Source of the DNA: Candidatus Limnocylindria bacterium
Lineage (GTDB): Bacteria > Chloroflexota > Limnocylindria > QHBO01
DNA length: 64,000 nt
Direction: 5' to 3'
Assembly: GCA_038255505.1 (NCBI GenBank)
Contig: JBBSLF010000001.1
Location: 2,549-66,548 of the forward strand
Part shown: positions 1-64,000 of the stretch, piece after piece
Layout of the letters: each line of letters begins with the position of its first letter
Position numbering within the stretch: the first letter of the stretch is position 1
Translations under genes and position numbers: made by a program
The notes under the pieces: model-generated
Seen by the model: only the letters and a program-made list of their open reading frames with translations
Told to the model about the DNA's origin: nothing
The model's database searches: none

Positions 1-10
1 TCGAATGGCC

Positions 11-658
11 TCAGCGCACGAGCGTCAGGGTTCGCTCATCCACCAGGAGCGCGAGAACCGTTCCTCCGACCAGGAAGGGTCCGAATGGGATGTAGCTGCG
101 CATGCCAACCCGCTTACCGATGAGCAGAATGATGCTGGTACCGGCGGCCAGGAAGGCTGCCGCAAAGAGCGCGGTGAAGATCACCGGCCAGCCAAGCATG
201 AGACCGATAGGTGCCACGAGGTAGAGATCGCCCAGCGCCAATCCACCGCGCACCACGAGCGCGAGCGCGCCGAGGAATCCCACCGCTGCCGCTGCGCCGA
301 TGAGGGCCATGAGCGGGTCCACGGCCGGGTTGAACGGCACGAACAGGACCGCGAGCAGGATGAGCGGGTCGAGCACCAGGTGCGGAAGCCGGCGCTGCTC
401 GAGGTCGGTGGCGGTGAGAACAAGGAGTAGGCCCAGGAGCGCGAGATAACCACCGGTTCCCCACCATGGCAGCTCGGAACGCCCGACAATCCCCGCAGCA
501 GCCAGTCCGCTGACGACGGCAAGGCAGATCGTGCGCCAGCCGAATGGCCGGTTCTGCGCCTCATCGGCCGGCCAGGCGCTGGCGAGTCGTTCCGAGAGCG
601 CGCCGGCAACGGCGAATACGCCGCCGATCGCCAGGGCTGCCAATGTCACGTTCGTCAT
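11..658 (-). CDS. Prepilin (type IV) leader peptidase, A24 family. Polytopic membrane protein.
   Basis: Translation from MTNVTLAALAIGG... is hydrophobic with A24-like motifs GDLYLVAPIGLMLGW and IPFGPFL. ATG at 656-658 with upstream GGAG-type RBS. In-frame stop at the window edge. Confidence 0.65.
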   Translation of the reverse strand: MTNVTLAALAIGGVFAVAGALSERLASAWPADEAQNRPFGWRTICLAVVSGLAAAGIVGRSELPWWGTGGYLALLGLLLVLTATDLEQRRLPHLVLDPLILLAVLFVPFNPAVDPLMALIGAAAAVGFLGALALVVRGGLALGDLYLVAPIGLMLGWPVIFTALFAAAFLAAGTSIILLIGKRVGMRSYIPFGPFLVGGTVLALLVDERTLTLVR

Positions 659-833
659 TTCTCCTTCGCACGCCGGCGACCGGTGCGCCGTGGCACCGCC
701 CATCCTACGGTCCCCGGCGGGGTCGACCATAGGCCGATGGTCCGCTCCCGCGTGCTCGCCGCTGGCACGGCATCTGCTTCATGGCTCGGCATCGCCGGCC
801 GCCGGCCGGCATGAATTCGGGAGGAACCGAACC

Positions 834-1022
834 GTGGACAAGGATCGCGTCGAAGGCCCCCTCAAGGAGGCCGGTGGCAAGGCAAAGGAAGGGTGGGGCG
901 ATCTCACCGACAACGAGAAGACCGAGGCCGAAGGCGAGCAGGACCAGGCCGAGGGCAAGGTCCAGAACAAATGGGGCGAGGCCAAGGATAACGTCCGCGA
1001 CGCGGTCGACCCCGACCGCTGA
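834..1022 (+). CDS. csbD: CsbD-family general stress protein (about 62 aa)
   Basis: GTG start after a GGGAGG RBS. Translation DKDRVEGPLKEAGGKAKEGWGDLTDNEKTEAEGEQDQAEGKVQNKWGEAKDNV has the typical CsbD repeats. Confidence 0.6.
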   Translation: MDKDRVEGPLKEAGGKAKEGWGDLTDNEKTEAEGEQDQAEGKVQNKWGEAKDNVRDAVDPDR

Positions 1023-1036
1023 ACGGCCCTGTCCCC

Positions 1037-1070
1037 ATACGCCCCGCCGGTGATCACCGGCGGGGCGTAT
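1037..1070. terminator. Perfect 17-bp-arm inverted repeat (ATACGCCCCGCCGGTGA/TCACCGGCGGGGCGTAT) followed by CTGTTG. Likely a bidirectional hairpin terminator between csbD and pepA.
   Basis: Inverted repeat read directly from the sequence. T-tract is weak, as is usual in high-GC genomes. Confidence 0.45.
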
Positions 1071-1314
1071 CTGTTGCCCCTCGTGAGTCGCGCACGTTCT
1101 TGCGCTCAGCACACGGATCTACCAGACGAGCGACGTAATTCCGCCAGATTCTGCGTGGGGTGCACAGGATGATGACCAGGCGGTCCCATGCGCGACGGCC
1201 ACCCGCCAAGACGTGCGCTCAGCGCACAATTGCGCGGTTACGCGACCGCGGCCCGCAGATCCATGCGCTGAACGCAAAGCCTCACGGAGCTGAGACCCCC
1301 AGGTGTTCCTTCGG

Positions 1315-2808
1315 CTAAGGCGAGGGCTTCGAACGGCCGAAGTCCAGGGCCAGCTGCACCAGCGCGGCGACCGATGCGCCGGTCGCCCCCTTCGGACCGT
1401 AGGGCTTCTCGGCTGCAAGGTACGCGCTACCGGCAATGTCGAGGTGCACCCACGGCACGGTCACGAACTCCGATAGGAAGATGGCGGCCTTGATGAGCGA
1501 GCCGTCGCGACCGCCGGAGTTGACGATGTCCGCATAGGGAGAGTCATAGCTGGCCCGGTACTCCGGGACCAGGGGCATCTCCCAGAACCACTCCCCCGCC
1601 TTCTCGGCCGCGGCGCCGACCTCGTTGCCCCACTCGCGGGGACGGGCAAAGTACGCGCTCACCTGGTCGCCGAATGCGATCGCGCAGGCCCCGGTCAGAG
1701 TGGCCACATCAACGACATGCGTCGCGCCCTCGCGTTCCGCCCACGTCATGGCATCGGCCAGGATCTGGCGGCCTTCGGCATCGGTGTTCGTGACCTCCAC
1801 GGTCATGCCGTTCATGGCCTTCACCACGTCGCCCGGACGCTGTGCGTTCCCGCCCGGCATGTTCTCGACCATCGGCGCGACAGCCATGAGCGGTGTCCCC
1901 GGCGCCAGTCGCGCGACGGTACGAGCAGCAGCGATCACGGCCGCGGCCCCCGACTTGTCATGCTTCATGTCGCCCATGTTCTCGGCCGGTTTGATGCTGA
2001 TTCCGCCGGAGTCGAAGCACACGCCCTTGCCGACGATGGCCAGCCTCCGATCGCCACCGGCCTCCCAGCCCGGGAGCTTGATGGCGATCATGCGGGGCTC
2101 GTGCGTTGCGCCCTGCCCCACGCCGAGCAGCAGTCCCATGCCGAGCTTCTCCATGTCCGCGGGCTCGAGAATCTCGACGCTGCAGCCGTCATCGGACAGC
2201 TCGCGAGCGACATCGGCCATACGCTCGGGGTACAGATCGTTGGCGGCGCGGTTGGCGAGGTCACGCCCGAACGCGATCCCTTCGCCGATGACCGCTCCCC
2301 GATCGATAGCCTCCTGCGACGCCCCGATGAACAGCACCTCGTCAATGGATCGCTGCATGGCGGGCGTGTCGCGAACACGGCCATAGATGGCGGTGGACCG
2401 ATAGGTCCCTGCGATCGCTCCCGCCGCGGCGGCGGCAAACGCCTCGTCGTCCTCGCCGTCACGCAGCCAGAGCGCCAGCGACTGCGCGCCGCGACCGTTC
2501 AGACGACGGGTGGCCACCGCGGCCAGCCGGCGCGCGCGATAGGCTCCGCGACCCCGTGTTCCGGCATTGAGCAGGAGGAGGCGGCCGGCCGCGAGATCAC
2601 CGGCATCGATGAGGGCTGACACGTGCTCGACCGTGTTGAACTCGCCCCAATCGATGGCATCGCGGATGGCGCCCCCGGACGCGGCATCGAGCTCAGCCAG
2701 ATCACCGCTCAACCCGGCGTCCCCGGAGTAGTCCTCGGTGTAGATCGGGACGGCCAGGATGTCGGCCGAGACGCTGGCGGGCGTGCTGGAGATCGCGCGC
2801 AGGCGCAT
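1315..2808 (-). CDS. pepA: Leucyl aminopeptidase, M17 family
   Basis: NTDAEGR signature (NTDAEGRQILADAMTWAEREG). 497-aa full-length frame. Confidence 0.85.
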   Translation of the reverse strand: MRLRAISSTPASVSADILAVPIYTEDYSGDAGLSGDLAELDAASGGAIRDAIDWGEFNTVEHVSALIDAGDLAAGRLLLLNAGTRGRGAYRARRLAAVATRRLNGRGAQSLALWLRDGEDDEAFAAAAAGAIAGTYRSTAIYGRVRDTPAMQRSIDEVLFIGASQEAIDRGAVIGEGIAFGRDLANRAANDLYPERMADVARELSDDGCSVEILEPADMEKLGMGLLLGVGQGATHEPRMIAIKLPGWEAGGDRRLAIVGKGVCFDSGGISIKPAENMGDMKHDKSGAAAVIAAARTVARLAPGTPLMAVAPMVENMPGGNAQRPGDVVKAMNGMTVEVTNTDAEGRQILADAMTWAEREGATHVVDVATLTGACAIAFGDQVSAYFARPREWGNEVGAAAEKAGEWFWEMPLVPEYRASYDSPYADIVNSGGRDGSLIKAAIFLSEFVTVPWVHLDIAGSAYLAAEKPYGPKGATGASVAALVQLALDFGRSKPSP

Positions 2809-2859
2809 GCTGTACTGGCTCCTTCGTTCAAACTTGGGCGGGCGAGGAGTATACGGTTC

Positions 2860-4257
2860 TCATCGGCAGTCCTGGATGCGCGCCGAGAACATCGTGAAGG
2901 CGGACCCGGGTGCCACCTCGGTCCCTGCCGGCGGTTCCTGGTCAATGATCCCTTCCGGCTGCCGCGGATCCTGGTTGCATCGGACCGTCCAGTCCAGCCC
3001 GGAGGTGCGCGCCAGTTCGATCGCCTCGTCGGTCGGCCTTCCGACCGTGTTCGGCACGGTTCCGGGAACGGCGGTGCGGGCTGGAGTCGCGCTGGGGCTG
3101 AACGGGGCGTCGCTCGCTCCGGGTGCGCCGGTGCGGCTGAGATCCAGGAGCGGGACGATCACGAAGACCACGACCAACACGGCCGCGGCAAGCACGAGCA
3201 GAGACCCGAGCATGCCCCAGATGCCCGATCGACGGCGAGGCGCCCGACGCGATCGTTGCCCTGGTGCAGGCCTCTGCGGACGCGAGACTGGACGCGAAGG
3301 CGAAGGCGACGCGGGAACCGCCGGCGGAACGTAGCCGGCAGATCGCAACGGCGCGCGAATGACGCGCGTATCGTCAGCGCGTGCGGTACTGACCTCGGTG
3401 TCCGCCGCCTCGAGCGCGCGGGTCATCGCTTCCGCCGAACGGAAACGCGACGCCGGCTCGCGCCGCAGGGACTGGAGGATGGCCTCGTCCAGCCGGCCCG
3501 GCACGCCCTCGACGATCGTGGATGGCGGGCGAACGTTCCCGGCCGCATGCGCCGCGCTCACCGCATCGGGCGCCAAGCCGGGGTACGGCATCTGGCCGGT
3601 GAGGGCCTGGTACAGGACGGTGCCGAGGCTGAACAGGTCACTCGCCGGCGTGAGGGCGTTGCCATGGAGCTGCTCCGGGGACATCGACTGCAGCGAGCCG
3701 ATGCTGGTGGCGCCCGCGATTCCGTCGTGCGGAGCTCTGGCGATGCCGAAATCGATCAACTTGGCGGGTCCCGGGCCCAGCATCACGTTGGCGGCCTTCA
3801 CGTCGCAGTGCACGAGTCCACGCTCGTGCACGGCTCGCAGACCGGCCAACAGCTCCTGGCCGATGCGCAGCACTTCGTCGCGCGGAAGCGTGCCGCGCTC
3901 GTCGAGCACCTGGCGCAGCGTGCGGTGCTGATCCAGCAGCTCCATGACGATGAAGTGCGCCGCGCCGTCGGTGCCCGAGTCGTAGACGTGAACGAGGCTC
4001 GGATGGGAGATCGATGCCGCCGCCCGACCCTCGTCGAGGAATCGCGCCGTGAACGTCGGGTCATCCGCGTACGGAGGCGCCAGGACCTTGATGGCCACGT
4101 CCCGATCGAGGCGCTCATCACGGGCACGGTAAACCCGGGCCATGCCGCCACGGGCCACGAGGGCGTCGATCCGGTAGCGTTCGGCCAGCGTGCGGCCGAG
4201 CATGGGATCCGGCTCCGCCGGAGCGTCTCCGGGCAGCGGACGAGGCACGTCGGTCAT
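2860..4257 (-). CDS. Ser/Thr protein kinase with a single TM segment and a C-terminal extracellular PASTA-like domain
   Basis: Gly-loop/Lys region RYRIDALVARGGMARVYRA...AIKVL, catalytic loop HCDVKAANVML, DFGIA, SPEQ. TM stretch LGSLLVLAAAVLVVVFVIV. Confidence 0.85.
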   Translation of the reverse strand: MTDVPRPLPGDAPAEPDPMLGRTLAERYRIDALVARGGMARVYRARDERLDRDVAIKVLAPPYADDPTFTARFLDEGRAAASISHPSLVHVYDSGTDGAAHFIVMELLDQHRTLRQVLDERGTLPRDEVLRIGQELLAGLRAVHERGLVHCDVKAANVMLGPGPAKLIDFGIARAPHDGIAGATSIGSLQSMSPEQLHGNALTPASDLFSLGTVLYQALTGQMPYPGLAPDAVSAAHAAGNVRPPSTIVEGVPGRLDEAILQSLRREPASRFRSAEAMTRALEAADTEVSTARADDTRVIRAPLRSAGYVPPAVPASPSPSRPVSRPQRPAPGQRSRRAPRRRSGIWGMLGSLLVLAAAVLVVVFVIVPLLDLSRTGAPGASDAPFSPSATPARTAVPGTVPNTVGRPTDEAIELARTSGLDWTVRCNQDPRQPEGIIDQEPPAGTEVAPGSAFTMFSARIQDCR

Positions 4258-5120
4258 CGGCCGGCCGTCTGCAGGATCATGGCCATCTCCGCTCGCGCGT
4301 CGCGCACCCGTCCGAGGAGATCAGCCAAACGACCGAGGGGCGTGGATGCGATCGAGGCTCCCCCTTCGCCGATGGCGATGCGCAGGGCACGGTCGGCCAT
4401 CGCGGCGTCATCGGCCAGGGCGGCAACATCGGACGCCGCGGCTGCGGCATCCTCGCGATTTCCCACCTGCGTTGCGGCCACCAGGCGCTCCATGGCCACG
4501 ATCATCGCATCCACCGTCCCGATCCACACCGGCAACGTCGGCTGGCCGACCTCCCAGCCGGCAATGATGTCGTGCTCACCACGGGCCGCAGCGACGCGCT
4601 CGGACGCAAGGTCGGCCTCGCCGCGCTCCAGGAATGTGAGCGCCTCATCAAGGGTTCCGGTGACCCGTTCGGCACGCCGTCGCATCGTGACGAATGCGTC
4701 GGCCGCATCCGCGGTGCCATGCAGCTGCGCCGCGATCGAGGCAATCTCTCCTGGGTCGACGGGCGTCGCGACCGCTGGTGCGCCGGGCATGGCCGCCTGG
4801 CGCGCGCCATCCAGACGGGTGACGGCGTCCCGAACGTCACTCGCGTCGAGATCGGTGAGCAAGACGGCCGCCGTGCGAAACAGTGGGCCAGGCTCTTCGC
4901 CGCCGGTCACAACCCGCGCGCTTGCCTGACGCGCCGCCTCGAGGCCTGGCGTCACACCCTGCTCGAGTGCAGCGAGCGCGGCATCGGCACGACCGGCGCG
5001 TTCGATCACCAGGCGCTGCGCAGCCAGCCGGATCCCCGGATCAGGCCAGCCCGGCCCCAGCATCGGGGCGAGACCGATCGTCACCAGTCCGAGGGCCAGG
5101 ACGGCGCGGATGCCTATCAT
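4254..5120 (-). CDS. Hypothetical N-terminally membrane-anchored, Ala-rich protein. Translationally coupled to the downstream Ser/Thr kinase.
   Basis: ATG at 5118-5120. Its stop overlaps the kinase ATG (ATGA at 4254-4257). N-terminal TM MIGIRAVLALGLVTIGLAP. Only the C-terminal 288 aa of the 653-aa ORF are credible; the remainder is antisense to add. Confidence 0.45.
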   Translation of the reverse strand: MIGIRAVLALGLVTIGLAPMLGPGWPDPGIRLAAQRLVIERAGRADAALAALEQGVTPGLEAARQASARVVTGGEEPGPLFRTAAVLLTDLDASDVRDAVTRLDGARQAAMPGAPAVATPVDPGEIASIAAQLHGTADAADAFVTMRRRAERVTGTLDEALTFLERGEADLASERVAAARGEHDIIAGWEVGQPTLPVWIGTVDAMIVAMERLVAATQVGNREDAAAAASDVAALADDAAMADRALRIAIGEGGASIASTPLGRLADLLGRVRDARAEMAMILQTAGR

Positions 5121-5126
5121 GCGAGC

Positions 5127-6164
5127 ATGGCCCTCGTCGACGACCTCCGTTCCCTTCCCAAGGCAGAGCTGCACCAGCACCTGGACGGGTCGATGCGCCC
5201 GGAGACCGCTGTCGAGCTCGCGGCGGCGATCGATCTGCCGCTGACCCTTGAGCAGGCGCGCGCCCGAATGATCGGGCCCGAGCGTTGCCGGGACCAGGCC
5301 GCGCTGCTCGAGTTCTTTGACCTGCCGATCGCTCTGCTCCAGACGACCGAGGCGCTCGAGCGCGTGACCGCCGAGCTCATCGACGATCTGTTGGCCGATG
5401 GCATTCGATACGCCGAAATCCGGTGGGCGCCGCGACTGCACACCGAACGCGGCCTCTCGATCAGGGCCGTGATCGAGGCCGTGGCCTCGGCGGTCGCCGG
5501 GCGCGCCGCCATTCTGGGCCCGAACATGCCGCTCATCGGGCTCATCGTGACCGCGATGCGCAGCCATGCCCCCGCCGCCAACGTCGCGCTGGCGCGGACG
5601 GCCGGGGAGATCGGCCATCCCATCATCGGTTTCGATCTCGCCGGCGACGAGGCTGCGTGGCCGGCGCCGCCACACGCGCTCGCTTTCGTCACCGCCCGCG
5701 AGGCCGGGCTGGCGCTCACCGCACATGCGGGCGAAGTCAATGATCCGCAGCGCGTCCGCGAGGTGCTCGACTTCGGCGTGCGTCGCGTCGCGCACGGCGT
5801 GACCGCGATCGAGGACGAGCCGTTGCTCCAGATGCTTCGGGCGCGGGACATCACGCTCGACCTGTGCCCCACGTCGAACGTGCAGGCCGGAATCGTGGCC
5901 AGCCTGGGCGACCACCCCCTGGCGCGTCTCCACAGGTCCGGCGTGAGTGTCACCCTCTCGACTGATGGGCGTACCGTGACCGTGCTCACCCTGAGCGAGG
6001 AAATGGATCGCGTGACTGGCGCCCTGAACCTGTCGCGCGCGGAGCTCGCCGCGATCGCGCTGAACGGGTTCGACCGTGGTTTTGCACCGCCGGGCCTTCT
6101 CGGCCCGCTGGCCGCGGAGGCACGAGGGGCATGGGCGGCCTGGCTGCGGATCCCCCTCAACTGA
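5127..6164 (+). CDS. add: Adenosine deaminase
   Basis: HQHLDGS, FDLAGDE, HAGE and STDG metal-binding and catalytic motifs. ATG at 5127, in frame with the 4572 ORF. Confidence 0.85.
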   Translation: MALVDDLRSLPKAELHQHLDGSMRPETAVELAAAIDLPLTLEQARARMIGPERCRDQAALLEFFDLPIALLQTTEALERVTAELIDDLLADGIRYAEIRWAPRLHTERGLSIRAVIEAVASAVAGRAAILGPNMPLIGLIVTAMRSHAPAANVALARTAGEIGHPIIGFDLAGDEAAWPAPPHALAFVTAREAGLALTAHAGEVNDPQRVREVLDFGVRRVAHGVTAIEDEPLLQMLRARDITLDLCPTSNVQAGIVASLGDHPLARLHRSGVSVTLSTDGRTVTVLTLSEEMDRVTGALNLSRAELAAIALNGFDRGFAPPGLLGPLAAEARGAWAAWLRIPLN

Positions 6165-7017
6165 GGCGTGCTTCCAAGAGCTCCCGCACGGCCGCCGGAT
6201 CAGCCGCCACGGCATGCGGCACCGCGTCCCCGCTGAGAAATTTCACGCTGTCGGCGTCGGCGATGCCGGTCAGCACCAGGATCGCGGCACATCCGGAACG
6301 ACGGGCGCCGATGATGTCCGCATCAGGGTTGTCGCCGATGACCACCGTTTCAGCGCCCACGATGCCGCTTGCGGTGAGAATGGCGCGGAACATGGCCGGC
6401 GATGGCTTGCCGATGATCTCCGGCGCAATGCCAGTGGACGTCGCCAGCGCCGCCACGATCGACCCGGCGCCGGGGAGGAACCCGACCGCCGTCGGGTAGC
6501 GAGCATCGGCATTCGTGGCAATCAGGCGGGCACCGGCCGCGACGGCGGTCGCGGCGACCGAGAGGCGCGCGTAGTCGATCTGCGGATCGAGCCCGACGAT
6601 GACGGCGTCGAAGGCACGGTCAAGCGGCCCGCCGTCGAGTCCGTCTCCCGCCAGATCCCCAGACATGACGACCTCGAATCCGGCATCGAGCAGCTCGGTA
6701 CGCATTCCATCGGCGCCGATGGCCAGGACCGACTCGATCTCAGGAGCATGGGCGCGGATGTACTCAACCGTCGCCGACGTCGAAGTCACGATTTCGTCGG
6801 CGCGCGCCACGATCCCCATCCCGGCAAGTTTCTCCACGTACCCGGCACGCGCCACCATCGAGTTGTTCGTTGCGAATCGTACGGCGACGCGACGGTCGTG
6901 CAGCCATGTCACCAGTTCGCGGGCTCCAGTGACCGGCGTATCGCCGCGGTAGACGACGCCGTCGAGGTCGAAGATGACGAGGCGCACGCGGTCTGGGAGC
7001 TGGTTCATCGGCAGCAT
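6157..7017 (-). CDS. HAD-superfamily hydrolase, subfamily IIA (NagD/UMP-phosphatase-like)
   Basis: Motif I FDLDGVVY, later GDNPDADI motif IV. 286 aa. Confidence 0.7.
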   Translation of the reverse strand: MLPMNQLPDRVRLVIFDLDGVVYRGDTPVTGARELVTWLHDRRVAVRFATNNSMVARAGYVEKLAGMGIVARADEIVTSTSATVEYIRAHAPEIESVLAIGADGMRTELLDAGFEVVMSGDLAGDGLDGGPLDRAFDAVIVGLDPQIDYARLSVAATAVAAGARLIATNADARYPTAVGFLPGAGSIVAALATSTGIAPEIIGKPSPAMFRAILTASGIVGAETVVIGDNPDADIIGARRSGCAAILVLTGIADADSVKFLSGDAVPHAVAADPAAVRELLEARLS

Positions 7018-7147
7018 GTATTGAGCTTCATGGTAGGCAGGCAGTATGATGCCGCAGATTCAGCGCCAGCTGCCTAGGCTCGAGCGCAGACGGAGGCGCC
7101 GCGACACCCGCGGCTATACGCACCCAAGAGTGGTGTGGAGGAAACAT

Positions 7148-8299
7148 ATGCGAAGACATCCCAGCGCGATGGTGGCCATGCTGGCCATCGTGATGCTGAT
7201 CTTGGCCGCCTGCAACGGCGGCGGCGAGAGCCCAGCGGCCAGCGATCCTGCGTCGATGGCACCCGAGTCAATGGCACCCGAGTCCATGGCACCAGAGTCC
7301 GAGGCTCCGGACGAGAGCGCCGAGGCGGCCACCATCAAGGCCTGCATGGTCAGCGATGTCGGCGGCATCGACGACAACAGCTTCAACGAGAACGCCTGGC
7401 TCGGGATGGAAGAGGCCAGCGATGAGCTGGGCGCCGAGGTGAGCTTCCTCGAGTCCCGCTCCGCGGAGGACTACGCGCGCAACATCGACCAGCACATCTC
7501 CGATGGCTGCGACATGATCATCACCGTCGGCTTCCTCCTCGGTGATGCCACCGCGGCCGCCGCAGAGGCGAATCCCGACACGCGCTTCGCGATCGTCGAC
7601 TTCGCGTACGATCCGGCGCTCCCGAACGTCGAGGGCCTGGTCTACAACACCGCCGAGGGCGCGATGCTCGCCGGGTACGCTGCCGCCTCCTGGTCGAAGA
7701 CCGGGATCATGGGCACCTTCGGCGGCATCAACATCGGTCCGGGAGTGACGGACTTCATGGACGGCTTCATCGCCGGCATGAACTACTACAACGAGCAGAA
7801 CGGGACCGAGGTCCGCATGCTCGGCGGCCGCGATCCGAACAATCCCGACTCGGGCACGTTCACGGGCAACTTCGATAGCACCGACGACGCGAAGAACGTC
7901 ACCCTCGGCATGCTCCAGGAGGGCGCCGACGTGATCCTCCCGGTCGGAGGACCGATCGGTCAGGGCACGTTCGCGGCGATCGACGAGCAGAGCGCCGATG
8001 CGGTCGGCCTTGGCGTCGACGTCGACTGGACGCTGACCGTGCCCGAGTTCAGCGAGTATATGCTCACGAGCGTCATCAAGCGCATCGATAACTCGGTCTA
8101 CCAGGCCATCGAGCGCGCGATCAACGGGGAGGAGCCGGAGCCGGTCTTCGTCAGCACACTCGAGAACGAGGGCGTGGGCATCGCCCCGTTCCACGACTAT
8201 GAGGACGAGGTCTCGCAGGAGGTCAAGGACGCGATCGATGAGATGTCGGCGGCGATCATCGCCGGTGACCTCAGCCCGTCCGACTACTACGGCGAGTGA
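7148..8299 (+). CDS. BMP-family (PnrA/Med-like) ABC substrate-binding lipoprotein, probably nucleoside-binding
   Basis: GGAGG RBS then ATG at 7148. Lipobox LILAAC. Repeated SMAPESMAPESMAPES linker. BMP core KACMVSDVGGIDDNSFNENAWLGMEEA. Confidence 0.85.
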   Translation: MRRHPSAMVAMLAIVMLILAACNGGGESPAASDPASMAPESMAPESMAPESEAPDESAEAATIKACMVSDVGGIDDNSFNENAWLGMEEASDELGAEVSFLESRSAEDYARNIDQHISDGCDMIITVGFLLGDATAAAAEANPDTRFAIVDFAYDPALPNVEGLVYNTAEGAMLAGYAAASWSKTGIMGTFGGINIGPGVTDFMDGFIAGMNYYNEQNGTEVRMLGGRDPNNPDSGTFTGNFDSTDDAKNVTLGMLQEGADVILPVGGPIGQGTFAAIDEQSADAVGLGVDVDWTLTVPEFSEYMLTSVIKRIDNSVYQAIERAINGEEPEPVFVSTLENEGVGIAPFHDYEDEVSQEVKDAIDEMSAAIIAGDLSPSDYYGE

Positions 8300-8348
8300 A
8301 GTGAGGGCGGTGGATTGCCCGGCGCGGGCATGAGCCGCTGAGTATCCT

Positions 8349-8382
8349 GAACGGGCGGCGTCGTCAACGGCGCCGCCCGTTC
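8349..8382. terminator. Perfect 12-bp GC stem (GAACGGGCGGCG/CGCCGCCCGTTC) with 10-nt loop, between the binding-protein and ATPase genes. Attenuator/terminator-like hairpin.
   Basis: Seen in the sequence. No U-tract. Confidence 0.35.
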
Positions 8383-8404
8383 GTATCATCGGAGCCGTCG
8401 CACC

Positions 8405-9973
8405 GTGAAGCTCGAGCTGCGGGGGATCACCAAGCGCTTTCCCGGGGTCGTGGCCAACGAGGACGTGAACCTCGTCGTCCAGCCGGGGGAGATCCATGCG
8501 CTCCTCGGCGAGAATGGCGCAGGCAAGACGACGCTGATGAACGTCCTGTACGGGCTCTACCTGCCCGACGAGGGCGAAATTCTCATCGACGATCAGCCCC
8601 GGGAGTTCGACGGGCCCGGTGATGCAATCGCGGCGGGCATCGGCATGGTCCACCAGCACTTCATGCTCGTGCCGGTGTTCACGGTCACCGAGAACGTCAT
8701 GCTCGGCATGGAGTCGACGCGAGGCCCAATCGGGCAGCTCGACAAGCCGGCGGCCCGCCGGCGGATCATGTCGATCTCCGATCGCCACAGGCTGCACATC
8801 GACCCTGATGCGGTCGTCCAGAACCTGCCGGTCGGCGTCCGCCAGCGGGTCGAGATCGTCAAGACGCTCTATCGATGGTCCGAGGTCCTGATCCTCGACG
8901 AGCCGTCCGCCGTCCTCACGCCGCAGGAAACGGTGGAGCTCTTTGAGATCATGCGTTCGCTGGTCGAAGCGGGCACCTCCATCGTTTTCATCACCCACAA
9001 GCTCAACGAAGTGCTCGAGGTCGCGGACCGGATCACCGTGCTGCGGCGCGGCACCGTTGCCGGCACGACGACGCCAGCCGAGACGAGCCGGGAGGAGCTG
9101 GCCGCGATGATGGTGGGACGCGACGTCCAGCTCGTCGTGGACCGCAAGCCGGCCACGCCGGGCGAGGCGGTCCTCGAGGTTCGCGACCTCGTGGTCCGCG
9201 ACGATCGCGGTCACAACGCCGTCGACCACCTCGACCTGACGGTGCGCGCCGGCGAGATCGTCGCGATCGCGGGCGTGCAGGGCAACGGACAGAGCGAGCT
9301 CGTCCAGGCCATCACGGGGCTCGCGGAGCCGGATTCCGGCGAGATCCGGCTCGGCGGCGAACCACTGGCCTCCAGCCCGCGCGAGGTCTACGAGGCCGGT
9401 GTCGCGCACGTTCCGGAGGACCGAATGGAGGATGGGCTCATCGCCGAGTTCACCGTCGCCGACAACCTCGTCCTGAACGCCTACTTGAACCCGCCGTATG
9501 CCTCCCGGCTGCGGCTGGACGGTGACGCCATCGTGGCCAACGCCGAGCAGCTGGTCGGCGAGTACGACGTCCGGACGCCGTCGATCTTCAATCCGGTCGC
9601 CAACCTGTCGGGTGGCAACCAGCAGAAGGTGATCGCAGCGCGGGAGTTCTCGAGGCCGATTCGTCTCATCGTCGCCGCACAGCCGACGCGCGGCCTGGAC
9701 GTCGGTTCGATCGAGTACATCCACCGGCGCATCGTCGCCAAGCGCGACGAGGGAGCCGCCGTGCTCATCGTCTCGAGCGAGCTCGACGAGGTCGTCGCGC
9801 TGGGCGACCGCATCGCGGTCATGTACCAGGGACGAATCGTGAATACGCTCGATCCGGGAGAGGCGACGTTCGAGCGCCTGGGCCTGTTGATGGGCGGTGC
9901 CCACGCCGCCGAGGACGGTGGCGACCGCCGGGAACCGGTGGCCTCGACGCCGGAGGCGGATGCTCGTGGCTGA
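8405..9973 (+). CDS. ABC transporter ATP-binding protein with two ATPase domains (simple-sugar/nucleoside uptake type)
   Basis: Two Walker A (GENGAGKTT, GVQGNGQSEL) and signature (LSGGNQQKV) sets. 522 aa. Follows the BMP binding protein. Confidence 0.85.
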   Translation: MKLELRGITKRFPGVVANEDVNLVVQPGEIHALLGENGAGKTTLMNVLYGLYLPDEGEILIDDQPREFDGPGDAIAAGIGMVHQHFMLVPVFTVTENVMLGMESTRGPIGQLDKPAARRRIMSISDRHRLHIDPDAVVQNLPVGVRQRVEIVKTLYRWSEVLILDEPSAVLTPQETVELFEIMRSLVEAGTSIVFITHKLNEVLEVADRITVLRRGTVAGTTTPAETSREELAAMMVGRDVQLVVDRKPATPGEAVLEVRDLVVRDDRGHNAVDHLDLTVRAGEIVAIAGVQGNGQSELVQAITGLAEPDSGEIRLGGEPLASSPREVYEAGVAHVPEDRMEDGLIAEFTVADNLVLNAYLNPPYASRLRLDGDAIVANAEQLVGEYDVRTPSIFNPVANLSGGNQQKVIAAREFSRPIRLIVAAQPTRGLDVGSIEYIHRRIVAKRDEGAAVLIVSSELDEVVALGDRIAVMYQGRIVNTLDPGEATFERLGLLMGGAHAAEDGGDRREPVASTPEADARG

Positions 9974-11189
9974 AGCCGCCACGGCCGAGCGTGACAGCCG
10001 GCTGGGGTCCACCCTGCGCGGTATTCTCCTGCCATTCCTTGCGCTGCTCGCCGCGTTCGCGGTCGGCGCGATCATCATCGTGGTCACCGACTTCGAGCTG
10101 CTCGGCCTCTGGGCCTCGGACCCGATCGCGGCGCTCGGTGCCTCATGGTCGTCGGTCGCCGCCACGTACGGCGCCCTGCTGGGCGGATCGATCGGCGATC
10201 CCAGCCAGCTCATCGGCGCCCTCCTTGCGCTCGATTGGGCTGGCGTGCGGCAGGCCTTCAATCCCCTGTCGGAGACGATCGTCTCGGCGACGCCGCTGAT
10301 CTTCACCGGGCTGTCGGTGGCGCTCGCGTTCCGCGTTGGCCTATTCAACATCGGCGCCGAGGGACAGCTGTATCTCGGTGCGCTGTTCGCCGTGATCGCC
10401 GGATTCAGCTTCGCGGGGCTTCCCTGGTTCATCCACGTGCCGATCGCCGTGGCCGCCGGCTTCCTTGGCGGCGCGCTGTGGGGCCTCATTCCCGGGTTCC
10501 TCAAGGCCCGGACCGGTGCCCACGAGGTCATCGTCACGATCATGCTGAATTTCGTGGCGTACAACCTCATCAACTGGGCGCTCAAGACGGAGCTCGTCCA
10601 GCGCGAGGGACGCCCCGACCCGATCTCGAAGATCGTCCAGCCGAGCGCGGTGATCCCGGCCCTCATCGAGGGCCTACGCGCAAACTGGGGCATCGTCATC
10701 GCTCTGCTGGCGGCCGTCGCCGTGTGGTGGCTGCTGTTCCGCTCGACGAAGGGCTTCGAGTTCCGGGCCGTCGGCTTGAATCCGCGCGCCGCGCGCTACG
10801 CCGGGATGAGCATCGCGTGGTCGACCGTGCTCTCCATGGTGATCGCGGGAGGGCTCGCCGGACTGGCGGGCGCCGTGGTCATCCTCGGAGGCTCGGGCAC
10901 GCTGTCTCCCGGATTCTCACCCGGCTACGGCTTCGACGGCATCGTCGTCGCCCTCGTCGGCGCGACGCGTCCGCTGGGCGTGGTCGCGGCCGCGTTCCTG
11001 TTCGGAGCGCTCCGTGCCGGCGCCACGCCGATGCAGGCAGCGACAGGAACCCCGCTCGACCTCGTCGTGGTCATCCAGGCGTTGGTCATCATGTTCATCG
11101 CCGCGCCGGCCCTCGTGCGCGCGATCTTCCGCATTCAGGCCGAGCGGCGCACGGGCACCGACGTCTTCGCCAAAGGGTGGGGCTCGTGA
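9960..11189 (+). CDS. ABC transporter permease, first of two (BMP-type system)
   Basis: ATG at 9960 overlapping the ATPase stop. Polytopic TM protein. Start uncertain by a few codons. Confidence 0.75.
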   Translation: MLVAEAATAERDSRLGSTLRGILLPFLALLAAFAVGAIIIVVTDFELLGLWASDPIAALGASWSSVAATYGALLGGSIGDPSQLIGALLALDWAGVRQAFNPLSETIVSATPLIFTGLSVALAFRVGLFNIGAEGQLYLGALFAVIAGFSFAGLPWFIHVPIAVAAGFLGGALWGLIPGFLKARTGAHEVIVTIMLNFVAYNLINWALKTELVQREGRPDPISKIVQPSAVIPALIEGLRANWGIVIALLAAVAVWWLLFRSTKGFEFRAVGLNPRAARYAGMSIAWSTVLSMVIAGGLAGLAGAVVILGGSGTLSPGFSPGYGFDGIVVALVGATRPLGVVAAAFLFGALRAGATPMQAATGTPLDLVVVIQALVIMFIAAPALVRAIFRIQAERRTGTDVFAKGWGS

Positions 11190-12463
11190 CGGCCGTGACG
11201 GCCCCGGTCAGCCTCACGCGCGGGGAGCGGCGGCTGCAGACACGCCAGCGGGTGCTCGGCGTCATCTATCTCGTCCTCGCGGCCGTCATGGTCGTCGGAT
11301 TCGGCGTGAGCGTAGCCGGAAATGTCGAATCGAGCTTCGGGCTCACGTCTCCGACGGCCCCGATCGCCGTTCCGAATCTCGTCCTCCCATCGGCAGCGAC
11401 CGTCTACCTCCTCGCCGGGGTGGTGGCCTTCGCCGGGGCCGTGCAGCTGACCCGCGGATTCGGCGCTCGCATGGCAGCGGTCATGGGGGTCGTCGCCTTT
11501 GCCTTCGTGTTCGCGTTCCTCACGTGGGTCGCCGCGGGCCAGTCGATGAACCTCACGGGCCTGCTGGAGACCACCGTCCAGCGGTCAGTGCCGATCGCCT
11601 TCGGCGCGCTGTCCGGCGTGCTCTGCGAGCGCGCCGGCGTGGTGAACATCGCGATCGAGGGCATGCTCCTCTCGGGCGCGTTCGTCTCGGCAGTCGTGAC
11701 CTCGGCGTTCGACAACCCGTGGCTCGGAATGTTCTCGGCGATCGTCGTCGGCGGCCTGCTCGCCGCCCTCCTCGCCGTGCTGGCCATCCGCTACCGCGTC
11801 GACCAGATCATCGCCGGGTTCTTCATCAACATTCTCGTGACCGGGCTCACGGCATTCCTCTCGGTGCGGCTGCTCCAACCGTTCCAGGACGAGCTGAACA
11901 CGCCCGAGCGACTCGGACCGATCGCCATCCCGTTCCTCTCGGACATTCCGATCCTCGGGCCGATCCTGTTCAACCACAACATCTTCGTCTACCTGCTGTT
12001 CGGGCTGATCGTGGTCATTCACTTTGGCCTGTTCTACACGCGGTGGGGCCTGCGCGTCCGAGCCGTCGGCGAGCACCCGAAGGCGGCCGACACCGCCGGC
12101 GTCAACGTGTACTGGGTCCGCTACAGCAACGTGATCCTGGGCGGCATGGTCGCAGGCCTCGGCGGCGCCTTCTTCACCATCGGCTCGACCGGCGGATTCG
12201 AGCGCGAGATGACGGCCGGGCGCGGCTACATCGGCCTGGCGGCGATGATCTTCGGCGGCTGGAATCCGATCGGTGGCTTCCTCGCCGCGCTCGTGTTCGG
12301 GTTCGCCGATGCCATCCAGTCGCGCCTCTCGATCCTCAGCATCGCCATCCCTTCCGAGTTCCTGCTCATGGTCCCGTACGTCGTGACGATCATCGTCGTC
12401 GCCGGGCTGGTCGGGCGCGCTCGCGCACCAGCCGCCGACGGCAAGCCATACGTCAAGGAGTGA
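11186..12463 (+). CDS. ABC transporter permease, second of two
   Basis: GTG at 11186 overlapping the upstream stop (GTGA). Real gene lies within the 10145 frame. Polytopic TM protein. Confidence 0.75.
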   Translation: MTAVTAPVSLTRGERRLQTRQRVLGVIYLVLAAVMVVGFGVSVAGNVESSFGLTSPTAPIAVPNLVLPSAATVYLLAGVVAFAGAVQLTRGFGARMAAVMGVVAFAFVFAFLTWVAAGQSMNLTGLLETTVQRSVPIAFGALSGVLCERAGVVNIAIEGMLLSGAFVSAVVTSAFDNPWLGMFSAIVVGGLLAALLAVLAIRYRVDQIIAGFFINILVTGLTAFLSVRLLQPFQDELNTPERLGPIAIPFLSDIPILGPILFNHNIFVYLLFGLIVVIHFGLFYTRWGLRVRAVGEHPKAADTAGVNVYWVRYSNVILGGMVAGLGGAFFTIGSTGGFEREMTAGRGYIGLAAMIFGGWNPIGGFLAALVFGFADAIQSRLSILSIAIPSEFLLMVPYVVTIIVVAGLVGRARAPAADGKPYVKE

Positions 12464-13401
12464 TGCCGGACCGGCGACGGGTGGTCCTCGACTGCGATCC
12501 GGGCCACGACGACGCAATGGCGATCCTGCTCGCCGCCGCATCCCCCGCTCTTGAGCTCCAGGCCATCACCACGGTCGCGGGCAACCAGACGCTCGACAAG
12601 GTCACGCTCAACGCCCGGCGCGTGTGCAGCGTGGCGCGGATCGACTCCGTGCCGATCGCCGCCGGCTGCGACAGGCCGCTGCGGCGCGATCGGATCGTCG
12701 CCGGCGAGATCCACGGCGAATCGGGCCTAGACGGGGTCGACTGGGACGCACCCACGGTGTCGCTCGACCAACGGCACGCCGTGGACCTCCTCGTCGAGCT
12801 CGCCATGCGCCACGAGGCTCGGCCGCTCACCATCGTCGCGGTCGGACCGCTGACCAACGTCGCCACGGCGCTCCAACGGGAACCGCACATCGCCAGGCGA
12901 ATCGACCGGATCTCGATCATGGGGGGCGCCATCGGCCTGGGGAATTGGACGCCGTCGGCAGAGTTCAACTTCTATGCGGATCCCGAGGCTGCCGAGGTGG
13001 TCTTCGCGTCCGGCGTGCCGATCACGCTCGTGCCGCTCGAGGTCACCCACCAGGCGCTCGCGACCGAACCGATCCTGGCCCGCATTGCCACCCTCGATAG
13101 CGCCGTGGCACGCATGAGCGACGCGCTGCTGCGCTACTTCAGTGAGACCTACGAGCGAGTCTTCGGCTTCAGCGCTCCCGCCGTCCACGACCCGTGCGCC
13201 GTCGCTGCCATCATCGATCCGACCATCTTCGACGCTCGGCCGATGAACGTTGCGATCGACGTCGCCTCGGAACTCAGCCTCGGACGAACCGTGTGCGACG
13301 TGTATGGCACCACCGGGCGTGCGCCGAATGCCGACGTCGGCACCGGGCTCCAGGTCGACCAATTCTGGGATCTGATGCTGGAGGCGCTGGCGACGTACTA
13401 G
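12463..13401 (+). CDS. Nucleoside hydrolase (inosine-uridine preferring type)
   Basis: ATG overlapping the permease stop (TGATG). N-terminal DCDPGHDDAMAI aspartate cluster typical of IUNH. Confidence 0.8.
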   Translation: MPDRRRVVLDCDPGHDDAMAILLAAASPALELQAITTVAGNQTLDKVTLNARRVCSVARIDSVPIAAGCDRPLRRDRIVAGEIHGESGLDGVDWDAPTVSLDQRHAVDLLVELAMRHEARPLTIVAVGPLTNVATALQREPHIARRIDRISIMGGAIGLGNWTPSAEFNFYADPEAAEVVFASGVPITLVPLEVTHQALATEPILARIATLDSAVARMSDALLRYFSETYERVFGFSAPAVHDPCAVAAIIDPTIFDARPMNVAIDVASELSLGRTVCDVYGTTGRAPNADVGTGLQVDQFWDLMLEALATY

Positions 13402-14144
13402 GTCCGCATGGCCTCACTGCTCGCGTGCGGATGCGCCGCCGGGGGCTCGCGAAGCAGACTCACTGATAGCCCGGCGGCGGCCATGTCGCGCACGACCGAG
13501 ACGTGGTCGTAGTCGACCGACCGAAACCCGACGGCAATGTCCGGCTCACCGATGTACACGACGGCATAGCGTGCTCGCGCATCGCCATCGGTCCCGCATC
13601 CGACGGAGCCGCAGGCCACGAAGTGGGACGGACCGACGACGCGGTGGAAGGCTTCATGGGTGTGACCGAAACAGAACAGGTCATCGGCCTCATCGCTGGC
13701 GATGCGTGCCAGGACACGCGAAGGCCGCGATGCCCACAGGTACTCGTTCTCCCGCAACGGGGACCCGTGGAACAGGTTCACGGATCGACCGCCCAGGTTC
13801 ACGCGCAGCGATCTCGGCAGCTGGCGCAGCCAGGCTCGGTTCTCATCGGTCATGATCTCTGCTGTCCAGCGCATGGATGCGTTGCCCTCGGCCTCGGCCT
13901 CGGCCGTGGACCAGGCGGCGCCGGTCTGCTCGCGATCCATTCCGACCGCTTCGTCCCAATTGCCCTGCACGCACGGGATCTCCAGGCGGCGCAGCTCGTC
14001 GACGACCTCGTTGGGATGGGGTCCGCGACCGACCACGTCGCCCACGCAGTACAGCGCATCGGCACCGATGCTCGTCACGTCCTCGATCACCGCTCGCAGC
14101 GCGGGCAGGTTGGCGTGGATGTCCCCCATCACGGCGATTCTCAT
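13398..14144 (-). CDS. Metallophosphoesterase (calcineurin-like, YfcE/ApaH-like)
   Basis: GDIHAN, GDVVGRGP, GNWDE, GHTH motifs. ATG at 14142-14144. Confidence 0.7.
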   Translation of the reverse strand: MRIAVMGDIHANLPALRAVIEDVTSIGADALYCVGDVVGRGPHPNEVVDELRRLEIPCVQGNWDEAVGMDREQTGAAWSTAEAEAEGNASMRWTAEIMTDENRAWLRQLPRSLRVNLGGRSVNLFHGSPLRENEYLWASRPSRVLARIASDEADDLFCFGHTHEAFHRVVGPSHFVACGSVGCGTDGDARARYAVVYIGEPDIAVGFRSVDYDHVSVVRDMAAAGLSVSLLREPPAAHPHASSEAMRT

Positions 14145-14470
14145 ACGCAGGATTCTGCCGATGCGACGGCGTCGCGGCAATGCCCCAGCGAGGGGCTATC
14201 GTGGGGGACTTCCGTATGCCTCACTTGGGCGTGAACAACTCCGCGTCGTCAGATTCGTCTCACGCAACCCTTAGGCGAGCGCCTGAAGGCGTTCAACCGC
14301 CCGATAACCCCTGATATGAGCGTGAGAACACCACCCGTTGCGCCGCTTCCGCTGCCTTATGTGCACTGGATGATCGAATGATGTTTCGTCGGGGCTCGGG
14401 GCGCGATCATCGAGGTCGCCGGGCAATCATAAGACGAACGAACGAACCGATGCGACTCGGGCGGAGACGG

Positions 14471-15559
14471 TCAGGCGGCGCCGGACCCCACCATAGCTGG
14501 AGCAGCCAGCACGCTCACCTTGCCGGCCACCGTTCGCGCGACCTCGCGCAGCGCCATGGCGGCCGCTGAATCTTCGCCACCGGGATACTGGGCCGATGTG
14601 ATCGGCACGCCCGCGTCACCGCCGGCCCGCACGGCGGGCTCCAGCGGGATGCGGCCGAGGACCTCGAGCTCCAATTCGCGGGCGATCTTCTCGCCGCCGC
14701 CGGAGCCGAAGATGTCGTGCTCCTCGCGGCAGTTGGGGCATATGAAGCCACTCATGTTCTCGATCACGCCCAGGGTGCGAACGTTGACCTTGTTGAACAT
14801 GCCGACCGCCTTGCGCGCGTCGAGCAGGCTGACCTCCTGCGGCGTGGTGACGATGACCGCCCCCGTCAGCGGAATGAGCTGGGAGAGCGAGAGTGCGGCG
14901 TCGCCGGTCCCCGGCGGCAGATCGATGACGAGATAGTCGAGCTCGCCCCATTCGACGTCGCGCAGGAACTGGGCGATGGCGCTGTGGATGAGCGGGCCGC
15001 GCCAGATGACGGGCGCATCGGCCTGGAGGAAGTACTGAATGCTCATCATCTGCACCCCGTGGGCGGTGACCGGGTTGGGCTTGCCGCCGGTGCCGGTGAC
15101 GTGGGCGCCCTGGGTGCCCATCATGATCGGCACGTTGGGGCCAGTGATATCGGCATCGAGCAGGCCAACCTTGGCCCCGTCGCGCGCCAGGCTGACGGCG
15201 AGGTTCACCGCCACCGTCGACTTGCCGACGCCGCCCTTGCCGGATGCCACCGCGATCGTGTTGCGCACGCCCGGAATGAGGTCAGCCGCCGGACCGCCGA
15301 AACTGCGCTTCACATTGCTGGCCCAGTCGACGCGCACGACGCTCGCGCCCAGCGGCGACAGCGCGGCGACAATGTCGCTCTCGATGGTCGCCTTGAGCGG
15401 GCAGGCCGGCGTGGTGAGCTCGACGGTCAGATCGATCACGCTCCCGTCGATGGTGACGTTCTTCACCATCCCGAGCGAGACGAGGTCGCGCCCGATCTCG
15501 GGATCGTTGACGGTGCCCAGGGCGGCAAGGATGTTGTCGTTCGTGAGCTGGTCGGACAT
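14471..15559 (-). CDS. apbC: Mrp/NBP35-family Fe-S cluster carrier ATPase
   Basis: N-terminal MIP18 (DUF59)-like segment, deviant Walker A GKGGVGKST, CxxC (CPNC). ATG at 15557-15559. Confidence 0.85.
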   Translation of the reverse strand: MSDQLTNDNILAALGTVNDPEIGRDLVSLGMVKNVTIDGSVIDLTVELTTPACPLKATIESDIVAALSPLGASVVRVDWASNVKRSFGGPAADLIPGVRNTIAVASGKGGVGKSTVAVNLAVSLARDGAKVGLLDADITGPNVPIMMGTQGAHVTGTGGKPNPVTAHGVQMMSIQYFLQADAPVIWRGPLIHSAIAQFLRDVEWGELDYLVIDLPPGTGDAALSLSQLIPLTGAVIVTTPQEVSLLDARKAVGMFNKVNVRTLGVIENMSGFICPNCREEHDIFGSGGGEKIARELELEVLGRIPLEPAVRAGGDAGVPITSAQYPGGEDSAAAMALREVARTVAGKVSVLAAPAMVGSGAA

Positions 15560-15687
15560 GGGCAGGCTCGGGTGCTCCTTGATTTTTCGGGACCGATGCG
15601 GCCCGATGAGCGTAGCAGAGCCGGCGCTCGCCTTCACACGACGCCCCTGTCACGCCTCGTCCCCTTCGTGCGGACGGAACTTCTGTC

Positions 15688-15832
15688 ATATGGCACCACG
15701 AGTGCCATTATCCGACTTCCACCGCCTTCCCCCGGCTCGTCCCTCAACGATCTGAGCGTGAGGCACCCCCATTTGTCGAGCGCGTTCCCGCCAATCGGCC
15801 TATTCATTTGGCTAACGGCACCACAGGTGCCA
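15688..15832. promoter_or_regulatory. Two related imperfect palindromes (ATATGGCACCACGAGTGCCATTAT at 15688-15711 and CGGCACCACAGGTGCCAT at 15815-15832), 130-270 bp upstream of apbC. Candidate operator pair.
   Basis: Read directly from a 510-bp non-coding region. Shared core GGCACCAC-N2-GTGCCAT. Confidence 0.35.
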
Positions 15833-16069
15833 TACGACGAAACCCAGCCACTCAGGGGATACGATGCGGCAGTGCCGCCGACATTCATCGCAATCAGGGC
15901 GCCGCAAGCGCCAATGAGGCGCGATACCCGCACTCTACGACCACGTGGCGAGCCTGAGGTCCGCCGCGGGGCACAGCTCAGGCGTCACAGGAAGCGGTAC
16001 AACACGAGGATCGCGCCCGAGATCGGCTTCGGGCGCATTGACCTGGATGTATCGAGACGCACCCCCAGG

Positions 16070-16924
16070 TCAGGTCAGGCCGTCGAACAGAGATGACTCG
16101 CCGTCTACCGCAGCCGGAAGCGCCGAAGCAGCCAGCCGATAATGCTCGGTCGCCAGGAATTGATCGCGCGCCTCGGCGCCCCAGTCGTCGAAAGGTCCGG
16201 CCGAGCCGGTCTGCGAGACATGGCGCGAGATGGCCGCCAGCTTGAGCTGGGCGAGTTCACCGAGCTCGATCGAGACCGTGGGCTCCGCGGACGATGAGTG
16301 AACATCAATTGTCCGCTCACCGATCGCTGCCTGCACGGAGGTCTCGGGCACCACGAGGTGGTAGAGCTTGGCGGCGCGCCAGGCAACCTGGTCCTCCTCA
16401 AGATCGTCCTCGTAGGCCAGCGGCTCGGCAGCCTTCGCGTACGCGACCGACACCGCCCGCGACAGGACGCGGTGATCGCTATCGCCGGTGGCGCCGTCCG
16501 GTCCGAACGAGAGGATCACCTCTGGCCGATGCATCCGGATCGGCTCAACGATGCGGCCGACCAGCTGATCGAAGTCCACCGTATCAAGGTCGCCCTCGCT
16601 GTAGTCAAGCATGCGAACAACCCGGACGCCGAGGATCGAGACCGAGCGACGCAGCTCGTCCTCACGGACGGTGTCGTTGTTGCGCCAATTGATCGCGGCG
16701 GTCTTGACGTCACGGTTCTTGCCGCCCGGGAGCGGCGAGGCCACGGTCAGCCGGGCGTCGAACCAACCCCGGGTGACGCACACGACCACGACATACGCAC
16801 CGGTGGCCGCTGCAGTGGCGATCGCGCCGCCGAACCCGAACGCCTCGTCCCCGGGGTGCGCGACCACGACCATCAGGCTGCGCGCGGGGGCGCGTTCTCG
16901 GACCGGCCGCCAGATCGATGACAC
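16070..16924 (-). CDS. PIG-L/LmbE-family N-acetylglucosaminyl deacetylase
   Basis: VVVAHPGDEAFGFGG (AHPDDE-type motif). Possibly starts at the internal Met at 16873. Confidence 0.7.
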   Translation of the reverse strand: MSSIWRPVRERAPARSLMVVVAHPGDEAFGFGGAIATAAATGAYVVVVCVTRGWFDARLTVASPLPGGKNRDVKTAAINWRNNDTVREDELRRSVSILGVRVVRMLDYSEGDLDTVDFDQLVGRIVEPIRMHRPEVILSFGPDGATGDSDHRVLSRAVSVAYAKAAEPLAYEDDLEEDQVAWRAAKLYHLVVPETSVQAAIGERTIDVHSSSAEPTVSIELGELAQLKLAAISRHVSQTGSAGPFDDWGAEARDQFLATEHYRLAASALPAAVDGESSLFDGLT

Positions 16925-16942
16925 GGCCGCGAGTATACGGTC

Positions 16943-17992
16943 CTAGGACGCCACCTCGACGGGGATTGCCGCGTGCCTGACCGAGCCCGGCGGCATCGGC
17001 GCCCGATTGAGAAAGGTCGCCTGCTCACCGATCGCGATCGCGCGCTCCACCTCGTCCAGATCAAGCACGTCATTGCGCATCAGGAGCAACAGCTCGTTGC
17101 GCAGGTACGAGCGAAGCATCTCGGGTCCGTCAGTACTGACGGTGAAGCGCACGCCATGATCAATGAAGGTGCGGACGACGCGTCGCACGTCGTCAATGCC
17201 TGCCAGGACGCCGGTGTTCAGGTTCGAGCTGGGGCAAACCTCGAGGACCGTGCCACGCTCACGCAGCATGTCAAGCACACGTGGGTCCTCGGCGCTGCGC
17301 ACGCCATGGCCGATGCGGTCCGGGTCGAGCGCCTCGAGTGCTTCGCGCACCTCCCCGGCGCCGCCGGTCTCGCCGGCGTGCACGGTCAGCCCCAGCCCGG
17401 CGCGGCGGCTCTCGGCGTAGATCTCGGCGTAGTCCGCGAAGCGAAAGCCCTCGACCACGGGACCGGCGATGTCGATCCCGACCACGCCTCGGCTCCGCCA
17501 CGCGACCGCCTTGGCCGCGATGATCTCGTTGAGCTCGCGGCTGAAGCCGCGGTCGAGGCACAGGATCAATCCCGCCTGCACCTGCGGGTATTCGAGAACC
17601 GCCCTATCCATGCCGCGGACGGCCGCGGCGATGATGTGGTCAAGATCCTGTTCGCCGCCGCGGTTCCGCTTCATCGGGTTGAAGCGCAGCTCGAGGCCGG
17701 TCACATTGTTCTTGCGGTAGGCGCCGCCGATGACCTCGTAGACACTGCGCTCGACGGCGATCGGGCTCGACTGAATCAGCTCCGTCCAGTGAAACAGCTC
17801 GAGGTAGGCCGCGAAGCTGCGGCGCCGACGGCCCACGGTGATGAGGTCCCGGAAGGCCCAGTAGTCCTTGGTCGGCAGACGGATGCCCTGCGCGTGCGCG
17901 ATGCCCCACATGATCGCGGGCGTGACGGCGGCTCCCAGGTGAACGTGGAGCTCGGTCAGGGGAATGCGCAGATCAAGGCGCTGTCGCGACAT
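16943..17992 (-). CDS. Adenosine/adenine deaminase-family metallohydrolase (second paralog)
   Basis: ELHVHLGAA, TVHAGETGG and STDGPEM motifs. ATG at 17990-17992. Confidence 0.8.
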   Translation of the reverse strand: MSRQRLDLRIPLTELHVHLGAAVTPAIMWGIAHAQGIRLPTKDYWAFRDLITVGRRRRSFAAYLELFHWTELIQSSPIAVERSVYEVIGGAYRKNNVTGLELRFNPMKRNRGGEQDLDHIIAAAVRGMDRAVLEYPQVQAGLILCLDRGFSRELNEIIAAKAVAWRSRGVVGIDIAGPVVEGFRFADYAEIYAESRRAGLGLTVHAGETGGAGEVREALEALDPDRIGHGVRSAEDPRVLDMLRERGTVLEVCPSSNLNTGVLAGIDDVRRVVRTFIDHGVRFTVSTDGPEMLRSYLRNELLLLMRNDVLDLDEVERAIAIGEQATFLNRAPMPPGSVRHAAIPVEVAS

Positions 17993-18077
17993 CGGCCTCC
18001 GACGGCTGCGGTGGGGGTTGAAGCCGAGTGTAACGCACCGCCGCGGCACCTCGAGCCGGTGCTAGAATCGGCGCGCC

Positions 18078-18458
18078 ATGGAGCTTCTTCGCGATCTCGG
18101 CGACTTCATCACCACCGGCTGGGGAGATCGGCTTGGTATTGGATTCCCGCTGCTGGCCACCGGACTGGTGGGGCTGTACCTGCTGTGGCTCGTTGTCGGC
18201 TACCTGCGCGTCAGCCAGGTCGGCATTGCGGAGCGCCGCTCCGGGGCAGAGGCGGTGCCGCTCCTGCGCTCAGCCGATGGCGAGCCATCGGCGCGCGGTG
18301 TTCCGTACTGCGCCTTCGACGGCATCCAATACCCCGCCGGCGCCCGGTTCTGCACGAGTTGCGAGCGCGACCTCACCCTGGACTGCGTGAACTGCAAGAC
18401 AACGCTCGCAGCCGGCGAGGCCGCGTGCTTCCGCTGCGGAACCCCGACCGGCGCCTGA
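18078..18458 (+). CDS. Hypothetical small membrane protein with C-terminal double zinc ribbon
   Basis: One TM segment (LLATGLVGLYLLWLVVGYL). CxxC-spacer-CxxC pattern YCAFDG...CTSCERDLTLDCVNCKT...CFRC. Confidence 0.45.
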   Translation: MELLRDLGDFITTGWGDRLGIGFPLLATGLVGLYLLWLVVGYLRVSQVGIAERRSGAEAVPLLRSADGEPSARGVPYCAFDGIQYPAGARFCTSCERDLTLDCVNCKTTLAAGEAACFRCGTPTGA

Positions 18459-18475
18459 CCTGGGCCGCCGCGCCG

Positions 18476-18886
18476 ATGCAGACGCGCGAGATCCTCATCG
18501 ACAGTGGAGTCCACCCGGGTCTGGTTGACCTGACCGACGCCTGTCGCGACTTTCTCTCCGAATCCAATGCGGACCATGGCCTGCTCGTGGTGTTCGTGCC
18601 GCATGCCACCGCCGGGATCGTGGTCGTCGAGCTCGGAGCGGGATCTGACGACGACCTCCTCGATGCGCTCGATCAGCTCCTGCCGCGAGATGACCGATGG
18701 CGCCATCGGCACGGCAGTCCCGGCCACGGAGCGGATCACGTGCTGCCACTCCTCGCCTCGCCGTCGATGACGGTGCCGGTGATCGACGGGGACATGGCGC
18801 TCGGCACGTGGCAGTCAATCGCATTGCTTGACCCGAACCGAGATAACCCGCGCCGCACGGTCAGGCTCTCATTCCTTCCCGGCTGA
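18476..18886 (+). CDS. YjbQ/UPF0047-family protein (secondary thiamine-phosphate synthase-like)
   Basis: LVVFVPHATAGIVVVE...GTWQSIALLD conserved YjbQ core. ATG at 18476. The upstream part of the 637-aa ORF is antisense to the deaminase. Confidence 0.65.
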   Translation: MQTREILIDSGVHPGLVDLTDACRDFLSESNADHGLLVVFVPHATAGIVVVELGAGSDDDLLDALDQLLPRDDRWRHRHGSPGHGADHVLPLLASPSMTVPVIDGDMALGTWQSIALLDPNRDNPRRTVRLSFLPG

Positions 18887-18957
18887 ACGGTCCGGTACCG
18901 TCCCCACGCCCGCCACGCCGCGCAGCCGGCCTTCACAGGCTGGAGTCTGGGCCACCG

Positions 18958-21012
18958 TCAGCGCTGGATGAGGCGCTCAACCTGCGCGCCAAGCTCCACG
19001 GGATCATGGGTCGGGGCGTCGCAGGCGTAGCCACGGCACGCGTACGCGGTGGCGCGTCCACCACGAGCCACTTTGCCCTCATGCAGGGGCCAGGACGCAT
19101 GGGAGTCGGTAGGCGCGACGCTCGTGAGCACGAGATCCGGCATGTAGGGCTGAACCGTGGCCTCGCGGAGCGCGGTGGCGCCCGCTCCAGCGCCAGCGAC
19201 CACCACGTCGATCGGGCTGCCAAGATGCCGATCCGCGGCGCTCAGCATTCGACCGAACGCGCTCGGCTGGCGTTCGAGGGCGGGCGCCACGGCACGTAGG
19301 ATGGACTGCGCCCGGCGTGCGTAGGCCTCCTCTCCGGTGAGCAGAGCCAGGCGCTGGAGAACATCAGCCCCGATGCTGTTGGCCGATGGCGTCGCGTTGT
19401 CCACGAGGCCACGGGGTCGCGCGACCGTCCGATCGTGCTCGTCCGAGGTGTCGAGGAATGTCCCCGCTTCCGCGTCCCAGAAATCTCTCAGCGCCGTATC
19501 AACCAGCCGACGAGCGAGGAGCAGAGGCTCAGCGCTGCCGAGTGCGGCGTGCGCTCCGAGCATCCCGTCGGCGACGGCCACGTAATCCTCGGCGAATCCA
19601 GGCGTATGTGCGCGGCCCCCGCGCGCGGTGCGCCATAGCCGGCTTCCGTCGCGAGCGAGCTGCGTCTCGATGAATGCCATCAACGTGCGGGTTGCGTCGA
19701 CGTAGCGGGGCTCAGACAGCACGATGGCTGCATGCGCCAGCGCACGCAGCGCCAGGCCATTCCAGGCCGCGATCTGCTTGTCGTCGAGGCCGGGGCGCAC
19801 ACGCTCAGCGCGGGCAGCCAGCAATGCCCGGCGCCCACGCTCGACCAGTGGCTCGGGAGCGTCACTGCTGCGCGGCCGATGCAGGATGTTCGTCTCCTCC
19901 CAATTCCCCGACGCAGTAAGCCCCCAGTACGCGGCCAGTAAACGGGATTCGCCATCATCGACGCCCGCATCGCTGATGACGGACATGAACTCGTCGTAGG
20001 ACCACACATAGAAGCGCCCCTCCACGCCCTCGCTGTCGGCGTCAAGGGCTGAGGCGAAGCCGCCTTCATCGGTCTGGAGCTCCGACAGCATGAAGTCCAG
20101 TGTGCTCCGCGCCACCTGGGCATAGCGGGGATCGGTGGTGGCCCGGTACCCCTCGAGATAGGCGTGAGCGAGCAACGCGTTGTCGTACAGCATCTTTTCG
20201 AAGTGCGGCACCAGCCAGTGCGCATCGGTGCTGTAGCGCGCGAATCCACCGCCGACCTGGTCGTGGATGCCACCGTCTGCCATGGCGTCGAGGGTGCGCG
20301 TCACCATGGTAAGCGTCGCGACATCGCCCGAGCGGCGCCAAGTGCGGAGCAGGAACTCGAGCGTCATTGGCGGCGGAAATTTCGGGGCGCCACCGAAGCC
20401 GCCATGGGTGGCATCGAATGATGCGCCGATGCGTCCGACCGCCACGTCCAGCTGTCGCTGCTCGGGATCCCGATCGCCAGGTCGCACGGCCAGCTGTGCC
20501 TGGAGGTGACCGGCCAGGGCACCGGCCTGTTGCTCGACCTCGGCGCGTCGCGAGCGGTACGCATCGGCGACCGAGGTCAACACGCGTGGGAACCCGGCGA
20601 TGCCATGCCGGTCCTCGGGCGGGAAGTAGGTGCCCCCGAAGAACGGGCGCAGATCGGGCGTCAGGAAGACGCTCATCGCCCAGCCGCCAGAGCCGGTCAT
20701 TGCCTGGACGGCGGCCATGTATACGTCGTCCAGGTCCGGTCGCTCCTCGCGGTCGACCTTGATCGACACGAAATGCTCGTTCATGAGCGCCGCGGTCGCC
20801 GGGTTCTCGAAGCTCTCGCGCTCCATGACGTGGCACCAGTGGCAGGCCGCGTAGCCGATCGACAGGAAGATCGGCCGGTCGTTCGTGCGCGCCTTCTCGA
20901 GCGCCTCAGGACCCCACGGATGCCAATCGACCGGATTGTGAGCGTGCTGAAGGAGATATGGGCTGGTCTCGCCGGCGAGGCGATTCGTGTGTTGAGGATC
21001 AAGATCGGTCAT
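18958..21012 (-). CDS. Thioredoxin-domain protein of the YyaL/DUF255 family (N-terminal thioredoxin domain fused to an (alpha/alpha)6 barrel)
   Basis: [18 protein letters not shown]...[20 protein letters not shown]-terminus is diagnostic. 684 aa. Confidence 0.85.
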
Positions 21013-21046
21013 GAACCCTCAGTGTGGCATGACCAATGCGCGCCAC

Positions 21047-21736
21047 TCAGGCAGCGGTGTCACGTGCCAGCATCCCGTCGCGCACCTCGATCACGCGATC
21101 GGCCGAATCGGCGACCCCGGTATCGTGCGTGACGATCACGAAGGTCGTGCCAATCTCTTGATGGACGCGGCGGAAGAGCGCATGGACGGCGGTGGCGTTC
21201 TCGGAGTCGAGATTCCCGGTTGGCTCGTCGGCGAGGATGAGCGCGGGGCGGTTCATCAGCGCGCGAGCGATCGCAACCCGCTGTTTCTGGCCGCCCGACA
21301 GCTCGGTTGCGGGCTTGGCGGCCACGGCATCGAGGCCCAGCAGCTCGATGAGCTCATCGGTCCAGGCGTTGACCGCTCGATCCTCACGCTGCCCCGCAAT
21401 TCGCACCGGCATGAGCACGTTCTCCCGCACGCTGAACTCCGGAAGGAGGTGGTGGAACTGGAACACGAAGCCGATGTGGCGATTGCGCGCCGCCGCCCTT
21501 CGAACGTCATCGAGGCGATCCACGCGCTCACCCAGCAGCCGGAGGCTGCCATCGGTTGGCTGATCGAGCAGCCCCATGAGGTTGAGGAGCGTCGACTTGC
21601 CGGAACCTGATCGGCCGATGACTGCCAGGTACTCGCCGTGACAAATCTCGAAGCTCACGCCGCGCAGGGCAAGGGTGGCCGTATCACCTCTACCGTACCG
21701 GCGTGTCAGCTCATGCGCGCTGAGGAGCTCAGCCAT
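21047..21736 (-). CDS. ABC transporter ATP-binding protein (LolD/MacB/FtsE-like)
   Basis: Walker A GRSGSGKSTLL, signature LSGGQKQRVAIARAL, Walker B ILADEPTGNLD. Confidence 0.85.
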   Translation of the reverse strand: MAELLSAHELTRRYGRGDTATLALRGVSFEICHGEYLAVIGRSGSGKSTLLNLMGLLDQPTDGSLRLLGERVDRLDDVRRAAARNRHIGFVFQFHHLLPEFSVRENVLMPVRIAGQREDRAVNAWTDELIELLGLDAVAAKPATELSGGQKQRVAIARALMNRPALILADEPTGNLDSENATAVHALFRRVHQEIGTTFVIVTHDTGVADSADRVIEVRDGMLARDTAA

Positions 21737-22871
21737 TCTGGATCACCTCGATCGGATCGAGCCGGGAGGTGCTGCGATACGGAATGAGGGCACTCAGGAG
21801 CGCAATTCCGATCCCGATCGCCGCGCTGAGTGCCGCGAAGGCAGGGTCCACGTTCACCGGAAAGAGAGCCTCGGATCCCGACGCCGCGAGGTCGAATCCG
21901 GCGATCAGTCCCCAACCGACGGCCAACCCGCCCAGCGTGCCCGCCACGCCGAGCAGCGCGGCCTGCCACAGAAAGACCGTCCCGCTGCGGCGGTCGGACA
22001 GTCCGAGTGCCTTGAGAATTCCAATCTGCCGCGTCTTCTGGACCGCGGCGATGGCCAGGGTCGACGCGATCCCGAGCGCCACGGCGACAACCACGAAAAC
22101 CTGGATCATGATCGAGCTGATGCTCTGCGACTGGAGCCCGGTCAACAGTTCGCGGTTCTGCTCCTGCCAGTCGACGGCGGTGACGCCGTCGATATCGGAG
22201 AAGGTCGTCGCCACGCTCGCGGATGAGAACACGTCGGCGACCTGGATCTCGATCAGGTCGAACTCGTCAGGCTCACGGTCGCCCACGGACGCGACCAGCT
22301 CTGGCCCGGCGAAGGCGGTGCCCACGTTCAGGGCGGCCACGCCCAGGTCGAAGACTCCCGCAACACTGACCGTCAGCTCCTCGCCGGCCTCGGTTATCAG
22401 GACGAGCTCGTCACCGGCGATCAGTCCCGCGTCCTCGGCGTAGTCGAGACCCACGAGGAGCTCGCCCGATCCCGGATCGGAGCGGCCAGCGACCATTCGC
22501 CCATCGAGCCCGTAGATGCCGTCCCGCGCCTGCGCATCGGCGACGCGCACGATCAGCGGATCGGTGCCACCTTCGGTGAGCGCCAGCATCGACAGCCGAT
22601 GTTGCGGCACCACGGCCGTGATCGCCGGGTCGTCCGCGAGGCGTGCGGCGAGCGCATCGGTCAGGACGAGTCGTTTGTCGCCGCTGACGGACTCCAGCGT
22701 CACGTGCGCGCTGGAACCGACGGTCGTATCAATCAGCGACGCCTGGAGGCTGGCGATCAATGAGCCGACGAAGACCTGCGTCCCGATGCCCACCGCAATG
22801 CCGGAGATGATGAGGGCAGATTGAAGCCGGCTGCGCCAGATGAACCGACGCGCGATGTGGAAGGTCAGCAT
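21729..22871 (-). CDS. FtsX-like ABC transporter permease (LolC/E-, MacB-type)
   Basis: N-terminal TM, large extracytoplasmic domain, then three C-terminal TMs. Overlaps the ATPase gene start. Confidence 0.75.
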   Translation of the reverse strand: MLTFHIARRFIWRSRLQSALIISGIAVGIGTQVFVGSLIASLQASLIDTTVGSSAHVTLESVSGDKRLVLTDALAARLADDPAITAVVPQHRLSMLALTEGGTDPLIVRVADAQARDGIYGLDGRMVAGRSDPGSGELLVGLDYAEDAGLIAGDELVLITEAGEELTVSVAGVFDLGVAALNVGTAFAGPELVASVGDREPDEFDLIEIQVADVFSSASVATTFSDIDGVTAVDWQEQNRELLTGLQSQSISSIMIQVFVVVAVALGIASTLAIAAVQKTRQIGILKALGLSDRRSGTVFLWQAALLGVAGTLGGLAVGWGLIAGFDLAASGSEALFPVNVDPAFAALSAAIGIGIALLSALIPYRSTSRLDPIEVIQNG

Positions 22872-22905
22872 GCTGCCGCCGATACGTGCGTGCCATCCAA
22901 CCGGA

Positions 22906-24831
22906 TCAACGTCCCGGGGCAATCCCAAACTGTTCGGCCGACAGCTTGGCGTAGAGGCCTTCGCGGCGGATCAGCTCCGCGTGCGTCCCCCGCTCGACGA
23001 TTCGACCGCGTGCCACGACCAAGATCAAGTCGGCGCGCAGGATGGTCGACAGCCGATGCGCTATGGCGATCGTGGTTCGGCCCTCCATCAGCCGCTGGAG
23101 AGCTGACTGGATGAGGCGCTCGCTGACGGTGTCGAGCGCGCTGGTCGCCTCGTCCAGGATCAGGATGCGCGGGTCCTTGAGCAACACCCGGGCGATCGCC
23201 ACGCGTTGCTTCTCGCCGCCGGAGAGCTTGTATCCGCGCTCCCCCACGACCGTGTCATATGCATCGGGCAACTCCATGATGCGGTCATGGATGGCCGCCG
23301 CCCGCGACGCCTCTTCAATCTCGATCATGGTGGCGTCCGGCTTCGCGTAGCGCAGGTTGGCGAGCACGGTGTCGTGGAACAGGTAGGTCTCCTGGGTCAC
23401 GAAGCCGATCACACGTCCGAGCGACTCGAGTCCGATTCCCCGCACGTCGACCCCGTCGATCGTCACCGAGCCTTCGTCGACGTCATACAGCCGCGGGATC
23501 AGGTACGTGGAAGTGGTCTTGCCGCCACCTGACGGTCCAACCAGCGCCACCAACTGCCCGGGCTCCGCGTCGAAGCTCATGTCCGTCAACGCGAAGGGTC
23601 GCACGGTGGTCGCCACGGCGCGTCCCTCGGCCTCCGCCTCGGCCGCCTCCGACGCGACCGCGAGCTGCGCCTCCGCTACGGGATAGCGGAACGTGACGTC
23701 GTTGAAGCGTACCTGGCCCCGCATGGTCGATGGCGACAGCGTGACCGCGTCTGGCGCATCGGTGATCTCATGCTCCATCTCGAGGTACTCGAAGATGCGG
23801 TCGAACAGTGCGAGCGCACCCTGGATCTCGACCTGCACGCTGAGCAGCTGCCCGAGCGGGAAGAACAGGCGCGACTGGAGGGTCGTGAACGCCACGATCG
23901 TCCCAATCGAAACGTTCGTGTCGCCGCCGATGATCAGCGAGCCGGCGAGCAGGTACACGAAGGCGGGCATGATGGAGAAGAACGTGCCGATCAACGCGAA
24001 GAACCAGCGACCGATCATCTGGCCGCGGATCTGGAGGTCGCCCAGCCGTCGCGACTCGGCGCGGAAACGCTCGATCGACGCCTCCTGCTGGCCGAAGGTC
24101 TTGGACAGCAGGATGCCTGAGACGCTGAGTGACTCTTCAGTGATGGCGCTGACCTCGGCCAGCGAGCGCTGGGTCAGCGTGCTCACCTCGCGCCGCACCT
24201 TGCCGACCCGGAACGTGATGTAGGCGAAGAGCGGCAAGAGTCCCAGGCTGAGGAGCGTGAGCCGCCAATCGAGGATCCACATCGCGATCACGGTGGTGGC
24301 GACCGTGGCGAAGTTCGCAAGCAGCGAGGAGGCCGTATCGGTCACGACCGACTGCACGCCGCCGACGTCGTTGCTGATGCGGCTCTGGATCTCGCCGGTG
24401 CGGGTCTCGGTGAAGAAGCGCAGCGGCATCCATTGCAGGTGTCGATACAGCGCCAGGCGCAGATCGTCCATGACCCGCTGCCCGACCACGTTCGACAGGA
24501 AGCTCTGCCACACGCCGATGCCGCTGGTGATGATTGGCAGCACGATCATCAGCCCCGCCTGGATATAGAGCAGCTGGAGGTCCTGCGGCCCCGTCAGGTT
24601 GTCGATGATGAGCTTCAGCAGGATCGGGTTGACCACGCCGACACTGACAGTGACCAGGATCAGGGCCGCGATGAGTCCCAGGCGCGCCTGGTAGGGCCGG
24701 AAGAACGCGAAGATCCGACGCAGCGTCTGGCCCTCTGTGCCGCGTCGCCGCGTCAGATCTGGCTCTGAGCCCCCAAATGCTCGCCCCCAGGGACCGCCTC
24801 CGCCACCGCCGCCACCGCCGCGCCGGCTCAT
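22906..24831 (-). CDS. ABC exporter, fused transmembrane and ATPase domains (MsbA-like)
   Basis: Six-TM N-terminal half. C-terminal ATPase domain with signature LSGGEKQRVAIARVLL and ILILDEATSALD. Poly-Gly N-terminus. Confidence 0.85.
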   Translation of the reverse strand: MSRRGGGGGGGGGPWGRAFGGSEPDLTRRRGTEGQTLRRIFAFFRPYQARLGLIAALILVTVSVGVVNPILLKLIIDNLTGPQDLQLLYIQAGLMIVLPIITSGIGVWQSFLSNVVGQRVMDDLRLALYRHLQWMPLRFFTETRTGEIQSRISNDVGGVQSVVTDTASSLLANFATVATTVIAMWILDWRLTLLSLGLLPLFAYITFRVGKVRREVSTLTQRSLAEVSAITEESLSVSGILLSKTFGQQEASIERFRAESRRLGDLQIRGQMIGRWFFALIGTFFSIMPAFVYLLAGSLIIGGDTNVSIGTIVAFTTLQSRLFFPLGQLLSVQVEIQGALALFDRIFEYLEMEHEITDAPDAVTLSPSTMRGQVRFNDVTFRYPVAEAQLAVASEAAEAEAEGRAVATTVRPFALTDMSFDAEPGQLVALVGPSGGGKTTSTYLIPRLYDVDEGSVTIDGVDVRGIGLESLGRVIGFVTQETYLFHDTVLANLRYAKPDATMIEIEEASRAAAIHDRIMELPDAYDTVVGERGYKLSGGEKQRVAIARVLLKDPRILILDEATSALDTVSERLIQSALQRLMEGRTTIAIAHRLSTILRADLILVVARGRIVERGTHAELIRREGLYAKLSAEQFGIAPGR

Positions 24832-25556
24832 TCCAGGATGATCGAGAGGAACGCCTGCGCCATGCCGATCCCCTGCGGCTCGCCGATCAGCCGCCAGCGC
24901 TCCTGCATGCGCTCCTCGACTTCACCGGGCGTCACCTGGCTTGCATGCGCCAGGATGGCCCGGAGGCCGACCTCGTACGTGTCGGCGATGTCGATCCACA
25001 GGTTGGGCTCGTCAACGCCGGTGAGCAGCACCTGGCGCACCTTCCACGGCTCCAGATGCTCATCGCGCCACAGCTCGGGAAAGTTCAGGTGATCACGGGC
25101 CGCCGGATAGACCGATGCGAGCGTGGCCTCGCCGGTGGCGAGATGATCGGGGTGCCCGATGAACGGATTGTGATCAAGACGGCGAGTCGGATTCTGCGTG
25201 AGCACCAGCTCGGGACGAAATCGGCGGATCTGACGGGTGATGTCGCGCCGCAGATCGAGCGACGGTGTCAGCTCGCCATCGGGATATCCCAGGTGCACGA
25301 TCTCGCTGACGCCCAGAATGTCGGCCGCCGCCCGCTGTTCGGCCATGCGCGTGCTCGACAGATCCTGGGGCGTGACCTTCGGATCCTCGGTACCCTTGCT
25401 GCCATCGGTGGTGACCACGTAGTCGACGCGGACGCCGGACGCGATCAGACGCGCAATCGTCGGCGCGGCGCCGAATTCACCATCGTCAGGATGGCTGATC
25501 ACGACCAGCGCTCGCTCCAGGGGGCTGATCAGCTCATGGTGGTTAAGGGGGCTCAT
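24828..25556 (-). CDS. PIG-L/LmbE-family deacetylase (second paralog)
   Basis: VVISHPDDGEFG motif. Stop overlaps the exporter start. Confidence 0.75.
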   Translation of the reverse strand: MSPLNHHELISPLERALVVISHPDDGEFGAAPTIARLIASGVRVDYVVTTDGSKGTEDPKVTPQDLSSTRMAEQRAAADILGVSEIVHLGYPDGELTPSLDLRRDITRQIRRFRPELVLTQNPTRRLDHNPFIGHPDHLATGEATLASVYPAARDHLNFPELWRDEHLEPWKVRQVLLTGVDEPNLWIDIADTYEVGLRAILAHASQVTPGEVEERMQERWRLIGEPQGIGMAQAFLSIILE

Positions 25557-25582
25557 GCGGCCATGCTACCGCGATTTTCGAT

Positions 25583-25629
25583 GCGCAGCGGGAGTGCCGC
25601 AGGGGGGAACCACGGCACTCCCGCTGCGC
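25583..25629. terminator. Perfect 17-bp-stem hairpin (GCGCAGCGGGAGTGCCG ... CGGCACTCCCGCTGCGC, 13-nt loop) between the 925-aa gene and the PIG-L gene
   Basis: Seen in the sequence. No flanking U-tract. Confidence 0.4.
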
Positions 25630-25667
25630 AGTCTACCCGTCCTCCGAGCGGACAAGCCCTCGCCCTG

Positions 25668-28445
25668 TCACTCGCCGAACATCGTCAGCTGCTCGCCCCC
25701 GCGCTCGATGAGCGGGTCCAGCCCGAGCACCGGTTCCAGCCATTCCATCTTGGCTCCGGGCCGTCCCGCAAGCGTGTCAAGATGCTGCCACTTCAGCACA
25801 TGCCAGTTCTGGCGTTCCATCTCTTCCCGGAGCCAGGGGGAGCGATCCAGCTTCAACCGAAGCAGCTCGGTCCGTTCAGCCGGGACGACCAGGAACCGCG
25901 CCTGCTGGTCGGTCACCGCGATCTGCCGGCCACGGTCCAGGACCGCGTCGCCGATCATCACCGTCCATTCGACCTCGAACAGAAAGGCGAGCTTGCCGCG
26001 AACGTACCAGATGACGTCGACCGAGCCGAGCGCCTCGGCCGGGGCCCGAACGACCAGGGGCAGGTACACGCGACGTTCATCGTCCCCTAATTGCTCGGCG
26101 ATGCGACGGCCGTCGACCACGCGGTCATGCTCGCGCGCCGCGACCCAGGTGTGCATCCCCAGCCTGTGCCCGTAGTCCACCAGCGTCGCGATGGTCCGAG
26201 CATGATCCGCCGTCCGAGCTGCAAGATCATCGGCCGTGGCGAGCGATCCACGCTCTCCGGGCGCCGCGTACGATGCCAGGCACGCGCGCACCAGCTCCTC
26301 ATCCGGTGCCTGGAGCCCGGGAAACAGCCGGTAGATACGATCGAAGAAACCCGCTTCGTCAATCCGACCTGCGGTCGACAGGATCGACCAGGTGGCCCAC
26401 TCGACTCGGTCGGCCAGGGGACGTTCGGCCAGCTCCGGCGTGCGAAGCCACCAGCTAGGATTGTTCTCGTCGCCGATACGGACAAGGGTCGGATGATCGG
26501 CCCGCCACAGCTCTTCGCGGATGAGATTCGCGAGAAACTGTGGTCCACCGGCCTCGATTCTGTCGGTCCCCTCCTGGACCGCACCGCCACGCTGAAGCGC
26601 CAGCCGGCGGAGCAGGTCCGTGCGTCCCAGCTCGGCCACGATGGCGGCCACGACGCGCGTCAGGCCGGCGGGCTCGCCACGGTCGCGCAGCAGCGCGGTG
26701 ACCGCGCGCTCCATCGCCGATGCCAGCTCAGGATACGTCAGGTGCCCGGACTCGGCACCCAGCCGCAACGGGCTCGGACGCACTGCGTGACGAAGCCGAT
26801 CCTCCGCGGAGGGCTTGCGAAAGTGCAGGACGATCCCATCGCCAGATCTGGCCGATTCACGATGCATGACGTCGACCAGTTGGAGCCCGGCCGCGGCAGC
26901 GGCCAGCGCCACCGACACGAGCCGGTCGGGGTCACCACCATCGATGATGAGATTGCACCAGCCGCCCGGTTTGAGCGCGCCGGCCGCCGAGACAAGGCCA
27001 TGACGCAGAGCGGTGACCTCGGCGCCATCCGCCTGGCCCCCGGATCCGAAGATCGGCTCGAGGCGCAGGGTCTCGGCGGCCTCCCGTCCGAGCACCCAGC
27101 CGGTGGCGAGGTATTCGAATGACAGGTCGTCGATGGAGCCGCCCATGGGCGGAGAGCCGAGGACCAGGTCGACGCCCTCGGTGGGCAGGTACTGGCCGAC
27201 CACGGCCGGACGGCTCCGCAGCCACAGGACGTTGGCGGCGCCCACGCCCCCGAGCTCGGTGAAGTCAGCCGCAAATCGGGTCTCGTGCCGGCCTTGGCCC
27301 ACCGCGCCCACGGCCGTCCTGACGTCGCGATACGCCTCTTCGAACGCCTGCCAGACGTTGACTTCGCGCTGGTGACGGCTCGCCGGCTGGCGCACGTGGC
27401 CATTGCTGATACGAAGCGACGCGACGCGCCCGGGGTAACCATTCAGGCGGCTGGCCGGCAGGAGGCATGCCGCCAGCGCCAGGCGCATGACGGCGAGGGT
27501 GCCGGGGTCACGCAGCTCGGAATCGATCTTGGCGCCGATGGCGTGGAGCGCATACAGGTTGCGCGGCGTGAACAGGTCGAGCAGCTCCTCCACCAGGTCG
27601 TCCTGTGCATCGAGCACGGGGAAACGAGATCGGAGGTCGAGGTACTGCGGACTTTGGCGCAGCCCATCCGCCGCCACCAACGGCATGGGATCCGGTCGGA
27701 CGGTCGAAGCAAAGCGGGGCCGTGCCCCGATCGGTGTGGGCAGGTCGACCGCCAGGGGCGGCGGCGGCGGCGGTTCTCCTCCTTCGCCGAGCGCATCGGG
27801 ATCATCCGACAGGCCGGTCAGGCCGGTCAGGCCGACGGCTGCCGCCGGCAGCTCGTCCGGGGCGTTATCGGCAGCGATGACGTCCTCGGCGGCAGGGGCG
27901 CTGTCGATCCCCAACTTGGCCAGGTCGACCTCATCGACCGCGGCGACCCGATCGCCGGATCCGCCGATGGCTGCCTCGCACGTCGGGCAGCGGAAGATCT
28001 TCCGACCCGGCGCATCCGCATCGCGCGGCCAGATGAACTGGTCGACAAGCACGGGGCGACGGCAGGCGCCGCAGCGGGAGGCGTACAGCTCCTCGATGTG
28101 CTGGCGCAGCGGGACATCGACGCGCCGCGATCCGGCCAACTGCGCGAACGCGGCGTCGAGCACCGCCGGCTCCGGTGCGGAGATAAACGCGATGGCGGCC
28201 ATCTGCGCGAACGGGCTCGGGTCGGCGGCAACGGATCGCATGCCGGCCGCCACGGCGCGCCGCGCGGTCCAGCCGGTGCCGGCCCACGGGTCGAGCACGG
28301 TATCGCCGGTCGCCGCGAAGGCGGCGAGCTCCGCATCAAGGAGGTTGTCGGACGGTGGCGGAAGCAGACGCTCGAGCAGCGCCAACCCCGGAAGGCGTCG
28401 GGGGAGGATGACGTGATCGAGACCGGTGCGCCCCGTGTCGCTCAT
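25668..28445 (-). CDS. Large (925 aa) hypothetical protein with split SAM-methyltransferase-like motifs, an inserted zinc ribbon, a Pro-rich linker, and a C-terminal domain of unknown (possibly nuclease-like) fold
   Basis: Motif I-like VLDPWAGTGWTARRAVAAG at residues about 45-65. CGACRRP...CPTCEAA zinc ribbon. PPPPPP linker. Motif IV-like LVLGSPPMGGS near residue 445. C-terminal DVIWYVRGKLAFLFEVEW segment. Last gene of the polX operon. Confidence 0.55.
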   Translation of the reverse strand: MSDTGRTGLDHVILPRRLPGLALLERLLPPPSDNLLDAELAAFAATGDTVLDPWAGTGWTARRAVAAGMRSVAADPSPFAQMAAIAFISAPEPAVLDAAFAQLAGSRRVDVPLRQHIEELYASRCGACRRPVLVDQFIWPRDADAPGRKIFRCPTCEAAIGGSGDRVAAVDEVDLAKLGIDSAPAAEDVIAADNAPDELPAAAVGLTGLTGLSDDPDALGEGGEPPPPPPLAVDLPTPIGARPRFASTVRPDPMPLVAADGLRQSPQYLDLRSRFPVLDAQDDLVEELLDLFTPRNLYALHAIGAKIDSELRDPGTLAVMRLALAACLLPASRLNGYPGRVASLRISNGHVRQPASRHQREVNVWQAFEEAYRDVRTAVGAVGQGRHETRFAADFTELGGVGAANVLWLRSRPAVVGQYLPTEGVDLVLGSPPMGGSIDDLSFEYLATGWVLGREAAETLRLEPIFGSGGQADGAEVTALRHGLVSAAGALKPGGWCNLIIDGGDPDRLVSVALAAAAAGLQLVDVMHRESARSGDGIVLHFRKPSAEDRLRHAVRPSPLRLGAESGHLTYPELASAMERAVTALLRDRGEPAGLTRVVAAIVAELGRTDLLRRLALQRGGAVQEGTDRIEAGGPQFLANLIREELWRADHPTLVRIGDENNPSWWLRTPELAERPLADRVEWATWSILSTAGRIDEAGFFDRIYRLFPGLQAPDEELVRACLASYAAPGERGSLATADDLAARTADHARTIATLVDYGHRLGMHTWVAAREHDRVVDGRRIAEQLGDDERRVYLPLVVRAPAEALGSVDVIWYVRGKLAFLFEVEWTVMIGDAVLDRGRQIAVTDQQARFLVVPAERTELLRLKLDRSPWLREEMERQNWHVLKWQHLDTLAGRPGAKMEWLEPVLGLDPLIERGGEQLTMFGE

Positions 28446-28465
28446 CGGCCCCTCGTCATCGGCCG

Positions 28466-29386
28466 CTAGTGCTCTTCGGCGAGCTCCTCTTCGTCCTCTG
28501 GCTCACCCGAGTACTCGGGGAGTGTCGTGTCGAGCTCCTCGACCTCTTCGGAGTCCTCATCGGCTTCCTCAACCTCTTCGTCGTCATCGTACCGAAGTGC
28601 GCTGCCCTTCATGTACGGTCTGACGCCAGGTCCCGTCTGCCCGAGCGTGGGAAACGAAACTTTGCCGAAGTTGGTGGGATGCGTGAAGACCTCGCGAACG
28701 ATGATGGTCAGCTCGCTGCCGGGCTCGTTGACGGTCGTGATGGCGGCTTCATACCGATTCCCACTGGCGATGAGCTTGAACAGACGCACCGCAATGCGCG
28801 GCTCGACGCTTCCGATCACCGTGCCCCCGACGCGGGCCACCAGTTCGTCGTTCTCGACCTCCAGGTCGACGGCGTCACCGGGTGACCGCCGAGCCAGGAC
28901 GCTTGGCCCTGCCAGGTTGATAAGGCGCGCGCGTCCCGTCTTCCCCATCTCCTCGATGAAGACCGTGGCCGGCGCCTTGCCCGGGCTCTGCTTGCCGTTG
29001 GAGGCCGGACGCTCGGCGGTGGCCATCAGGCGGAGCCGCTCGATGTTGCGCAGTGCGATGCGATTCGTGGCGTCGCGTTCCAGGGCACCCTCGTAGGCGA
29101 TCAGCGCCTCGTCATGCCTGCCGAGCTCCGCGAGCGCTTTGCCGAGCCTGTTGTGCGCGTCGATGTCCGGGCCGAGTTCGAGGAGACTACGGTTCGCGGT
29201 GACCGCCGCCTCCCACTCGCCGCGCGTGGCATGCGCGATGGCGGCCTCGCCGAGCTGCCGTCGTCGTCGGGTCGTGGTGTCGGCTTCTCCAAGCGCCATG
29301 GGGCTTGTGCACGTCTCCGCTGTGGTGATTCGGGCGGCCAACCGGCCGAGGGCGAACCTTGTACCACCGGCCATTGGGGGTGTCAA
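28466..29386 (-). CDS. Hypothetical TPR-repeat protein with a strongly acidic C-terminal tail
   Basis: TPR-like helical repeats (NRLGKALAELGRHDEALIAYEGALERDATNRIALRNI). Central beta-rich domain. Tail DDDEEVEEADEDSEEVEELDTTLPEYSGEPEDEEELAEEH. 20 bp upstream of the 925-aa gene. Confidence 0.5.
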   Translation of the reverse strand: MTPPMAGGTRFALGRLAARITTAETCTSPMALGEADTTTRRRRQLGEAAIAHATRGEWEAAVTANRSLLELGPDIDAHNRLGKALAELGRHDEALIAYEGALERDATNRIALRNIERLRLMATAERPASNGKQSPGKAPATVFIEEMGKTGRARLINLAGPSVLARRSPGDAVDLEVENDELVARVGGTVIGSVEPRIAVRLFKLIASGNRYEAAITTVNEPGSELTIIVREVFTHPTNFGKVSFPTLGQTGPGVRPYMKGSALRYDDDEEVEEADEDSEEVEELDTTLPEYSGEPEDEEELAEEH

Positions 29387-29413
29387 CGCGACACCTCCAC
29401 TGCGGCGAATTGC

Positions 29414-30190
29414 TCACGGTCGATAGACGAACAGCCCCACGGCCAGGCCGAGAAGAACGAGCGCCCCGAACTCCACGGCCACGGAGCGACCGGAGGCACC
29501 ACCGCCGAGCGCGTCCACGGCGCCAGCCCACGTATAGAAGGCGAGGGCCAGCAGGGCGGCCGTGACGATCAGTGGCAGGTCAAGCACCACTGCGCCGGCA
29601 CCAACCTGGGCGACGACCAGGACATGCAGCAGAGCCTGTCCGAATGCCTCGGCGCCAAGCGTCCCGCGCGCCTCGGCCGCACGTTGGGCGAGAGGAAGCA
29701 CGAGGATCACGACCAGGATCAGTGGTGTTGGCCAGGTCTGCGTGCCGAATAGCGCCAACAGACCCGCCGAGCCCGCGAAGGTGATCGCCGTCAATTGCAG
29801 GTCGCCGAGCGTGCGGCCTCCCGTGCCGCGCTCGATGCGCATCTCGAGATACGTCACCGACCACAGGATCACGCCCACAATCGGCACCAGCAGGAGGCTC
29901 ACGCCGCCGGGAATCAGGCGCCCGAAGAGCGTCGCCGCAATGCCGGCGGTGGCGGGGATGGCGTACCGCGACAGGCCGAGCTCACCGCGAGCTGGACCGA
30001 TGACGCGCACGGCTCCGATGCCTCCCAGCGCCAGCTGCACGGCGATCGCAACCGACAGCCAGATGGGATCGGAGAACCAGCCGATCGCGGCAACCAGTGC
30101 CTGCGCCGCCGCCAGCATGACGGCAGCCGGACGATCGATGCGGCGCAGGACCGCCAGCCGGCGCGGATCTCCAAAGAGCCGGCTGATCAT
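29414..30190 (-). CDS. Hypothetical polytopic membrane protein (6-7 TM)
   Basis: ATG (MISRLFGDP) overlaps the polX stop (ATGA at 30187-30190). Hydrophobic throughout. Confidence 0.5.
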   Translation of the reverse strand: MISRLFGDPRRLAVLRRIDRPAAVMLAAAQALVAAIGWFSDPIWLSVAIAVQLALGGIGAVRVIGPARGELGLSRYAIPATAGIAATLFGRLIPGGVSLLLVPIVGVILWSVTYLEMRIERGTGGRTLGDLQLTAITFAGSAGLLALFGTQTWPTPLILVVILVLPLAQRAAEARGTLGAEAFGQALLHVLVVAQVGAGAVVLDLPLIVTAALLALAFYTWAGAVDALGGGASGRSVAVEFGALVLLGLAVGLFVYRP

Positions 30191-31938
30191 CGAACCGTCT
30201 CCAGCAACTGCTCGGCCGTGCGCGTGACAAGCAGTTGATCGGGACCAAGCCACGCCCGGCGCGCGATGTCCACGGCGTAGCGCTGCTGAGTGAGTTCCTC
30301 GGTGCGATGCGCGTCAGATACCAGCGTCAGGCGGGCACCGGCACGGCCGGCGGCGCGTGCCAGCGCGTCATCCAGGTCGAGTCGCGGGCTGCCGTTGATC
30401 TCGAGCGCGGTGCCGGTACGTGCCGCTGCCTCGAAGACGCGCGGCCAGTCGAGCGGCAGGGCGTCTCGCCGGTTGACGATCCGACCCGAAGGATGAGCCA
30501 GCACGTCGACGTGCGGGTGCTCGATGGCGGCGATTGCGCGCCGTGTCAACTGCTCAGAGGACTGACCGCGGCCGGTATGGATGCTGGCTATCACGATGTC
30601 GAAGCGCGCCAATAGCTCGTCGGAATAGTCGAGCGTCGCATCGGCCCGGATCTCAAGCTCGGTGCCATGCAGGATGCGGAACGGGGCGAGCTCGCCATTC
30701 AGCCGCGCGATCTCGGTGCGCTGCTCCTCAACGCGCTCCGGGATGAGCCCGCGCGCCACGCCAAGCGAGGGCGAGTGATCGGTCAACACCATGTACTCGT
30801 GGCCAAGGTCGCGCGCTGCGCGGGCCATGACCTCGATCGAGTCGACGCCATCGGTCCAGTCCGAATGGGTGTGGGTGTCGCCGCGCACATCGGCGCCGGT
30901 GACGAGCACTGGCAGCGTGCCGGCCATGGCCGCGGCGATCTCGCCATCCCCCTCGCGCATCTCGGGCGCGATCCAGGGCAGGCCGAGCCGTTCATACACG
31001 TCGACCTCTTCCGCGTCGAGCAGCAGCTCGCCCGTCTCGAGCACCTTGAAGCCCTTCTCCGACAGAGACCAGCCGCGATCGAGCGCCATGCCGCGCAACG
31101 TGATGTTGTGATCCTTGCTGCCGGTGAAGTGCACCAGGTGCGTCCCCCACGTCTCGGGCGGACAGACCATGAGGTCAACGCGCGGACCATCGCGCAGGAT
31201 GATGCTCGACTTGTCCGTCCCGGCCGAGATGATCTTGTCGACCTCCGGCATGCCGTCCAGCGCCGCAATGACCGCGGCTGGATCGTCAACGGCGGCCAGG
31301 ACATCCAGGTCGCCGATGGTCGAGCGTCGACGCCGCAGCGACCCGGCCTGCTCGATTCGATGGACGCCGGATACGTCGCGCAAGTGGTCGACCAGCCTGG
31401 CCACCAGCGCATCGGCGTCGTGAATGAGCAGCCGCGTGCTGCGCCGCTCGATCCGGCCGATGCCATCCAGGATGTTCTGCTCCGTCCGAGCCGAAAGCCC
31501 TTTCACGTGGCGCAGGCCGCCGGACTCCGCGGCTGCACGCAGGCTGTCGAGCGATTCGATTCCGAGCTCGGCATGGATCAGCTTCACGGTGCGCGGGCCG
31601 ACGCCGGACACCTGGAGCATGTCGAGCAGCCCGTCCGGCACCTGGGCGCGAAGGCGTTGGTGATACTCGAGGCGGCCGGTCTCCGACAGCTCGGCCAGCT
31701 TCGCGGTCAGCGCCGCGCCCGCGCCCGGCAGCTTCGGCGGCTCGCCGCGACGGAAGAGCGCCGCCACATCCTCCGGATAGCGCTCGATCACATCGGCGAC
31801 CCGACGGTAGGCAACGGCCTTGAACACCACCTCGCCCTGGATCTCGAGCATGTCCCCGATCTCGTTGAAAATGCGAGCCAGTTCGGAATTGGTGATCGTG
31901 GTGCCGCTGCTGCGCGACACGCTTCGGGGTCGAGGCAT
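30187..31938 (-). CDS. polX: DNA polymerase X family protein with C-terminal PHP phosphoesterase domain
   Basis: N-terminal Pol-beta-like region (NSELARIFNEIGDMLEIQGE, HhH GVGPRTV). PHP motifs DTHTHSDWTDG and TDHSPS. 583 aa. Confidence 0.85.
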   Translation of the reverse strand: MPRPRSVSRSSGTTITNSELARIFNEIGDMLEIQGEVVFKAVAYRRVADVIERYPEDVAALFRRGEPPKLPGAGAALTAKLAELSETGRLEYHQRLRAQVPDGLLDMLQVSGVGPRTVKLIHAELGIESLDSLRAAAESGGLRHVKGLSARTEQNILDGIGRIERRSTRLLIHDADALVARLVDHLRDVSGVHRIEQAGSLRRRRSTIGDLDVLAAVDDPAAVIAALDGMPEVDKIISAGTDKSSIILRDGPRVDLMVCPPETWGTHLVHFTGSKDHNITLRGMALDRGWSLSEKGFKVLETGELLLDAEEVDVYERLGLPWIAPEMREGDGEIAAAMAGTLPVLVTGADVRGDTHTHSDWTDGVDSIEVMARAARDLGHEYMVLTDHSPSLGVARGLIPERVEEQRTEIARLNGELAPFRILHGTELEIRADATLDYSDELLARFDIVIASIHTGRGQSSEQLTRRAIAAIEHPHVDVLAHPSGRIVNRRDALPLDWPRVFEAAARTGTALEINGSPRLDLDDALARAAGRAGARLTLVSDAHRTEELTQQRYAVDIARRAWLGPDQLLVTRTAEQLLETVR

Positions 31939-32040
31939 CGGTCAATTCTAGGGCGGTCTTCCCCGGATACGCCCAGCGCACAATTTCGCCTGAGCTTTCG
32001 CCGCTCCTGGAGCCGGATGATGCGGATCGGCTCCCGTTGA

Positions 32041-32209
32041 GTCATATGCCGTCATGGCGGGCATTAGGCGCGAAAGCGCGTCAGCAGCTGCCGGTTCTGA
32101 GCGTGGCCGAGCCTGATCTGGCCCCCATCTGCCGGCTAATGCCCGCCGGCGCGGCGTATGACCCAGCGCGCGCCGTCGTGGGAACTAATGCCGTCCGCAC
32201 GGGCATCAG
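32041..32209. repeat. Cluster of three copies of a roughly 28-bp element (consensus about CTAATGCCCRCC-N5-8-GTCATATGAC). Two are in inverted orientation (32041-32072 and 32136-32164), forming a MITE/REP-like about 125-bp unit. A third variant lies at 32185-32209.
   Basis: Seen in the sequence. Located about 100-270 bp upstream of the polX operon start. Confidence 0.5.
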
Positions 32210-32264
32210 GCACAACCAGGTGGGCCGATCCGGCGCCGACGTGCACGTCCCCACCCCGTGGGCG

Positions 32265-33257
32265 TCAGGCGCCGATGGGGTGCCAGACGGTCTTGATCTC
32301 GACGAACTCACCGATGTGATAAGGCGACTGCGCCCGCTCAGCCAGCCAGTCGTACCGCTCCAACCCCGACGATGGCGGCCGAACGAAGCGCTTCACGTTC
32401 TCGACGGCCACCTCCTCGAGCGCCGCGCGCTCCAGAGGGTCCGCACCGAAGGCGTCGAGCGCGTTGACGTCCATGTGCCCCGCCAAGTGCCCGACAAGCT
32501 CGCGCCGCAGCCCGGTGATCAGGTTCACGACGCCACCGGGCACGTCTGAGGTTGCGAGGACCTCCGCTAACGTCACGCCGGGAAGCGGCCGCGTCTCCGA
32601 CGAGATGACGACCGCCGCGTTGCCGCTCACGATGATCGGGGCCAGCCGGCTGACGAGGCCCAGCAGGCTCGACGCTTCCGGCGCGACCATGCCGACCACG
32701 CCGGTCGGCTCGGGGATCGAGAAGTTGAAGTACGGCCCCGCGACGGGGTTGACGGTGCCGATCGACTGGGTGTACTTGTCGGCCCAGCCGGCGTACCAGA
32801 CCCATCGGTCAATGGAAGCGTCCACCAGTCGGGCAGCTCGCGCGCGGCCGACGCCTTCGGCGGCAATCACCTCCGCCACGAACTGGTCGCGCCGCCCCTC
32901 CATCAGCTCGGCAATGCGATACAGGATCTGCGATCGGTTGTAGGCCGTCTTGGATCCCCATCCCGGCTGGGCCTTGCGAGCCGCGCGAACCGCCTCCCGG
33001 ATGTCCTTGCGCGTGCCACGTGAGGCGTTCGCGAGCAACTGACCCTTGGCGCCGAACACCTCGTACGCGCGCCCCGACTCGGTACGCGGAAATGCACCGC
33101 CGATGTACAGCTTGTACGTCTTGCGCACGCCGATCCGATCACCGTCGCGACCGGCAGACCCTGTCGTCGCCAACGGCTGCGCCTCCCGCTGATCCAGCAC
33201 CGGCGCGCCCCGCTGGCGACTTCGGGAGCGAGTCGCCGTCTTCGCCCTCGGGCTCAT
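32265..33257 (-). CDS. Aldehyde-dehydrogenase-like protein comprising only the N-terminal NAD(P)-binding half. Degenerate, probably a pseudoenzyme.
   Basis: ALDH-like KLYIGGAF, GVVGMVAPEASS (WNFP replaced), VNLITG, but ends before the ELGGK and catalytic Cys regions. Its start overlaps the stop of the full ALDH. Confidence 0.55.
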   Translation of the reverse strand: MSPRAKTATRSRSRQRGAPVLDQREAQPLATTGSAGRDGDRIGVRKTYKLYIGGAFPRTESGRAYEVFGAKGQLLANASRGTRKDIREAVRAARKAQPGWGSKTAYNRSQILYRIAELMEGRRDQFVAEVIAAEGVGRARAARLVDASIDRWVWYAGWADKYTQSIGTVNPVAGPYFNFSIPEPTGVVGMVAPEASSLLGLVSRLAPIIVSGNAAVVISSETRPLPGVTLAEVLATSDVPGGVVNLITGLRRELVGHLAGHMDVNALDAFGADPLERAALEEVAVENVKRFVRPPSSGLERYDWLAERAQSPYHIGEFVEIKTVWHPIGA

Positions 33258-34780
33258 CGGCCGCTCACGCCGTTGGCAGACAGATCCAGGTACGCCCCCA
33301 GGCCATGGATGCCGCCCTCGCGGCCGTAACCGGACTCCTTGTAGCCGCCGAAGGGCGAGGTCGGATCAAATCGGTTGAAGGTGTTGGCCCACACCACGCC
33401 GGCGCGCATGGCGTTGACCATCTTGAAGATGCGGCTGCCCTTCTCGGTCCACACCCCGGCAGAAAGCCCGTACGGAGTGTTGTTGGCCTTCTCGATCGCC
33501 TCGTCCGGGGTGCGGAAGGTGAGCACCGAGAGCACCGGCCCGAAGATCTCCTCCTGCGCGATCCGATGCGACATCGACACGCCGGTGAACAGCGTCGGGC
33601 GGAAGAAGAAGCCGCGCGTCGGCAGCTCGCAGTCTGGCTGAAACATCTCCGCGCCTTCCGCGATCCCCGACTCCACCAGTTCCTGCACCTTGGCCAGCTG
33701 CGCGGCCGAGTTGATGGCCCCGACATCGGTGTTCTTGTCGAGCGGATCGCCCACCCGAAGCGTCCCCAGGCGCGCCTTCAGCTTCTCGATCAGTGGCTCA
33801 TACACGCTCTCCTGCACGAACAGGCGCGAACCGGCGCAGCAGACCTCCCCCTGGTTGAAGTAGATGCCGTTGACGATGCCCTCGATGGCCTGGTCAAGCG
33901 GCGCATCGTCAAAGACGATGTTGGCCGCCTTGCCACCCAGCTCCAGGGTGAGCTTCTTGTCGGAACCGGCCAGTGCCCGCGCGATCATCTTGCCGACGAC
34001 GGTCGAGCCGGTGAAGGCGACCTTGCTGACGTCCGGGTGCGTGACCAGCTCCATGCCGATCTCGCCTGGCCCGGTGATGATGTTGACCACGCCGGGCGGC
34101 AGATCGGCCTGTCGCACGACATCGGCGAACAGGTAGGCGGTCAGCGGCGTGGTGGATGCCGGCTTGAGCACGACCGTGTTGCCGGCCGCCAGCGCAGGGG
34201 CGATCTTCCAGGCCAGCATGAGCAGGGGGAAGTTCCAGGGGATGACCTGCGCCGCCACGCCCAGCGAACGTGGATCGCGGTTCGGGAAGGCGTACTCCAG
34301 CTTATCGGCCCAGCCGGCGTAGTAGAAGAAATGGGCGGCCGCCAGGGGCACGTCGACGTCGCGCGACTCCTTGATCGGCTTGCCGGAGTTCATGGACTCC
34401 ACGACGGCAAACTCTCGAGAGCGCTCCTGCATGATTCGCGCGATCCGGTACAGGTACTTCGCCCGCTCCCTGCCCGGAAGCTTCGACCACACAGACCGAT
34501 GCGCCTCGTGGGCCGCACCGACTGCACGGCCGACATCCGCCTTCGAGGCATGCGCGACCTTGGCAAGGGGCTCCTCGGTGGCCGGGTTGATGACAGTGAA
34601 GGTCTTGCGCGGCGTCGAGCGGACGAACTCGTTGCCGATGAACAGGCCGTACTCCGGCTCGATCCGGATGTGATCGGTCGCCTCGGGAGCGGGAGCGTAC
34701 TCCCACGGGTTCTCGCCCGTCGCAAGTCCCCAGGAGTTCGGCGCCGCCGGCCGCGATTCGGTCTTCTTGGTGAGTGTCAT
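33254..34780 (-). CDS. Aldehyde dehydrogenase (NAD(P)+)
   Basis: VIPWNFPLLM, ELGGK, catalytic EVCCAGSR. 508 aa. Confidence 0.85.
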   Translation of the reverse strand: MTLTKKTESRPAAPNSWGLATGENPWEYAPAPEATDHIRIEPEYGLFIGNEFVRSTPRKTFTVINPATEEPLAKVAHASKADVGRAVGAAHEAHRSVWSKLPGRERAKYLYRIARIMQERSREFAVVESMNSGKPIKESRDVDVPLAAAHFFYYAGWADKLEYAFPNRDPRSLGVAAQVIPWNFPLLMLAWKIAPALAAGNTVVLKPASTTPLTAYLFADVVRQADLPPGVVNIITGPGEIGMELVTHPDVSKVAFTGSTVVGKMIARALAGSDKKLTLELGGKAANIVFDDAPLDQAIEGIVNGIYFNQGEVCCAGSRLFVQESVYEPLIEKLKARLGTLRVGDPLDKNTDVGAINSAAQLAKVQELVESGIAEGAEMFQPDCELPTRGFFFRPTLFTGVSMSHRIAQEEIFGPVLSVLTFRTPDEAIEKANNTPYGLSAGVWTEKGSRIFKMVNAMRAGVVWANTFNRFDPTSPFGGYKESGYGREGGIHGLGAYLDLSANGVSGR

Positions 34781-35221
34781 GAACCTCGATTATCGCACCA
34801 GTGGTGTGACATCGAGGCGCGACGCGACGCCACGTCGCGGCGGAGGCTTACGGCCGCGGCGATCACCGCCACCGCGCAGAAGCCACCGAGCACGACCAGA
34901 TCCGGCTGGATTGACGACGACGCCAGGTCGGCGCCGCGCAGTGTGACCGCACAGCGCGTCCACGGCCTCTGTCAGCGCAAGCACGTTTGGGGGGCCGGTT
35001 TTCACGGCGCCGACACGAAGCCACCGGGTTGCCAGATACCAACGAGGGTCGGCTTACGCGAGGCTAAGAGGCACGACGACGCTCGGCGACCGTCGCCTTG
35101 ACCGTGGACGCCGCGCGTACTGGCCCGATGCGGGTCGCCGACCGTACCTAAGCCGACGGTGTTTGGTAAGTGGCGGCACCGCCGTCTCAACGGCCCGGAC
35201 GGATGCCTGTGTCGTGGCAGT

Positions 35222-35842
35222 TCACGAGGCCCGAAGGACGCCTTCGAGGCGCAGGAGGAAGCGCTTTCGGTCGAGGCCGCCGGTGTAGCCGCCCAGTCCG
35301 CCGCCGGCATGGAGGACGCGGTGGCACGGCACGACGATCGGCACGGGATTCGAGCCGAGCGCGTTCCCGGCCGCGCGATACGCATTCGGCGAGCCAGCCT
35401 CGGTCGCAATCTCGCGATACGAGGAGACTCCCCCGAACGGGATGTGCGCGGTGGCCCGCAGGACGGCGCCGGCGAAGCCGCGGACGAGGCGCCAGTCGAT
35501 CGGAACGTCGAACGCGCGACGCGTGCCCGCGAAGTAATCATCGAGCTGGCGACGGACCTCGTCTGTGCGCTCGGGTGCGGACATGATGCGGGGCGAGATG
35601 ATGGCGGCCAGCTCCGCGAGCTGCTCTTCGACCGCCTCGTGTGCATATGACAGCCTCACCAGGCCTCGCGGCGTGACCATGACGGTCAACGGACCGAGAG
35701 GCGAATCGTATGTGCCATGGGCCACATCAAGCAGGCCATCGGTCCCGGCCCGCCGTGCAAGCGTCGTGCGCAGGCGGTCGAGATCGAGCGGAGGGACGGA
35801 CCCGGCAGCATCGGCCAGGCGGCGCTCGAGGTCATCGGTCAT
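35222..35842 (-). CDS. ogt: Methylated-DNA--protein-cysteine methyltransferase
   Basis: Active-site VPCHRV motif in the C-terminal domain. Confidence 0.85.
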   Translation of the reverse strand: MTDDLERRLADAAGSVPPLDLDRLRTTLARRAGTDGLLDVAHGTYDSPLGPLTVMVTPRGLVRLSYAHEAVEEQLAELAAIISPRIMSAPERTDEVRRQLDDYFAGTRRAFDVPIDWRLVRGFAGAVLRATAHIPFGGVSSYREIATEAGSPNAYRAAGNALGSNPVPIVVPCHRVLHAGGGLGGYTGGLDRKRFLLRLEGVLRAS

Positions 35843-36419
35843 TGGTGGTCACCTCGCGGCGCAGCCGCCGCAGGCCGGCGCGGACATTCTGGCGCGCGGC
35901 CTCCTCGCTGATGCCCATGCGCTCCCCGACCTCGACGTAGGCAAGGTCCAGCACGAACCGATGCACCACCGCCGCGCGCTGCTTGGCCGGCAACGATCGC
36001 ACGCGCAGCCAGAGTTCGTCATCGCCCGGTGGCGCACTCGGGGGCGCAACCGGCTCGATGCCGTCGAGGTCCCGCGTCGGACGGCGTGCCGTGCGTCGGA
36101 TGACATCGGTCGCTTTGCGCTGCGCGATCGTATACAGCCAGGCACGGAGGTTGTCGCCATGGCGAAGTCTCGGGTAGGCGCGCAACGCGGACATGAAGGT
36201 CTCCTGGACGCAGTCCTCCGCCTCGGTCGGACCGACAAGGCCCACCAGAAACCGATGCAGCTCACGGGCATGAGCATCGATCAGCGTCTCGAACGGCGGG
36301 AGCTGCACACCTGGTGAAACGCCGCGACGCGGGGTCACGTGAGATCGGACTACCGGATCGCCTCGACCTCGATGTCGAGATCGAGCGAATTCCAGGCCCG
36401 ATCCGGCGTGCGAACTCAA
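35832..36419 (-). CDS. ECF-subfamily RNA polymerase sigma-70 factor
   Basis: Region 2 (ELHRFLVGL...DCVQETFMSALRAYPRLR...RAWLYTIAQRKATD) and region 4 (LPAKQRAAVVHRFVLDLAYVEVGERMGISEEAARQNV). True start is probably an internal GTG. Overlaps the ogt start. Confidence 0.75.
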   Translation of the reverse strand: MSSHAGSGLEFARSRHRGRGDPVVRSHVTPRRGVSPGVQLPPFETLIDAHARELHRFLVGLVGPTEAEDCVQETFMSALRAYPRLRHGDNLRAWLYTIAQRKATDVIRRTARRPTRDLDGIEPVAPPSAPPGDDELWLRVRSLPAKQRAAVVHRFVLDLAYVEVGERMGISEEAARQNVRAGLRRLRREVTTNDR

Positions 36420-37096
36420 CCGGCCGCGCGACGGACGAAGTCCTCGATGGCGGAGGGGTCATCGGCTTCCACGAATGTGACGCCGCCGGCCGGGGTGTCG
36501 TCGGGCCGCCAGCCGATCGTGATGCCGGGGTTCTGGTCGTTCGTGCCATCGGACGCAAACAGATGCGCCGCACCGCGCACCTCATCCCCTCGAGCGACAG
36601 CCCAGTCGTCGAAAACGGCACGGCGCGCGCGCCCGTCATCGAGCGCCGCGGCGAGTGTTGCCACATCCAGCGAGTCGCATTCGTTGGCGACCTCGAGGAT
36701 GACGTGGCGCAGGCTGATGCAGCGGCTCTCGCCCCAGAACGCGCGGCGCAGTGCACGGTCGAGCTCCTCCGACGCGGTGAGTGACTGGAGCTTGGCGGCC
36801 AGCACGGCCTCCATCGGCGGCAGGAGTGTCACCGGCCAGGCGTCGTCGGGCGCCGACCATGCCTGCCATCCCGCACGCGGTGCCAGCTCGGCCGCCGCGG
36901 GCCGATCGGCCTCACGCTGCGATCGCGGTGTCGGCTCATTGTTGAACAGCTCGAGCGGGAAGACATGATGGTCGAACTTGACCTTTCCCTCGAGGCCGAG
37001 GCGCCGGCGCGCGTCGTGGAGGCGCCACACGACGGCATGGGACCAGGGGCAGCCCAGATCGGACCATACGGCGATCGTGTTCGGGGCGACGTGCAT
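36416..37096 (-). CDS. DsbA-like thioredoxin-fold protein with CPWS (single-Cys) active-site variant
   Basis: IAVWSDLGCPWSH N-terminal motif. ATG at 37094-37096. Confidence 0.6.
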   Translation of the reverse strand: MHVAPNTIAVWSDLGCPWSHAVVWRLHDARRRLGLEGKVKFDHHVFPLELFNNEPTPRSQREADRPAAAELAPRAGWQAWSAPDDAWPVTLLPPMEAVLAAKLQSLTASEELDRALRRAFWGESRCISLRHVILEVANECDSLDVATLAAALDDGRARRAVFDDWAVARGDEVRGAAHLFASDGTNDQNPGITIGWRPDDTPAGGVTFVEADDPSAIEDFVRRAAG

Positions 37097-37100
37097 CGGC

Positions 37101-38063
37101 TCAGTCAAGAGTGAAGTAGTCGCCGCCCGAGTAGCGCCCGGTGCGCTCCTTGCGGATCTGCATGAGCACGTCATTGAGGAGACTGGATGCCCCGAATCGG
37201 AACAGGTTCGGGGTCATCCACTGCGGGCCGAGTGTCTCGTACAGCGTTGTCAGGTAGCTGATCGCCTCCTTCGCGGTCCGGATGCCACCCGCCGGCTTCA
37301 TGCCCACGACGCGACCGGTCTGCGCATGAAAGTCGCGGATGGCCTCCAGCATGACGAGGGTCACGGGCAGCGTCGCGGCCGGCTGGATCTTGCCGGTCGA
37401 GGTCTTGATGAAGTCGGCTCCGGCCGCCATGGCCAGGACCGATGCACGCCGTACGTTGTCGTACGTCTCCAGCTCGCCGGTCTCCAGGATGACCTTGAGA
37501 TGCGCGTCGCCGCAGGCGGCCTTGACCTCGATGATCTCGTCATAGACCGATGCGTAATCGCCCGCCAGGAACGCGCCCCGGTCGATGACCATGTCGATCT
37601 CATCGGCTCCCGCTGCCACGGCGCCTCGCACATCCGCGAGCTTGACCTCGAGCGGCGCCTGGCCGGATGGGAAGTAGGTCGCGACCGATGCGACCTTCAC
37701 GTCGGAGCCTTTGAGTGCCTCCACCGCGAACGGGATCATGTTGGGGTAGACGCACAGCGCGGCGACGGAGGGGATACTCGGGTCGGTCGGATCAGGGCGC
37801 CGTGCCTTGCCCGCCAGCGCGCGGATCTTGCCCGGCGTGTCCTTCCCCTCCAAGGTGGTGAGGTCCATCATTCGGATCGCGAGGTCCAGCGCCCAGAGTT
37901 TCGCGTCCTTCTTGATGGAGCGCTTCGCGAGCGAGGCAGCGCGCTCCTCCACACCCACGGCGTCAACCGCCCACACGCGACCCAGCAGGGACCCGAGGTG
38001 TTGGTGGCGCTTGCTCGTGAGGTCGCGACGCTCGTTGCGGCGGACGGGAGTGGTGGCTGTCAT
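37101..38063 (-). CDS. deoC: Deoxyribose-phosphate aldolase (long/class-II type)
   Basis: Schiff-base lysine motif FIKTSTGK, and DMVID. ATG at 38061-38063. Confidence 0.85.
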   Translation of the reverse strand: MTATTPVRRNERRDLTSKRHQHLGSLLGRVWAVDAVGVEERAASLAKRSIKKDAKLWALDLAIRMMDLTTLEGKDTPGKIRALAGKARRPDPTDPSIPSVAALCVYPNMIPFAVEALKGSDVKVASVATYFPSGQAPLEVKLADVRGAVAAGADEIDMVIDRGAFLAGDYASVYDEIIEVKAACGDAHLKVILETGELETYDNVRRASVLAMAAGADFIKTSTGKIQPAATLPVTLVMLEAIRDFHAQTGRVVGMKPAGGIRTAKEAISYLTTLYETLGPQWMTPNLFRFGASSLLNDVLMQIRKERTGRYSGGDYFTLD

Positions 38064-38110
38064 GGGCCGATCATTGTAGCGCCCGGACGACTGGTACCCT
38101 TCGATCACCC

Positions 38111-38482
38111 ATGGCCGCCGATCCGATTCTCTACTGCCTCACGCGCGACCGCGACCTCGCCATCGGTGTCGACGCGCGGCTGTCCGGGGCGATCGCGTTC
38201 TTCTTCAACGACGCGGCACGCCTGCACCAGGCGGTCACCCTCCGCGCGCCGCAGTTCGTGGTCGTCGACACCGGAGCCGTGCGAGCCGAGTTCGGCGATG
38301 CTGGATTGGGTCCGGTCTTCGACTTCCTGCGACATCGTGTGCCCGACGCAGGGCTCTCCGTCCGACCAACGCCCGGGGTCGAGCATCTCATCTCCGCGGA
38401 GGCGGGTGCGGATGTGACTCTCCTGCCTTCGGCGCTCGACGCGTGCGTGGACGCGGTGGCCGCACAGTGCGGCTGCGCCTGA
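38111..38482 (+). CDS. Hypothetical protein (123 aa)
   Basis: Protein-like composition with high GC3. Divergent from deoC. No recognisable motif. Confidence 0.3.
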   Translation: MAADPILYCLTRDRDLAIGVDARLSGAIAFFFNDAARLHQAVTLRAPQFVVVDTGAVRAEFGDAGLGPVFDFLRHRVPDAGLSVRPTPGVEHLISAEAGADVTLLPSALDACVDAVAAQCGCA

Positions 38483-38517
38483 CCGGCATCCCCTGCCGCC
38501 GCCGCGCCGCTCGTTTC

Positions 38518-38695
38518 GGGTCATACGACCACCTGCGCGTCATATGACCAAACCACGACTGCCGTTCGCTCAAACGCCGTGGTGACGGGCAATAGGTGAG
38601 AGATTCAGTGCTGATGGGTCGCGCCCACGCTCAGTCGCCGACGGTTCGACCCAATTCTCCCAGCTAATGCCCACCAGCGCGTCATATGACCAAAC
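38518..38695. repeat. Second cluster of the GTCATATGAC-containing repeat family. A near-perfect 24-bp direct repeat (CACC[T/A]GCGCGTCATATGACCAAAC at 38530-38553 and 38672-38695), the second copy preceded by CTAATGCCC.
   Basis: Seen in the sequence. Related to the 32041-32209 repeats. Confidence 0.5.
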
Positions 38696-38729
38696 GCGAG
38701 CAGCTCATCGCCGTATCGACGCCGATTCC

Positions 38730-39155
38730 TCACCCGGCGCTTCGCTCCACTGGTTGGCGAGTGAGAGGAACTCCCCAGTTGCCGACGATTGGACCGATGC
38801 GCCCCGGCGGCCAATAGCGCGCGACAGCCCGCCAGTGCACGGAGGAAGGAGGGAGTTCCCCGAACACGCGCGCATCGGTGCTGGCGGACGGATTGTCCCC
38901 GCGCAGCGTGACACCCCAGTCATCAACCGCCGTCACGCGCTTGATGAGCTCGCGGGCGGGATCGCGGGGATCGAACGCCAAGACGACGTCGGCGACACGC
39001 CCAGGCGCGCGGACGACGATCAGTCGGTCCCCGGGCTGGAGCGTGGGAACCATCGATTGACCGCGCACTTCGACCACGTCGATCCAGCGCCGAGCCCCAC
39101 ACACCGCGAGGATTACGAGGACGAGGAGCAGCAGGGCGCTGCGCCCCGTCGACAT
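38730..39155 (-). CDS. sodX: S26-family signal-peptidase-like protease. Probable Ni-SOD maturation protease.
   Basis: GQSMVPTLQPGD S26 motif. Immediately downstream of sodN. Confidence 0.7.
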   Translation of the reverse strand: MSTGRSALLLLVLVILAVCGARRWIDVVEVRGQSMVPTLQPGDRLIVVRAPGRVADVVLAFDPRDPARELIKRVTAVDDWGVTLRGDNPSASTDARVFGELPPSSVHWRAVARYWPPGRIGPIVGNWGVPLTRQPVERSAG

Positions 39156-39159
39156 CGGT

Positions 39160-39591
39160 CTAGGAAGGTCGGCCGTTCACGCGGGTCTTCTCCAGTCCGC
39201 CGGTTGCCTTCCACATCTCGTCGACCGTGTCGATCATGAACAGGAGTTCCTTGGCGGCGCCAGCGTCGAGTGACTGCTTGACCTTCGAGGCCTGTTTCGT
39301 GGCCTTCCAAAAGGTGTCGTGCAGGTCGGGATACTTCTCGAGGTGCTCCGGCTTGAAGTAGTCGTGCCACAGGACATCGAGGTGGTGCTTCACCAGCTCG
39401 GCGCGCTCTTCCTTGATTGCGATGCAGCGCGCGCGGAAGTGATCGTCATCGCTGGCGGCGTGCTTCTCGATGATGCGCAGGCATGACTCGGCCTCGATTC
39501 GCGCCTGTTCGGGGTCGTAGATTCCGCATGGGATGTCGCAATGCGCATCCACGATTCGGCTTGGGCGCAGGATGGAACGAAGACTGATCAT
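39160..39591 (-). CDS. sodN: Nickel-containing superoxide dismutase with N-terminal propeptide
   Basis: Ni-hook HCDIPCGIYDP immediately after a short propeptide (MISLRSILRPSRIVDA). Confidence 0.85.
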   Translation of the reverse strand: MISLRSILRPSRIVDAHCDIPCGIYDPEQARIEAESCLRIIEKHAASDDDHFRARCIAIKEERAELVKHHLDVLWHDYFKPEHLEKYPDLHDTFWKATKQASKVKQSLDAGAAKELLFMIDTVDEMWKATGGLEKTRVNGRPS

Positions 39592-39749
39592 CGGTTGCTT
39601 CTCCGGTAAGGAATCGCTTGCTGGTGTGGGCGTCATTCTACGTGCTTGCAAGCAGCCTGCCGGGGATGCAGCGAGACCCGGGAGAAGATCCCGGGTCTCG
39701 TGCGGCGGAGGGCGCCATCACTGCATACGGATGATGGCGCCGAAGTGGA

Positions 39750-40505
39750 TCAGCTGCCCATCACGATCCCGCCATCCACGCCCAACACCTGGCCAGTGAC
39801 ATAGCGTGCCTCGTCCGAGGCGAGATAGACGGCGGCGGCGGCCACGTCATCCACGGTGCCGATGTAGCCGAGCGGCGTCATGCCCTTGAGCGCTTCGGTG
39901 GCGGCCTCGGGCAGATCGGCGGTGAGGTCAGTGGTGATGAGGCCCGGCGCGATGGCGTTGCAGGTGATGCCGCGGCTGGCCAGCTCGCGGGCAGTTGTCT
40001 TGGTGAGGCCAATGAGCCCCGCCTTGGCGGCCGCGTAGTTGGCCTGTCCGGCATTGCCCATGCGTCCCGCAGCCGAGCTCATATTGATGATCCGGCCCGA
40101 GCGAGCCTTGAGCATCGGTCTGGCGATGGCGCGCGTCATCCAGAAGGGACCCGACAGATTGGTGGCGATCACCATGTCCCACTCCTCGGCATCCATTCGC
40201 ATGATGAGGTTGTCGCGCGTGATGCCGGCGTTGTTCACGAGAATGTCAATGCAGCCGAACTCGCCGAGCGCCGCCTTGACCATCGCCTCGCACGCTTCAC
40301 GGCCCTCGCTCGTGTCGCCCTGGATCGTGATGGCGCGACGGCCCTGATCGGTGATCTGCTGCGCCACTTCTTCGGCCGCCTCCGCGTTGCCGCGGTAGTT
40401 GATCGCGACGTCGGCCCCCTGCCCGGCCAGAGCGAGGGCGATGGCACGACCAAGGCCGCGGCTGCCCCCGGTCACGAGCGCAGTCTTGGCGGTCAGGTCG
40501 AACAT
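39750..40505 (-). CDS. fabG: 3-oxoacyl-[ACP] reductase
   Basis: TGGSRGLGRAIA Rossmann motif, SDR catalytic YAAAK. Confidence 0.85.
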   Translation of the reverse strand: MFDLTAKTALVTGGSRGLGRAIALALAGQGADVAINYRGNAEAAEEVAQQITDQGRRAITIQGDTSEGREACEAMVKAALGEFGCIDILVNNAGITRDNLIMRMDAEEWDMVIATNLSGPFWMTRAIARPMLKARSGRIINMSSAAGRMGNAGQANYAAAKAGLIGLTKTTARELASRGITCNAIAPGLITTDLTADLPEAATEALKGMTPLGYIGTVDDVAAAAVYLASDEARYVTGQVLGVDGGIVMGS

Positions 40506-40561
40506 CGTTCAGGGGTCTCCTCGTTGGTCAGATATTCATGAGGCGTGGCCACGTGGCCCGC

Positions 40562-41635
40562 TCACGCAGGGACGGCCACACCCTCGGGAGCACGCTGTGG
40601 CTTGCCCAGGCGGGTCTGTGAGCCGGGCGCCAAAAAGGCCCGATTCGGATCGGCCGTCCACTCCACGACGGCAGCGCCGGCGGTATATCCGGCACCGAAG
40701 GCCGCCATGAGCAGGCGGTCGCCGGGCTGGATGCGTCCGTCGGCAACGGCCTCCACCAGCGCCATCGGCACCGAAGCGGCCGAAGTGTTGCCATACTTTT
40801 CGATATTCAGGTACGTCTTGTCGCTCGGGATGCCGACGGCGTTCTGCACGCTCTCGATGATGCGCAGGTTGGCCTGGTGGAAGAGGAACTGGTCAACGTC
40901 GTCGACGCCCAGGCCCGCGTTGCGCAGCGCGGAGCGGGACGACTCGGCGAGCTGCCGCGTGGCGTACCTGTAGACCTCCTTGCCGGCCATGTGCACGAAA
41001 TGGCCGCCCTCGGCGACTGTCTTGGGCGTGGTCGGGCAGGCCGATCCACCGGCCGGGAAGATGATGCCTTCCTTTCCGCTGCCATCGCTGTACATGTCGA
41101 GGCCCAGCAGCCCGCCCGGCTCATCCGAGGCCGACACGATGACCGCTCCGGCTCCGTCACCGAACAGCACGCAGGTGTTGCGATCGGTGTAGTCCAGGAA
41201 GCGGCTCAACAGCTCCACCCCCACCACCAGGACGTTGCGGTACATCCCGCTGCGCACGTAGGCGGTGGCGGTGGCCAGCGAGAAGACGAACCCGGAGCAG
41301 GCGGCCATGAGGTCGAAGCCCGCGGCACGCTTCGCCCCCAGCTCGTGGGCCACAAGCACGGCCGTGGCCGGCATGTAGTAATCCGGCGAGCACGTGCCCA
41401 GAATGACGAGGTCCAGCTCGCTCGGGTCCATCCCAGCCACGGCCAGCGCATCCCGCGAGGCGTTCACGCTCAACGTGGTCGTAGTTTCGTTCTCTGCTGC
41501 GATCCGTCGCTCCCGGATCCCGGTCCGGCTGACGATCCACTCGTCGGACGTGTCGACCAGCTTCTCGAGGTCGGCGTTCGACATGATGCGCGACGGCGCG
41601 TACATCCCCCATCCGGTGATCAGCGCGTTGGTCAT
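40562..41635 (-). CDS. fabH: 3-oxoacyl-[ACP] synthase III
   Basis: KAS III features. ITGWGMYAPS N-terminus, conserved C-terminal FGAGYTAGA. Confidence 0.85.
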   Translation of the reverse strand: MTNALITGWGMYAPSRIMSNADLEKLVDTSDEWIVSRTGIRERRIAAENETTTTLSVNASRDALAVAGMDPSELDLVILGTCSPDYYMPATAVLVAHELGAKRAAGFDLMAACSGFVFSLATATAYVRSGMYRNVLVVGVELLSRFLDYTDRNTCVLFGDGAGAVIVSASDEPGGLLGLDMYSDGSGKEGIIFPAGGSACPTTPKTVAEGGHFVHMAGKEVYRYATRQLAESSRSALRNAGLGVDDVDQFLFHQANLRIIESVQNAVGIPSDKTYLNIEKYGNTSAASVPMALVEAVADGRIQPGDRLLMAAFGAGYTAGAAVVEWTADPNRAFLAPGSQTRLGKPQRAPEGVAVPA

Positions 41636-41667
41636 TAGAGGTGCTCCTTGGGGATTCGTGGCATCGG

Positions 41668-42138
41668 TCATCGGGGATCGAGCTCCAGCAAGGGCTGCTT
41701 GCGCTTCACGAGCGCGCCGTTCTCGACCAGGACGCGGGTGACCGTTCCGGACGCATCGGACTTGATCTCGTTGAACAGCTTCATTGCCTCGATCATGCCG
41801 ACGACCTGGCCGGTACCGATCTCGTCCCCCTCGTTGACGTATGGCCGTGCGCCCGGCGATGGCGAGGGATACCAGACCCCGGTCAGCGGCGCGCTCACGA
41901 AGCGCATCCCGGCAGCCGGCTCGCCGAACGGGGTCAGACCGTTGGTGGGCGGCGCCGCGACTGGCTCAACGGCCGCCGGTGCGGGCGCCGTCGCACGGAC
42001 ATCAGGAGTCCGCGGGCGGGCCAGGCGGATCCGCAGGTCGCCCAGCGACAGCTCGAGTTCCTCCAGGCCGGCCCGCTCGAACCCCGGCGCCAGCAGGTCC
42101 ACCGCGGCCAATATGGGATCGTCGGAACGCTCGGTCAT
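41668..42138 (-). CDS. accB: Biotin carboxyl carrier protein of acetyl-CoA carboxylase
   Basis: Biotinyl-lysine motif IEAMKLFNEI. Confidence 0.8.
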   Translation of the reverse strand: MTERSDDPILAAVDLLAPGFERAGLEELELSLGDLRIRLARPRTPDVRATAPAPAAVEPVAAPPTNGLTPFGEPAAGMRFVSAPLTGVWYPSPSPGARPYVNEGDEIGTGQVVGMIEAMKLFNEIKSDASGTVTRVLVENGALVKRKQPLLELDPR

Positions 42139-43400
42139 CAGTCGTCGTACCGCCGGAAGACCAGGGTGGCGTTGTGCCCGCCGAAGCCGAAGCTGTTGCT
42201 CATGCCGACCGCAATCGGCACCTCGCGCGCCTCGTTCGGCACGTAATCGAGGTCGCAGTCGGGGTCGGGATGCTCCTGGTTGATGGTCGGCGGAAGGATC
42301 CCGGTCTGGATCGCGCGGATGGTGGCGATTGCCTCGACGCCACCACCGGCGCCCATGAGATGCCCGGTCATCGACTTCGTGCTGCTCACCGGAATCTCGT
42401 ACGCCCGCCCGCCGAAGAGGGTCTTGATGGCGGCCGTCTCGGATCGGTCATTCGGCGGCGTGCTCGTTCCATGCGCGTTGATGTAGTCGATGTCATCAGT
42501 CGTCAGGCCAGCATCGGCGATGGCGACGCGCATGCTCTGCACCGCGCCCCTCCCTCCCGGTGCCGGAAGCGTGATATGCGAGGCGTCGTCGGTGGCTCCA
42601 TAGCCGACCACCTCGGCGTGGATCGTCGCGCCGCGCGCCTGCGCATGCTCGAGCGATTCAAGGACGAGAACGCCCGCGCCGTCGCCCATCACGAAGCCAT
42701 CACGCTCCGCGTCGAACGGGCGTGACGCCTTCTCGGGATCATCGTTGCGTTTGGTGGAGAGCGCGCGCATGGCACTGAACGCGGCGATGGGAATCTCGCC
42801 GATGCCGGCCTCAGCGCCACCCGCGATCATGATGTCCGCGTCACCGCGGCGGATGATGTTCAACGAGTCGCCTATGGCATGGTTCGAGCTCGAGCACGCA
42901 CTGACGGTCGCGTAGTTCGGTCCGCGGGCGTTGGCATAGATGGCGACATAGCCGGCCGCCATGTCCGGAATCAGGGCCGTGACCAGGAATGGACCGATGC
43001 GTTCCACGCCGTGGAGCGCGGCCTCGGTGACGTCGCGAATCATGGTGTTGATGCCACCGATTCCCGAGCCGATGATGGCGCCCGTGCGCCAGGCGAGCGC
43101 CTCGTCCTCGATGGGGCTCGGGAGCCCGGCGTCACGCATCGCCTCGGCTACCGCGGCCCACGCGAAATGAACGTACCGATCGTGCCGGCGAACCTCCTTG
43201 CGCGGCATGACCGTATCGGCGTCGAAGTCCTTGATCTCGCCGGCCACCTTGCAGGCGGTCTTGACCGGATCGAAGCTGGTGATCGGTCCGATCCCGCTGC
43301 GACCGTTGACGAGCCCATCCCAGAAGGTGGCGACATCGTTGCCGAGGGGGGTCAGGGCTCCCATGCCGGTCACCACCACCCGATGTTCGCCGTCACGCAT
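42138..43400 (-). CDS. fabF: 3-oxoacyl-[ACP] synthase II
   Basis: [15 protein letters not shown]-terminus and KAS I/II core. ATG at 43398-43400. Confidence 0.85.
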
Positions 43401-43881
43401 CGATAGCTCCTCCGTCAGGCTGCTGGTCTCGCGGGATGATGATCGAGAGCGTTGCCTCGACGGCGATCTCGCTCTCAACGGTCGCCACGCCGCGCAGACG
43501 TCCGAACATCCCGCGCAGCTTCTCGACCGTCACCTCGAGGCGCAGCGTGTCCCCCGGGACCACCATGCGCCGGAAGCGGCAATCGTCGATGCCGGCGAAC
43601 AACCCCAACTTGCCGCGATACTCGTCGAGCGTGAGGACCGCCACGCCGGCCGTCTGCGCCAGCGCCTCGACCATCAGCACGCCGGGCATGATCGGACGAC
43701 CCGGGAAGTGCCCGGTGAAGTGGGGCTCATTGACGGTGACCTGCTTGATGCCGACAGCTCGGACGCCCGGCTCCAGCTCGACGATTCGGTCGACGAGGAG
43801 GAAGGGGTGGCGGTGCGGCAGGATGCCCATGATGTCCGCCGCCTCGAGCGGGAGGGTGTACGTGGTCGTTTCGGTGGTCAT
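43393..43881 (-). CDS. fabZ: 3-hydroxyacyl-[ACP] dehydratase
   Basis: [13 protein letters not shown]...[18 protein letters not shown] hot-dog motifs. Confidence 0.85.
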
Positions 43882-45247
43882 CGCTCTCCCTGGCTGGTCA
43901 CGAACGCGGCGGGACCCACGCGGTCGAGCAGGTTCGTGTTCACGCGCGCCTCGAGGAACGCGTCATTGTCGATGATCCCACGGTGAAACGGAATGTTCGT
44001 CTTCACGCCGCCGATCTCGAACTCCGCGAGCGCGCGTCGCGATCGGGCCAGGGCGATCTCCCGTGTCTCGCCCCACACGATCAGCTTGGCCAGCAGGCTG
44101 TCGTAGAAGGGCGGGATCTCGTAGCCCGCGTAGAGATGCGTGTCAACGCGCACGCCCGGCCCGCCGGGGAGGTTGAGCGACTCGACCTCGCCGGTCTGGG
44201 GGCTGAAGTTGTCGCTCGGATCCTCGGCGTTGATGCGGAACTCGATCGCGTGGCCGCGGAACGCGATCTGCTCCTGGCGCAGGCTGAGCGGCTCGCCGGC
44301 CGCGATGCGAATCTGCTCGGTGATGAGGTCGATGCCGGTCAGCATCTCGGTCACCGGATGCTCGACCTGGACCCGGCAGTTGATCTCGATGAAGAAGAAG
44401 TTGCCGTCCGCGTCGAGCAGGAATTCGAGGGTCCCGGCGCTCTCGTATCCGGCAGACACCACGCTTCGAATTGCGAGGTCGCGCAGCCGATTGCGGCTCG
44501 CGTCGTCCAGGGCCGGCGACGGCCCTTCCTCGATGATCTTCTGGTGCCGTCGCTGGACGCTGCAATCACGCTCGCCGAGGTGGATGCCGTTGCCGTGACG
44601 GTCGACCATGACCTGCACCTCGACGTGGCGCGACTCCTCGATCCACTTCTCGAAGTATATGGAGTCGTCACCGAAGGCTGCCTGCGCCTCCGAACGTGCC
44701 AGTGGCAGCGACGTCTCCATCTCGCGTGGGCTGCGCACCAGGCGCATGCCCCGACCACCGCCGCCGGCCGATGGCTTGAGCAGGACCGGATACCCGGACG
44801 CGCCTGCCTGCTCGAGGGCGTCGCCGAGATCGCTGACGATGCCATTGCTACCGGGGACCGTGGGCAGGCCGGTGGCCGCCAGCATGCGCCGCACCGCGTA
44901 CTTGCTCGCGAAGCGCTCGAGGACCTCCGGTCGCGGGCCGATGAAGGTCAGATCATGCGCGACGCAGGCCTCGGCGAAGGTTGCGTCCTCGCTCAAGAAT
45001 CCGTATCCGGGATGAATGGCGTCGCAGCCGGTGATCATGGCGGCACTGATGACAGCAGGCTGATTCAGGTAGCTCTTGCGCGCCTCAGCCGGACCGATGC
45101 AGATCGTTTCGTCGGCGAGCTTCACCGCCAGGGTGTCGCGATCTGCCTCGCTGTACGCGACGACGGCCGGAACGCCGAGATCGCGGCATGCCCGAAGGAT
45201 GCGAACGGCGATCTCGCCGCGGTTGGCAATGAGAATCTTGGCGAACA
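43878..45247 (-). CDS. accC: Acetyl-CoA carboxylase biotin carboxylase subunit
   Basis: [17 protein letters not shown]-grasp. Probable GTG start at 45245-45247 just after the fabD stop. Confidence 0.8.
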
Positions 45248-45250
45248 CGA

Positions 45251-46204
45251 CTAGAACGATGCCTTCGCGGGCACGGTCGCGCGCAGCATCTCGGAAGCCG
45301 ATGCGAGCGAGGCGGCATTGGTCACGCTCGCTGTGCGCACCTGCGGTGCGATGCGCCTGATCATGCCGACCAGCGCCGTACCCGATCCGCACTCGATCAT
45401 CGTGTCCACCCCATCATCGACCATGCGCTCGACACAACGGACCCACTCCACCGGCGAACGCACCTGCTCGGCGAGGAGGTTTCGAATCCGTGATGCATCG
45501 GTCAGGGGCTCCGCCGTCACGTTGCTCACCACCGGTATCGTGGCGTCGTTCCAGCGCTCGGCCTCGAAGGCGTCGGCCAGTCGGCCGGCCACGCCCGCCA
45601 TGAGCGGCGAGTGAAAGGCCCCGGAGACCGGCAGGCGGATGACCCGTTTCGCCCCAGCGGCACGCATCGGCTCCGCGATGGCGTCGAGTGCCGCGCTGGT
45701 CCCGGAGATGACGACCTGGCCGGGCGCGTTGTCGTTGGCCACGGCCAGCTCCGTGGGACGGGCGATGGCGGCCACGACCTGCTCGACGGTTGGCCGTTCG
45801 AGACCGAGCACCGCGACCATGCCCCCGTCCGCGCCGACGCCGGCCATCAGCTGGCCGCGGCGAGTCACCAGGCGGAGGGCGGCATCAAGCTCGAGCACGC
45901 CGGCCGCAACGAGCGCCGCGTACTCGCCGACCGAGTGCCCCGCGACGAAGGCGGGCGTCTCGGCAGCCGACTCGGCCAGGGCGCGCAGGGCCGCCACTGA
46001 CGTGGCCAGCAGACACGGCTGGGTCTGCCGCGTGTCATTCAAGCGCTCTTCCGGTCCATTCCAGCACACCTCGCTGACCGACCAGGAAAGCACACGATCG
46101 GCCTCGTCGAAGACCGCGCGCGCGGCGGGTGAAGCTTCAGCCAATTCGCGCCCCATGCCGACCACCTGGGATCCCTGCGGACTGAACAACAGCGCCAGGC
46201 TCAT
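45251..46204 (-). CDS. fabD: Malonyl-CoA:ACP transacylase
   Basis: GHSVGEYAA active-site serine motif. Confidence 0.85.
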   Translation of the reverse strand: MSLALLFSPQGSQVVGMGRELAEASPAARAVFDEADRVLSWSVSEVCWNGPEERLNDTRQTQPCLLATSVAALRALAESAAETPAFVAGHSVGEYAALVAAGVLELDAALRLVTRRGQLMAGVGADGGMVAVLGLERPTVEQVVAAIARPTELAVANDNAPGQVVISGTSAALDAIAEPMRAAGAKRVIRLPVSGAFHSPLMAGVAGRLADAFEAERWNDATIPVVSNVTAEPLTDASRIRNLLAEQVRSPVEWVRCVERMVDDGVDTMIECGSGTALVGMIRRIAPQVRTASVTNAASLASASEMLRATVPAKASF

Positions 46205-46653
46205 CGGGCGCGCTCGCCAGCGTCGATCTCGAGCACGACCTGGCCGTACTCGACCGCCTCGCCCGTCTCGGCCACGAGGTGTCGGACGGTGCCGCCGCGC
46301 GGCGCGCGGACGTCATGGCGAACCCCGAGCATCTCGACGTGCCCGAGCTCGTCTCCCTTGGCCACCTCGAGTCCCGGCCCGAGGCCGTCGGCGTACACGA
46401 AGAAGCCGACCGCCGGTGATGCGATGCCGAGCGATGCCGGGGCAGCATCCGGCGCGGGTTGCTTCGCCGTGGAGACAGGGATGGTGGCCGGCGTGGCCTC
46501 GGTACGATCCCCGGAGGCCACGCGAAGGTGAAGGTCGCCCATGGTGACCTCGATCTCACCCAGGTGATAACGAGCCAGGCGCTCGGTGAGCTGCGGTACG
46601 AGCTCGTCGGCCGCTCGCGCAATCGCGGTCAGGGCCGGGTCGGAATCGGTCAT
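46201..46653 (-). CDS. Biotinyl-domain (BCCP-like) protein lacking the biotinylation lysine
   Basis: Hammerhead-type C-terminal domain VAKGDELGHVEMLGVRHDVRAPRGGTV aligns to the AccB EAMK region with Lys replaced by Gly. Coupled by 4-bp overlaps to accA and fabD. Confidence 0.55.
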   Translation of the reverse strand: MTDSDPALTAIARAADELVPQLTERLARYHLGEIEVTMGDLHLRVASGDRTEATPATIPVSTAKQPAPDAAPASLGIASPAVGFFVYADGLGPGLEVAKGDELGHVEMLGVRHDVRAPRGGTVRHLVAETGEAVEYGQVVLEIDAGERAR

Positions 46654-47648
46654 GCGCCCCTCTCGCTCTCGTCGTCGTTGCCATCACTCGGCCAGATCTC
46701 GCTCCAGCGCGGCCGGCGCGGGACCCCGGGCAGATGGAGGATCCGGCCGATCCGGCGACGCAACGAGGGCGCCTCCGGCGGGCGGATGGGACCTGCTCCG
46801 GTCTCGAGATAGGCGCCCATGCCGCGCAACCGAGCATAGCGCGTCGCAAGCAGGGCGTCGGTCCCGCTGGCGGTCAGCCGGCGCAGCGCGGAGAGAATGG
46901 CGGCCTTCACGGCACCCGCCGTGGCCTCATGATCGGTATGGGCTCCCTCCCCGGGCTCGGCGATGATGGCATCGACCACGCCAAGCTCGACCTGGTCGTC
47001 GGCGGTCATGCGCATCGCGGCGGCCGCGGTTCGTGCGTCGTCACGCGAGCGCCACAGGATCGAGGCACAGCCCTCGGGACTGATGACCGAATACACGGCG
47101 TTCTCGAGCGCCAGCACAACGTCGCCGACGCCGATGGCCAGCGCGCCGCCCGACCCGCCCTCGCCCAGCACCACCACGACGATGGGTACCTGGAGGCCGG
47201 TCATGAGCTTGACGCTCGAGGCGATCGCCTCCGCCTGGCCGCGCTCCTCGGCCGCCGGCCCGGGGAACGCGCCGGCAGTGTCGAGGAACGTGACGACCGG
47301 CAGGCCGAGCTTGTCGGCCAACCGCATGGCGCGTTGCGCCTTGCGGAAACCCTCCGGGTGCGGCGACCCGAAGTTGCGCAGGATGTGCGATTCCGTGTCC
47401 GTCCCCTTCTGATGGCCGATGACCATCACCGGCCTGCCATCGAGCAACGCCGGTCCGGCGACGATGGCCGCGTCATCCCCGAAGGCGCGGTCGCCGTGCA
47501 GCTCGAAGAAGCCGGTGAAGATGAGCGGAACGAGATCGAGCGTGCGCGGACGCTGGGGATGCCGCGCCAGCTGGACGCGACGCCAGGCGGCCTCGACCGC
47601 GTCGGGCGTGGGCGGTGCCGCGCCCGCGACCAGCGGACCGTCGTTCAT
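46650..47648 (-). CDS. accA: Acetyl-CoA carboxylase carboxyltransferase alpha subunit
   Basis: GGSGGALAIG...NAVYSVISPEGCASILW. ATG at 47646-47648. Confidence 0.8.
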   Translation of the reverse strand: MNDGPLVAGAAPPTPDAVEAAWRRVQLARHPQRPRTLDLVPLIFTGFFELHGDRAFGDDAAIVAGPALLDGRPVMVIGHQKGTDTESHILRNFGSPHPEGFRKAQRAMRLADKLGLPVVTFLDTAGAFPGPAAEERGQAEAIASSVKLMTGLQVPIVVVVLGEGGSGGALAIGVGDVVLALENAVYSVISPEGCASILWRSRDDARTAAAAMRMTADDQVELGVVDAIIAEPGEGAHTDHEATAGAVKAAILSALRRLTASGTDALLATRYARLRGMGAYLETGAGPIRPPEAPSLRRRIGRILHLPGVPRRPRWSEIWPSDGNDDESERGA

Positions 47649-48658
47649 GATCGATCCTCCCCGGGCCGGGGCTTCGCTGCCGTGCCGGTCGGGCGCGAGC
47701 CATTGCCGCTGTCGAGGGCGTCGACATCGATGCCGATCCTCTCGCTGACTGCGCCCCCAACCCGCTCGGCCAGGCCGGACAGAGCGCCAATCGGCCCCCA
47801 TGTGCGCTCGGCATCGGTCAGGATGCCGTCGTCGATCGGAGCCGCCGGCAGAAGGCGCAGGAGGCGGGAGAGGGTGGTGCGGAGCTCGCCACGCGGAACG
47901 ATCGCGTCCACGAAGCCGTGGGCAAGCAGGAATTCAGCGGTCTGGAAGCCTTCGGGCATTTCCTCGCCGACCGTATCGGATGCCACGCGGGCGCCAGCGA
48001 AGCCGATGAGCGCCTTCGGCTCGGCCAGGATGACATCGCCCAGGCTTGCGAAGCTGGCCAGCACGCCGCCCGTGGTCGGATCGGTCAGCACGGCGATGAA
48101 CGGCACGCCGGCCGCATCCATGCGCGCCAGTGGCGCGGTTGTCTTGGCCAGCTGCATGAGCGCGAGCGTGCCCTCCTGCATGCGGGCGCCACCCGAGGCG
48201 CTCACCACGATGGCCGGGATTCGCTCTTCGAGCGCGGTCTCGAAGCAGCGCGCCAGCTTCTCGCCGACGACCGCGCCCATGCTGCCACCCATGAACCGGA
48301 AGTCGAAGATGCCGATTGCGACGCGCTGCCCCTCGATGTGGCCGATGCCCCACACGACCGCGTCGCGCAGGCCGGTCTTGACCTGCGACGCCTCCAGTCG
48401 GTGCGAGTACGGGCGATCGTCATGGAAACCGAGCCGGTCGACCGCCTCGAGACCGGCGTCCCGCTCCTCGAAGCTGTTCGGATCGAGCAGGAGGTCGATC
48501 CGCTCCCCGACCGACATCCGGAAGTGATGGCCGCACTCCGGACACAGGCGCAAGGTGCGCTCGAGTTGCTTGTTGAATACCTGCGCATCGCAGGCCGGGC
48601 ATTTGGTCCAGGCGTCCGAAGGCGCGGCACGACGGCTGAACGGGAACTTGATCGGCAA
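47645..48658 (-). CDS. accD: Acetyl-CoA carboxylase carboxyltransferase beta subunit
   Basis: N-terminal zinc finger CPACDAQ...CPECGHH, then carboxyltransferase domain. Confidence 0.85.
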   Translation of the reverse strand: MPIKFPFSRRAAPSDAWTKCPACDAQVFNKQLERTLRLCPECGHHFRMSVGERIDLLLDPNSFEERDAGLEAVDRLGFHDDRPYSHRLEASQVKTGLRDAVVWGIGHIEGQRVAIGIFDFRFMGGSMGAVVGEKLARCFETALEERIPAIVVSASGGARMQEGTLALMQLAKTTAPLARMDAAGVPFIAVLTDPTTGGVLASFASLGDVILAEPKALIGFAGARVASDTVGEEMPEGFQTAEFLLAHGFVDAIVPRGELRTTLSRLLRLLPAAPIDDGILTDAERTWGPIGALSGLAERVGGAVSERIGIDVDALDSGNGSRPTGTAAKPRPGEDRS

Positions 48659-48670
48659 TCCTCTAGGTCC

Positions 48671-49039
48671 TCATCTGCCGAGAAACCGATGCGGCGCGCC
48701 ACGTCGCGAGCTGCGCCAGACCGCATACGCGGTCACACCCACGCCAACCGCGGATCCGACGGCGCCGGTGACGATCAGGCGGCCCGGGTGGCGAAGCGCC
48801 CACGCCAGCGCATCGCGTGATTCGACCGCGCCCTTCAGTCGGTAATCCAGGCGGCTCTCGAATCCCGGCGAGGCCGGGAGTACCGGCAGGGCGGCGCGCA
48901 CGGACTCGGCCACCTCGATCAGGGGACGCGTCGTGAGATCGAGGCCGGCACTGGCGCTGGCCACGGCCAGGCTGGCGCCGCCGAGCACCTGTCCGATGGC
49001 GTGGTCAAGTCGTTCGGCGACCGATGGAGGTGGGTTCAT
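48671..49039 (-). CDS. Hypothetical small tail-anchored protein, possibly anti-sigma partner of the upstream ECF sigma
   Basis: C-terminal TM LIVTGAVGSAVGVGVTAYAVW. Position directly after the ECF sigma gene. No zinc-binding motif. Confidence 0.35.
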   Translation of the reverse strand: MNPPPSVAERLDHAIGQVLGGASLAVASASAGLDLTTRPLIEVAESVRAALPVLPASPGFESRLDYRLKGAVESRDALAWALRHPGRLIVTGAVGSAVGVGVTAYAVWRSSRRGAPHRFLGR

Positions 49040-49101
49040 GACGTTCCTGCTAACACCGCGGGGGCCGATACGTTACACCGGGCGACGTTCCTGCCTCCAG
49101 C

Positions 49102-49644
49102 TCACCGCCGCGCCAGGAGGGCGGCGAGATCCCGTAGCGCGCGATGCTGGAGTACCCTCACCGCACCCTCGCTGCGCCCGATGACGGCGCCGATCTCGCG
49201 CGCGCTCAACCCGTCGACGAATCGCAGCACGATCACCTGGCGACGATCCTCCGCAAGAAGGGCCACCGCGCGACGCACGGATCGCGCCACCTCGGCCTGC
49301 ACGAGCTCGGCCGCTGGGTCGCCCGACGCCGTCGGCTCCATGACCGCGTCCAGGGGCGCCGTCTGATGGCGGCTGCGCGCTCGTAGAGCGTTCGCCAGCT
49401 GGTTGTGCGCAATCCGGAACAGCCAGGCGCGGAACGTCGAGCCCTGGTCGCGATATCGGTCGATGGCTGCCAGCGCAGCCAGGAACGTGCGCTCCGTCGC
49501 GTCCTCAGCGTCGTGATGATCGCCGAGCAGATAGAAGCAGTAACCGTAAACGCGGTCGAGATAGCGGCGGTACAGCGTGCCGAATGCGGAATGGTCGACC
49601 TGGGCGGCGCGCACGTCGACCAGGTCGGGATCCGGATCACCCAT
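49102..49644 (-). CDS. ECF-subfamily RNA polymerase sigma factor
   Basis: Region 2 (YRRYLDRVYGYCF...DAEDATERTFLAALAAIDRYRDQGSTFRAWLFRIAHN) and region 4 (LAEDRRQVIVLRFVDGLSAREIGAVIGRSEGAVRV). ATG at 49642-49644. Confidence 0.8.
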   Translation of the reverse strand: MGDPDPDLVDVRAAQVDHSAFGTLYRRYLDRVYGYCFYLLGDHHDAEDATERTFLAALAAIDRYRDQGSTFRAWLFRIAHNQLANALRARSRHQTAPLDAVMEPTASGDPAAELVQAEVARSVRRAVALLAEDRRQVIVLRFVDGLSAREIGAVIGRSEGAVRVLQHRALRDLAALLARR

Positions 49645-49667
49645 GACCGCGCCCACGACGTCGACGC

Positions 49668-50465
49668 TCACGCCCGTACCATGCGACGGACCATCTCCAC
49701 GTCCCCGCCCGTGACCGAGATCCGTCCGGCCGAGGTCTCCACCACCAGCGCTCCCGTGTCGTCCACCTCGACCGCACGGCCCTCCACCCGACCGGCCTGT
49801 GTCTCGATGCTCACGAATGCGCCCAGCGTCGCGCACACGGTGCGATACCGGACGAGCGGAGACCCTCCGTCCTCGACAGCCACGAGCTCGCGCTCGAGAC
49901 CGTCGAGCACGGAACGCAGGAGCGCCACGCGGTCGACATCGGCTCCAAGGAGGTCCGCCAGCGAGGTGGCGAATGCTGCGAGCTCCACTGGCATCTCATC
50001 GCGGCGCCAGTTCACGTTGAGTCCGATGCCGACGACGGCTCCGCTCAACCGTTCGCCATCGATCACGGTCTCGATCAGCAGGCCACCGAGCTTCCGCCCA
50101 TCGCTCGCGACAAGATCGTTCGGCCACTTCAACGCGACCGATGGATCGAGGGCCGCGCACGCGCCGTGGACGGCCAGGCCCACGGCCAGGCCGAGCTGCC
50201 ATCCGTCGACGGCGGCGAGCCGCGGATGCATCGGGACGCTGAAGGTCAGATTTCGACCGGGTGGCGATTGCCACGTACGCCCGCGACGGCCTCGGCCAGC
50301 CACCTGTTCCTCGGCGATGACGACGCTGCCCGGCCCACCCGGCATGACGAGCAGGTCGCGAGCCCGGTCATTCGTGGACCCGATGCGTTCATGCACCTCG
50401 ATCGCGTGGCCGATCCGAGCGTGGAGACGCACTGCGGCGGTCCAGGGGTCGACGGCGTCGGGCAT
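49668..50465 (-). CDS. birA: Biotin--[acetyl-CoA-carboxylase] ligase
   Basis: GRGRRGRTWQSP and KWPNDL motifs. ATG at 50463-50465. Remainder of the 591-aa ORF is antisense to trpS. Confidence 0.8.
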   Translation of the reverse strand: MPDAVDPWTAAVRLHARIGHAIEVHERIGSTNDRARDLLVMPGGPGSVVIAEEQVAGRGRRGRTWQSPPGRNLTFSVPMHPRLAAVDGWQLGLAVGLAVHGACAALDPSVALKWPNDLVASDGRKLGGLLIETVIDGERLSGAVVGIGLNVNWRRDEMPVELAAFATSLADLLGADVDRVALLRSVLDGLERELVAVEDGGSPLVRYRTVCATLGAFVSIETQAGRVEGRAVEVDDTGALVVETSAGRISVTGGDVEMVRRMVRA

Positions 50466-50504
50466 CGGTCCACGATAGCAGCGTGGGTTACACTCGCCGA
50501 CGGT

Positions 50505-51524
50505 ATGAGCCAGCCCCCCGCGGCGCCCGCCGACGCCGGCGAGCGCCTTTTCACCGGCATTCAGCCCTCCGGCGCATCGCACCTCGGCAACTACCTCGGC
50601 GCGCAGGCCAACTACGTGGCGCTCCAGGACCGGTACGAGGCGATTTACGCCATCGTCGATTACCACGCGCTGACCACGGTCCATGACGGCGAGACTCTCC
50701 GCGGCCTCACTCACGAGATGGTGCTGGACATGCTCGCCGTCGGGCTCGACCCGACGCGCTGCGCCATCGTCCGCCAGTCCGACCTTCCCGAGCATGCCGA
50801 GCTGTGCTGGATCTTCGACACGGTCGTGCCCGTCAGCTGGCTCGAGCGCAATCCGACCTATAAGGCCGCCCTGGCCGAGGGCAAGGAGAACAGCGCGGGG
50901 CTCCTGAACTACCCGGTCCTGCAGGCGGCCGACATCGTGATCTACAAGGCCACAATCGTGCCCGTCGGGCGGGACCAGCAGGCGCACCTCGAGTTGTCCC
51001 GTGAGATCGTGCGCGCCTTCAATCGGCGATATGGCGAGATCTTCGCCGAACCACGAGCGGTCCATACCGATGCGTCCGTTGTGCTCGGCACTGATGGCAA
51101 GCGCAAGATGGGCAAGAGCGCCGGAAACACGATCCCGATCTTTGCCGAGCCCGATGAGATTCGACGCCTCGTGATGAGCATGGTGACCGACCCGCTGCGC
51201 ATCAAGCGCACCGACCCGGGGCGTCCGGAGGTGTGCAACGTGTGCCAGTTGCATCGGTTCTTCGGCGGCGACTACCTCGAGATCCACGATGGGGAGCGCA
51301 CGGCGCGCACCGGATGCGTCGATACCAAGAAATTGCTGGCTGAGCGGATCATCGAGTTCTTTCGCCCCATGCGTGACCGGCGCCGAGAGCTCGCGGCCGA
51401 TGCGGCCATCGTGGAGGAGACGCTCGCCGCCGGCGCGGCCCATGTCCGGCCGCTGCTGGCGGCGACGATGGCCGAGGTCAAGGCTGCGGTCGGGATCGGT
51501 CCGCGACAGAAGGCCGGAGCGTGA
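50505..51524 (+). CDS. trpS: Tryptophan--tRNA ligase
   Basis: FTGIQPSGASHLGNY (HIGH-type) and KMGKS (KMSKS) motifs. ATG at 50505. Confidence 0.85.
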   Translation: MSQPPAAPADAGERLFTGIQPSGASHLGNYLGAQANYVALQDRYEAIYAIVDYHALTTVHDGETLRGLTHEMVLDMLAVGLDPTRCAIVRQSDLPEHAELCWIFDTVVPVSWLERNPTYKAALAEGKENSAGLLNYPVLQAADIVIYKATIVPVGRDQQAHLELSREIVRAFNRRYGEIFAEPRAVHTDASVVLGTDGKRKMGKSAGNTIPIFAEPDEIRRLVMSMVTDPLRIKRTDPGRPEVCNVCQLHRFFGGDYLEIHDGERTARTGCVDTKKLLAERIIEFFRPMRDRRRELAADAAIVEETLAAGAAHVRPLLAATMAEVKAAVGIGPRQKAGA

Positions 51525-52777
51525 CAGGAGCCATTTCGGGGCTGGGAACGCGCGAACGTCGCTGGCTCGTCATCTTCCTTGTCCTCGGCAGCGCGTACTT
51601 CGGCTTCCTCCTCGCCGAGCGCCTGCTGGGATTCGTGGTCGGCTTCGCCTCCATCGGCCTGATCCTGTTCCTCGCCTGGCTCCTGTCCTTCGTGATGTCC
51701 CCCGTGGTGGAATGGCTGGCGGCGCGGCTGGAGATGCCCAGGCCGGCCATCGTGGCCGGGACGTACCTGCTGGCGCTCGTCGTGTTCGGTTTCATCCTCT
51801 TCTACACCGGCGCGGCCATCACGCAGCAGGTGGCTGACCTCGCCGAGAACTACCCGCAGACGGAGCGTGACATCCTCGCCGTCCTGGCCGACTGGGAGCG
51901 GGGCCTTCAGCTTGGACGCCAGCGCATCGACCTCGCGGAGCTGTACGCCGGGGCGGTGGCGCAGGTGGGGCGGCTGGGCGGCGAGATCGTCGAGCAGGCG
52001 CAGGCCATCGCCGGAGTGACGATCGCGGCACTCGGCTCGCTCCTGCTCATCATCGTCCTGTCGCTGTACATGCTCATGGACTCGAAGCGCATCCTGGCCC
52101 GCCTGCGGGCCGCCGTGCCGCGCCGCTATACCGACGAGGTAAACCTGCTCGAACGAAGCATCGTCCGCGCCTTCGGGGGGTTCCTCCGGGCTCAGCTCAT
52201 CCTGGCCGCGATGCAGGCGCTGCTCGTGGGCGTGATCGGCACCATCTTCGGCATTCCCTACCTGTTCCTGTGGGGCACGATCAGCGCGCTCGCAATGCTG
52301 ATCCCGTTCTTCGGACCGCCGCTCGCGCTGGTGCCGCCGATCCTCGGCGCTGCGCTCTTCACCGATGGAGGGTTCATCCCGGTCACCATCATCCTGGTTG
52401 GTGTTCAGACCGTGCTCGTGAACTGGCTACAGCCGAGGCTCATGCAGGGAGCGCTGGGCCTCCATCCGATCCTCGTCCTGGTGGCCCTGCTCATCGGCGC
52501 GCAGGTCGCAGGTGTTTGGGGGGCTCTGTTCGGCATCCCGGTTGTGGCGGTCCTATGGGTCTTCGTCAGCTATGCTGTCTTCCGCACCGTCCCCAATGCC
52601 GCGCTGCCGGAGGACGAGCGGCTCACCGACGTCGACCAGCATGTCATGGTCAGCGTCGAGAAGGACCAGGTGGGCGACGAGACCCACCCGCACATCCACG
52701 TGACGCGCACCCGTCGACCCGACGGCAGCGAGCAGGTCGAGATTCGTACCGATCCGATCCCGCGCCCCGAGCCCTGA
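51521..52777 (+). CDS. AI-2E (PerM/YdiK, UPF0118) family transporter
   Basis: GTG overlapping the trpS stop. About 8 TM segments with the family-typical central loop. Confidence 0.75.
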   Translation: MTGAISGLGTRERRWLVIFLVLGSAYFGFLLAERLLGFVVGFASIGLILFLAWLLSFVMSPVVEWLAARLEMPRPAIVAGTYLLALVVFGFILFYTGAAITQQVADLAENYPQTERDILAVLADWERGLQLGRQRIDLAELYAGAVAQVGRLGGEIVEQAQAIAGVTIAALGSLLLIIVLSLYMLMDSKRILARLRAAVPRRYTDEVNLLERSIVRAFGGFLRAQLILAAMQALLVGVIGTIFGIPYLFLWGTISALAMLIPFFGPPLALVPPILGAALFTDGGFIPVTIILVGVQTVLVNWLQPRLMQGALGLHPILVLVALLIGAQVAGVWGALFGIPVVAVLWVFVSYAVFRTVPNAALPEDERLTDVDQHVMVSVEKDQVGDETHPHIHVTRTRRPDGSEQVEIRTDPIPRPEP

Positions 52778-52806
52778 TCCCCGATCCGGGGGGCCAGGCC
52801 CGATCC

Positions 52807-53025
52807 TCAGCGGCTGCGGCTCTCGCCAGGACGGCTGTCCTTGTGCTGAACACGAATGCGCTTGTTGCGCTCCAGCTCGCGCCCGTGACTGTTAGCGAGC
52901 GCCCGAGCCGCCGCGATGTTCGGCATGAGCAGATGGCCCTCGGTGTCATCGGTGGCATCCGACGGCCCCGATGACGTTTCTTCGACCTGATCGTCCGCCG
53001 CGTGCTTGTCAGCCATGATCGTCAC
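52807..53025 (-). CDS. Hypothetical small acidic protein (72 aa)
   Basis: ORF with protein-like composition. No motif recognised. Confidence 0.3.
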   Translation of the reverse strand: MTIMADKHAADDQVEETSSGPSDATDDTEGHLLMPNIAAARALANSHGRELERNKRIRVQHKDSRPGESRSR

Positions 53026-53163
53026 TCCGTGCTCGGACCCACAGCGGCATCTCCGCTCCGATCCGACTTCTAGTCAGAGAGTGACGGGTCGCCCCTTTCG
53101 TCGTCAACACCCAACCGGACACCAACCCTGTCAACCAACCGACACCTCGAACACCGGCTGAGC

Positions 53164-53961
53164 TCAGCGCGGAAGATGCGGGACGAGGACCCGCCGTCCC
53201 CCTTCGGTGACGACGCTCTCGACGGCAACTCCGTACGCGTGCCGGACGACATCGGGCTGAAGCGCCTCGTCGGGCGGTCCGTCCGCGATGATGCGCCCCG
53301 TATCCAGGACGACGACCCGCGGTGCCCACATGCTCGCGAGGACAAGGTCATGAAGGACCACGACCACGGTCACTCCACGGAGCTGGTGGAGCCGCGAGAC
53401 GCGAGAGAGCAGCCATGTGGCATGCGCGACGTCCAGATGCGTCGTCGGCTCATCCATGAGAAGGAGCGTCGGCTCCTGGGCGAGCGCAAGGGCGACGAGC
53501 ACGCGCTGGCGTTCACCTCCCGACAGCTCGGACACCGGTCTATCCGCCAGTTCCTCCGCATCGGCATCTCGAAGGGCGTCAGCGACGGCTCGCTGGTCGT
53601 CGGCCTTCCAGCCGAACCACCGTCCCGCATGCGGGGTGCGGCCCATGGCCACGACCTCCGAGACCCGAAACCCAGCGGGCAGCTCCAGCGACTGTGGCAG
53701 GACGGCCACCGATCGCGCGATCTCGGCTCGCGGCCAGCCCTGCATGGGACGGCCGTACAGCTCAACGCTTCCGGCAGTCGGTCGAATCGTGCCGGCCATG
53801 ACCCCGAGCAACGTGGTCTTGCCGCTGCCGTTCGCCCCAAGGAGCGCCAGCATCTCCCCCCCGTGGAGATCGAGGTCAACTCGATCGAGGACGCGCCGGA
53901 TTCCGGCAGCGCCGCGATAGCCGGCCTCGACCGCACGGAGGCGGACGACTGACTCGCTCAC
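53164..53961 (-). CDS. btuD: ABC transporter ATP-binding protein, iron-siderophore/cobalamin type
   Basis: Walker A GANGSGKTTLL, signature LSGGERQRV, Walker B LLLMDEPTTHLD. GTG overlapping the permease stop (GTGA). Symbol inferred from the riboswitch. Confidence 0.75.
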   Translation of the reverse strand: MSESVVRLRAVEAGYRGAAGIRRVLDRVDLDLHGGEMLALLGANGSGKTTLLGVMAGTIRPTAGSVELYGRPMQGWPRAEIARSVAVLPQSLELPAGFRVSEVVAMGRTPHAGRWFGWKADDQRAVADALRDADAEELADRPVSELSGGERQRVLVALALAQEPTLLLMDEPTTHLDVAHATWLLSRVSRLHQLRGVTVVVVLHDLVLASMWAPRVVVLDTGRIIADGPPDEALQPDVVRHAYGVAVESVVTEGGRRVLVPHLPR

Positions 53962-55031
53962 CGACCGACTCGCACGCCGACAACGCTGCGTCGCAACAGC
54001 CACAGGAAGACTGGGGCGCCGCTGAGGGCGGTGACGCCGCCCACCGGGATGCCGCCGGCCAGGCGTGCTCCGAGGTCGGCCAGCACCAGCAGGCCTGCGC
54101 CGTACAGCATGCTGGCCGGCAATAGCAGCCGATGGTCGGGGCCGATGGCAAGGCGCACCAGGTGTGGCACGACGAGTCCCACGAAGCCGATCGTGCCCGA
54201 GATGGCGACTCCCGCCGAGGTGGAGAGCGCCGCCAGACCGGTCAGAATGCGCTTCTCGCGCTCGACGTCCACGCCCAGATGAGCGGCCTGCGCTTCCCCG
54301 AGCAGGAGTGCGTTGAGGCGTCGCCAGCGAAGCAGGAGCAACGAGAAGCTGATCACGATGAGGGGCGCCGCGAAGGCGACTCGCGGCCACGACGCGCCAG
54401 CGAGCGATCCGAGCAGCCAGCTGATGACCGCCGCAAGGCGCTCACCCGAGTTGAAGATCAGCAGCGCGACGCCGGCCGCCAGGAGCGATGACACTGCGTA
54501 GCCGGCCAGCAGCAGCGTCACGGCCGGAGTGCCGCCCCGTCCTCGAGCGATGAGGAACACCACCAGCACGGTTACCAGCCCTCCGGCGAACGCGAAGAGC
54601 TGGACCAGGCCGATCCCAAGCCAGCCCACCGACGCGACCGGAACCAACAGCAGCGCCGTGACGGCCCCCAGGGACGCTCCGGCCGCTGGGCCGATGATGT
54701 ACGGGTCGGCCATCGGGTTGCGCAGCAGCGCCTGGAAGACCGTGCCGGCACACGCGAGGCCGGCGCCGACGACCATGCCGGCCACGATGCGCGGGAGCCG
54801 CAGCTCCCACACGATCGTCTCGGTCGAAGCGGGCCAGGTGACCGGCCCGATTCCGGTCAGCTGGTACAGCAGGATGGCAACGGCGTCGCCGATGCTGATG
54901 CCGCTGGTGCCGAAGACGAGCGCCGCGCCTGCGGCGATCACGAGGAGCGCGGTGCCGCCACCCAGCACCAAGGTCGTTCGACCCGGTGACGGGCCGAACG
55001 CGATTGGCCGGGCCACGGTCGTGGCACTCAT
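53958..55031 (-). CDS. btuC: FecCD-family ABC permease (BtuC-like)
   Basis: FecCD-type polytopic permease. ATG at 55029-55031. Confidence 0.75.
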   Translation of the reverse strand: MSATTVARPIAFGPSPGRTTLVLGGGTALLVIAAGAALVFGTSGISIGDAVAILLYQLTGIGPVTWPASTETIVWELRLPRIVAGMVVGAGLACAGTVFQALLRNPMADPYIIGPAAGASLGAVTALLLVPVASVGWLGIGLVQLFAFAGGLVTVLVVFLIARGRGGTPAVTLLLAGYAVSSLLAAGVALLIFNSGERLAAVISWLLGSLAGASWPRVAFAAPLIVISFSLLLLRWRRLNALLLGEAQAAHLGVDVEREKRILTGLAALSTSAGVAISGTIGFVGLVVPHLVRLAIGPDHRLLLPASMLYGAGLLVLADLGARLAGGIPVGGVTALSGAPVFLWLLRRSVVGVRVGR

Positions 55032-55036
55032 GCGGA

Positions 55037-56041
55037 TTACTCGAAGCTGTCCGGATGGATCGCGCGCGCCAGGGCCTCGAGGCCATCGACGATCCTCGGG
55101 CCCGGACGCGTGGTGACTATGTCGTCGAGGTACGGAATCACCGCACCGTCGCGAACGGCGGACAGGTCGGCCCACCCGGCGCGAGCGCGGACCGCCCCCA
55201 GCGCGGCTTCGGAATCACTCAACGATGGGTCATACGACGCCGTGCCGAGCAGGACGAGCTCCGGGTCAGCGGCGACCAGGTCCTCGGCACCGATCACGCC
55301 CTGCGCGTCCCCGGTCAGCGGCGTCGCCCCCGCCAGGTCAAGCAACGAGGCAAGGAAGGATCCCTGCCCGGCCGTATACGTCGTTCCCTCGGAGTGGAAC
55401 ACTTCGTACAGGGTCAGCGGCCGCTCGACGCCTTCGACCGCAGCAACGAGGTCGGCCACGCGGCCCTCCATGCCGTTCACCAGCTCGGCGGCCTCCGACC
55501 GCCGGTCGAGCGCCGCCCCCATCAGTTCGATATCGGCATAGACCTCGTCGAGGGTCTCGGGATACAGGATCAGAACGGGGAGCTCGAGTGCGTCGAGCTG
55601 TTCGATGACGGCCGACGGCGTGAGCTCGTTCCCGGCGGCGAGGATGAGATCAGGCTCGGCGGCGACCACCAGCTCGACGTCCACCGAGGCCGCGATCACA
55701 ACGGCATCGACATCGACCACCTCGGGCGGGAAGTCATCAAAGTCGGTGACGCCGACAAGGCGGTCGCAGGCGCCGAGCGCGCAGACGATCTCGGTATTCG
55801 ACGGGGCCAGGCTGACGATCCGGCGCGGCGAAGCATCGAGGACCAGCTCCCGACCAGCGTCATCGGTCAGGGTGACCGGGAACGACTCTGCGACGGCCGA
55901 CGGCACGAGGCTAGCCGTGGCTGTCGTGGGATCCGCCGATGCTGTCGGTGCTGAGCCGGGGGGCGCCGCACAGGCGGAGGTGAGGAGAAGAAGGAGGAGG
56001 AGGAGGAGGAAAACAGGACGCGGAGGGCGAAACAGTGCCAT
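55037..56041 (-). CDS. btuF: Periplasmic-binding lipoprotein, cluster-A/BtuF-like (cobalamin or siderophore binding)
   Basis: Poly-Leu signal then lipobox LLLTSAC. Class III binding-protein fold features. Directly downstream of a cobalamin riboswitch. Confidence 0.75.
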   Translation of the reverse strand: MALFRPPRPVFLLLLLLLLLTSACAAPPGSAPTASADPTTATASLVPSAVAESFPVTLTDDAGRELVLDASPRRIVSLAPSNTEIVCALGACDRLVGVTDFDDFPPEVVDVDAVVIAASVDVELVVAAEPDLILAAGNELTPSAVIEQLDALELPVLILYPETLDEVYADIELMGAALDRRSEAAELVNGMEGRVADLVAAVEGVERPLTLYEVFHSEGTTYTAGQGSFLASLLDLAGATPLTGDAQGVIGAEDLVAADPELVLLGTASYDPSLSDSEAALGAVRARAGWADLSAVRDGAVIPYLDDIVTTRPGPRIVDGLEALARAIHPDSFE

Positions 56042-56074
56042 GAGGTGATGCCTTCCCTTTCACACGAGGGCGGT

Positions 56075-56262
56075 GACATCGCGATCTGGCTGGTCGACCT
56101 GGCTTTCGCGCCCCCATCAAGCGACAGGGCATGCGACTGGGCATGCGACTGGGCATGCGACTGGGGCGCGACTACAGTAGCGGGACTGCGCCGGCATCTC
56201 ACCGGCTTCGCCATTTACCCGTCCGCCTTTCGGGGACGGCACCGATCACTTCGTCTTCAGTT
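56075..56262 (-). ncRNA. Cobalamin (B12) riboswitch in the 5' leader of the btuFCD-like operon
   Basis: Minus-strand sequence reads GGUGCC...GCCGGUGAGAUGCCGGCGCAGUCCCGCUACUGUAG...AGCCAGGUCGACCAGCC. This matches the conserved GGUGCC, GGUGAAAxCC...CCCGCxACUGUAA core and the 3' B12-box AGCCAGGAGACCUGCC. It ends about 35 nt before the ATG. Confidence 0.6.
56127..56173. repeat. Tandem repeat, three perfect copies of GGGCATGCGACT plus a degenerate fourth. Lies inside the variable region of the cobalamin riboswitch.
   Basis: Seen in the sequence. Confidence 0.8.
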
Positions 56263-56549
56263 GACGCCGATGCTAGCACGCGTTGACGGCACGGGCGCCT
56301 GAACCTTCAGGGTGCTGCCGTCGTATTACTCTATGGTGGCCACGAATAGGGCAAACCGGTGGTTTCACCACAGTCACCGAGCGCGCAGGCGCCAGATGAC
56401 TCGGCCAGTTGATTGGGAGGGTTGCGACGTGCGTCGCGCACGGACTATGCTCCCCAACTTAATACGCGGGCAACAATGCCGGCGTGTAATATGCCCGCGT
56501 GCAAAATGCACCCAGAGAGAGGGAAATCGATGACAGCAGGGAATTATCG

Positions 56550-58499
56550 ATGACGACATTGAGCAGGAACGCGTCTTTTGTGCGCCTCTTCGTCCTCGTC
56601 GCCATCCTCGCCCTCGTGGCGACGGCCTGCGGTGACGCGGGAACCAGTACACCCGCCACCTCGGCAGGCTCAGACGCCTCGGAGGCCCCGGCTTCGGCAC
56701 CGGCATCCGACGATCCGGGCACCTCGGAGCCACCGGCCAGCGCAGGTACAGGCGGCGACCTCGGAACGTACACCCTGGGCATCTTCCAGGACATCACAAC
56801 CGACAACTACTGGAACTACCTCGATGCGGGAAGCACCGTCTGGAACCAGTACGTGCTTGGACCCAACCTCAACGCTGCCTACGCCACGGTGATGCCGGGT
56901 GGCGACCTCCAGCCGGACCTGGCGGATGGGGACCTCCCCGAGGTGACCGAGGATGGCGACGTGTGGATCGGTGAGTTCACGCTGCGCGACGACGTGCTGT
57001 GGTCGGACGGCGAGCAGCTCACTGCCGACGACGTGGTCTTCACCTGGCAGACCGCAGTCGACCTCGAGCTGGGGACCAACTGGCCCGACCTCGTGGACGC
57101 GGACATCGTGACCGCGGTCGAAGCCGTCGACGACCTCACCGTGCGCGTCACCTTCAACGCACAGCCGGGTCTGGGCCATTGGGGTCCGGGTTCGAGTGTG
57201 ACCACCATGCCCGTGCAGCCCGAACACTTCTGGGCTGACGTTGTAGAGGAAGCGCGTGCTTCTGACGATCCTGCCACGACACTGCTCGCCGCGTCAGGTG
57301 TAGGTGCCCCCGCCACCGGCCCGACGGTCTATGGCGAGCGCCAAGAGGGTAGCTTCGCCGCTACCACGGCGAACCCGAATTACTTCGACAATGGCGCGGA
57401 AATCTCATCTGGTGACGCCACGTGGACCGAGGGTCCGTACGCTGAGAACTTCCAGTTCCCGCTCTACGGCGGACAGGAAGCAGCAGTGCTGGCGCTGGCA
57501 GACGGTGAGGTTGACCTCCTGCTGAACCCGTTGGGAATGCAGCGAGGGTTCCAGGACCAGGTCACGGAGAATGCCGACCTGACAGCTGTCGTCAATCCGA
57601 CCAACGGCTATCGGTTCCTGGCGTTCAACCATACGCGTGCCCCCATGAGCCAGCCGGCCTTCCGTGATGCACTCACGGTACTCATCGACAAGGAGTTCGT
57701 TACCGAGAGCCTCTTGCAGGGAGTGGCCTTCCCGCTCTACGTCCTGCTCCCCGAGGGCAACAGCGCTTGGTACGACGCCGACATCGCCGGCGAGCTGGCC
57801 GAGGTCGGATATGCCGGAATGGAAACGGATGCGCGTCGCGCCGAGGCGATCAGTCTCCTGACCGAGGCCGGATACACCTGGGAGACCGCTCCCGGTTTCG
57901 CCGATGAGGATGGAGAAGTCTCCCCCGAACCGGGCGAAGGTCTCACCTTCTCGGCCGGTTCGGGCCTGATCGATCCCGACGGCGCCGCGGTCCCGCAGCT
58001 GGACATCTTGACGCCGACCGCGTCATACGACCCGCTGCGCTCGACCTTCGGTGCCTACATTTCCGGCGTTGCGCAGGAGATGGGGATACCGATCGTGTCC
58101 ATCCCGACCGACTTCAACAAGATCATCGATATCGTGTTCGCGGAAGAGGATCCCGACTTCGACATGTTCATCCTCGGATATTCTCTTGGGAGCCCGGCTT
58201 TCCCGGACTTCCACGGGGCGTTCTTCGGGACCGAAGGAGGATCGAACAACACGGGCTATTCCAACGCGGAATACGACGAACTCGTCGCCGCCTTCAGCTC
58301 TTCGCAGACGGTGGATGAGGCGTTCGGTCATCTGTGGGAGATGGAACGGATCATCGCCCGCGACAAGCCGCACATCCCGCTGTTCGATACCGGCATCCTG
58401 GAGTTCTACAACAACAGGGTCCAGTACCCGTTCACCGAGACGCTTTCCGGCCTGCAGTTCTTGTCTGGCCAACAGAGCGCTGTGACGCTCGCCGACTGA
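56550..58499 (+). CDS. Family-5 ABC substrate-binding lipoprotein (peptide/nickel/opine type, DppA/OppA/NikA-like)
   Basis: ATG at 56550, lipobox LVATACG, 649 aa with family-5 binding-protein features. Confidence 0.8.
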   Translation: MTTLSRNASFVRLFVLVAILALVATACGDAGTSTPATSAGSDASEAPASAPASDDPGTSEPPASAGTGGDLGTYTLGIFQDITTDNYWNYLDAGSTVWNQYVLGPNLNAAYATVMPGGDLQPDLADGDLPEVTEDGDVWIGEFTLRDDVLWSDGEQLTADDVVFTWQTAVDLELGTNWPDLVDADIVTAVEAVDDLTVRVTFNAQPGLGHWGPGSSVTTMPVQPEHFWADVVEEARASDDPATTLLAASGVGAPATGPTVYGERQEGSFAATTANPNYFDNGAEISSGDATWTEGPYAENFQFPLYGGQEAAVLALADGEVDLLLNPLGMQRGFQDQVTENADLTAVVNPTNGYRFLAFNHTRAPMSQPAFRDALTVLIDKEFVTESLLQGVAFPLYVLLPEGNSAWYDADIAGELAEVGYAGMETDARRAEAISLLTEAGYTWETAPGFADEDGEVSPEPGEGLTFSAGSGLIDPDGAAVPQLDILTPTASYDPLRSTFGAYISGVAQEMGIPIVSIPTDFNKIIDIVFAEEDPDFDMFILGYSLGSPAFPDFHGAFFGTEGGSNNTGYSNAEYDELVAAFSSSQTVDEAFGHLWEMERIIARDKPHIPLFDTGILEFYNNRVQYPFTETLSGLQFLSGQQSAVTLAD

Positions 58500-58517
58500 C
58501 CGACCTGTAGCTCAATC

Positions 58518-58548
58518 GGTGGGGGGCGGTTCGTGACCGCCCCCCACC
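58518..58548. terminator. Perfect 13-bp GC hairpin (GGTGGGGGGCGGT tcgtg ACCGCCCCCCACC) followed by a T-rich stretch. Attenuator/terminator between binding-protein and permease genes.
   Basis: Seen in the sequence. Confidence 0.5.
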
Positions 58549-58618
58549 GCTCGTTCACTTTCGTTGCCGTCAGCGAATCAACCGGTAAGGGGCCGAACGT
58601 GAGGAGTCACCTGCACAC

Positions 58619-59776
58619 ATGATCAAGTTCCTGCTCGGTCGCCTGGTGCAGATGGCCATCCTGTTCGTCGTGTTCCTTACCTTGGTGTGGCTTCTGCTGC
58701 AGGCCATGCCGGGCGACATCAGCGATACCCTGACCGCCGATCCAAGCATTCCCGCATCTGAGCGCCTCAGGCTTCGGGAGAGGCTCGGTCTCGATCAGCC
58801 CCTTCTCACCCAGTACTTCACCTACATCACGAACTTTTTCCGAGGTGAGATGGGCGTCAGTTTCAGCCGTTATCCCCAAGGGGTGGCGGACATCTTGTGG
58901 ACCGCCCTTCCGCGCACCCTGGTTCTCTTCCTCTCCGCTACCCTCCTCGCGTTCTGGCTAGGCTTCAAAACCGGCAAGATGATCGCCTGGGGCCGCGGGG
59001 AACGATCCGAGCAGGGCCTGATCGTGTCGGGCATCTTTCTCCAGACCGTTTTCTACCCGTGGTTCGCCATCGTGATGCTGTGGTTCTTCGGCTTCGCCCT
59101 GGGGTGGTTCCCCATCGGGCGATTCATCGATGCACGACTGTGGCAGGGCTCACCCTATAACGCCAACGAGGTCTTCGGACAGATGATCCTGTCGGTCATC
59201 ATCGTGACGGTCGTCTATACCATCGGTCGCTACCTGATCAAGCGCTTCTCCACGAATCTCGTCACCCAGAACCGGCTCGGCCAGGGACTGGCACTACTCT
59301 CCATCGGAGCGCTGGTCCTTTATTGGTTTGTGAATCCCGCTCGCGACTATGTGGCTGACATTGCCCACCACACGATGCTCCCGGTCATCACCCTCGCACT
59401 GGTCGCCTTCGGAGCTATCATGCTCCTGACCCGAGCGGCCATGCTCGAGACGCTGGGCGAGGACTACATCCTCACCGCCCGAGCCAAAGGCTTGCCGGAT
59501 TGGGTGATTCGCGACCGCCACGCCGCCCGTAACGCCATGCTGCCGGTGACGACCTCCCTGGTCCTGGCGCTGGCATTCGTCATTGGCGGTGGTATCGTGA
59601 CCGAGACCATCTTCTCCTGGCCGGGAATGGGCCTGATCTTCCTTCAAGCCATCTCAGTATCCGACCTCCCGCTCGCGGTTGGCGCCCTCTCTATCACCGG
59701 AGTGCTTGCCCTGTTTGGCCACCTGCTGGCCGATGTCCTCTACGCAATGCTGGATCCAAGGATTCGAATCACATGA
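58619..59776 (+). CDS. ABC transporter permease (DppB/OppB-like)
   Basis: N-terminal TM and six-TM permease core. 385 aa. Confidence 0.8.
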   Translation: MIKFLLGRLVQMAILFVVFLTLVWLLLQAMPGDISDTLTADPSIPASERLRLRERLGLDQPLLTQYFTYITNFFRGEMGVSFSRYPQGVADILWTALPRTLVLFLSATLLAFWLGFKTGKMIAWGRGERSEQGLIVSGIFLQTVFYPWFAIVMLWFFGFALGWFPIGRFIDARLWQGSPYNANEVFGQMILSVIIVTVVYTIGRYLIKRFSTNLVTQNRLGQGLALLSIGALVLYWFVNPARDYVADIAHHTMLPVITLALVAFGAIMLLTRAAMLETLGEDYILTARAKGLPDWVIRDRHAARNAMLPVTTSLVLALAFVIGGGIVTETIFSWPGMGLIFLQAISVSDLPLAVGALSITGVLALFGHLLADVLYAMLDPRIRIT

Positions 59777-60924
59777 CCACTCCTCCAATCGAGGCCGATG
59801 ACGAGCACGCCCGATCTGGCCAAAGAGATCCTGACGGCGCGTCCACGCGAGAGCTGACTGACGGAGCAGACGTCCGAACCGTCCCCATATGGCGGATTCG
59901 CCTCAGACTGCTCGGCCGCTCTGTGGGGATGATGTGGGGACTCTTCCGCGGAAATCAGATGGGAATGCTCGGCCTGGGTCTCATCGCGATCTTCGCGGCG
60001 ATGGCCATCGCCCACCCCGTCCTGATGGCCACCGTGTGGGAGCCTCGCATCTACGACCCGGTCGTCGGCTACGACGCCGTGATGACGCAATACACCGTGG
60101 TCGAGGGCGAGCCGACGGACCCCACCGCGGAGATCTCGCTCACGGAGGCTCAACTCCGAATGAACCCGATGATCGACGTTGGGGAAGTGATCAACATTCC
60201 GACCCAGCCGGCTCCGCCGACGCTCACCGGCGAGACGCCGCACTACCTTGGCACGGACGCTCGGGGACGCGACATCCTCTCGCAGCTCCTCTTCAGCACC
60301 CGGGCAGCCTTCTTCCTCGGGGCGGTGGCCGCCCTGACCACCGTGTTCATCGCTACCGCGGTCGGTGCCATCGCCGCCTACTTCGGCGGGTGGATCGACG
60401 GCGGGCTGATGCGGTTCGCCGACCTGATCCTGCTCATGCCGCTGCTCCCGGTGCTGATCGTGCTGAGCGCGGTGCTCGAAATGTCAATGCTGGTGCTCGG
60501 GTTGATCATCGGCGTGTTGAGCGGCTTCGGCGGCGTGGCCATCGTGCTGAAGTCCCAGGCTCTTTCCATCACCGTCAAGTCGTACATCGACGCTGCCCGG
60601 GTGGCCGGCGGCGGACACTGGCACGTGATCTTCCGCCACATCATCCCGAACGTCCTGCCCTTGAGCTTCCTGTTCATGATGTTCGGCGTGACAGAGGCGA
60701 TCGCCATCGAGTCGACGCTCTCCTTCTTCGGCCTCCTCAACGTCGATATGACGTGGGGACTCATGATCAACAGTGCCCAGAACAACGGCTACCTGCTGAG
60801 CGGGACCTCCTACTGGTGGTTGCTGTTCCCGGCAGGGCTCGCGGTCACGTTCATCTGCTTCGGCTTCTTCCTCGTTGGCCGGGGCATGGACGAAGTGGTC
60901 AATCCCCGGCTCCGCTCCCGCTGA
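59773..60924 (+). CDS. ABC transporter permease (DppC/OppC-like)
   Basis: ATGA overlap with the upstream permease. Long N-terminal extracytoplasmic extension typical of OppC-like subunits. Confidence 0.8.
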   Translation: MTTPPIEADDEHARSGQRDPDGASTRELTDGADVRTVPIWRIRLRLLGRSVGMMWGLFRGNQMGMLGLGLIAIFAAMAIAHPVLMATVWEPRIYDPVVGYDAVMTQYTVVEGEPTDPTAEISLTEAQLRMNPMIDVGEVINIPTQPAPPTLTGETPHYLGTDARGRDILSQLLFSTRAAFFLGAVAALTTVFIATAVGAIAAYFGGWIDGGLMRFADLILLMPLLPVLIVLSAVLEMSMLVLGLIIGVLSGFGGVAIVLKSQALSITVKSYIDAARVAGGGHWHVIFRHIIPNVLPLSFLFMMFGVTEAIAIESTLSFFGLLNVDMTWGLMINSAQNNGYLLSGTSYWWLLFPAGLAVTFICFGFFLVGRGMDEVVNPRLRSR

Positions 60925-60940
60925 GCGCCAAGAGGAATCA

Positions 60941-61981
60941 ATGACGACATCCCTCGAGAACCTGGAAACACGCCAGATTGACCGGACCAAGCCGCTGCTG
61001 GAAGTGGACAGGCTGGTGATGCACTACAAGATCAAGGCCGGCGAGGTATCGGCCATCGAGGATGTTTCGTTCACCGTCCACCAGGGCGAAGCCGTAGGCC
61101 TCGTCGGCGAGTCCGGCTGCGGAAAGACGTCGGTCGCCCTGTCACTGCTGCGCCTGCTTCCTTCGAATGCCGAATATGTCTCCGGAGAGATCCGCTTCAA
61201 TGGAGAGGATCTGCTATACCTGAGCCCGGACGAAATGCGGCAGCACCGCTGGAAGGACATCGCCATGGTCTTCCAGGGGGCGATGAACTCGTGGAACCCG
61301 GTGTATCGGGTCGGCGATCAGATCCGGGAGACCCTCGACACTCACTACCGCGGTGCCATGAGCTACGACCAGCAGCGAGAGCACATGGAGAGGCTCTTCA
61401 GCTCGGTCGGTCTCACCCCGGAGATGCTTGATCGTTACCCTCACGAGTTTTCGGGTGGCATGCGCCAGCGCGCCGTCATCGCCATGGCCCTGGCCTGCAG
61501 TCCAGAGCTGATCATCGCGGACGAGCCGACCACCGCGCTCGACGTCATCGTCCAGGACCAGATCCTCAAGGAGCTCAAGCGGATCCAGGCGGAGCTGGGG
61601 ATGTCGATCATCTACATCTCCCACGATATCGCCGTCATTGCCGAGGTCACTGACTCACTTGGCGTCATGTACGCCGGCAAGCTGGTGGAGTACGGCCCGA
61701 CCAGCACCATCTTCGCCCGACCTCGCCACCCGTATGCGTATCTCCTCCTTCGTTCGACGCCATCGATCACGGGGCCACGCCGTGAACTGGCCCCCCTCGA
61801 GGGCGAGCCTCCTAACCTGCTCAGTCCGCCCACCGGGTGTCGGTTCCATCCCCGCTGTCCGTTCGCCACGGACAAGTGCGTCACAGACGAACCGCCGCTC
61901 GAGGAGATCGGTGACGGTCACCGGGTGGCATGCTGGCATCACGAACAGGTACCCGAGCTCGAGGAGGCCCTGCACCGATGA
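60941..61981 (+). CDS. ABC transporter ATP-binding protein (DppD/OppD-like)
   Basis: AAGAGGAA RBS then ATG at 60941. Walker A GESGCGKT, signature [13 protein letters not shown]-terminal oligopeptide-transporter extension with CRFHPRC. Confidence 0.85.
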
Positions 61982-63024
61982 CCGCCACCCTGCCGCCGCC
62001 CCGGACCGGCGAGCCGCTCGTCGAGATCCGCGACCTCGAGATGCACTTCCCCATCTCCAAGGGCCTGTTCCGCGCGCCAACGGACTTCGTGCATGCCGTG
62101 GACGGCATCAGCCTCGACATCGCGCCCGGCGAGAGCGTGGGTTTGGTGGGTGAGTCGGGATGCGGCAAGTCCAGCACCGGCCGAATGCTCGTCAAGCTCA
62201 TGGAGCCGACGGGTGGGAGCATCATGTTCCGGGACGGCGACTACCAGCGCGACGTGGCGAAGGTGAAGGGGTCCGAGATCAAGGACTTCCGCGCCCGCGT
62301 CCAGATGATCTTCCAGGATCCATACGAATCGATGAATCCACGCCGGACCATCTTCGATACGATCTCCGAGCCGATGGCCGTCCAGGGCGTCGGCTCCGTC
62401 GCGGAACGAGAGGAGCGGGTTCTTGAGCTGCTCCAACTCGTGGGACTGACGCCGGCCGCGAGCTTCCTGTTCCGTTATCCGCATGAACTATCGGGTGGAC
62501 AGCGCCAACGAGTGGCCGTCGCCCGCGCACTGGTCATGAACCCGACCTTCGTCGTGGCCGACGAACCGACATCGATGCTCGATGTCAGCATCAGGATCTC
62601 GATCATGGAGCTGATGACCAAGCTCGGCCGAGACCTTGGCGTGTCCTACCTCTACATCACCCATGATCTCGCGGTGGCCCGCTACATGTGCGACCGCATC
62701 GCGGTCATGTACCTGGGAAAGATCGTCGAGATCGGTCCGACCGAGGAGATCCTCGCGAATCCCAAGCACCCGTACACGCGGGCGCTCCTGTCGGCAGTAC
62801 CGGTGCCGGATCCAGCCCTGAAACGGCCGCCGGTCGAGATCAAGGGAGGCATTTCCGCGGCCATCAACCCTCCCCCGGAATGCCGTTTCATCCAGCGATG
62901 TCCGTTCGCGGCGCAGGTCTGTCAGGAAAATCCGCATCCGCCGCTCGAGCAGCAGGGCGACCGCCACTTCGTGGCGTGCTACCGGGTTGACGAGATCGAT
63001 AGCGAGACCGAGGCGGCGAGCTAG
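61978..63024 (+). CDS. ABC transporter ATP-binding protein (DppF/OppF-like)
   Basis: ATGA overlap. Walker A GESGCGKSS, signature LSGGQRQRVAVA, C-terminal CRFIQRCP. Confidence 0.85.
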   Translation: MTATLPPPRTGEPLVEIRDLEMHFPISKGLFRAPTDFVHAVDGISLDIAPGESVGLVGESGCGKSSTGRMLVKLMEPTGGSIMFRDGDYQRDVAKVKGSEIKDFRARVQMIFQDPYESMNPRRTIFDTISEPMAVQGVGSVAEREERVLELLQLVGLTPAASFLFRYPHELSGGQRQRVAVARALVMNPTFVVADEPTSMLDVSIRISIMELMTKLGRDLGVSYLYITHDLAVARYMCDRIAVMYLGKIVEIGPTEEILANPKHPYTRALLSAVPVPDPALKRPPVEIKGGISAAINPPPECRFIQRCPFAAQVCQENPHPPLEQQGDRHFVACYRVDEIDSETEAAS

Positions 63025-63314
63025 GCCGGAACCGGCTCCTCCTGCGACGCGTCGGCGTGCCCGTAGAGCGGCGTCTCGCGCGCAGCATCAGTCAGCATCG
63101 GGTCAAGCATTTTCTGGAGAGCGAGGGTGTGGGTGCAACCGCCCGCCGTTTCGAACAGGTGGCAGTCGCAATGCCAGGTGTCGCCGTCAAGGGTCACCGT
63201 GTGGCTGCCGTTGTCCCCGGCGAAGCTGCCGCGGAAGGTCTGGAGCTTCACGCGATCTGGCTCGTGGGCATAGCGCATAGCCTTCTCGACCTTGCCGATC
63301 ATGCTCGAATGCAC
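63021..63314 (-). CDS. Hypothetical small Cys/His-rich protein (97 aa)
   Basis: HCDCHLFETAGGCTH cluster. Convergent with the transporter operon. No family recognised. Confidence 0.35.
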   Translation of the reverse strand: MHSSMIGKVEKAMRYAHEPDRVKLQTFRGSFAGDNGSHTVTLDGDTWHCDCHLFETAGGCTHTLALQKMLDPMLTDAARETPLYGHADASQEEPVPA

Positions 63315-63329
63315 GCTGCTGTTACCTCC

Positions 63330-64000
63330 CTATGTGCTTGGCGGGTCCGATCCGGTGGCCCTGGCGAGCCGCTCCTTGAGCATTGCGAGCAGTGTAACCG
63401 GCGTCGGATCGGTCTGGTAAAGAATTGCGAGATACACGCTCACCAGGTCACCGTATGCGACCGTCGTGAGCACCCGCGCCAGCGGTGACGGGCCGCTCGC
63501 CCACACCTCCGAGCGGTTGGTGGCCCGCTCGCCGAGTAGCTCCTCGACGGCACGGTAGCGAGCGGCAAGCTGGTCGGGCTCATCGGGGTCGCGCAACTGG
63601 AGGATGTACAGCGCGTCGGACAGCTCGCGCGGATTGATGCTGCCCTCGATCGCGTTATGGTTCGCCTCGGGCATCGGCTCCCAGGCGGCCCAGGCCTTGG
63701 CGTTCTCGTTGAGCTGTGTCTTCCAGCGGTGCGCCACCGCCGCCATCGGCCCATGGCCATAGATGATCGGAATGCGACCGAACATCGACCACGCCAGCTG
63801 CTTGGCAGGGTTGGCATCGGTCTCGACCGATGGCGCGAAGCGATCAAGCAACTCTTCAATGGCGGACGCCGCCGGTCCGAGTGAATCCGGACTCTCGATC
63901 AGCCCCAGCCGCACCATCAGCTCATGGATGATGCCGGTGCCATAGCCGATGGCTGCCCGCGGTTGACCTCCGGCCTGGTACTTCAGCAGCGGGAGGCCAT
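63330..64000 (-). CDS. SIS-domain protein resembling bifunctional phosphoglucose/phosphomannose isomerase. C-terminal part only; the gene continues beyond the window.
   Basis: Frame is open to the window edge. IIYGHGPMAAVAHRWKTQLNENAK resembles the PGI/PMI family. Confidence 0.5.
   Translation of the reverse strand, partial: GLPLLKYQAGGQPRAAIGYGTGIIHELMVRLGLIESPDSLGPAASAIEELLDRFAPSVETDANPAKQLAWSMFGRIPIIYGHGPMAAVAHRWKTQLNENAKAWAAWEPMPEANHNAIEGSINPRELSDALYILQLRDPDEPDQLAARYRAVEELLGERATNRSEVWASGPSPLARVLTTVAYGDLVSVYLAILYQTDPTPVTLLAMLKERLARATGSDPPST

Follow-up and report, generated by a model that had tools for sequence, protein, structure and literature searches.

Neighbourhoods of bacterial family-X DNA polymerases (PolX) have been surveyed. 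Bacilli and Clostridia are listed there with ZapA, MutS2 and CvpA-type genes, Alphaproteobacteria with LigD and Deinococci with stand-alone PHP genes; a set of membrane, TPR and methyltransferase-like proteins is not among these neighbours, and the word "Chloroflexi" is absent from the main text (PMC9226535). Among restriction enzymes, R.NmeDI is a stand-alone type II enzyme of 351 aa (PMC2095814). In EndoMS/NucS, the clamp-activated mismatch endonuclease of Actinobacteria and Archaea, a clamp motif couples cleavage to replication (PMC6159521, PMC6159515), and the consensus of beta-clamp-binding peptides at protein C-termini is QLxLF (PMC4549789). Here we analyse a locus of a Candidatus Limnocylindria bacterium (Chloroflexota), lying in a stretch of 64,000 nt, the whole of which we call the window. 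The locus is a gene block conserved class-wide, probably consisting of two adjacent co-oriented units, and it points to an undescribed replication-linked DNA-handling module.

Gene order and transcription signals

Our open reading frame check confirmed the four co-directional minus-strand genes that the initial annotation had placed at 25668-31938 (Table 1). In about 70 of 70 informative loci, namely, related Limnocylindria loci with sufficient upstream or flanking DNA, polX and the genes of the membrane protein, the TPR protein and the 925-aa protein follow one another in this order, so that conservation of the neighbourhood, the decisive check named in the initial annotation, turned out in its favour. 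The order is retained in loci that lack the downstream PIG-L/ABC genes (L044, L049, L052, L055-L057, L059, L066 and L068), as well as where 1-4 kb of other genes have been inserted upstream. A sister clade has the identical four-gene order, all four components being homologous to those of clade A with 36-53% identity between the proteins (47% for the TPR protein, 36-40% for the 925-aa protein), while its flanks are wholly different, with GGDEF upstream and DUF885 downstream versus Aldh and PIG-L in clade A. Since DinB_2 (on the opposite strand), HipA_2/DUF3037 and acyltransferase genes lie between the block members in the sister clade, co-transcription is not required. One contig carries a TPR-925 pair with polX absent from about 1 kb upstream of the TPR gene, and 925-aa homologues at about 30% identity adjoin genes for HIT or HD proteins and lack both the PolX and the TPR neighbour. 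Furthermore, synteny within clade A commonly extends to Aldh and PIG-L/ABC, and part of the conservation of the block may be plain synteny. Relatives of the 925-aa protein are encoded in at least 567 GTDB species genomes, and the family comprises at least 1243 clusters at 50% identity; the best 80 loci of our genome scan are all from Limnocylindria, and the spread in other Chloroflexota classes is known from few contigs. The GC content is uniform across the window, with no anomaly, and the ogt gene noted near the block is located at 35222-35842.

Table 1. Features of the locus, with positions in the window
Feature	Position	Strand	Remarks
polX, family-X DNA polymerase with PHP domain, 583 aa	30187..31938	-	NCBIfam PolX equivalog
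Polytopic membrane protein, 258 aa, no family	29414..30190	-	start overlaps polX stop (ATGA)
TPR protein, 277 aa	28466..29299	-	Pfam TPR matches; ATG 29299
925-aa protein	25668..28445	-	methyltransferase fold, zinc ribbon, two apparent winged-helix domains, PD-(D/E)xK-like domain, clamp-motif tail
Motif I (SAM-binding loop) DPWAGTG, residues 52-58	28272..28292	-	invariant in 21 Limnocylindria sequences
Zinc ribbon CxxC...CxxC (C125, C128, C153, C156)	27978..28073	-	56 family members
Degenerate motif IV S431-P-P-M434	27144..27155	-	after strand 425-430; DPPY in active relatives
PD-(D/E)xK-like motif D810...E824-V-E826-W-T828	25962..26018	-	conserved residues; precomputed NmeDI_C matches to family
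C-terminal QLTMF, residues 919-923, candidate beta-clamp-binding motif	25677..25691	-	matches consensus
P1, TAGAAT -10 hexamer, leaderless-type	31945..31950	-	6 nt before polX ATG
P2, internal promoter, TTGACA-17-TGnTACAAG	29358..29386	-	TTGACA 29381-29386; TGn+TACAAG 29358-29366; 17-nt spacer
Terminator-like hairpin after 925-aa gene	25582..25631	-	MFE -58.9 kcal/mol, z = -5.0
CTAATGCCCRCC-N7-CRTATGAC, two inverted copies	32041..32162	32041-32067 minus, 32136-32162 plus	outside conserved module

The four-nucleotide ATGA overlap between the polX stop and the membrane-gene start (30187-30190) holds, and it recurs in relatives whose genes were called independently; the 20-bp gap from the TPR stop to the start of the 925-aa gene is likewise correct, and these two genes are 6-20 bp apart in clade A. 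The TAGAAT hexamer of P1 is found 6-8 nt ahead of the polX start in all of the approximately 65 clade-A loci, whatever the upstream context, and in many of them the terminator of the preceding gene lies just upstream of it. The gap of 27 bp initially assigned between the membrane and TPR genes is wrong. The TTG at 29386, from which it was counted, begins with the first base of the conserved TTGACA -35 hexamer, and we therefore rejected it as the TPR start, which both the alignments (A2 and A9) and the identical 277-aa proteins called in other assemblies place at the downstream ATG. The true gap is 114 bp and contains P2; as indicated by indels between relatives downstream of P2, it is non-coding. 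The P2 hexamers are invariant and the spacer variable among 24 close loci, and a strict pattern detects P2 in 45 of 73 loci, 88-121 nt ahead of the TPR ATG. The membrane-gene stop is 27 nt from the -35 hexamer, and a terminator would not fit in between. Judging from these sequence signals, the genes are co-directional, yet a conserved internal promoter precedes the TPR gene, and since this gene has its own promoter, the block does not appear to be the single tight operon that had been proposed. P1 would drive polX and the translationally coupled membrane protein, and P2 the TPR/acidic-tail and 925-aa proteins, with no terminator between the units; the strong hairpin would then end transcription after the 925-aa gene. 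This hairpin, also noticed earlier, has at least 18 perfect pairs, and its MFE structure has 21. Most clade-A loci have an unbroken stem of at least 13 pairs no farther than 100 nt from the stop, whereas 10.5% of random 100-nt windows contain one.

The cluster of GTCATATGAC-type repeats described upstream of polX consists of only two imperfect boxes, and the 10-mer alone has 22 matches in the window versus 15.5 +/- 4 expected, which is not above chance. A composite motif of 27 nt that includes the boxes, CTAATGCCCRCC-N7-CRTATGAC, is real, with 3 copies in the window versus 0 expected, but it is not conserved: 0 of 69 related loci carry it ahead of polX, and it is mutated or decaying in the nearest relative (L092). 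The boxes are genome-specific, and we rejected them as a regulatory feature of the module on the basis of this count.

PolX, the membrane protein and the TPR protein

The polX product scores 470.6 bits against the NCBIfam equivalog NF006375 (cut-off 426) and is colinear with T. thermophilus PolX (3au2; residues 16-580 versus 2-567, E = 6e-121). Using motif criteria taken from PMC9226535, we found that GSLRR, GDLDVL plus VDL (the acidic triad) and FTGSKDHN align to their T. thermophilus counterparts, and since these motifs are intact, we rejected the possibility of a noncanonical, polymerase-dead PolX. With T. thermophilus PolX and B. subtilis YshC, the protein shares the 8-kDa/HhH, fingers, palm (D-x-D...D triad), thumb and PHP parts; by its sequence it is a canonical bacterial PolX.

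The membrane gene follows polX in all loci. Its product has about 6-7 hydrophobic segments in the hydropathy profile and no match in Pfam, NCBIfam, PADLOC or PHROGs, and the sister-clade membrane protein is homologous to it (hhalign probability 93%, E = 2.7e-7, 222 columns). The earlier view that three of the four products lack a recognisable family thus stands for this protein, but not for the 925-aa protein, which has a divergent N6/N4 methyltransferase fold with a putative NmeDI_C-type C-terminal domain (see next section). The tests made lend no support to a membrane role and, with it, to the suggested "membrane-associated" system.

The TPR protein indeed has TPR repeats and an acidic tail, its length being 277 aa and not 306 aa as annotated. 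Both a TPR repeat profile and the helical-hairpin fold are found, with TPR helices at residues 3-95, a small beta domain at 112-205 and the acidic tail at about 219-277, the latter disordered yet conserved; the pLDDT of the AF2 model is about 90 in the TPR region, 70-84 in the beta domain and below 50 in the tail. Compared with the EEVD-binding three-TPR co-chaperones (HOP TPR1, CHIP, FKBP51/52 and Sti1), this protein has only about 2.5 repeats, its acidic motif is internal rather than at a free C-terminus, a small beta domain is attached, and the chaperone context is absent.

Domains of the 925-aa protein

The prediction of a methyltransferase-like protein with a zinc ribbon was borne out on both counts. 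Fold searches with the AF2 model (pLDDT 85.6) returned a class I Rossmann methyltransferase fold, and the helix/strand order of the model suggests two winged-helix domains. Motif I aligns to the FxGxG of M.RsrI and TTHA0409, and D75 after strand 2 is also invariant; in the zinc ribbon, conservation is complete for C125 and C128 and reaches at least 90% for C153 and C156. Motif IV has degenerated: among 21 orthologues, the first position is S or A and the fourth M, P, V, A, I or Q, and none of the Limnocylindria variants (GSPPM, GAPPP, AAPTP and SAPAA) has an aromatic residue after PP. Accordingly, this makes a "modification system", as had been suggested for the block, unlikely. The protein scores 13.1 bits against Pfam N6_N4_Mtase (PF01555), below the gathering cut-off of 26.7, whereas distant relatives pass at 73-77 bits and have DPFxGSG and DPPY, the latter as FTDPPY in P0221, P0250 and P0259. 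DUF1156 (Zn-ribbon DNA methylases of the COG1743 type) was matched neither by the 925-aa protein nor by these three relatives. Judged by its sequence, the 925-aa protein is a divergent, permuted N6/N4 methyltransferase fold that has lost the catalytic DPPY. Relative to the beta-class N6/N4 methyltransferases (PF01555; M.RsrI 1eg2 and TTHA0409 2zie), with which it shares the Rossmann fold and the DPxxGxG SAM loop, it is permuted: motif I is N-terminal, motif IV follows about 380 residues on, and the stretch between them contains a zinc ribbon, a helical insert and an acidic/proline linker that is disordered. It also differs by the degenerate DPPY and the score below the Pfam threshold.

In the C-terminal part, D810 is invariant and V825 and E826 are at least 90% conserved (alignment A5), and the two TPR-linked clades show strict conservation of D810, E824 and E826. 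In the order of strands and helices of the model, D810 precedes strand 811-815, E824 and E826 are placed where strand 818-825 ends or just beyond it, and helix 832-841 and strand 849-854 follow, an arrangement of acidic residues and strands consistent with a PD-(D/E)xK-like domain. As a variant of (D/E)xK, the E-x-E resembles that of BamHI. The assignment to Pfam NmeDI_C (PF27126) comes from precomputed matches; those of this clade are graded weak or faint, and those of P0145, P0250 and the protein of L090 reach E <= 1e-5. A profile of the C-terminal 186 residues had no match in PDB sequences or in our Pfam copy (a copy without PF27126), and fold searches of the model returned methyltransferases only and no nuclease fold. 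Among 59 diverse full-length representatives (50%-cluster level), the nuclease motif F-E-V-E-W-T is kept in about 25 and DPPY in 3, and as E-x-E is lost in about half, nuclease activity would not be a constant feature of the family. The terminal QLTMF, invariant in 21 orthologues, is a candidate beta-sliding-clamp-binding peptide by its match to the consensus; Q[LIM]x[LM][FL] occurs within the last 16-20 residues of 46 of 56 and 50 of 59 diverse family members, and residues 922-925 have a pLDDT below 50 in the AF2 model. In terms of sequence, the clamp motif and the zinc ribbon are the constants of this family.

Possible roles and comparison with known systems

Taken together, the 925-aa protein looks like a disabled restriction-modification enzyme with a replication-clamp docking tag, and its role is most likely that of a clamp-tethered DNA endonuclease or DNA sensor. 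We tentatively favour a reading, plausible if short of probable, in which the two-unit block combines a domesticated, chromosomally fixed and clamp-docked methyltransferase-endonuclease relic with a TPR partner or inhibitor and with processing by PolX. Its ancestor would have been a fused methyltransferase-endonuclease of the restriction-modification type. Through its QLTMF tail the protein would attach to the sliding clamp where DNA is replicated or repaired; its dead methyltransferase and winged-helix modules would read DNA, and the PD-(D/E)xK-like domain, with D810, E824 and E826 intact, would nick or cut; the TPR protein, whose acidic tail is DNA-like, may act as partner or inhibitor, and PolX (gap filling, 3'-5' exonuclease and AP-endonuclease) would process the product. 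Clamp binding, nuclease activity and contacts among the four proteins are what we infer here. It is doubtful that this extends to a hitherto unrecognised, replication-coupled surveillance pathway in Limnocylindria, and possibly in many Chloroflexota, in which a clamp-tethered protein with a dead methyltransferase and a live nuclease would scan freshly replicated DNA, be gated by the TPR protein and its DNA-mimicking acidic tail, and leave nicks or gaps to PolX, as a functional analogue of NucS of independent origin.

Somewhat unlikely, in our opinion, is that the 925-aa protein lacks catalysis altogether and, rather than being a repair nuclease, binds DNA while docked on the clamp so as to organise or regulate replication by the logic of SeqA, YabA or Hda, its dead methyltransferase only reading a sequence or methyl-mark, and polX being adjacent incidentally or for shared expression timing. 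The degenerate motif IV of all Limnocylindria sequences, the core-like distribution of the gene and the retention, among the 59 representatives, of the zinc ribbon and clamp motif rather than DPPY or the nuclease motif all suit such a factor; however, the gene has stayed linked to that of a repair polymerase over deep divergence, and in the two clades with the PolX/TPR neighbourhood D810, E824 and E826 are strictly conserved, which speaks for catalysis having been retained in them. We regard it as unlikely that the four genes are neighbours merely by inherited synteny in a slowly rearranging region, with unrelated housekeeping functions and no module. The synteny of the flanking Aldh and PIG-L/ABC genes over most clade-A loci, the unrelated genes between members in the sister clade, the HIT, HD or AAA_15 genes beside remote 925-aa homologues and the separate promoter of the TPR gene are in line with it, but the order has outlasted both the loss of PIG-L/ABC and a total change of flanks at the protein divergence seen in the sister clade, and the close spacing or translational coupling within each unit argues against it as well.

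A working single-chain restriction-modification or other anti-phage enzyme (type IIG/IIC-like) within a defence island would explain why a methyltransferase and an NmeDI_C-type endonuclease domain are combined, and the distant, active-looking member P0250 adjoins an AAA_15/AAA_21 ATPase. PADLOC found no known defence system, only weak generic MTase_II matches (best 3e-8), and PHROGs gave no match indicating phage origin. This explanation is very improbable, since the catalytic (D/N/S)PP(Y/F) is lost and PF01555 is not passed, composition is even and defence genes are lacking nearby, and, rather than the patchy, mobile distribution and active methylase of a defence system, we found vertical inheritance in a fixed housekeeping context. 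In addition, we know of no clamp-binding tail described for restriction enzymes, and searching the literature for methyltransferases or restriction enzymes that bind the clamp yielded none.

If tail and nuclease of the proposed relic are functional, EndoMS/NucS would be joined by a second, independent example of a restriction-type nuclease that the replisome has recruited. The relic would also be a restriction-modification enzyme turned core chromosomal gene, and bacterial PolX, whose cellular partners are poorly known, would gain a conserved genetic context in a large lineage of uncultured bacteria from soil and freshwater. Its family, unnamed save for one recent Pfam domain, the one to which the 925-aa protein belongs, would be useful for studying pseudo-enzyme evolution, as both catalytic sites appear to be lost stepwise while the clamp motif is kept.

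With R.NmeDI and the type IIC/IIG fusions, the 925-aa protein shares a methyltransferase fold and a PD-(D/E)xK-type domain in one polypeptide (NmeDI_C by precomputed scans). It differs from them in being encoded by a core chromosomal gene, with no cognate methylase or specificity subunit nearby, and in having a dead methyltransferase and a candidate clamp-binding tail. EndoMS/NucS shares with it only the logic of a nuclease plus a clamp motif: scans of Pfam and NCBIfam (E <= 0.1) gave no NucS family, the two sequences show no detected relationship, and NucS is a protein of about 230 aa with another N-terminal DNA-binding domain and without the methyltransferase fold, the zinc ribbon and the candidate TPR partner of the protein described here.

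Transcription signals and repeats around the polX cluster

We re-examined the four minus-strand genes, which encode PolX, a membrane protein, a TPR protein and a 925-aa protein (Table). The initial annotation described them as a single tight operon, but from its signals the cluster appears best described as one unit with two promoters and a single terminator at its end. The ATGA overlap between polX and the membrane gene was borne out, and is also seen in independent gene calls of relatives; the 20 bp given for the gap before the 925-aa gene also holds (6 bp in the related loci L001 and L002). However, the gap before the TPR gene, given as 27 bp, is actually 114 bp, and the proposed 306-aa TPR ORF from TTG 29386 is wrong: the protein has 277 aa from a downstream ATG, from which three relatives align perfectly (MALGEADTTT...), and the database entries identical to it are 277 aa long. 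Indels among relatives show that the stretch from the membrane-gene stop to this ATG is non-coding.

We rejected TTG 29386 as a start because it belongs to a TTGACA hexamer, of which it marks the first base; a 17-nt spacer and TGnTACAAG come after the hexamer. This element (P2) reads as a putative internal sigma-70-type promoter, with invariant hexamers and a variable middle of the spacer in 24 close loci; under a strict pattern, 45 of 73 loci have it 88-121 nt upstream of the TPR start, and deeper branches have TACAAA in place of TACAAG. The promoter of polX (P1) keeps its TAGAAT hexamer 6-8 nt 5' of the polX ATG in all ~65 Limnocylindria (clade A) loci, whatever the upstream context, and often directly after the terminator of the upstream gene. 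This suggests a leaderless-type promoter, and the polX mRNA appears to be leaderless; no Shine-Dalgarno sequence was found in the 40-55 nt upstream of polX in the window and the ~65 related loci. As only 27 nt separate the membrane-gene stop from the -35 hexamer of P2, read-through from P1 across the membrane gene is plausible; no terminator follows the membrane gene.

Features of the polX cluster and its surroundings (window coordinates)
Feature	Position	Strand	Remarks
Four ORFs	25668-31938	minus	ORFs fill the interval
Terminator hairpin after the 925-aa gene	25582-25631		-58.9 kcal/mol, z = -5.0
Membrane protein, 258 aa	start ATG 30190	minus	start overlaps polX stop (ATGA)
P1 TAGAAT hexamer	31945-31950	minus	6-8 nt before polX ATG
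27-nt motif	32041-32067	minus	upstream of polX, inverted pair with next copy
27-nt motif	32136-32162	plus	upstream of polX
27-nt motif	38664-38690	plus	
ogt (Methyltransf_1N + DNA_binding_1) and ECF-type sigma-70 gene	35222-36419	minus	

The hairpin noted after the last gene was confirmed, and most clade A loci carry a stem of 13 or more consecutive pairs no more than 100 nt past the 925-aa stop, compared with 10.5% of random 100-nt windows of the same loci. The spacer 3' of the 925-aa gene differs among relatives (L001 12888-13553 and L002 8699-9031 vs window 25557-25667); in some of them it carries an opposite-strand Methyltransf_11 or CsoR-like (Trns_repr_metal) gene, and in the window and the related locus L092 it is only a 111-bp hairpin spacer.

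The repeat boxes reported upstream of polX do exist, but they are not a conserved feature of the module. The 10-mer GTCATATGAC is not enriched in the 64-kb window (22 matches with up to 2 mismatches vs 15.5 +/- 4 expected); both boxes are part of a 27-nt composite motif, CTAATGCCCRCC-N7-CRTATGAC, with three copies vs 0 expected in 64 kb. The two copies upstream of polX make a 43-nt imperfect inverted repeat, and the third copy is intergenic (38.4-38.7 kb), beside two more GTCAT[A/C][T/C]GAC palindromes (38520-38548); every copy includes an ATG from which a peptide MP[AT]xx[AS]YD would start. As no such box occurs within 400 bp upstream of polX in any of 69 related loci, we ruled the boxes out as a part of the conserved module. 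The nearest relative (97% protein identity) shares the 326-bp spacer, with boxes altered by point mutations, and in further close relatives polX lies just 40-76 bp from the aldehyde dehydrogenase gene. The motif is a lineage-specific repeat, decaying in the nearest relative and lying outside the conserved module, and may be a small repeat element or the operator of a local regulator.

The window has a G+C content of ~67% with no local anomaly, and its proteins are 70-100% identical to those of Candidatus Limnocylindria or Chloroflexota MAGs. Two large ORFs, at 7268-10699 (-; 1143 aa) and 36978-38417 (+; 479 aa), match no Pfam family at E <= 0.001. The ogt gene overlaps the end of the ECF-type sigma-70 gene (35832-36419), with a DsbA-like gene upstream; the sigma-ogt pair recurs in L092, which suggests ECF sigma control of ogt.

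Conservation of the gene order

A degenerate-pattern scan, with a single genome for each GTDB species, found relatives of the 925-aa protein in at least 567 genomes; the 80 best all belong to Limnocylindria (62-77% identity). The 925-aa gene has core-gene status. When the window proteins were mapped onto the loci, the neighbourhood check proposed in the initial annotation had a positive outcome: polX, membrane, TPR and 925-aa genes are collinear wherever the locus has sufficient upstream DNA, so that the order is conserved class-wide. It is kept in loci without the downstream PIG-L/ABC pair (L044, L049, L052, L055-L057, L059, L066 and L068), and also where polX is separated from the aldehyde dehydrogenases by 1-4 kb containing other genes.

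A sister clade, with ~53% (PolX), 47% (TPR) and 36-40% (925-aa protein) identity to the window, has the order GGDEF, polX, membrane, TPR, (DinB_2, opposite strand), 925-like, DUF885, and its membrane protein is homologous to that of the window by profile comparison (93% probability, E = 2.7e-7, 222 columns). The DinB_2 (DinB/YfiT-like) gene is always inserted on the opposite strand (L006 8981-9877, L090 11191-12135, L091 11153-12100), and in one member HipA_2/DUF3037 and an acyltransferase are inserted as well. The order therefore outlives complete flank turnover, but co-transcription is not required for it. One contig reads TPR-949aa-DUF885, with no polX in the ~1 kb of contig sequence upstream of the TPR gene; homologues of ~30% identity to the 925-aa protein adjoin a HIT or HD gene, without TPR or PolX, and a distant active-looking methylase form adjoins an AAA_15 ATPase.

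Products of the four genes

The polX product is a canonical bacterial PolX (NCBIfam equivalog, 470.6 bits with a cut-off of 426) that aligns end to end with Thermus thermophilus PolX 3au2 (E = 6e-121), with the GSxRR, D-x-D...D triad and TGSKxH motifs intact. Because of this alignment, we ruled out a polymerase-dead noncanonical PolX of the kind described in PMC9226535. The membrane protein has ~6 or 7 hydrophobic segments by hydropathy and no family match in four libraries. The TPR protein is modelled with five TPR helices (residues 3-95, pLDDT ~90) and a small beta domain (112-205, pLDDT 70-84) of strand-strand-helix-strand units with an invariant P-G-D, followed by a tail that is disordered yet unusually conserved (RYDDDEEVEEADEDSEEVEELDTTLPEYSGEPE...). 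Tail residues ~237-277 (window 28469-28591) contain an invariant EEVEELD(T/S)(T/S)LPE motif, and the best structural matches of the TPR module include EEVD-peptide-binding co-chaperone TPR domains, which hints that the tail mediates binding, either to the protein itself or to a partner.

An exhaustive HMMER search for the 925-aa family gave at least 1243 representative clusters (E <= 1e-3), a large pseudo-enzyme radiation found mostly in Chloroflexota. The most distant full-length members (P0221, P0250 and P0259; 21-25% identity) have DPFxGSG and FTDPPY and pass Pfam N6_N4_Mtase with 73-77 bits. In the window protein, DPWAGTG (52-58), D75 and the four cysteines of the zinc ribbon are retained, and the motif IV site, right after strand 425-430, reads S-P-P-M; across 21 orthologues this site varies and never has an aromatic residue. 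The protein has a methyltransferase fold with a dead motif IV. A confident AF2 model (pLDDT 85.6, pTM 0.84) was obtained from 56 sequences. A disordered acidic/proline-rich linker (188-257) lies inside the methyltransferase insert, and residues ~570-740 form two helix-helix-helix-strand-strand units that, going by the order of secondary structure, we read as putative winged helices. In the last domain (helix, three strands, helix, strand), D810 precedes the first of the three strands and E824-V-E826 lies where the second ends or just beyond it; this acidic triad is conserved. Precomputed Pfam assigns the domain to PF27126 NmeDI_C, weakly or faintly in the window protein and strongly in relatives; NmeDI is a restriction endonuclease of type II (PMC2095814). 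Neither profile nor fold searches against the PDB gave a match that reached the domain.

The C-terminus ...LGLDPLIERGGEQLTMFGE is invariant in 21 orthologues, and the C-terminal peptide …ERGGEQLTMFGE holds Q919 and F923. Q[LIM]x[LM][FL] occurs in the last 16 residues of 46 of 56 diverse members and in the last 20 residues of 50/59 full-length representatives (50%-cluster level). Model confidence drops from ~911, with residues 922-925 at pLDDT <50. This candidate clamp motif matches the beta-sliding-clamp consensus QLxLF, usually found at protein C-termini (PMC4549789).

Possible roles and alternatives

We rate the 925-aa protein, from its sequence features, as a putative domesticated methyltransferase-endonuclease fusion with a clamp tag. 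We infer that it would dock on the clamp and act as a DNA endonuclease or sensor, that the TPR protein might partner or gate it, and that PolX may process its products. It could instead be a non-catalytic, replisome-associated DNA-binding factor. In a census of homologues P0121-P0270, DPPY is kept in 3/59 and the F-E-V-E-W-T nuclease motif in ~25/59, and the zinc ribbon almost always; since the ribbon and the clamp motif are kept and the catalytic motifs mostly are not, clamp docking and a DNA-reading scaffold appear to be the family constant, with catalysis lost repeatedly and stepwise. The acidic residues of the nuclease remain in both clades that have PolX and TPR as neighbours.

Simple inherited synteny may also explain why the four genes are adjacent. 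For the 925-aa protein, an active restriction or defence enzyme is the least likely reading, because its motif IV is dead, its inheritance is vertical and its genomic context is of housekeeping type. Our literature search found no description of the 925-aa family or of the four-gene module, and the available part of a PolX neighbourhood survey (PMC9226535) does not mention the module. If the 925-aa protein is indeed a clamp-tagged fusion, its tag has a counterpart in the EndoMS/NucS nuclease, where the same kind of clamp motif couples the nuclease to replication (PMC6159521, PMC6159515).

Follow-up and report, generated by a model that had tools for sequence, protein, structure and literature searches.

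A conserved Chloroflexota protein that looks like a domesticated restriction-modification enzyme with a sliding-clamp-binding-type tail

We analyzed a conserved, unnamed chromosomal protein of Chloroflexota that looks like a tamed (domesticated) restriction-modification (R-M) enzyme, in which motif IV of the methyltransferase (MTase) has decayed and the acidic residues of a restriction endonuclease (REase)-like domain have been kept. The gene lies in a 64,000-nucleotide stretch of Candidatus Limnocylindria bacterium (GenBank assembly GCA_038255505.1, contig JBBSLF010000001.1; hereafter "the window"), and its product combines a split beta-class-like amino-MTase fold, winged helices, a PD-(D/E)xK-fold domain and a QLxLF-type peptide like those by which replication and repair proteins attach to the DNA sliding clamp (Table 1). 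Judging from these sequence features, we tentatively propose that the protein is a single-chain, R-M-derived DNA-binding and nuclease protein that would be tethered to the sliding clamp and act in replication-coupled repair, a reading that we hold with somewhat less than even confidence.

The 925-codon ATG-to-stop open reading frame lies on the minus strand, and its translation contains every string quoted in the original prediction, which had been made from the DNA letters and a list of open reading frames. A plus-strand reading of the same interval was rejected, its translation being riddled with stop codons. The start codon agrees with the N-termini of homologues, a putative ribosome-binding site (GAGGGG) stands 4 nt 5' of the ATG, and we confirmed the gene as real; a promoter and terminator scan gave no signal above shuffled expectation. 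One homologue search returned 499 matches at E<=1e-3, of which the best 120 are full-length and 71-97% identical, while a second matched 1243 cluster representatives. An alignment of distant members used as query gave 21 matches, with DUF1156 proteins among the remote ones. Relatives are encoded in 235 GTDB species genomes, those listed all belonging to Chloroflexota, and among the 80 species genomes listed (loci all in Limnocylindria) the orthologues are 63-98% identical, with fixed synteny. Overall, a whole soil and freshwater class carries this conserved gene in single copy, relatives occur across Chloroflexota, and the gene looks like a vertically inherited core gene. Every source that gives the protein any name calls it "hypothetical". 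Our comparisons use three clades: 121 close orthologues, 128 further Limnocylindria members (together 249, at 35-97% identity) and 54 members from Chloroflexota outside Limnocylindria. The strand, the winged-helix domains, the link to PolX, the vertical inheritance and the C-terminal clamp-binding-type motif are additions to the original prediction.

Table 1 Features of the gene, its product and its neighbors, in window positions.
Feature	Position	Strand	Basis or detail
Whole coding sequence, 925 aa plus stop codon	25668..28445	(-)	Open reading frame list and translation; full-length homologues, 71-97% identical
MTase fold, N-terminal piece, residues 42-76	28218..28322	(-)	Strand 1 with motif I DPWAGTG (D52-G58); strand 2 ending at motif-II acidic D75
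Insert start, helical segment, residues 77-120	28086..28217	(-)	AlphaFold pLDDT above 90
Zinc ribbon, residues 121-170	27936..28085	(-)	C125-x2-C128 and C153-x2-C156; conserved Cys; beta-hairpins in AlphaFold model
Disordered low-complexity linker, residues 184-251	27693..27896	(-)	pLDDT below 50
Alpha/beta part of insert, residues 257-388, presumed target-recognition/DNA-binding module	27282..27677	(-)	pLDDT 85-96
MTase fold, C-terminal piece, residues 389-545, strands 3-7	26811..27281	(-)	
Decayed motif IV SPPM, residues 431-434	27144..27155	(-)	Alignment of 121 close orthologues
Winged-helix domains, residues 566-740	26226..26750	(-)	Invariant RGEP (R589, E591, P592), W666, E682
PD-(D/E)xK REase-like domain, residues 741-900	25746..26225	(-)	Candidate active-site D810, E824, E826, T828, K865, K885
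Conserved C-terminal tail LGLDPLIERGGEQLTMFGE, residues 901-925	25671..25745	(-)	Identity 99/59/36% across clades
QLTMF, residues 919-923, beta-sliding-clamp-binding-type pentapeptide	25677..25691	(-)	Motif conservation in family
TPR protein with acidic tail, upstream	28466..29386	(-)	Pfam TPR matches; 20-nt gap to the ATG of the 925-codon gene
DNA polymerase/3'-5' exonuclease PolX, first gene of conserved cluster	30187..31938	(-)	PRK08609, 470.6 bits vs cut-off 426

The gene belongs to a conserved cluster with the order PolX, membrane protein, TPR protein and the 925-residue protein, found at 78 of the 78 Limnocylindria loci with upstream DNA; the TPR gene is directly upstream in all of these, and likewise in Limnocylindrales, and is probably co-transcribed with our gene. 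PolX matches HHH_8, HHH_5, DNA_pol_B_thumb and PHP in Pfam and the equivalog model PRK08609 in NCBIfam. Its linkage is confined to the class Limnocylindria. Around relatives in four classes or orders the neighbors are housekeeping genes, and no R-M or defense partners or defense islands were found at any locus context examined.

The original prediction had noted a motif-I-like N-terminus, and the family alignment supports it. Within residues 50-68 (VLDPWAGTGWTARRAVAAG), D52, P53, W54, A55, G56 and G58 are invariant in 121/121 close orthologues, as is D75, and both the glycine-rich SAM loop (DPFxGxG) and the acidic residue ending strand 2 are thus present; the sister clades lack the GxG loop of motif I entirely. 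The motif I region aligns to TTHA0409 and M.RsrI, and matches to beta-class DNA MTases are confined to the N-terminal piece of the fold. AlphaFold (full-length model, pLDDT 83.6, pTM 0.81) predicts a complete class-I Rossmann SAM-MTase fold with high confidence. Family models give little more: Pfam N6_N4_Mtase (PF01555) reaches 13.1 bits, below its cut-off at 26.7, over residues 42-73 only, NCBIfam MTase models match at E 0.18 or higher, and PADLOC reports an MTase_II match at E=3e-8 over residues 41-112, with nothing in the three sets beyond such sub-threshold or partial motif-I matches. A Foldseek search of the whole model against the PDB returned just weak, diluted MTase matches.

Motif IV has fared differently from motif I. 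About 380 residues further on, within LVLGSPPMGGS, the protein has SPPM, and the catalytic (D/N/S)PP(Y/F/W) is absent both here and in the orthologues, which have A/S-P-P/A-x. The deviation from motif IV had been pointed out from the single sequence, and it extends through the family: position 431 is Ala in 100 and Ser in 19 of the 121 close orthologues (Ala in 20/25 in a smaller alignment), P432 is invariant, and position 434, the aromatic slot, is occupied by P (54), A (37), V (13), R (5) and others (M, I, Q), with an entropy of 2.68 bits that places it at the 99.6th percentile of variability, among the least constant of the structured positions. In the sister clades motif IV reads QPPx or EPPR. 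Because distant relatives at 21-25% identity retain DPFxGSG and DPPY and pass Pfam at ~1e-21, we interpret the change as a loss, and SPPM is, on this alignment evidence, not a functional motif IV. The prevalence of Ala at position 431, the hypervariable aromatic slot and the sister-clade sequences make amino-methyltransferase activity very unlikely. The case also illustrates how little motif I by itself says about whether a protein is an active methyltransferase.

The beta-class N6/N4 amino-MTases (PF01555: M.RsrI, TTHA0409, M.MboIIA and CcrM) share with our protein the class-I Rossmann fold, DPxxGxG and the acidic end of strand 2, and those of its relatives that are 21-25% identical to it have DPPY and count as genuine members of this group. 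Our protein differs from them in its decayed motif IV, its sub-threshold Pfam score, a ~310-residue insert after strand 2 (with motif I preceding motif IV), and its added winged-helix, REase-like and tail modules.

The insert splits the MTase fold and holds a zinc ribbon, as had been proposed from the string CGACRRP...CPTCEAA, which contains C125, C128, C153 and C156. All four Cys are kept in 121/121, 126/128 (the other two being gaps) and 52-54/54 members of the three clades, and the model forms beta-hairpins there. The PPPPPP run (residues 224-229) falls inside the disordered linker, which is restricted to the close clade, the other clades showing 0-1% identity (a gap). FTPRNLYAL (T293, R295) and ExNxW (E361, N363, W365), both in the following alpha/beta part, are invariant across the three clades. 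We presume this part to be a target-recognition or DNA-binding module, since its position after strand 2 matches the target-recognition domain (TRD) insert described for DUF1156 and type-3 BREX methylases (bioRxiv 10.1101/2025.10.09.681413). The layout had been called nonstandard; an insert does interrupt the fold, but large alpha+beta TRD-type inserts past core strand 2 are already known from the DUF1156/BREX-related and type-3 BREX (PglXI) MTases of that study. Distant members of our family weakly match NF042963 (DUF1156_antiphage), whereas the DUF1156 N-terminal domain (PF06634) has no match on the protein or its orthologues, and no DUF499, helicase or PglZ gene lies beside it. Unlike the DUF1156/BREX-related methylases, the protein has lost its catalytic motif, has added a C-terminal REase-like domain and resides in a housekeeping context.

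The C-terminal ~185 residues are predicted to adopt a PD-(D/E)xK restriction-endonuclease fold with an alpha-beta-beta-beta-alpha-beta core (pLDDT 91 in a separate AlphaFold model of the region), in keeping with an earlier suggestion of such a fold over about 230 residues, though with the canonical Lys absent. In the predicted structure, D810 precedes strand 2 and E824-V-E826 ends strand 3 (residues 810-827, DVIWYVRGKLAFLFEVEW), leaving the canonical slot without Lys (ExE, not ExK). With D810, E824-V-E826 and then T828 make up a BamHI-like acidic cluster (D94/E111/E113 in BamHI). Of the 249 Limnocylindria members, 247-249 keep D810, E824, E826, T828 and R858, K865 is Arg in 6 and K885 is replaced in 7, and the domain as a whole is the second most conserved region of the protein. 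Close systems for this domain are the PD-(D/E)xK type II REases (NgoMIV, R.BspD6I, HindIII, the FokI cleavage domain) and the C-terminal domain of R.NmeDI, from which it differs in the replaced (D/E)xK Lys and in the absence of a cognate active methylase; a precomputed label on the protein, marked weak, is NmeDI_C (Pfam PF27126). A profile search against PDB sequences gave nothing for the C-terminal half. Outside Limnocylindria the acidic cluster is degenerate, with E824 in 14/54 and E826 in 18/54 members, and cleavage therefore cannot be the function of the whole family.

This degeneracy bears on the possibility that both enzyme-derived domains are dead scaffolds and that the protein is a non-catalytic factor, binding specific DNA through its zinc ribbon, insert and winged helices and occupying or regulating the sliding clamp, for example by marking or organizing newly replicated DNA or by competing with polymerases. 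The residues invariant across the three clades, with few exceptions, are all non-catalytic (the four Cys, R295, E361/N363/W365, R589/E591/P592, W666, E682, R858, W881 and Q919), most members have lost motif IV, many of those outside Limnocylindria no longer have the acidic cluster, and the canonical Lys is missing. Against this, the acidic cluster and T828 and R858 are fixed within Limnocylindria, with K865 and K885 nearly so, and motifs I and II are fixed as well in the close orthologues, so that a ligand-binding or catalytic role is hard to avoid there. We consider a purely non-catalytic role unlikely, if still worth taking seriously.

The tail is the best-conserved segment across the clades. 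Its QLTMF ends 2 residues before the C-terminus, and a motif of the form Q[LIMV]x[LMIV][FLIM] occurs within the last 14 residues of 280/310 long family members; it has a constant Q, L/M and F/L and a variable third residue, and Q919 is kept in 121/121, 127/128 and 48/54 members of the three clades. Among the 343 open frames of >=100 codons in the window, this protein alone has such an ending. To our knowledge, no bacterial MTase-fold protein with a sliding-clamp-binding motif has been described, and our literature search found no account of an MTase-like one. The published clamp-binding consensus is QL(S/D)LF, usually C-terminal (PMC9690074), and QLTMF matches this type by sequence. The clamp-binding peptide of NucS, [EK][LY][TR]LF, occupies the same extreme C-terminal position (PMC6159515).

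The tail could instead dock elsewhere, for example on the co-encoded TPR protein, or turn back onto the protein's own nuclease domain. C-terminal peptides are common ligands of TPR domains, the TPR protein resembles the Hop/SGTA-type TPRs that bind such peptides, and in all Limnocylindria loci examined its gene is the immediate upstream neighbor. The full-length AlphaFold model draws a helix at residues 912-923, yet along the final 15 residues pLDDT declines first to 71 and later to 45, and the last 4 residues of the C-terminal domain model stay under 50. Moreover, similar tails occur on some DUF1156 defense methylases: 2 of the 6 DUF1156-type proteins seen end in QMRML or QLPLDM, so that our tail may be of older origin and serve to dock onto a different partner. 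The motif is, however, just as well conserved in members without a TPR neighbor, among them Anaerolineae and Dehalococcoidia, and clamp-binding peptides show the same positional pattern, with a fixed Q, then L/M, a free third position, L/M and F/L, right at the C-terminus (PMC9690074). Docking elsewhere than on the clamp therefore seems to us improbable.

The original prediction offered a MTase, a MTase-derived pseudoenzyme or a fused modification and cleavage enzyme, and our results favor a mixture of the second and third, the first falling with the decay of motif IV. An active orphan DNA (or RNA) MTase with an unusual motif IV, riding the clamp on new DNA as an analogue of PCNA-bound DNMT1, would account for the invariant DPWAGTG and D75, the complete predicted Rossmann fold, the invariant P432, the Ser at 431 in the window protein, and the Q-L-x-L tails also carried by distant DPPY-bearing relatives. 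We nevertheless rejected this reading because of the variability of motif IV, and regard it as very improbable: Ala predominates at position 431, the base-stacking aromatic slot accepts P, A, V, R, M, I or Q, the sister clades lack the GxG loop, and Pfam and NCBIfam scores are far under their cut-offs. As for a functional type IIC/IIG-like R-M or other anti-phage defense enzyme, which the union of MTase and REase folds in one polypeptide, the PADLOC match, the kinship to DUF1156/BREX-related methylases and the NmeDI_C label would suggest, we rejected it on context and conservation as highly improbable, given the decayed motif IV, the vertical-looking identity and fixed synteny in place of a patchy, horizontally transferred distribution, the absence of partner genes and defense islands at the contexts examined, and the self-toxicity of cutting without cognate methylation.

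Returning to a clamp-tethered, R-M-derived protein in replication-coupled repair, we infer the following scheme. The protein would no longer methylate DNA; its MTase-derived module, zinc-ribbon insert and winged helices would read DNA, perhaps by flipping a base into the inactive pocket, and perhaps with bound SAM as a ligand. The C-terminal pentapeptide would recruit it to the beta sliding clamp (DnaN) and thereby to newly replicated or repair-intermediate DNA, and in Limnocylindria the REase-like domain would nick or cut DNA, with the co-encoded PolX completing the repair step. The protein would then be a repair endonuclease anchored to the clamp, working much as NucS/EndoMS or MutH do, rather than a defense enzyme. 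In its most specific form, the scheme has a hitherto unrecognized Chloroflexota endonuclease whose dead pocket and zinc ribbon make a base-flipping or sequence reader, possibly SAM-gated, whose REase-like domain nicks nascent DNA at clamp-marked sites, and for which PolX resynthesizes the patch; this full version is speculative, and we assign it a low probability.

NucS/EndoMS, the clamp-activated mismatch endonuclease of Actinobacteria and Archaea, likewise combines a DNA-reading N-terminus (putative in our protein), a REase-fold C-terminal domain and a terminal clamp-type peptide (PMC6159515). Unlike NucS, our protein is about four times larger, uses a MTase-derived reading module and has ExE, not ExK. 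Pfam and NCBIfam scans at E<=1 gave no match to the NucS family, and the resemblance appears to be functional and architectural only, not sequence-based. MutH, a repair nickase that shares ancestry with the restriction enzyme Sau3AI, is a precedent for the recruitment of a restriction-type nuclease into replication-coupled repair; it has no homology to our protein and has neither a MTase-derived module nor a clamp-binding motif.

If the proposed function holds, the protein would be a clear case of an R-M enzyme domesticated into genome maintenance, with a concept that parallels PCNA-bound DNMT1 and clamp-activated NucS, and bacterial PolX would gain a concrete candidate partner. A clamp-tethered endonuclease of this kind would, if real, constitute a third independent route of replication-coupled error or damage correction, beside MutS/L(/H) and NucS.

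The ORF list and translation place an open reading frame of 925 codons, from ATG to stop, on the minus strand at window 25668-28445. The original prediction had delimited a real gene, but the strand is minus: every string it quoted occurs in the minus-strand translation, and a plus-strand reading is ruled out because stops interrupt it. A GAGGGG Shine-Dalgarno-like element lies 4 nt 5' of the ATG, and 20 nt separate the gene from the end of an upstream TPR gene. One search with the protein matched 499 database proteins at E<=1e-3, of which the best 120 are full-length, 71-97% identical, and "hypothetical protein" wherever a source names them; an exhaustive HMMER scan matched 1243 cluster representatives. 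A relative is encoded in 235 GTDB species genomes, the closest being a Chloroflexota MAG (98% identity); the source organism belongs to Candidatus Limnocylindria. This is a genuine gene, and a widely conserved one.

Features of the 925-aa protein (residue numbers; sites by identity tier) and of its surroundings (window positions)
Feature	Position	Strand	Detail
MTase fold, N-terminal piece	49-76	minus	strand 1, helix, strand 2 (AlphaFold)
MTase fold, C-terminal piece	389-545	minus	strands 3-7 (AlphaFold)
Motif-I-like VLDPWAGTGW	50-59	minus	A: DPWAGTG 121/121; B: (D/E)LHGRGG, glycine-rich loop; C: GxG mostly absent
Strand 2 end	D75		A: D 121/121; B: E 125/128; C: D 19/54, rest mixed
CxxC...CxxC pair	C125, C128, C153, C156	minus
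Pro-rich linker	184-251		disordered, pLDDT <50
PPPPPP stretch		minus
SPPM of LVLGSPPMGGS (motif IV)	431-434	minus	A: A/S-P-P/A-x, 431 = Ala 100/121; B: Q-P-P-x; C: mixed, Tyr 6/54
DVIWYVRGKLAFLFEVEW	810-827	minus
Acidic site	D810		A: 121/121; B: 126/128; C: 41/54
Acidic site	E824		A: 121/121; B: 127/128; C: 14/54
Acidic site	E826		A: E 102, D 19; B: E 124, D 3; C: E 18/54
C-terminal end			...GLDPLIERGGEQLTMFGE
TPR protein	28466-29386	minus	very acidic C-terminal tail
Membrane protein	29414-30253	minus	unannotated
PolX	30187-31938	minus	NCBIfam equivalog, 470.6 bits vs cut-off 426
Ogt-like ORF	35222-36419	minus	PCHRV motif
Cobalamin riboswitch (RF00174)	56070-56261	minus	47.8 bits vs gathering score 31.5

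An AlphaFold model built from a 50-sequence alignment is confident (pLDDT 83.6, pTM 0.81). The protein combines a methyltransferase (MTase) fold with a zinc-ribbon insert, winged-helix domains and a restriction-endonuclease (REase) fold. The insert, of about 310 residues, splits the MTase fold after strand 2. It starts with a helical stretch and a zinc ribbon, whose four cysteines are the same in practically all family members; it also includes the Pro-rich linker, which is confined to the protein's own clade, and an alpha/beta module with family-invariant FTPRN and ExNxW motifs. The zinc ribbon and N-terminal motif-I-like string originally noted are borne out, and the suspected nuclease-like C-terminus has a PD-(D/E)xK fold whose ExE signature is non-canonical. 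The layout of split motifs, called non-standard, is unusual yet has precedent, since a recent comparative study of BREX describes a TRD insert at exactly the same position, after core strand 2, in DUF1156/BREX-related and type-3 BREX methylases (bioRxiv 10.1101/2025.10.09.681413); unlike them, the protein lacks their N-terminal domain and partner genes. The family profile matched beta-class N6/N4 DNA methylases (M.RsrI at 2.4e-7, then TTHA0409, M.MboIIA and CcrM) over the motif-I region only, and many homologues carry a precomputed Pfam label, NmeDI_C, flagged as weak.

We compared sites across 304 family members in three tiers: A (60% identity or more, n=121), B (34-60%, n=128; a ~40% clade whose available names are Limnocylindrales or Chloroflexota) and C (<34%, n=54; Dehalococcoidia, Anaerolineae, other Chloroflexota and a handful of relatives whose MTase motifs are canonical). 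In the nuclease-like domain, D810 directly precedes strand 2, and E824-V-E826 ends strand 3, followed by T828. Across tiers A and B (247-249 of 249 sequences), D810, E824, E826, T828 and R858 do not vary, and K865 and K885 hardly do. This acidic cluster is preserved in the class Limnocylindria. It lacks the canonical lysine; BamHI, too, has an E-x-E arrangement. Judged by these residues, an intact nuclease active site in Limnocylindria is plausible. The positions invariant in all three tiers (the four cysteines, W139, R295, E361/N363/W365, R589/E591/P592, W666, E682, Y726, R858, W881 and Q919) are non-catalytic, which favors a rival reading of the protein as purely a non-catalytic, clamp-associated DNA-binding factor, which we consider less likely than the main one.

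The last 25 residues are the best-conserved segment (99, 59 and 36% identity in three comparison groups). Of 310 long family members, 280 have a Q-[LMI]-x-[LM]-[FL] pentapeptide among their final 14 residues, most commonly QLTMF (111), QLPLF (53), QMPLF (30), QLALF (13) or QIPLF (12), then QLTIF, QLGLF and QLSLF (10 each); in most other members it lies somewhat further from the end. Its third position varies freely, and Q919 is kept in 121/121, 127/128 and 48/54 sequences of tiers A, B and C. This conserved pentapeptide is of the clamp-binding type, its sequence pattern being that by which bacterial proteins bind the beta clamp, QL(S/D)LF, typically C-terminal (PMC9690074). The window has 343 open frames of 100 codons or more, and only this one ends in such a motif; AlphaFold confidence drops over its last residues, which would fit a flexible docking peptide. 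Alternatively, the tail might dock to another partner, a reading that partly overlaps with the others: C-terminal peptides are what Hop/SGTA TPRs bind, and the TPR protein encoded directly upstream, which is similar to these, may by analogy be the receptor. We consider this rather unlikely. Of six DUF1156-type proteins (PF06634) recovered as remote matches, two (P0394 and P0395) have clamp-motif-like ends, …AQMRML and …EQLPLDM; the tail could therefore predate domestication, or some defence methylases may dock to the clamp or a common partner.

Motifs I and II are preserved and motif IV has decayed: the SPPM string proposed for it is present, but tier A sequences have P, A, V, R, M, I or Q in the aromatic slot, with an entropy of 2.68 bits (99.6th percentile among structured positions). 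Four relatives at 21-25% identity (P0221, P0250, P0259 and P0391) have both DPF(A/S/C)GSG and DPPY, and Pfam N6_N4_Mtase accepts them at about 1e-21; the ancestor was therefore a real amino-methyltransferase whose catalytic motif has since been lost. The protein descends from the PF01555 family and is not a member, failing on score and on motif IV. Its SAM-pocket residues are kept and its methyl-transfer and base-stacking motif is gone; an active orphan methylase is very improbable.

The gene is the last of a co-directional cluster. Using tblastn of the cluster proteins against 80 species-representative Limnocylindria loci, we found the order PolX, membrane protein, TPR protein and this gene in all 78 whose upstream DNA is covered, even where this protein is only 63% identical; the gene is genetically linked to PolX. 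TPR and PolX also lie close by in Limnocylindrales, and unrelated housekeeping genes are the neighbors in Anaerolineae, Dehalococcoidia-like and other Chloroflexota. The membrane protein matched no family, nor did the C-terminal half of the TPR protein. None of the neighborhoods examined contains a defence partner, be it restriction, helicase, BREX or another. The pattern is that of a core gene inherited vertically, rather than of a mobile R-M system; a defence R-M enzyme is the least probable reading.

Less than 8 kb away lies a further DNA-repair gene, an Ogt-like methylated-DNA-protein-cysteine methyltransferase ORF overlapping an ECF sigma-factor-like ORF; Methyltransf_1N/DNA_binding_1 is found at the syntenic locus L001. 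In Limnocylindrales, certain homologues are far longer (P0382, 1524 aa; P0315, 1325 aa), one fused to a DUF885 domain, which the gene directly downstream encodes at two loci (L088 and L089); such proteins probably reflect either gene-calling errors or true fusions to the neighbor downstream. The riboswitch is the only Rfam match in the 64-kb window, in which no tRNA genes were found. AT skew is extreme at 10001-12000 (-0.261) and 54001-56000 (+0.224), and GC is 0.61-0.65 over 56001-64000 vs 0.66-0.71 elsewhere.

Domestication of a restriction nuclease for repair has a precedent in MutH, which is related to Sau3AI. The nearest functional analogue is NucS/EndoMS, which likewise joins a reader to an REase-like domain and a clamp motif at the C-terminus but has no homology to this protein; NucS, a clamp-activated mismatch endonuclease, ends in [EK][LY][TR]LF and cannot do without its last five residues (PMC6159515). 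We found no description in the literature of a bacterial MTase-fold protein with a clamp-binding motif. The architecture and motif conservation are solid, and from here we infer a mechanism, holding it tentatively at somewhat under an even chance: the protein would have stopped methylating, its MTase-derived module would read DNA, and DnaN, the beta sliding clamp, would recruit it. In Limnocylindria it would then nick or cleave DNA during a process coupled to replication or repair, and PolX would complete that process.
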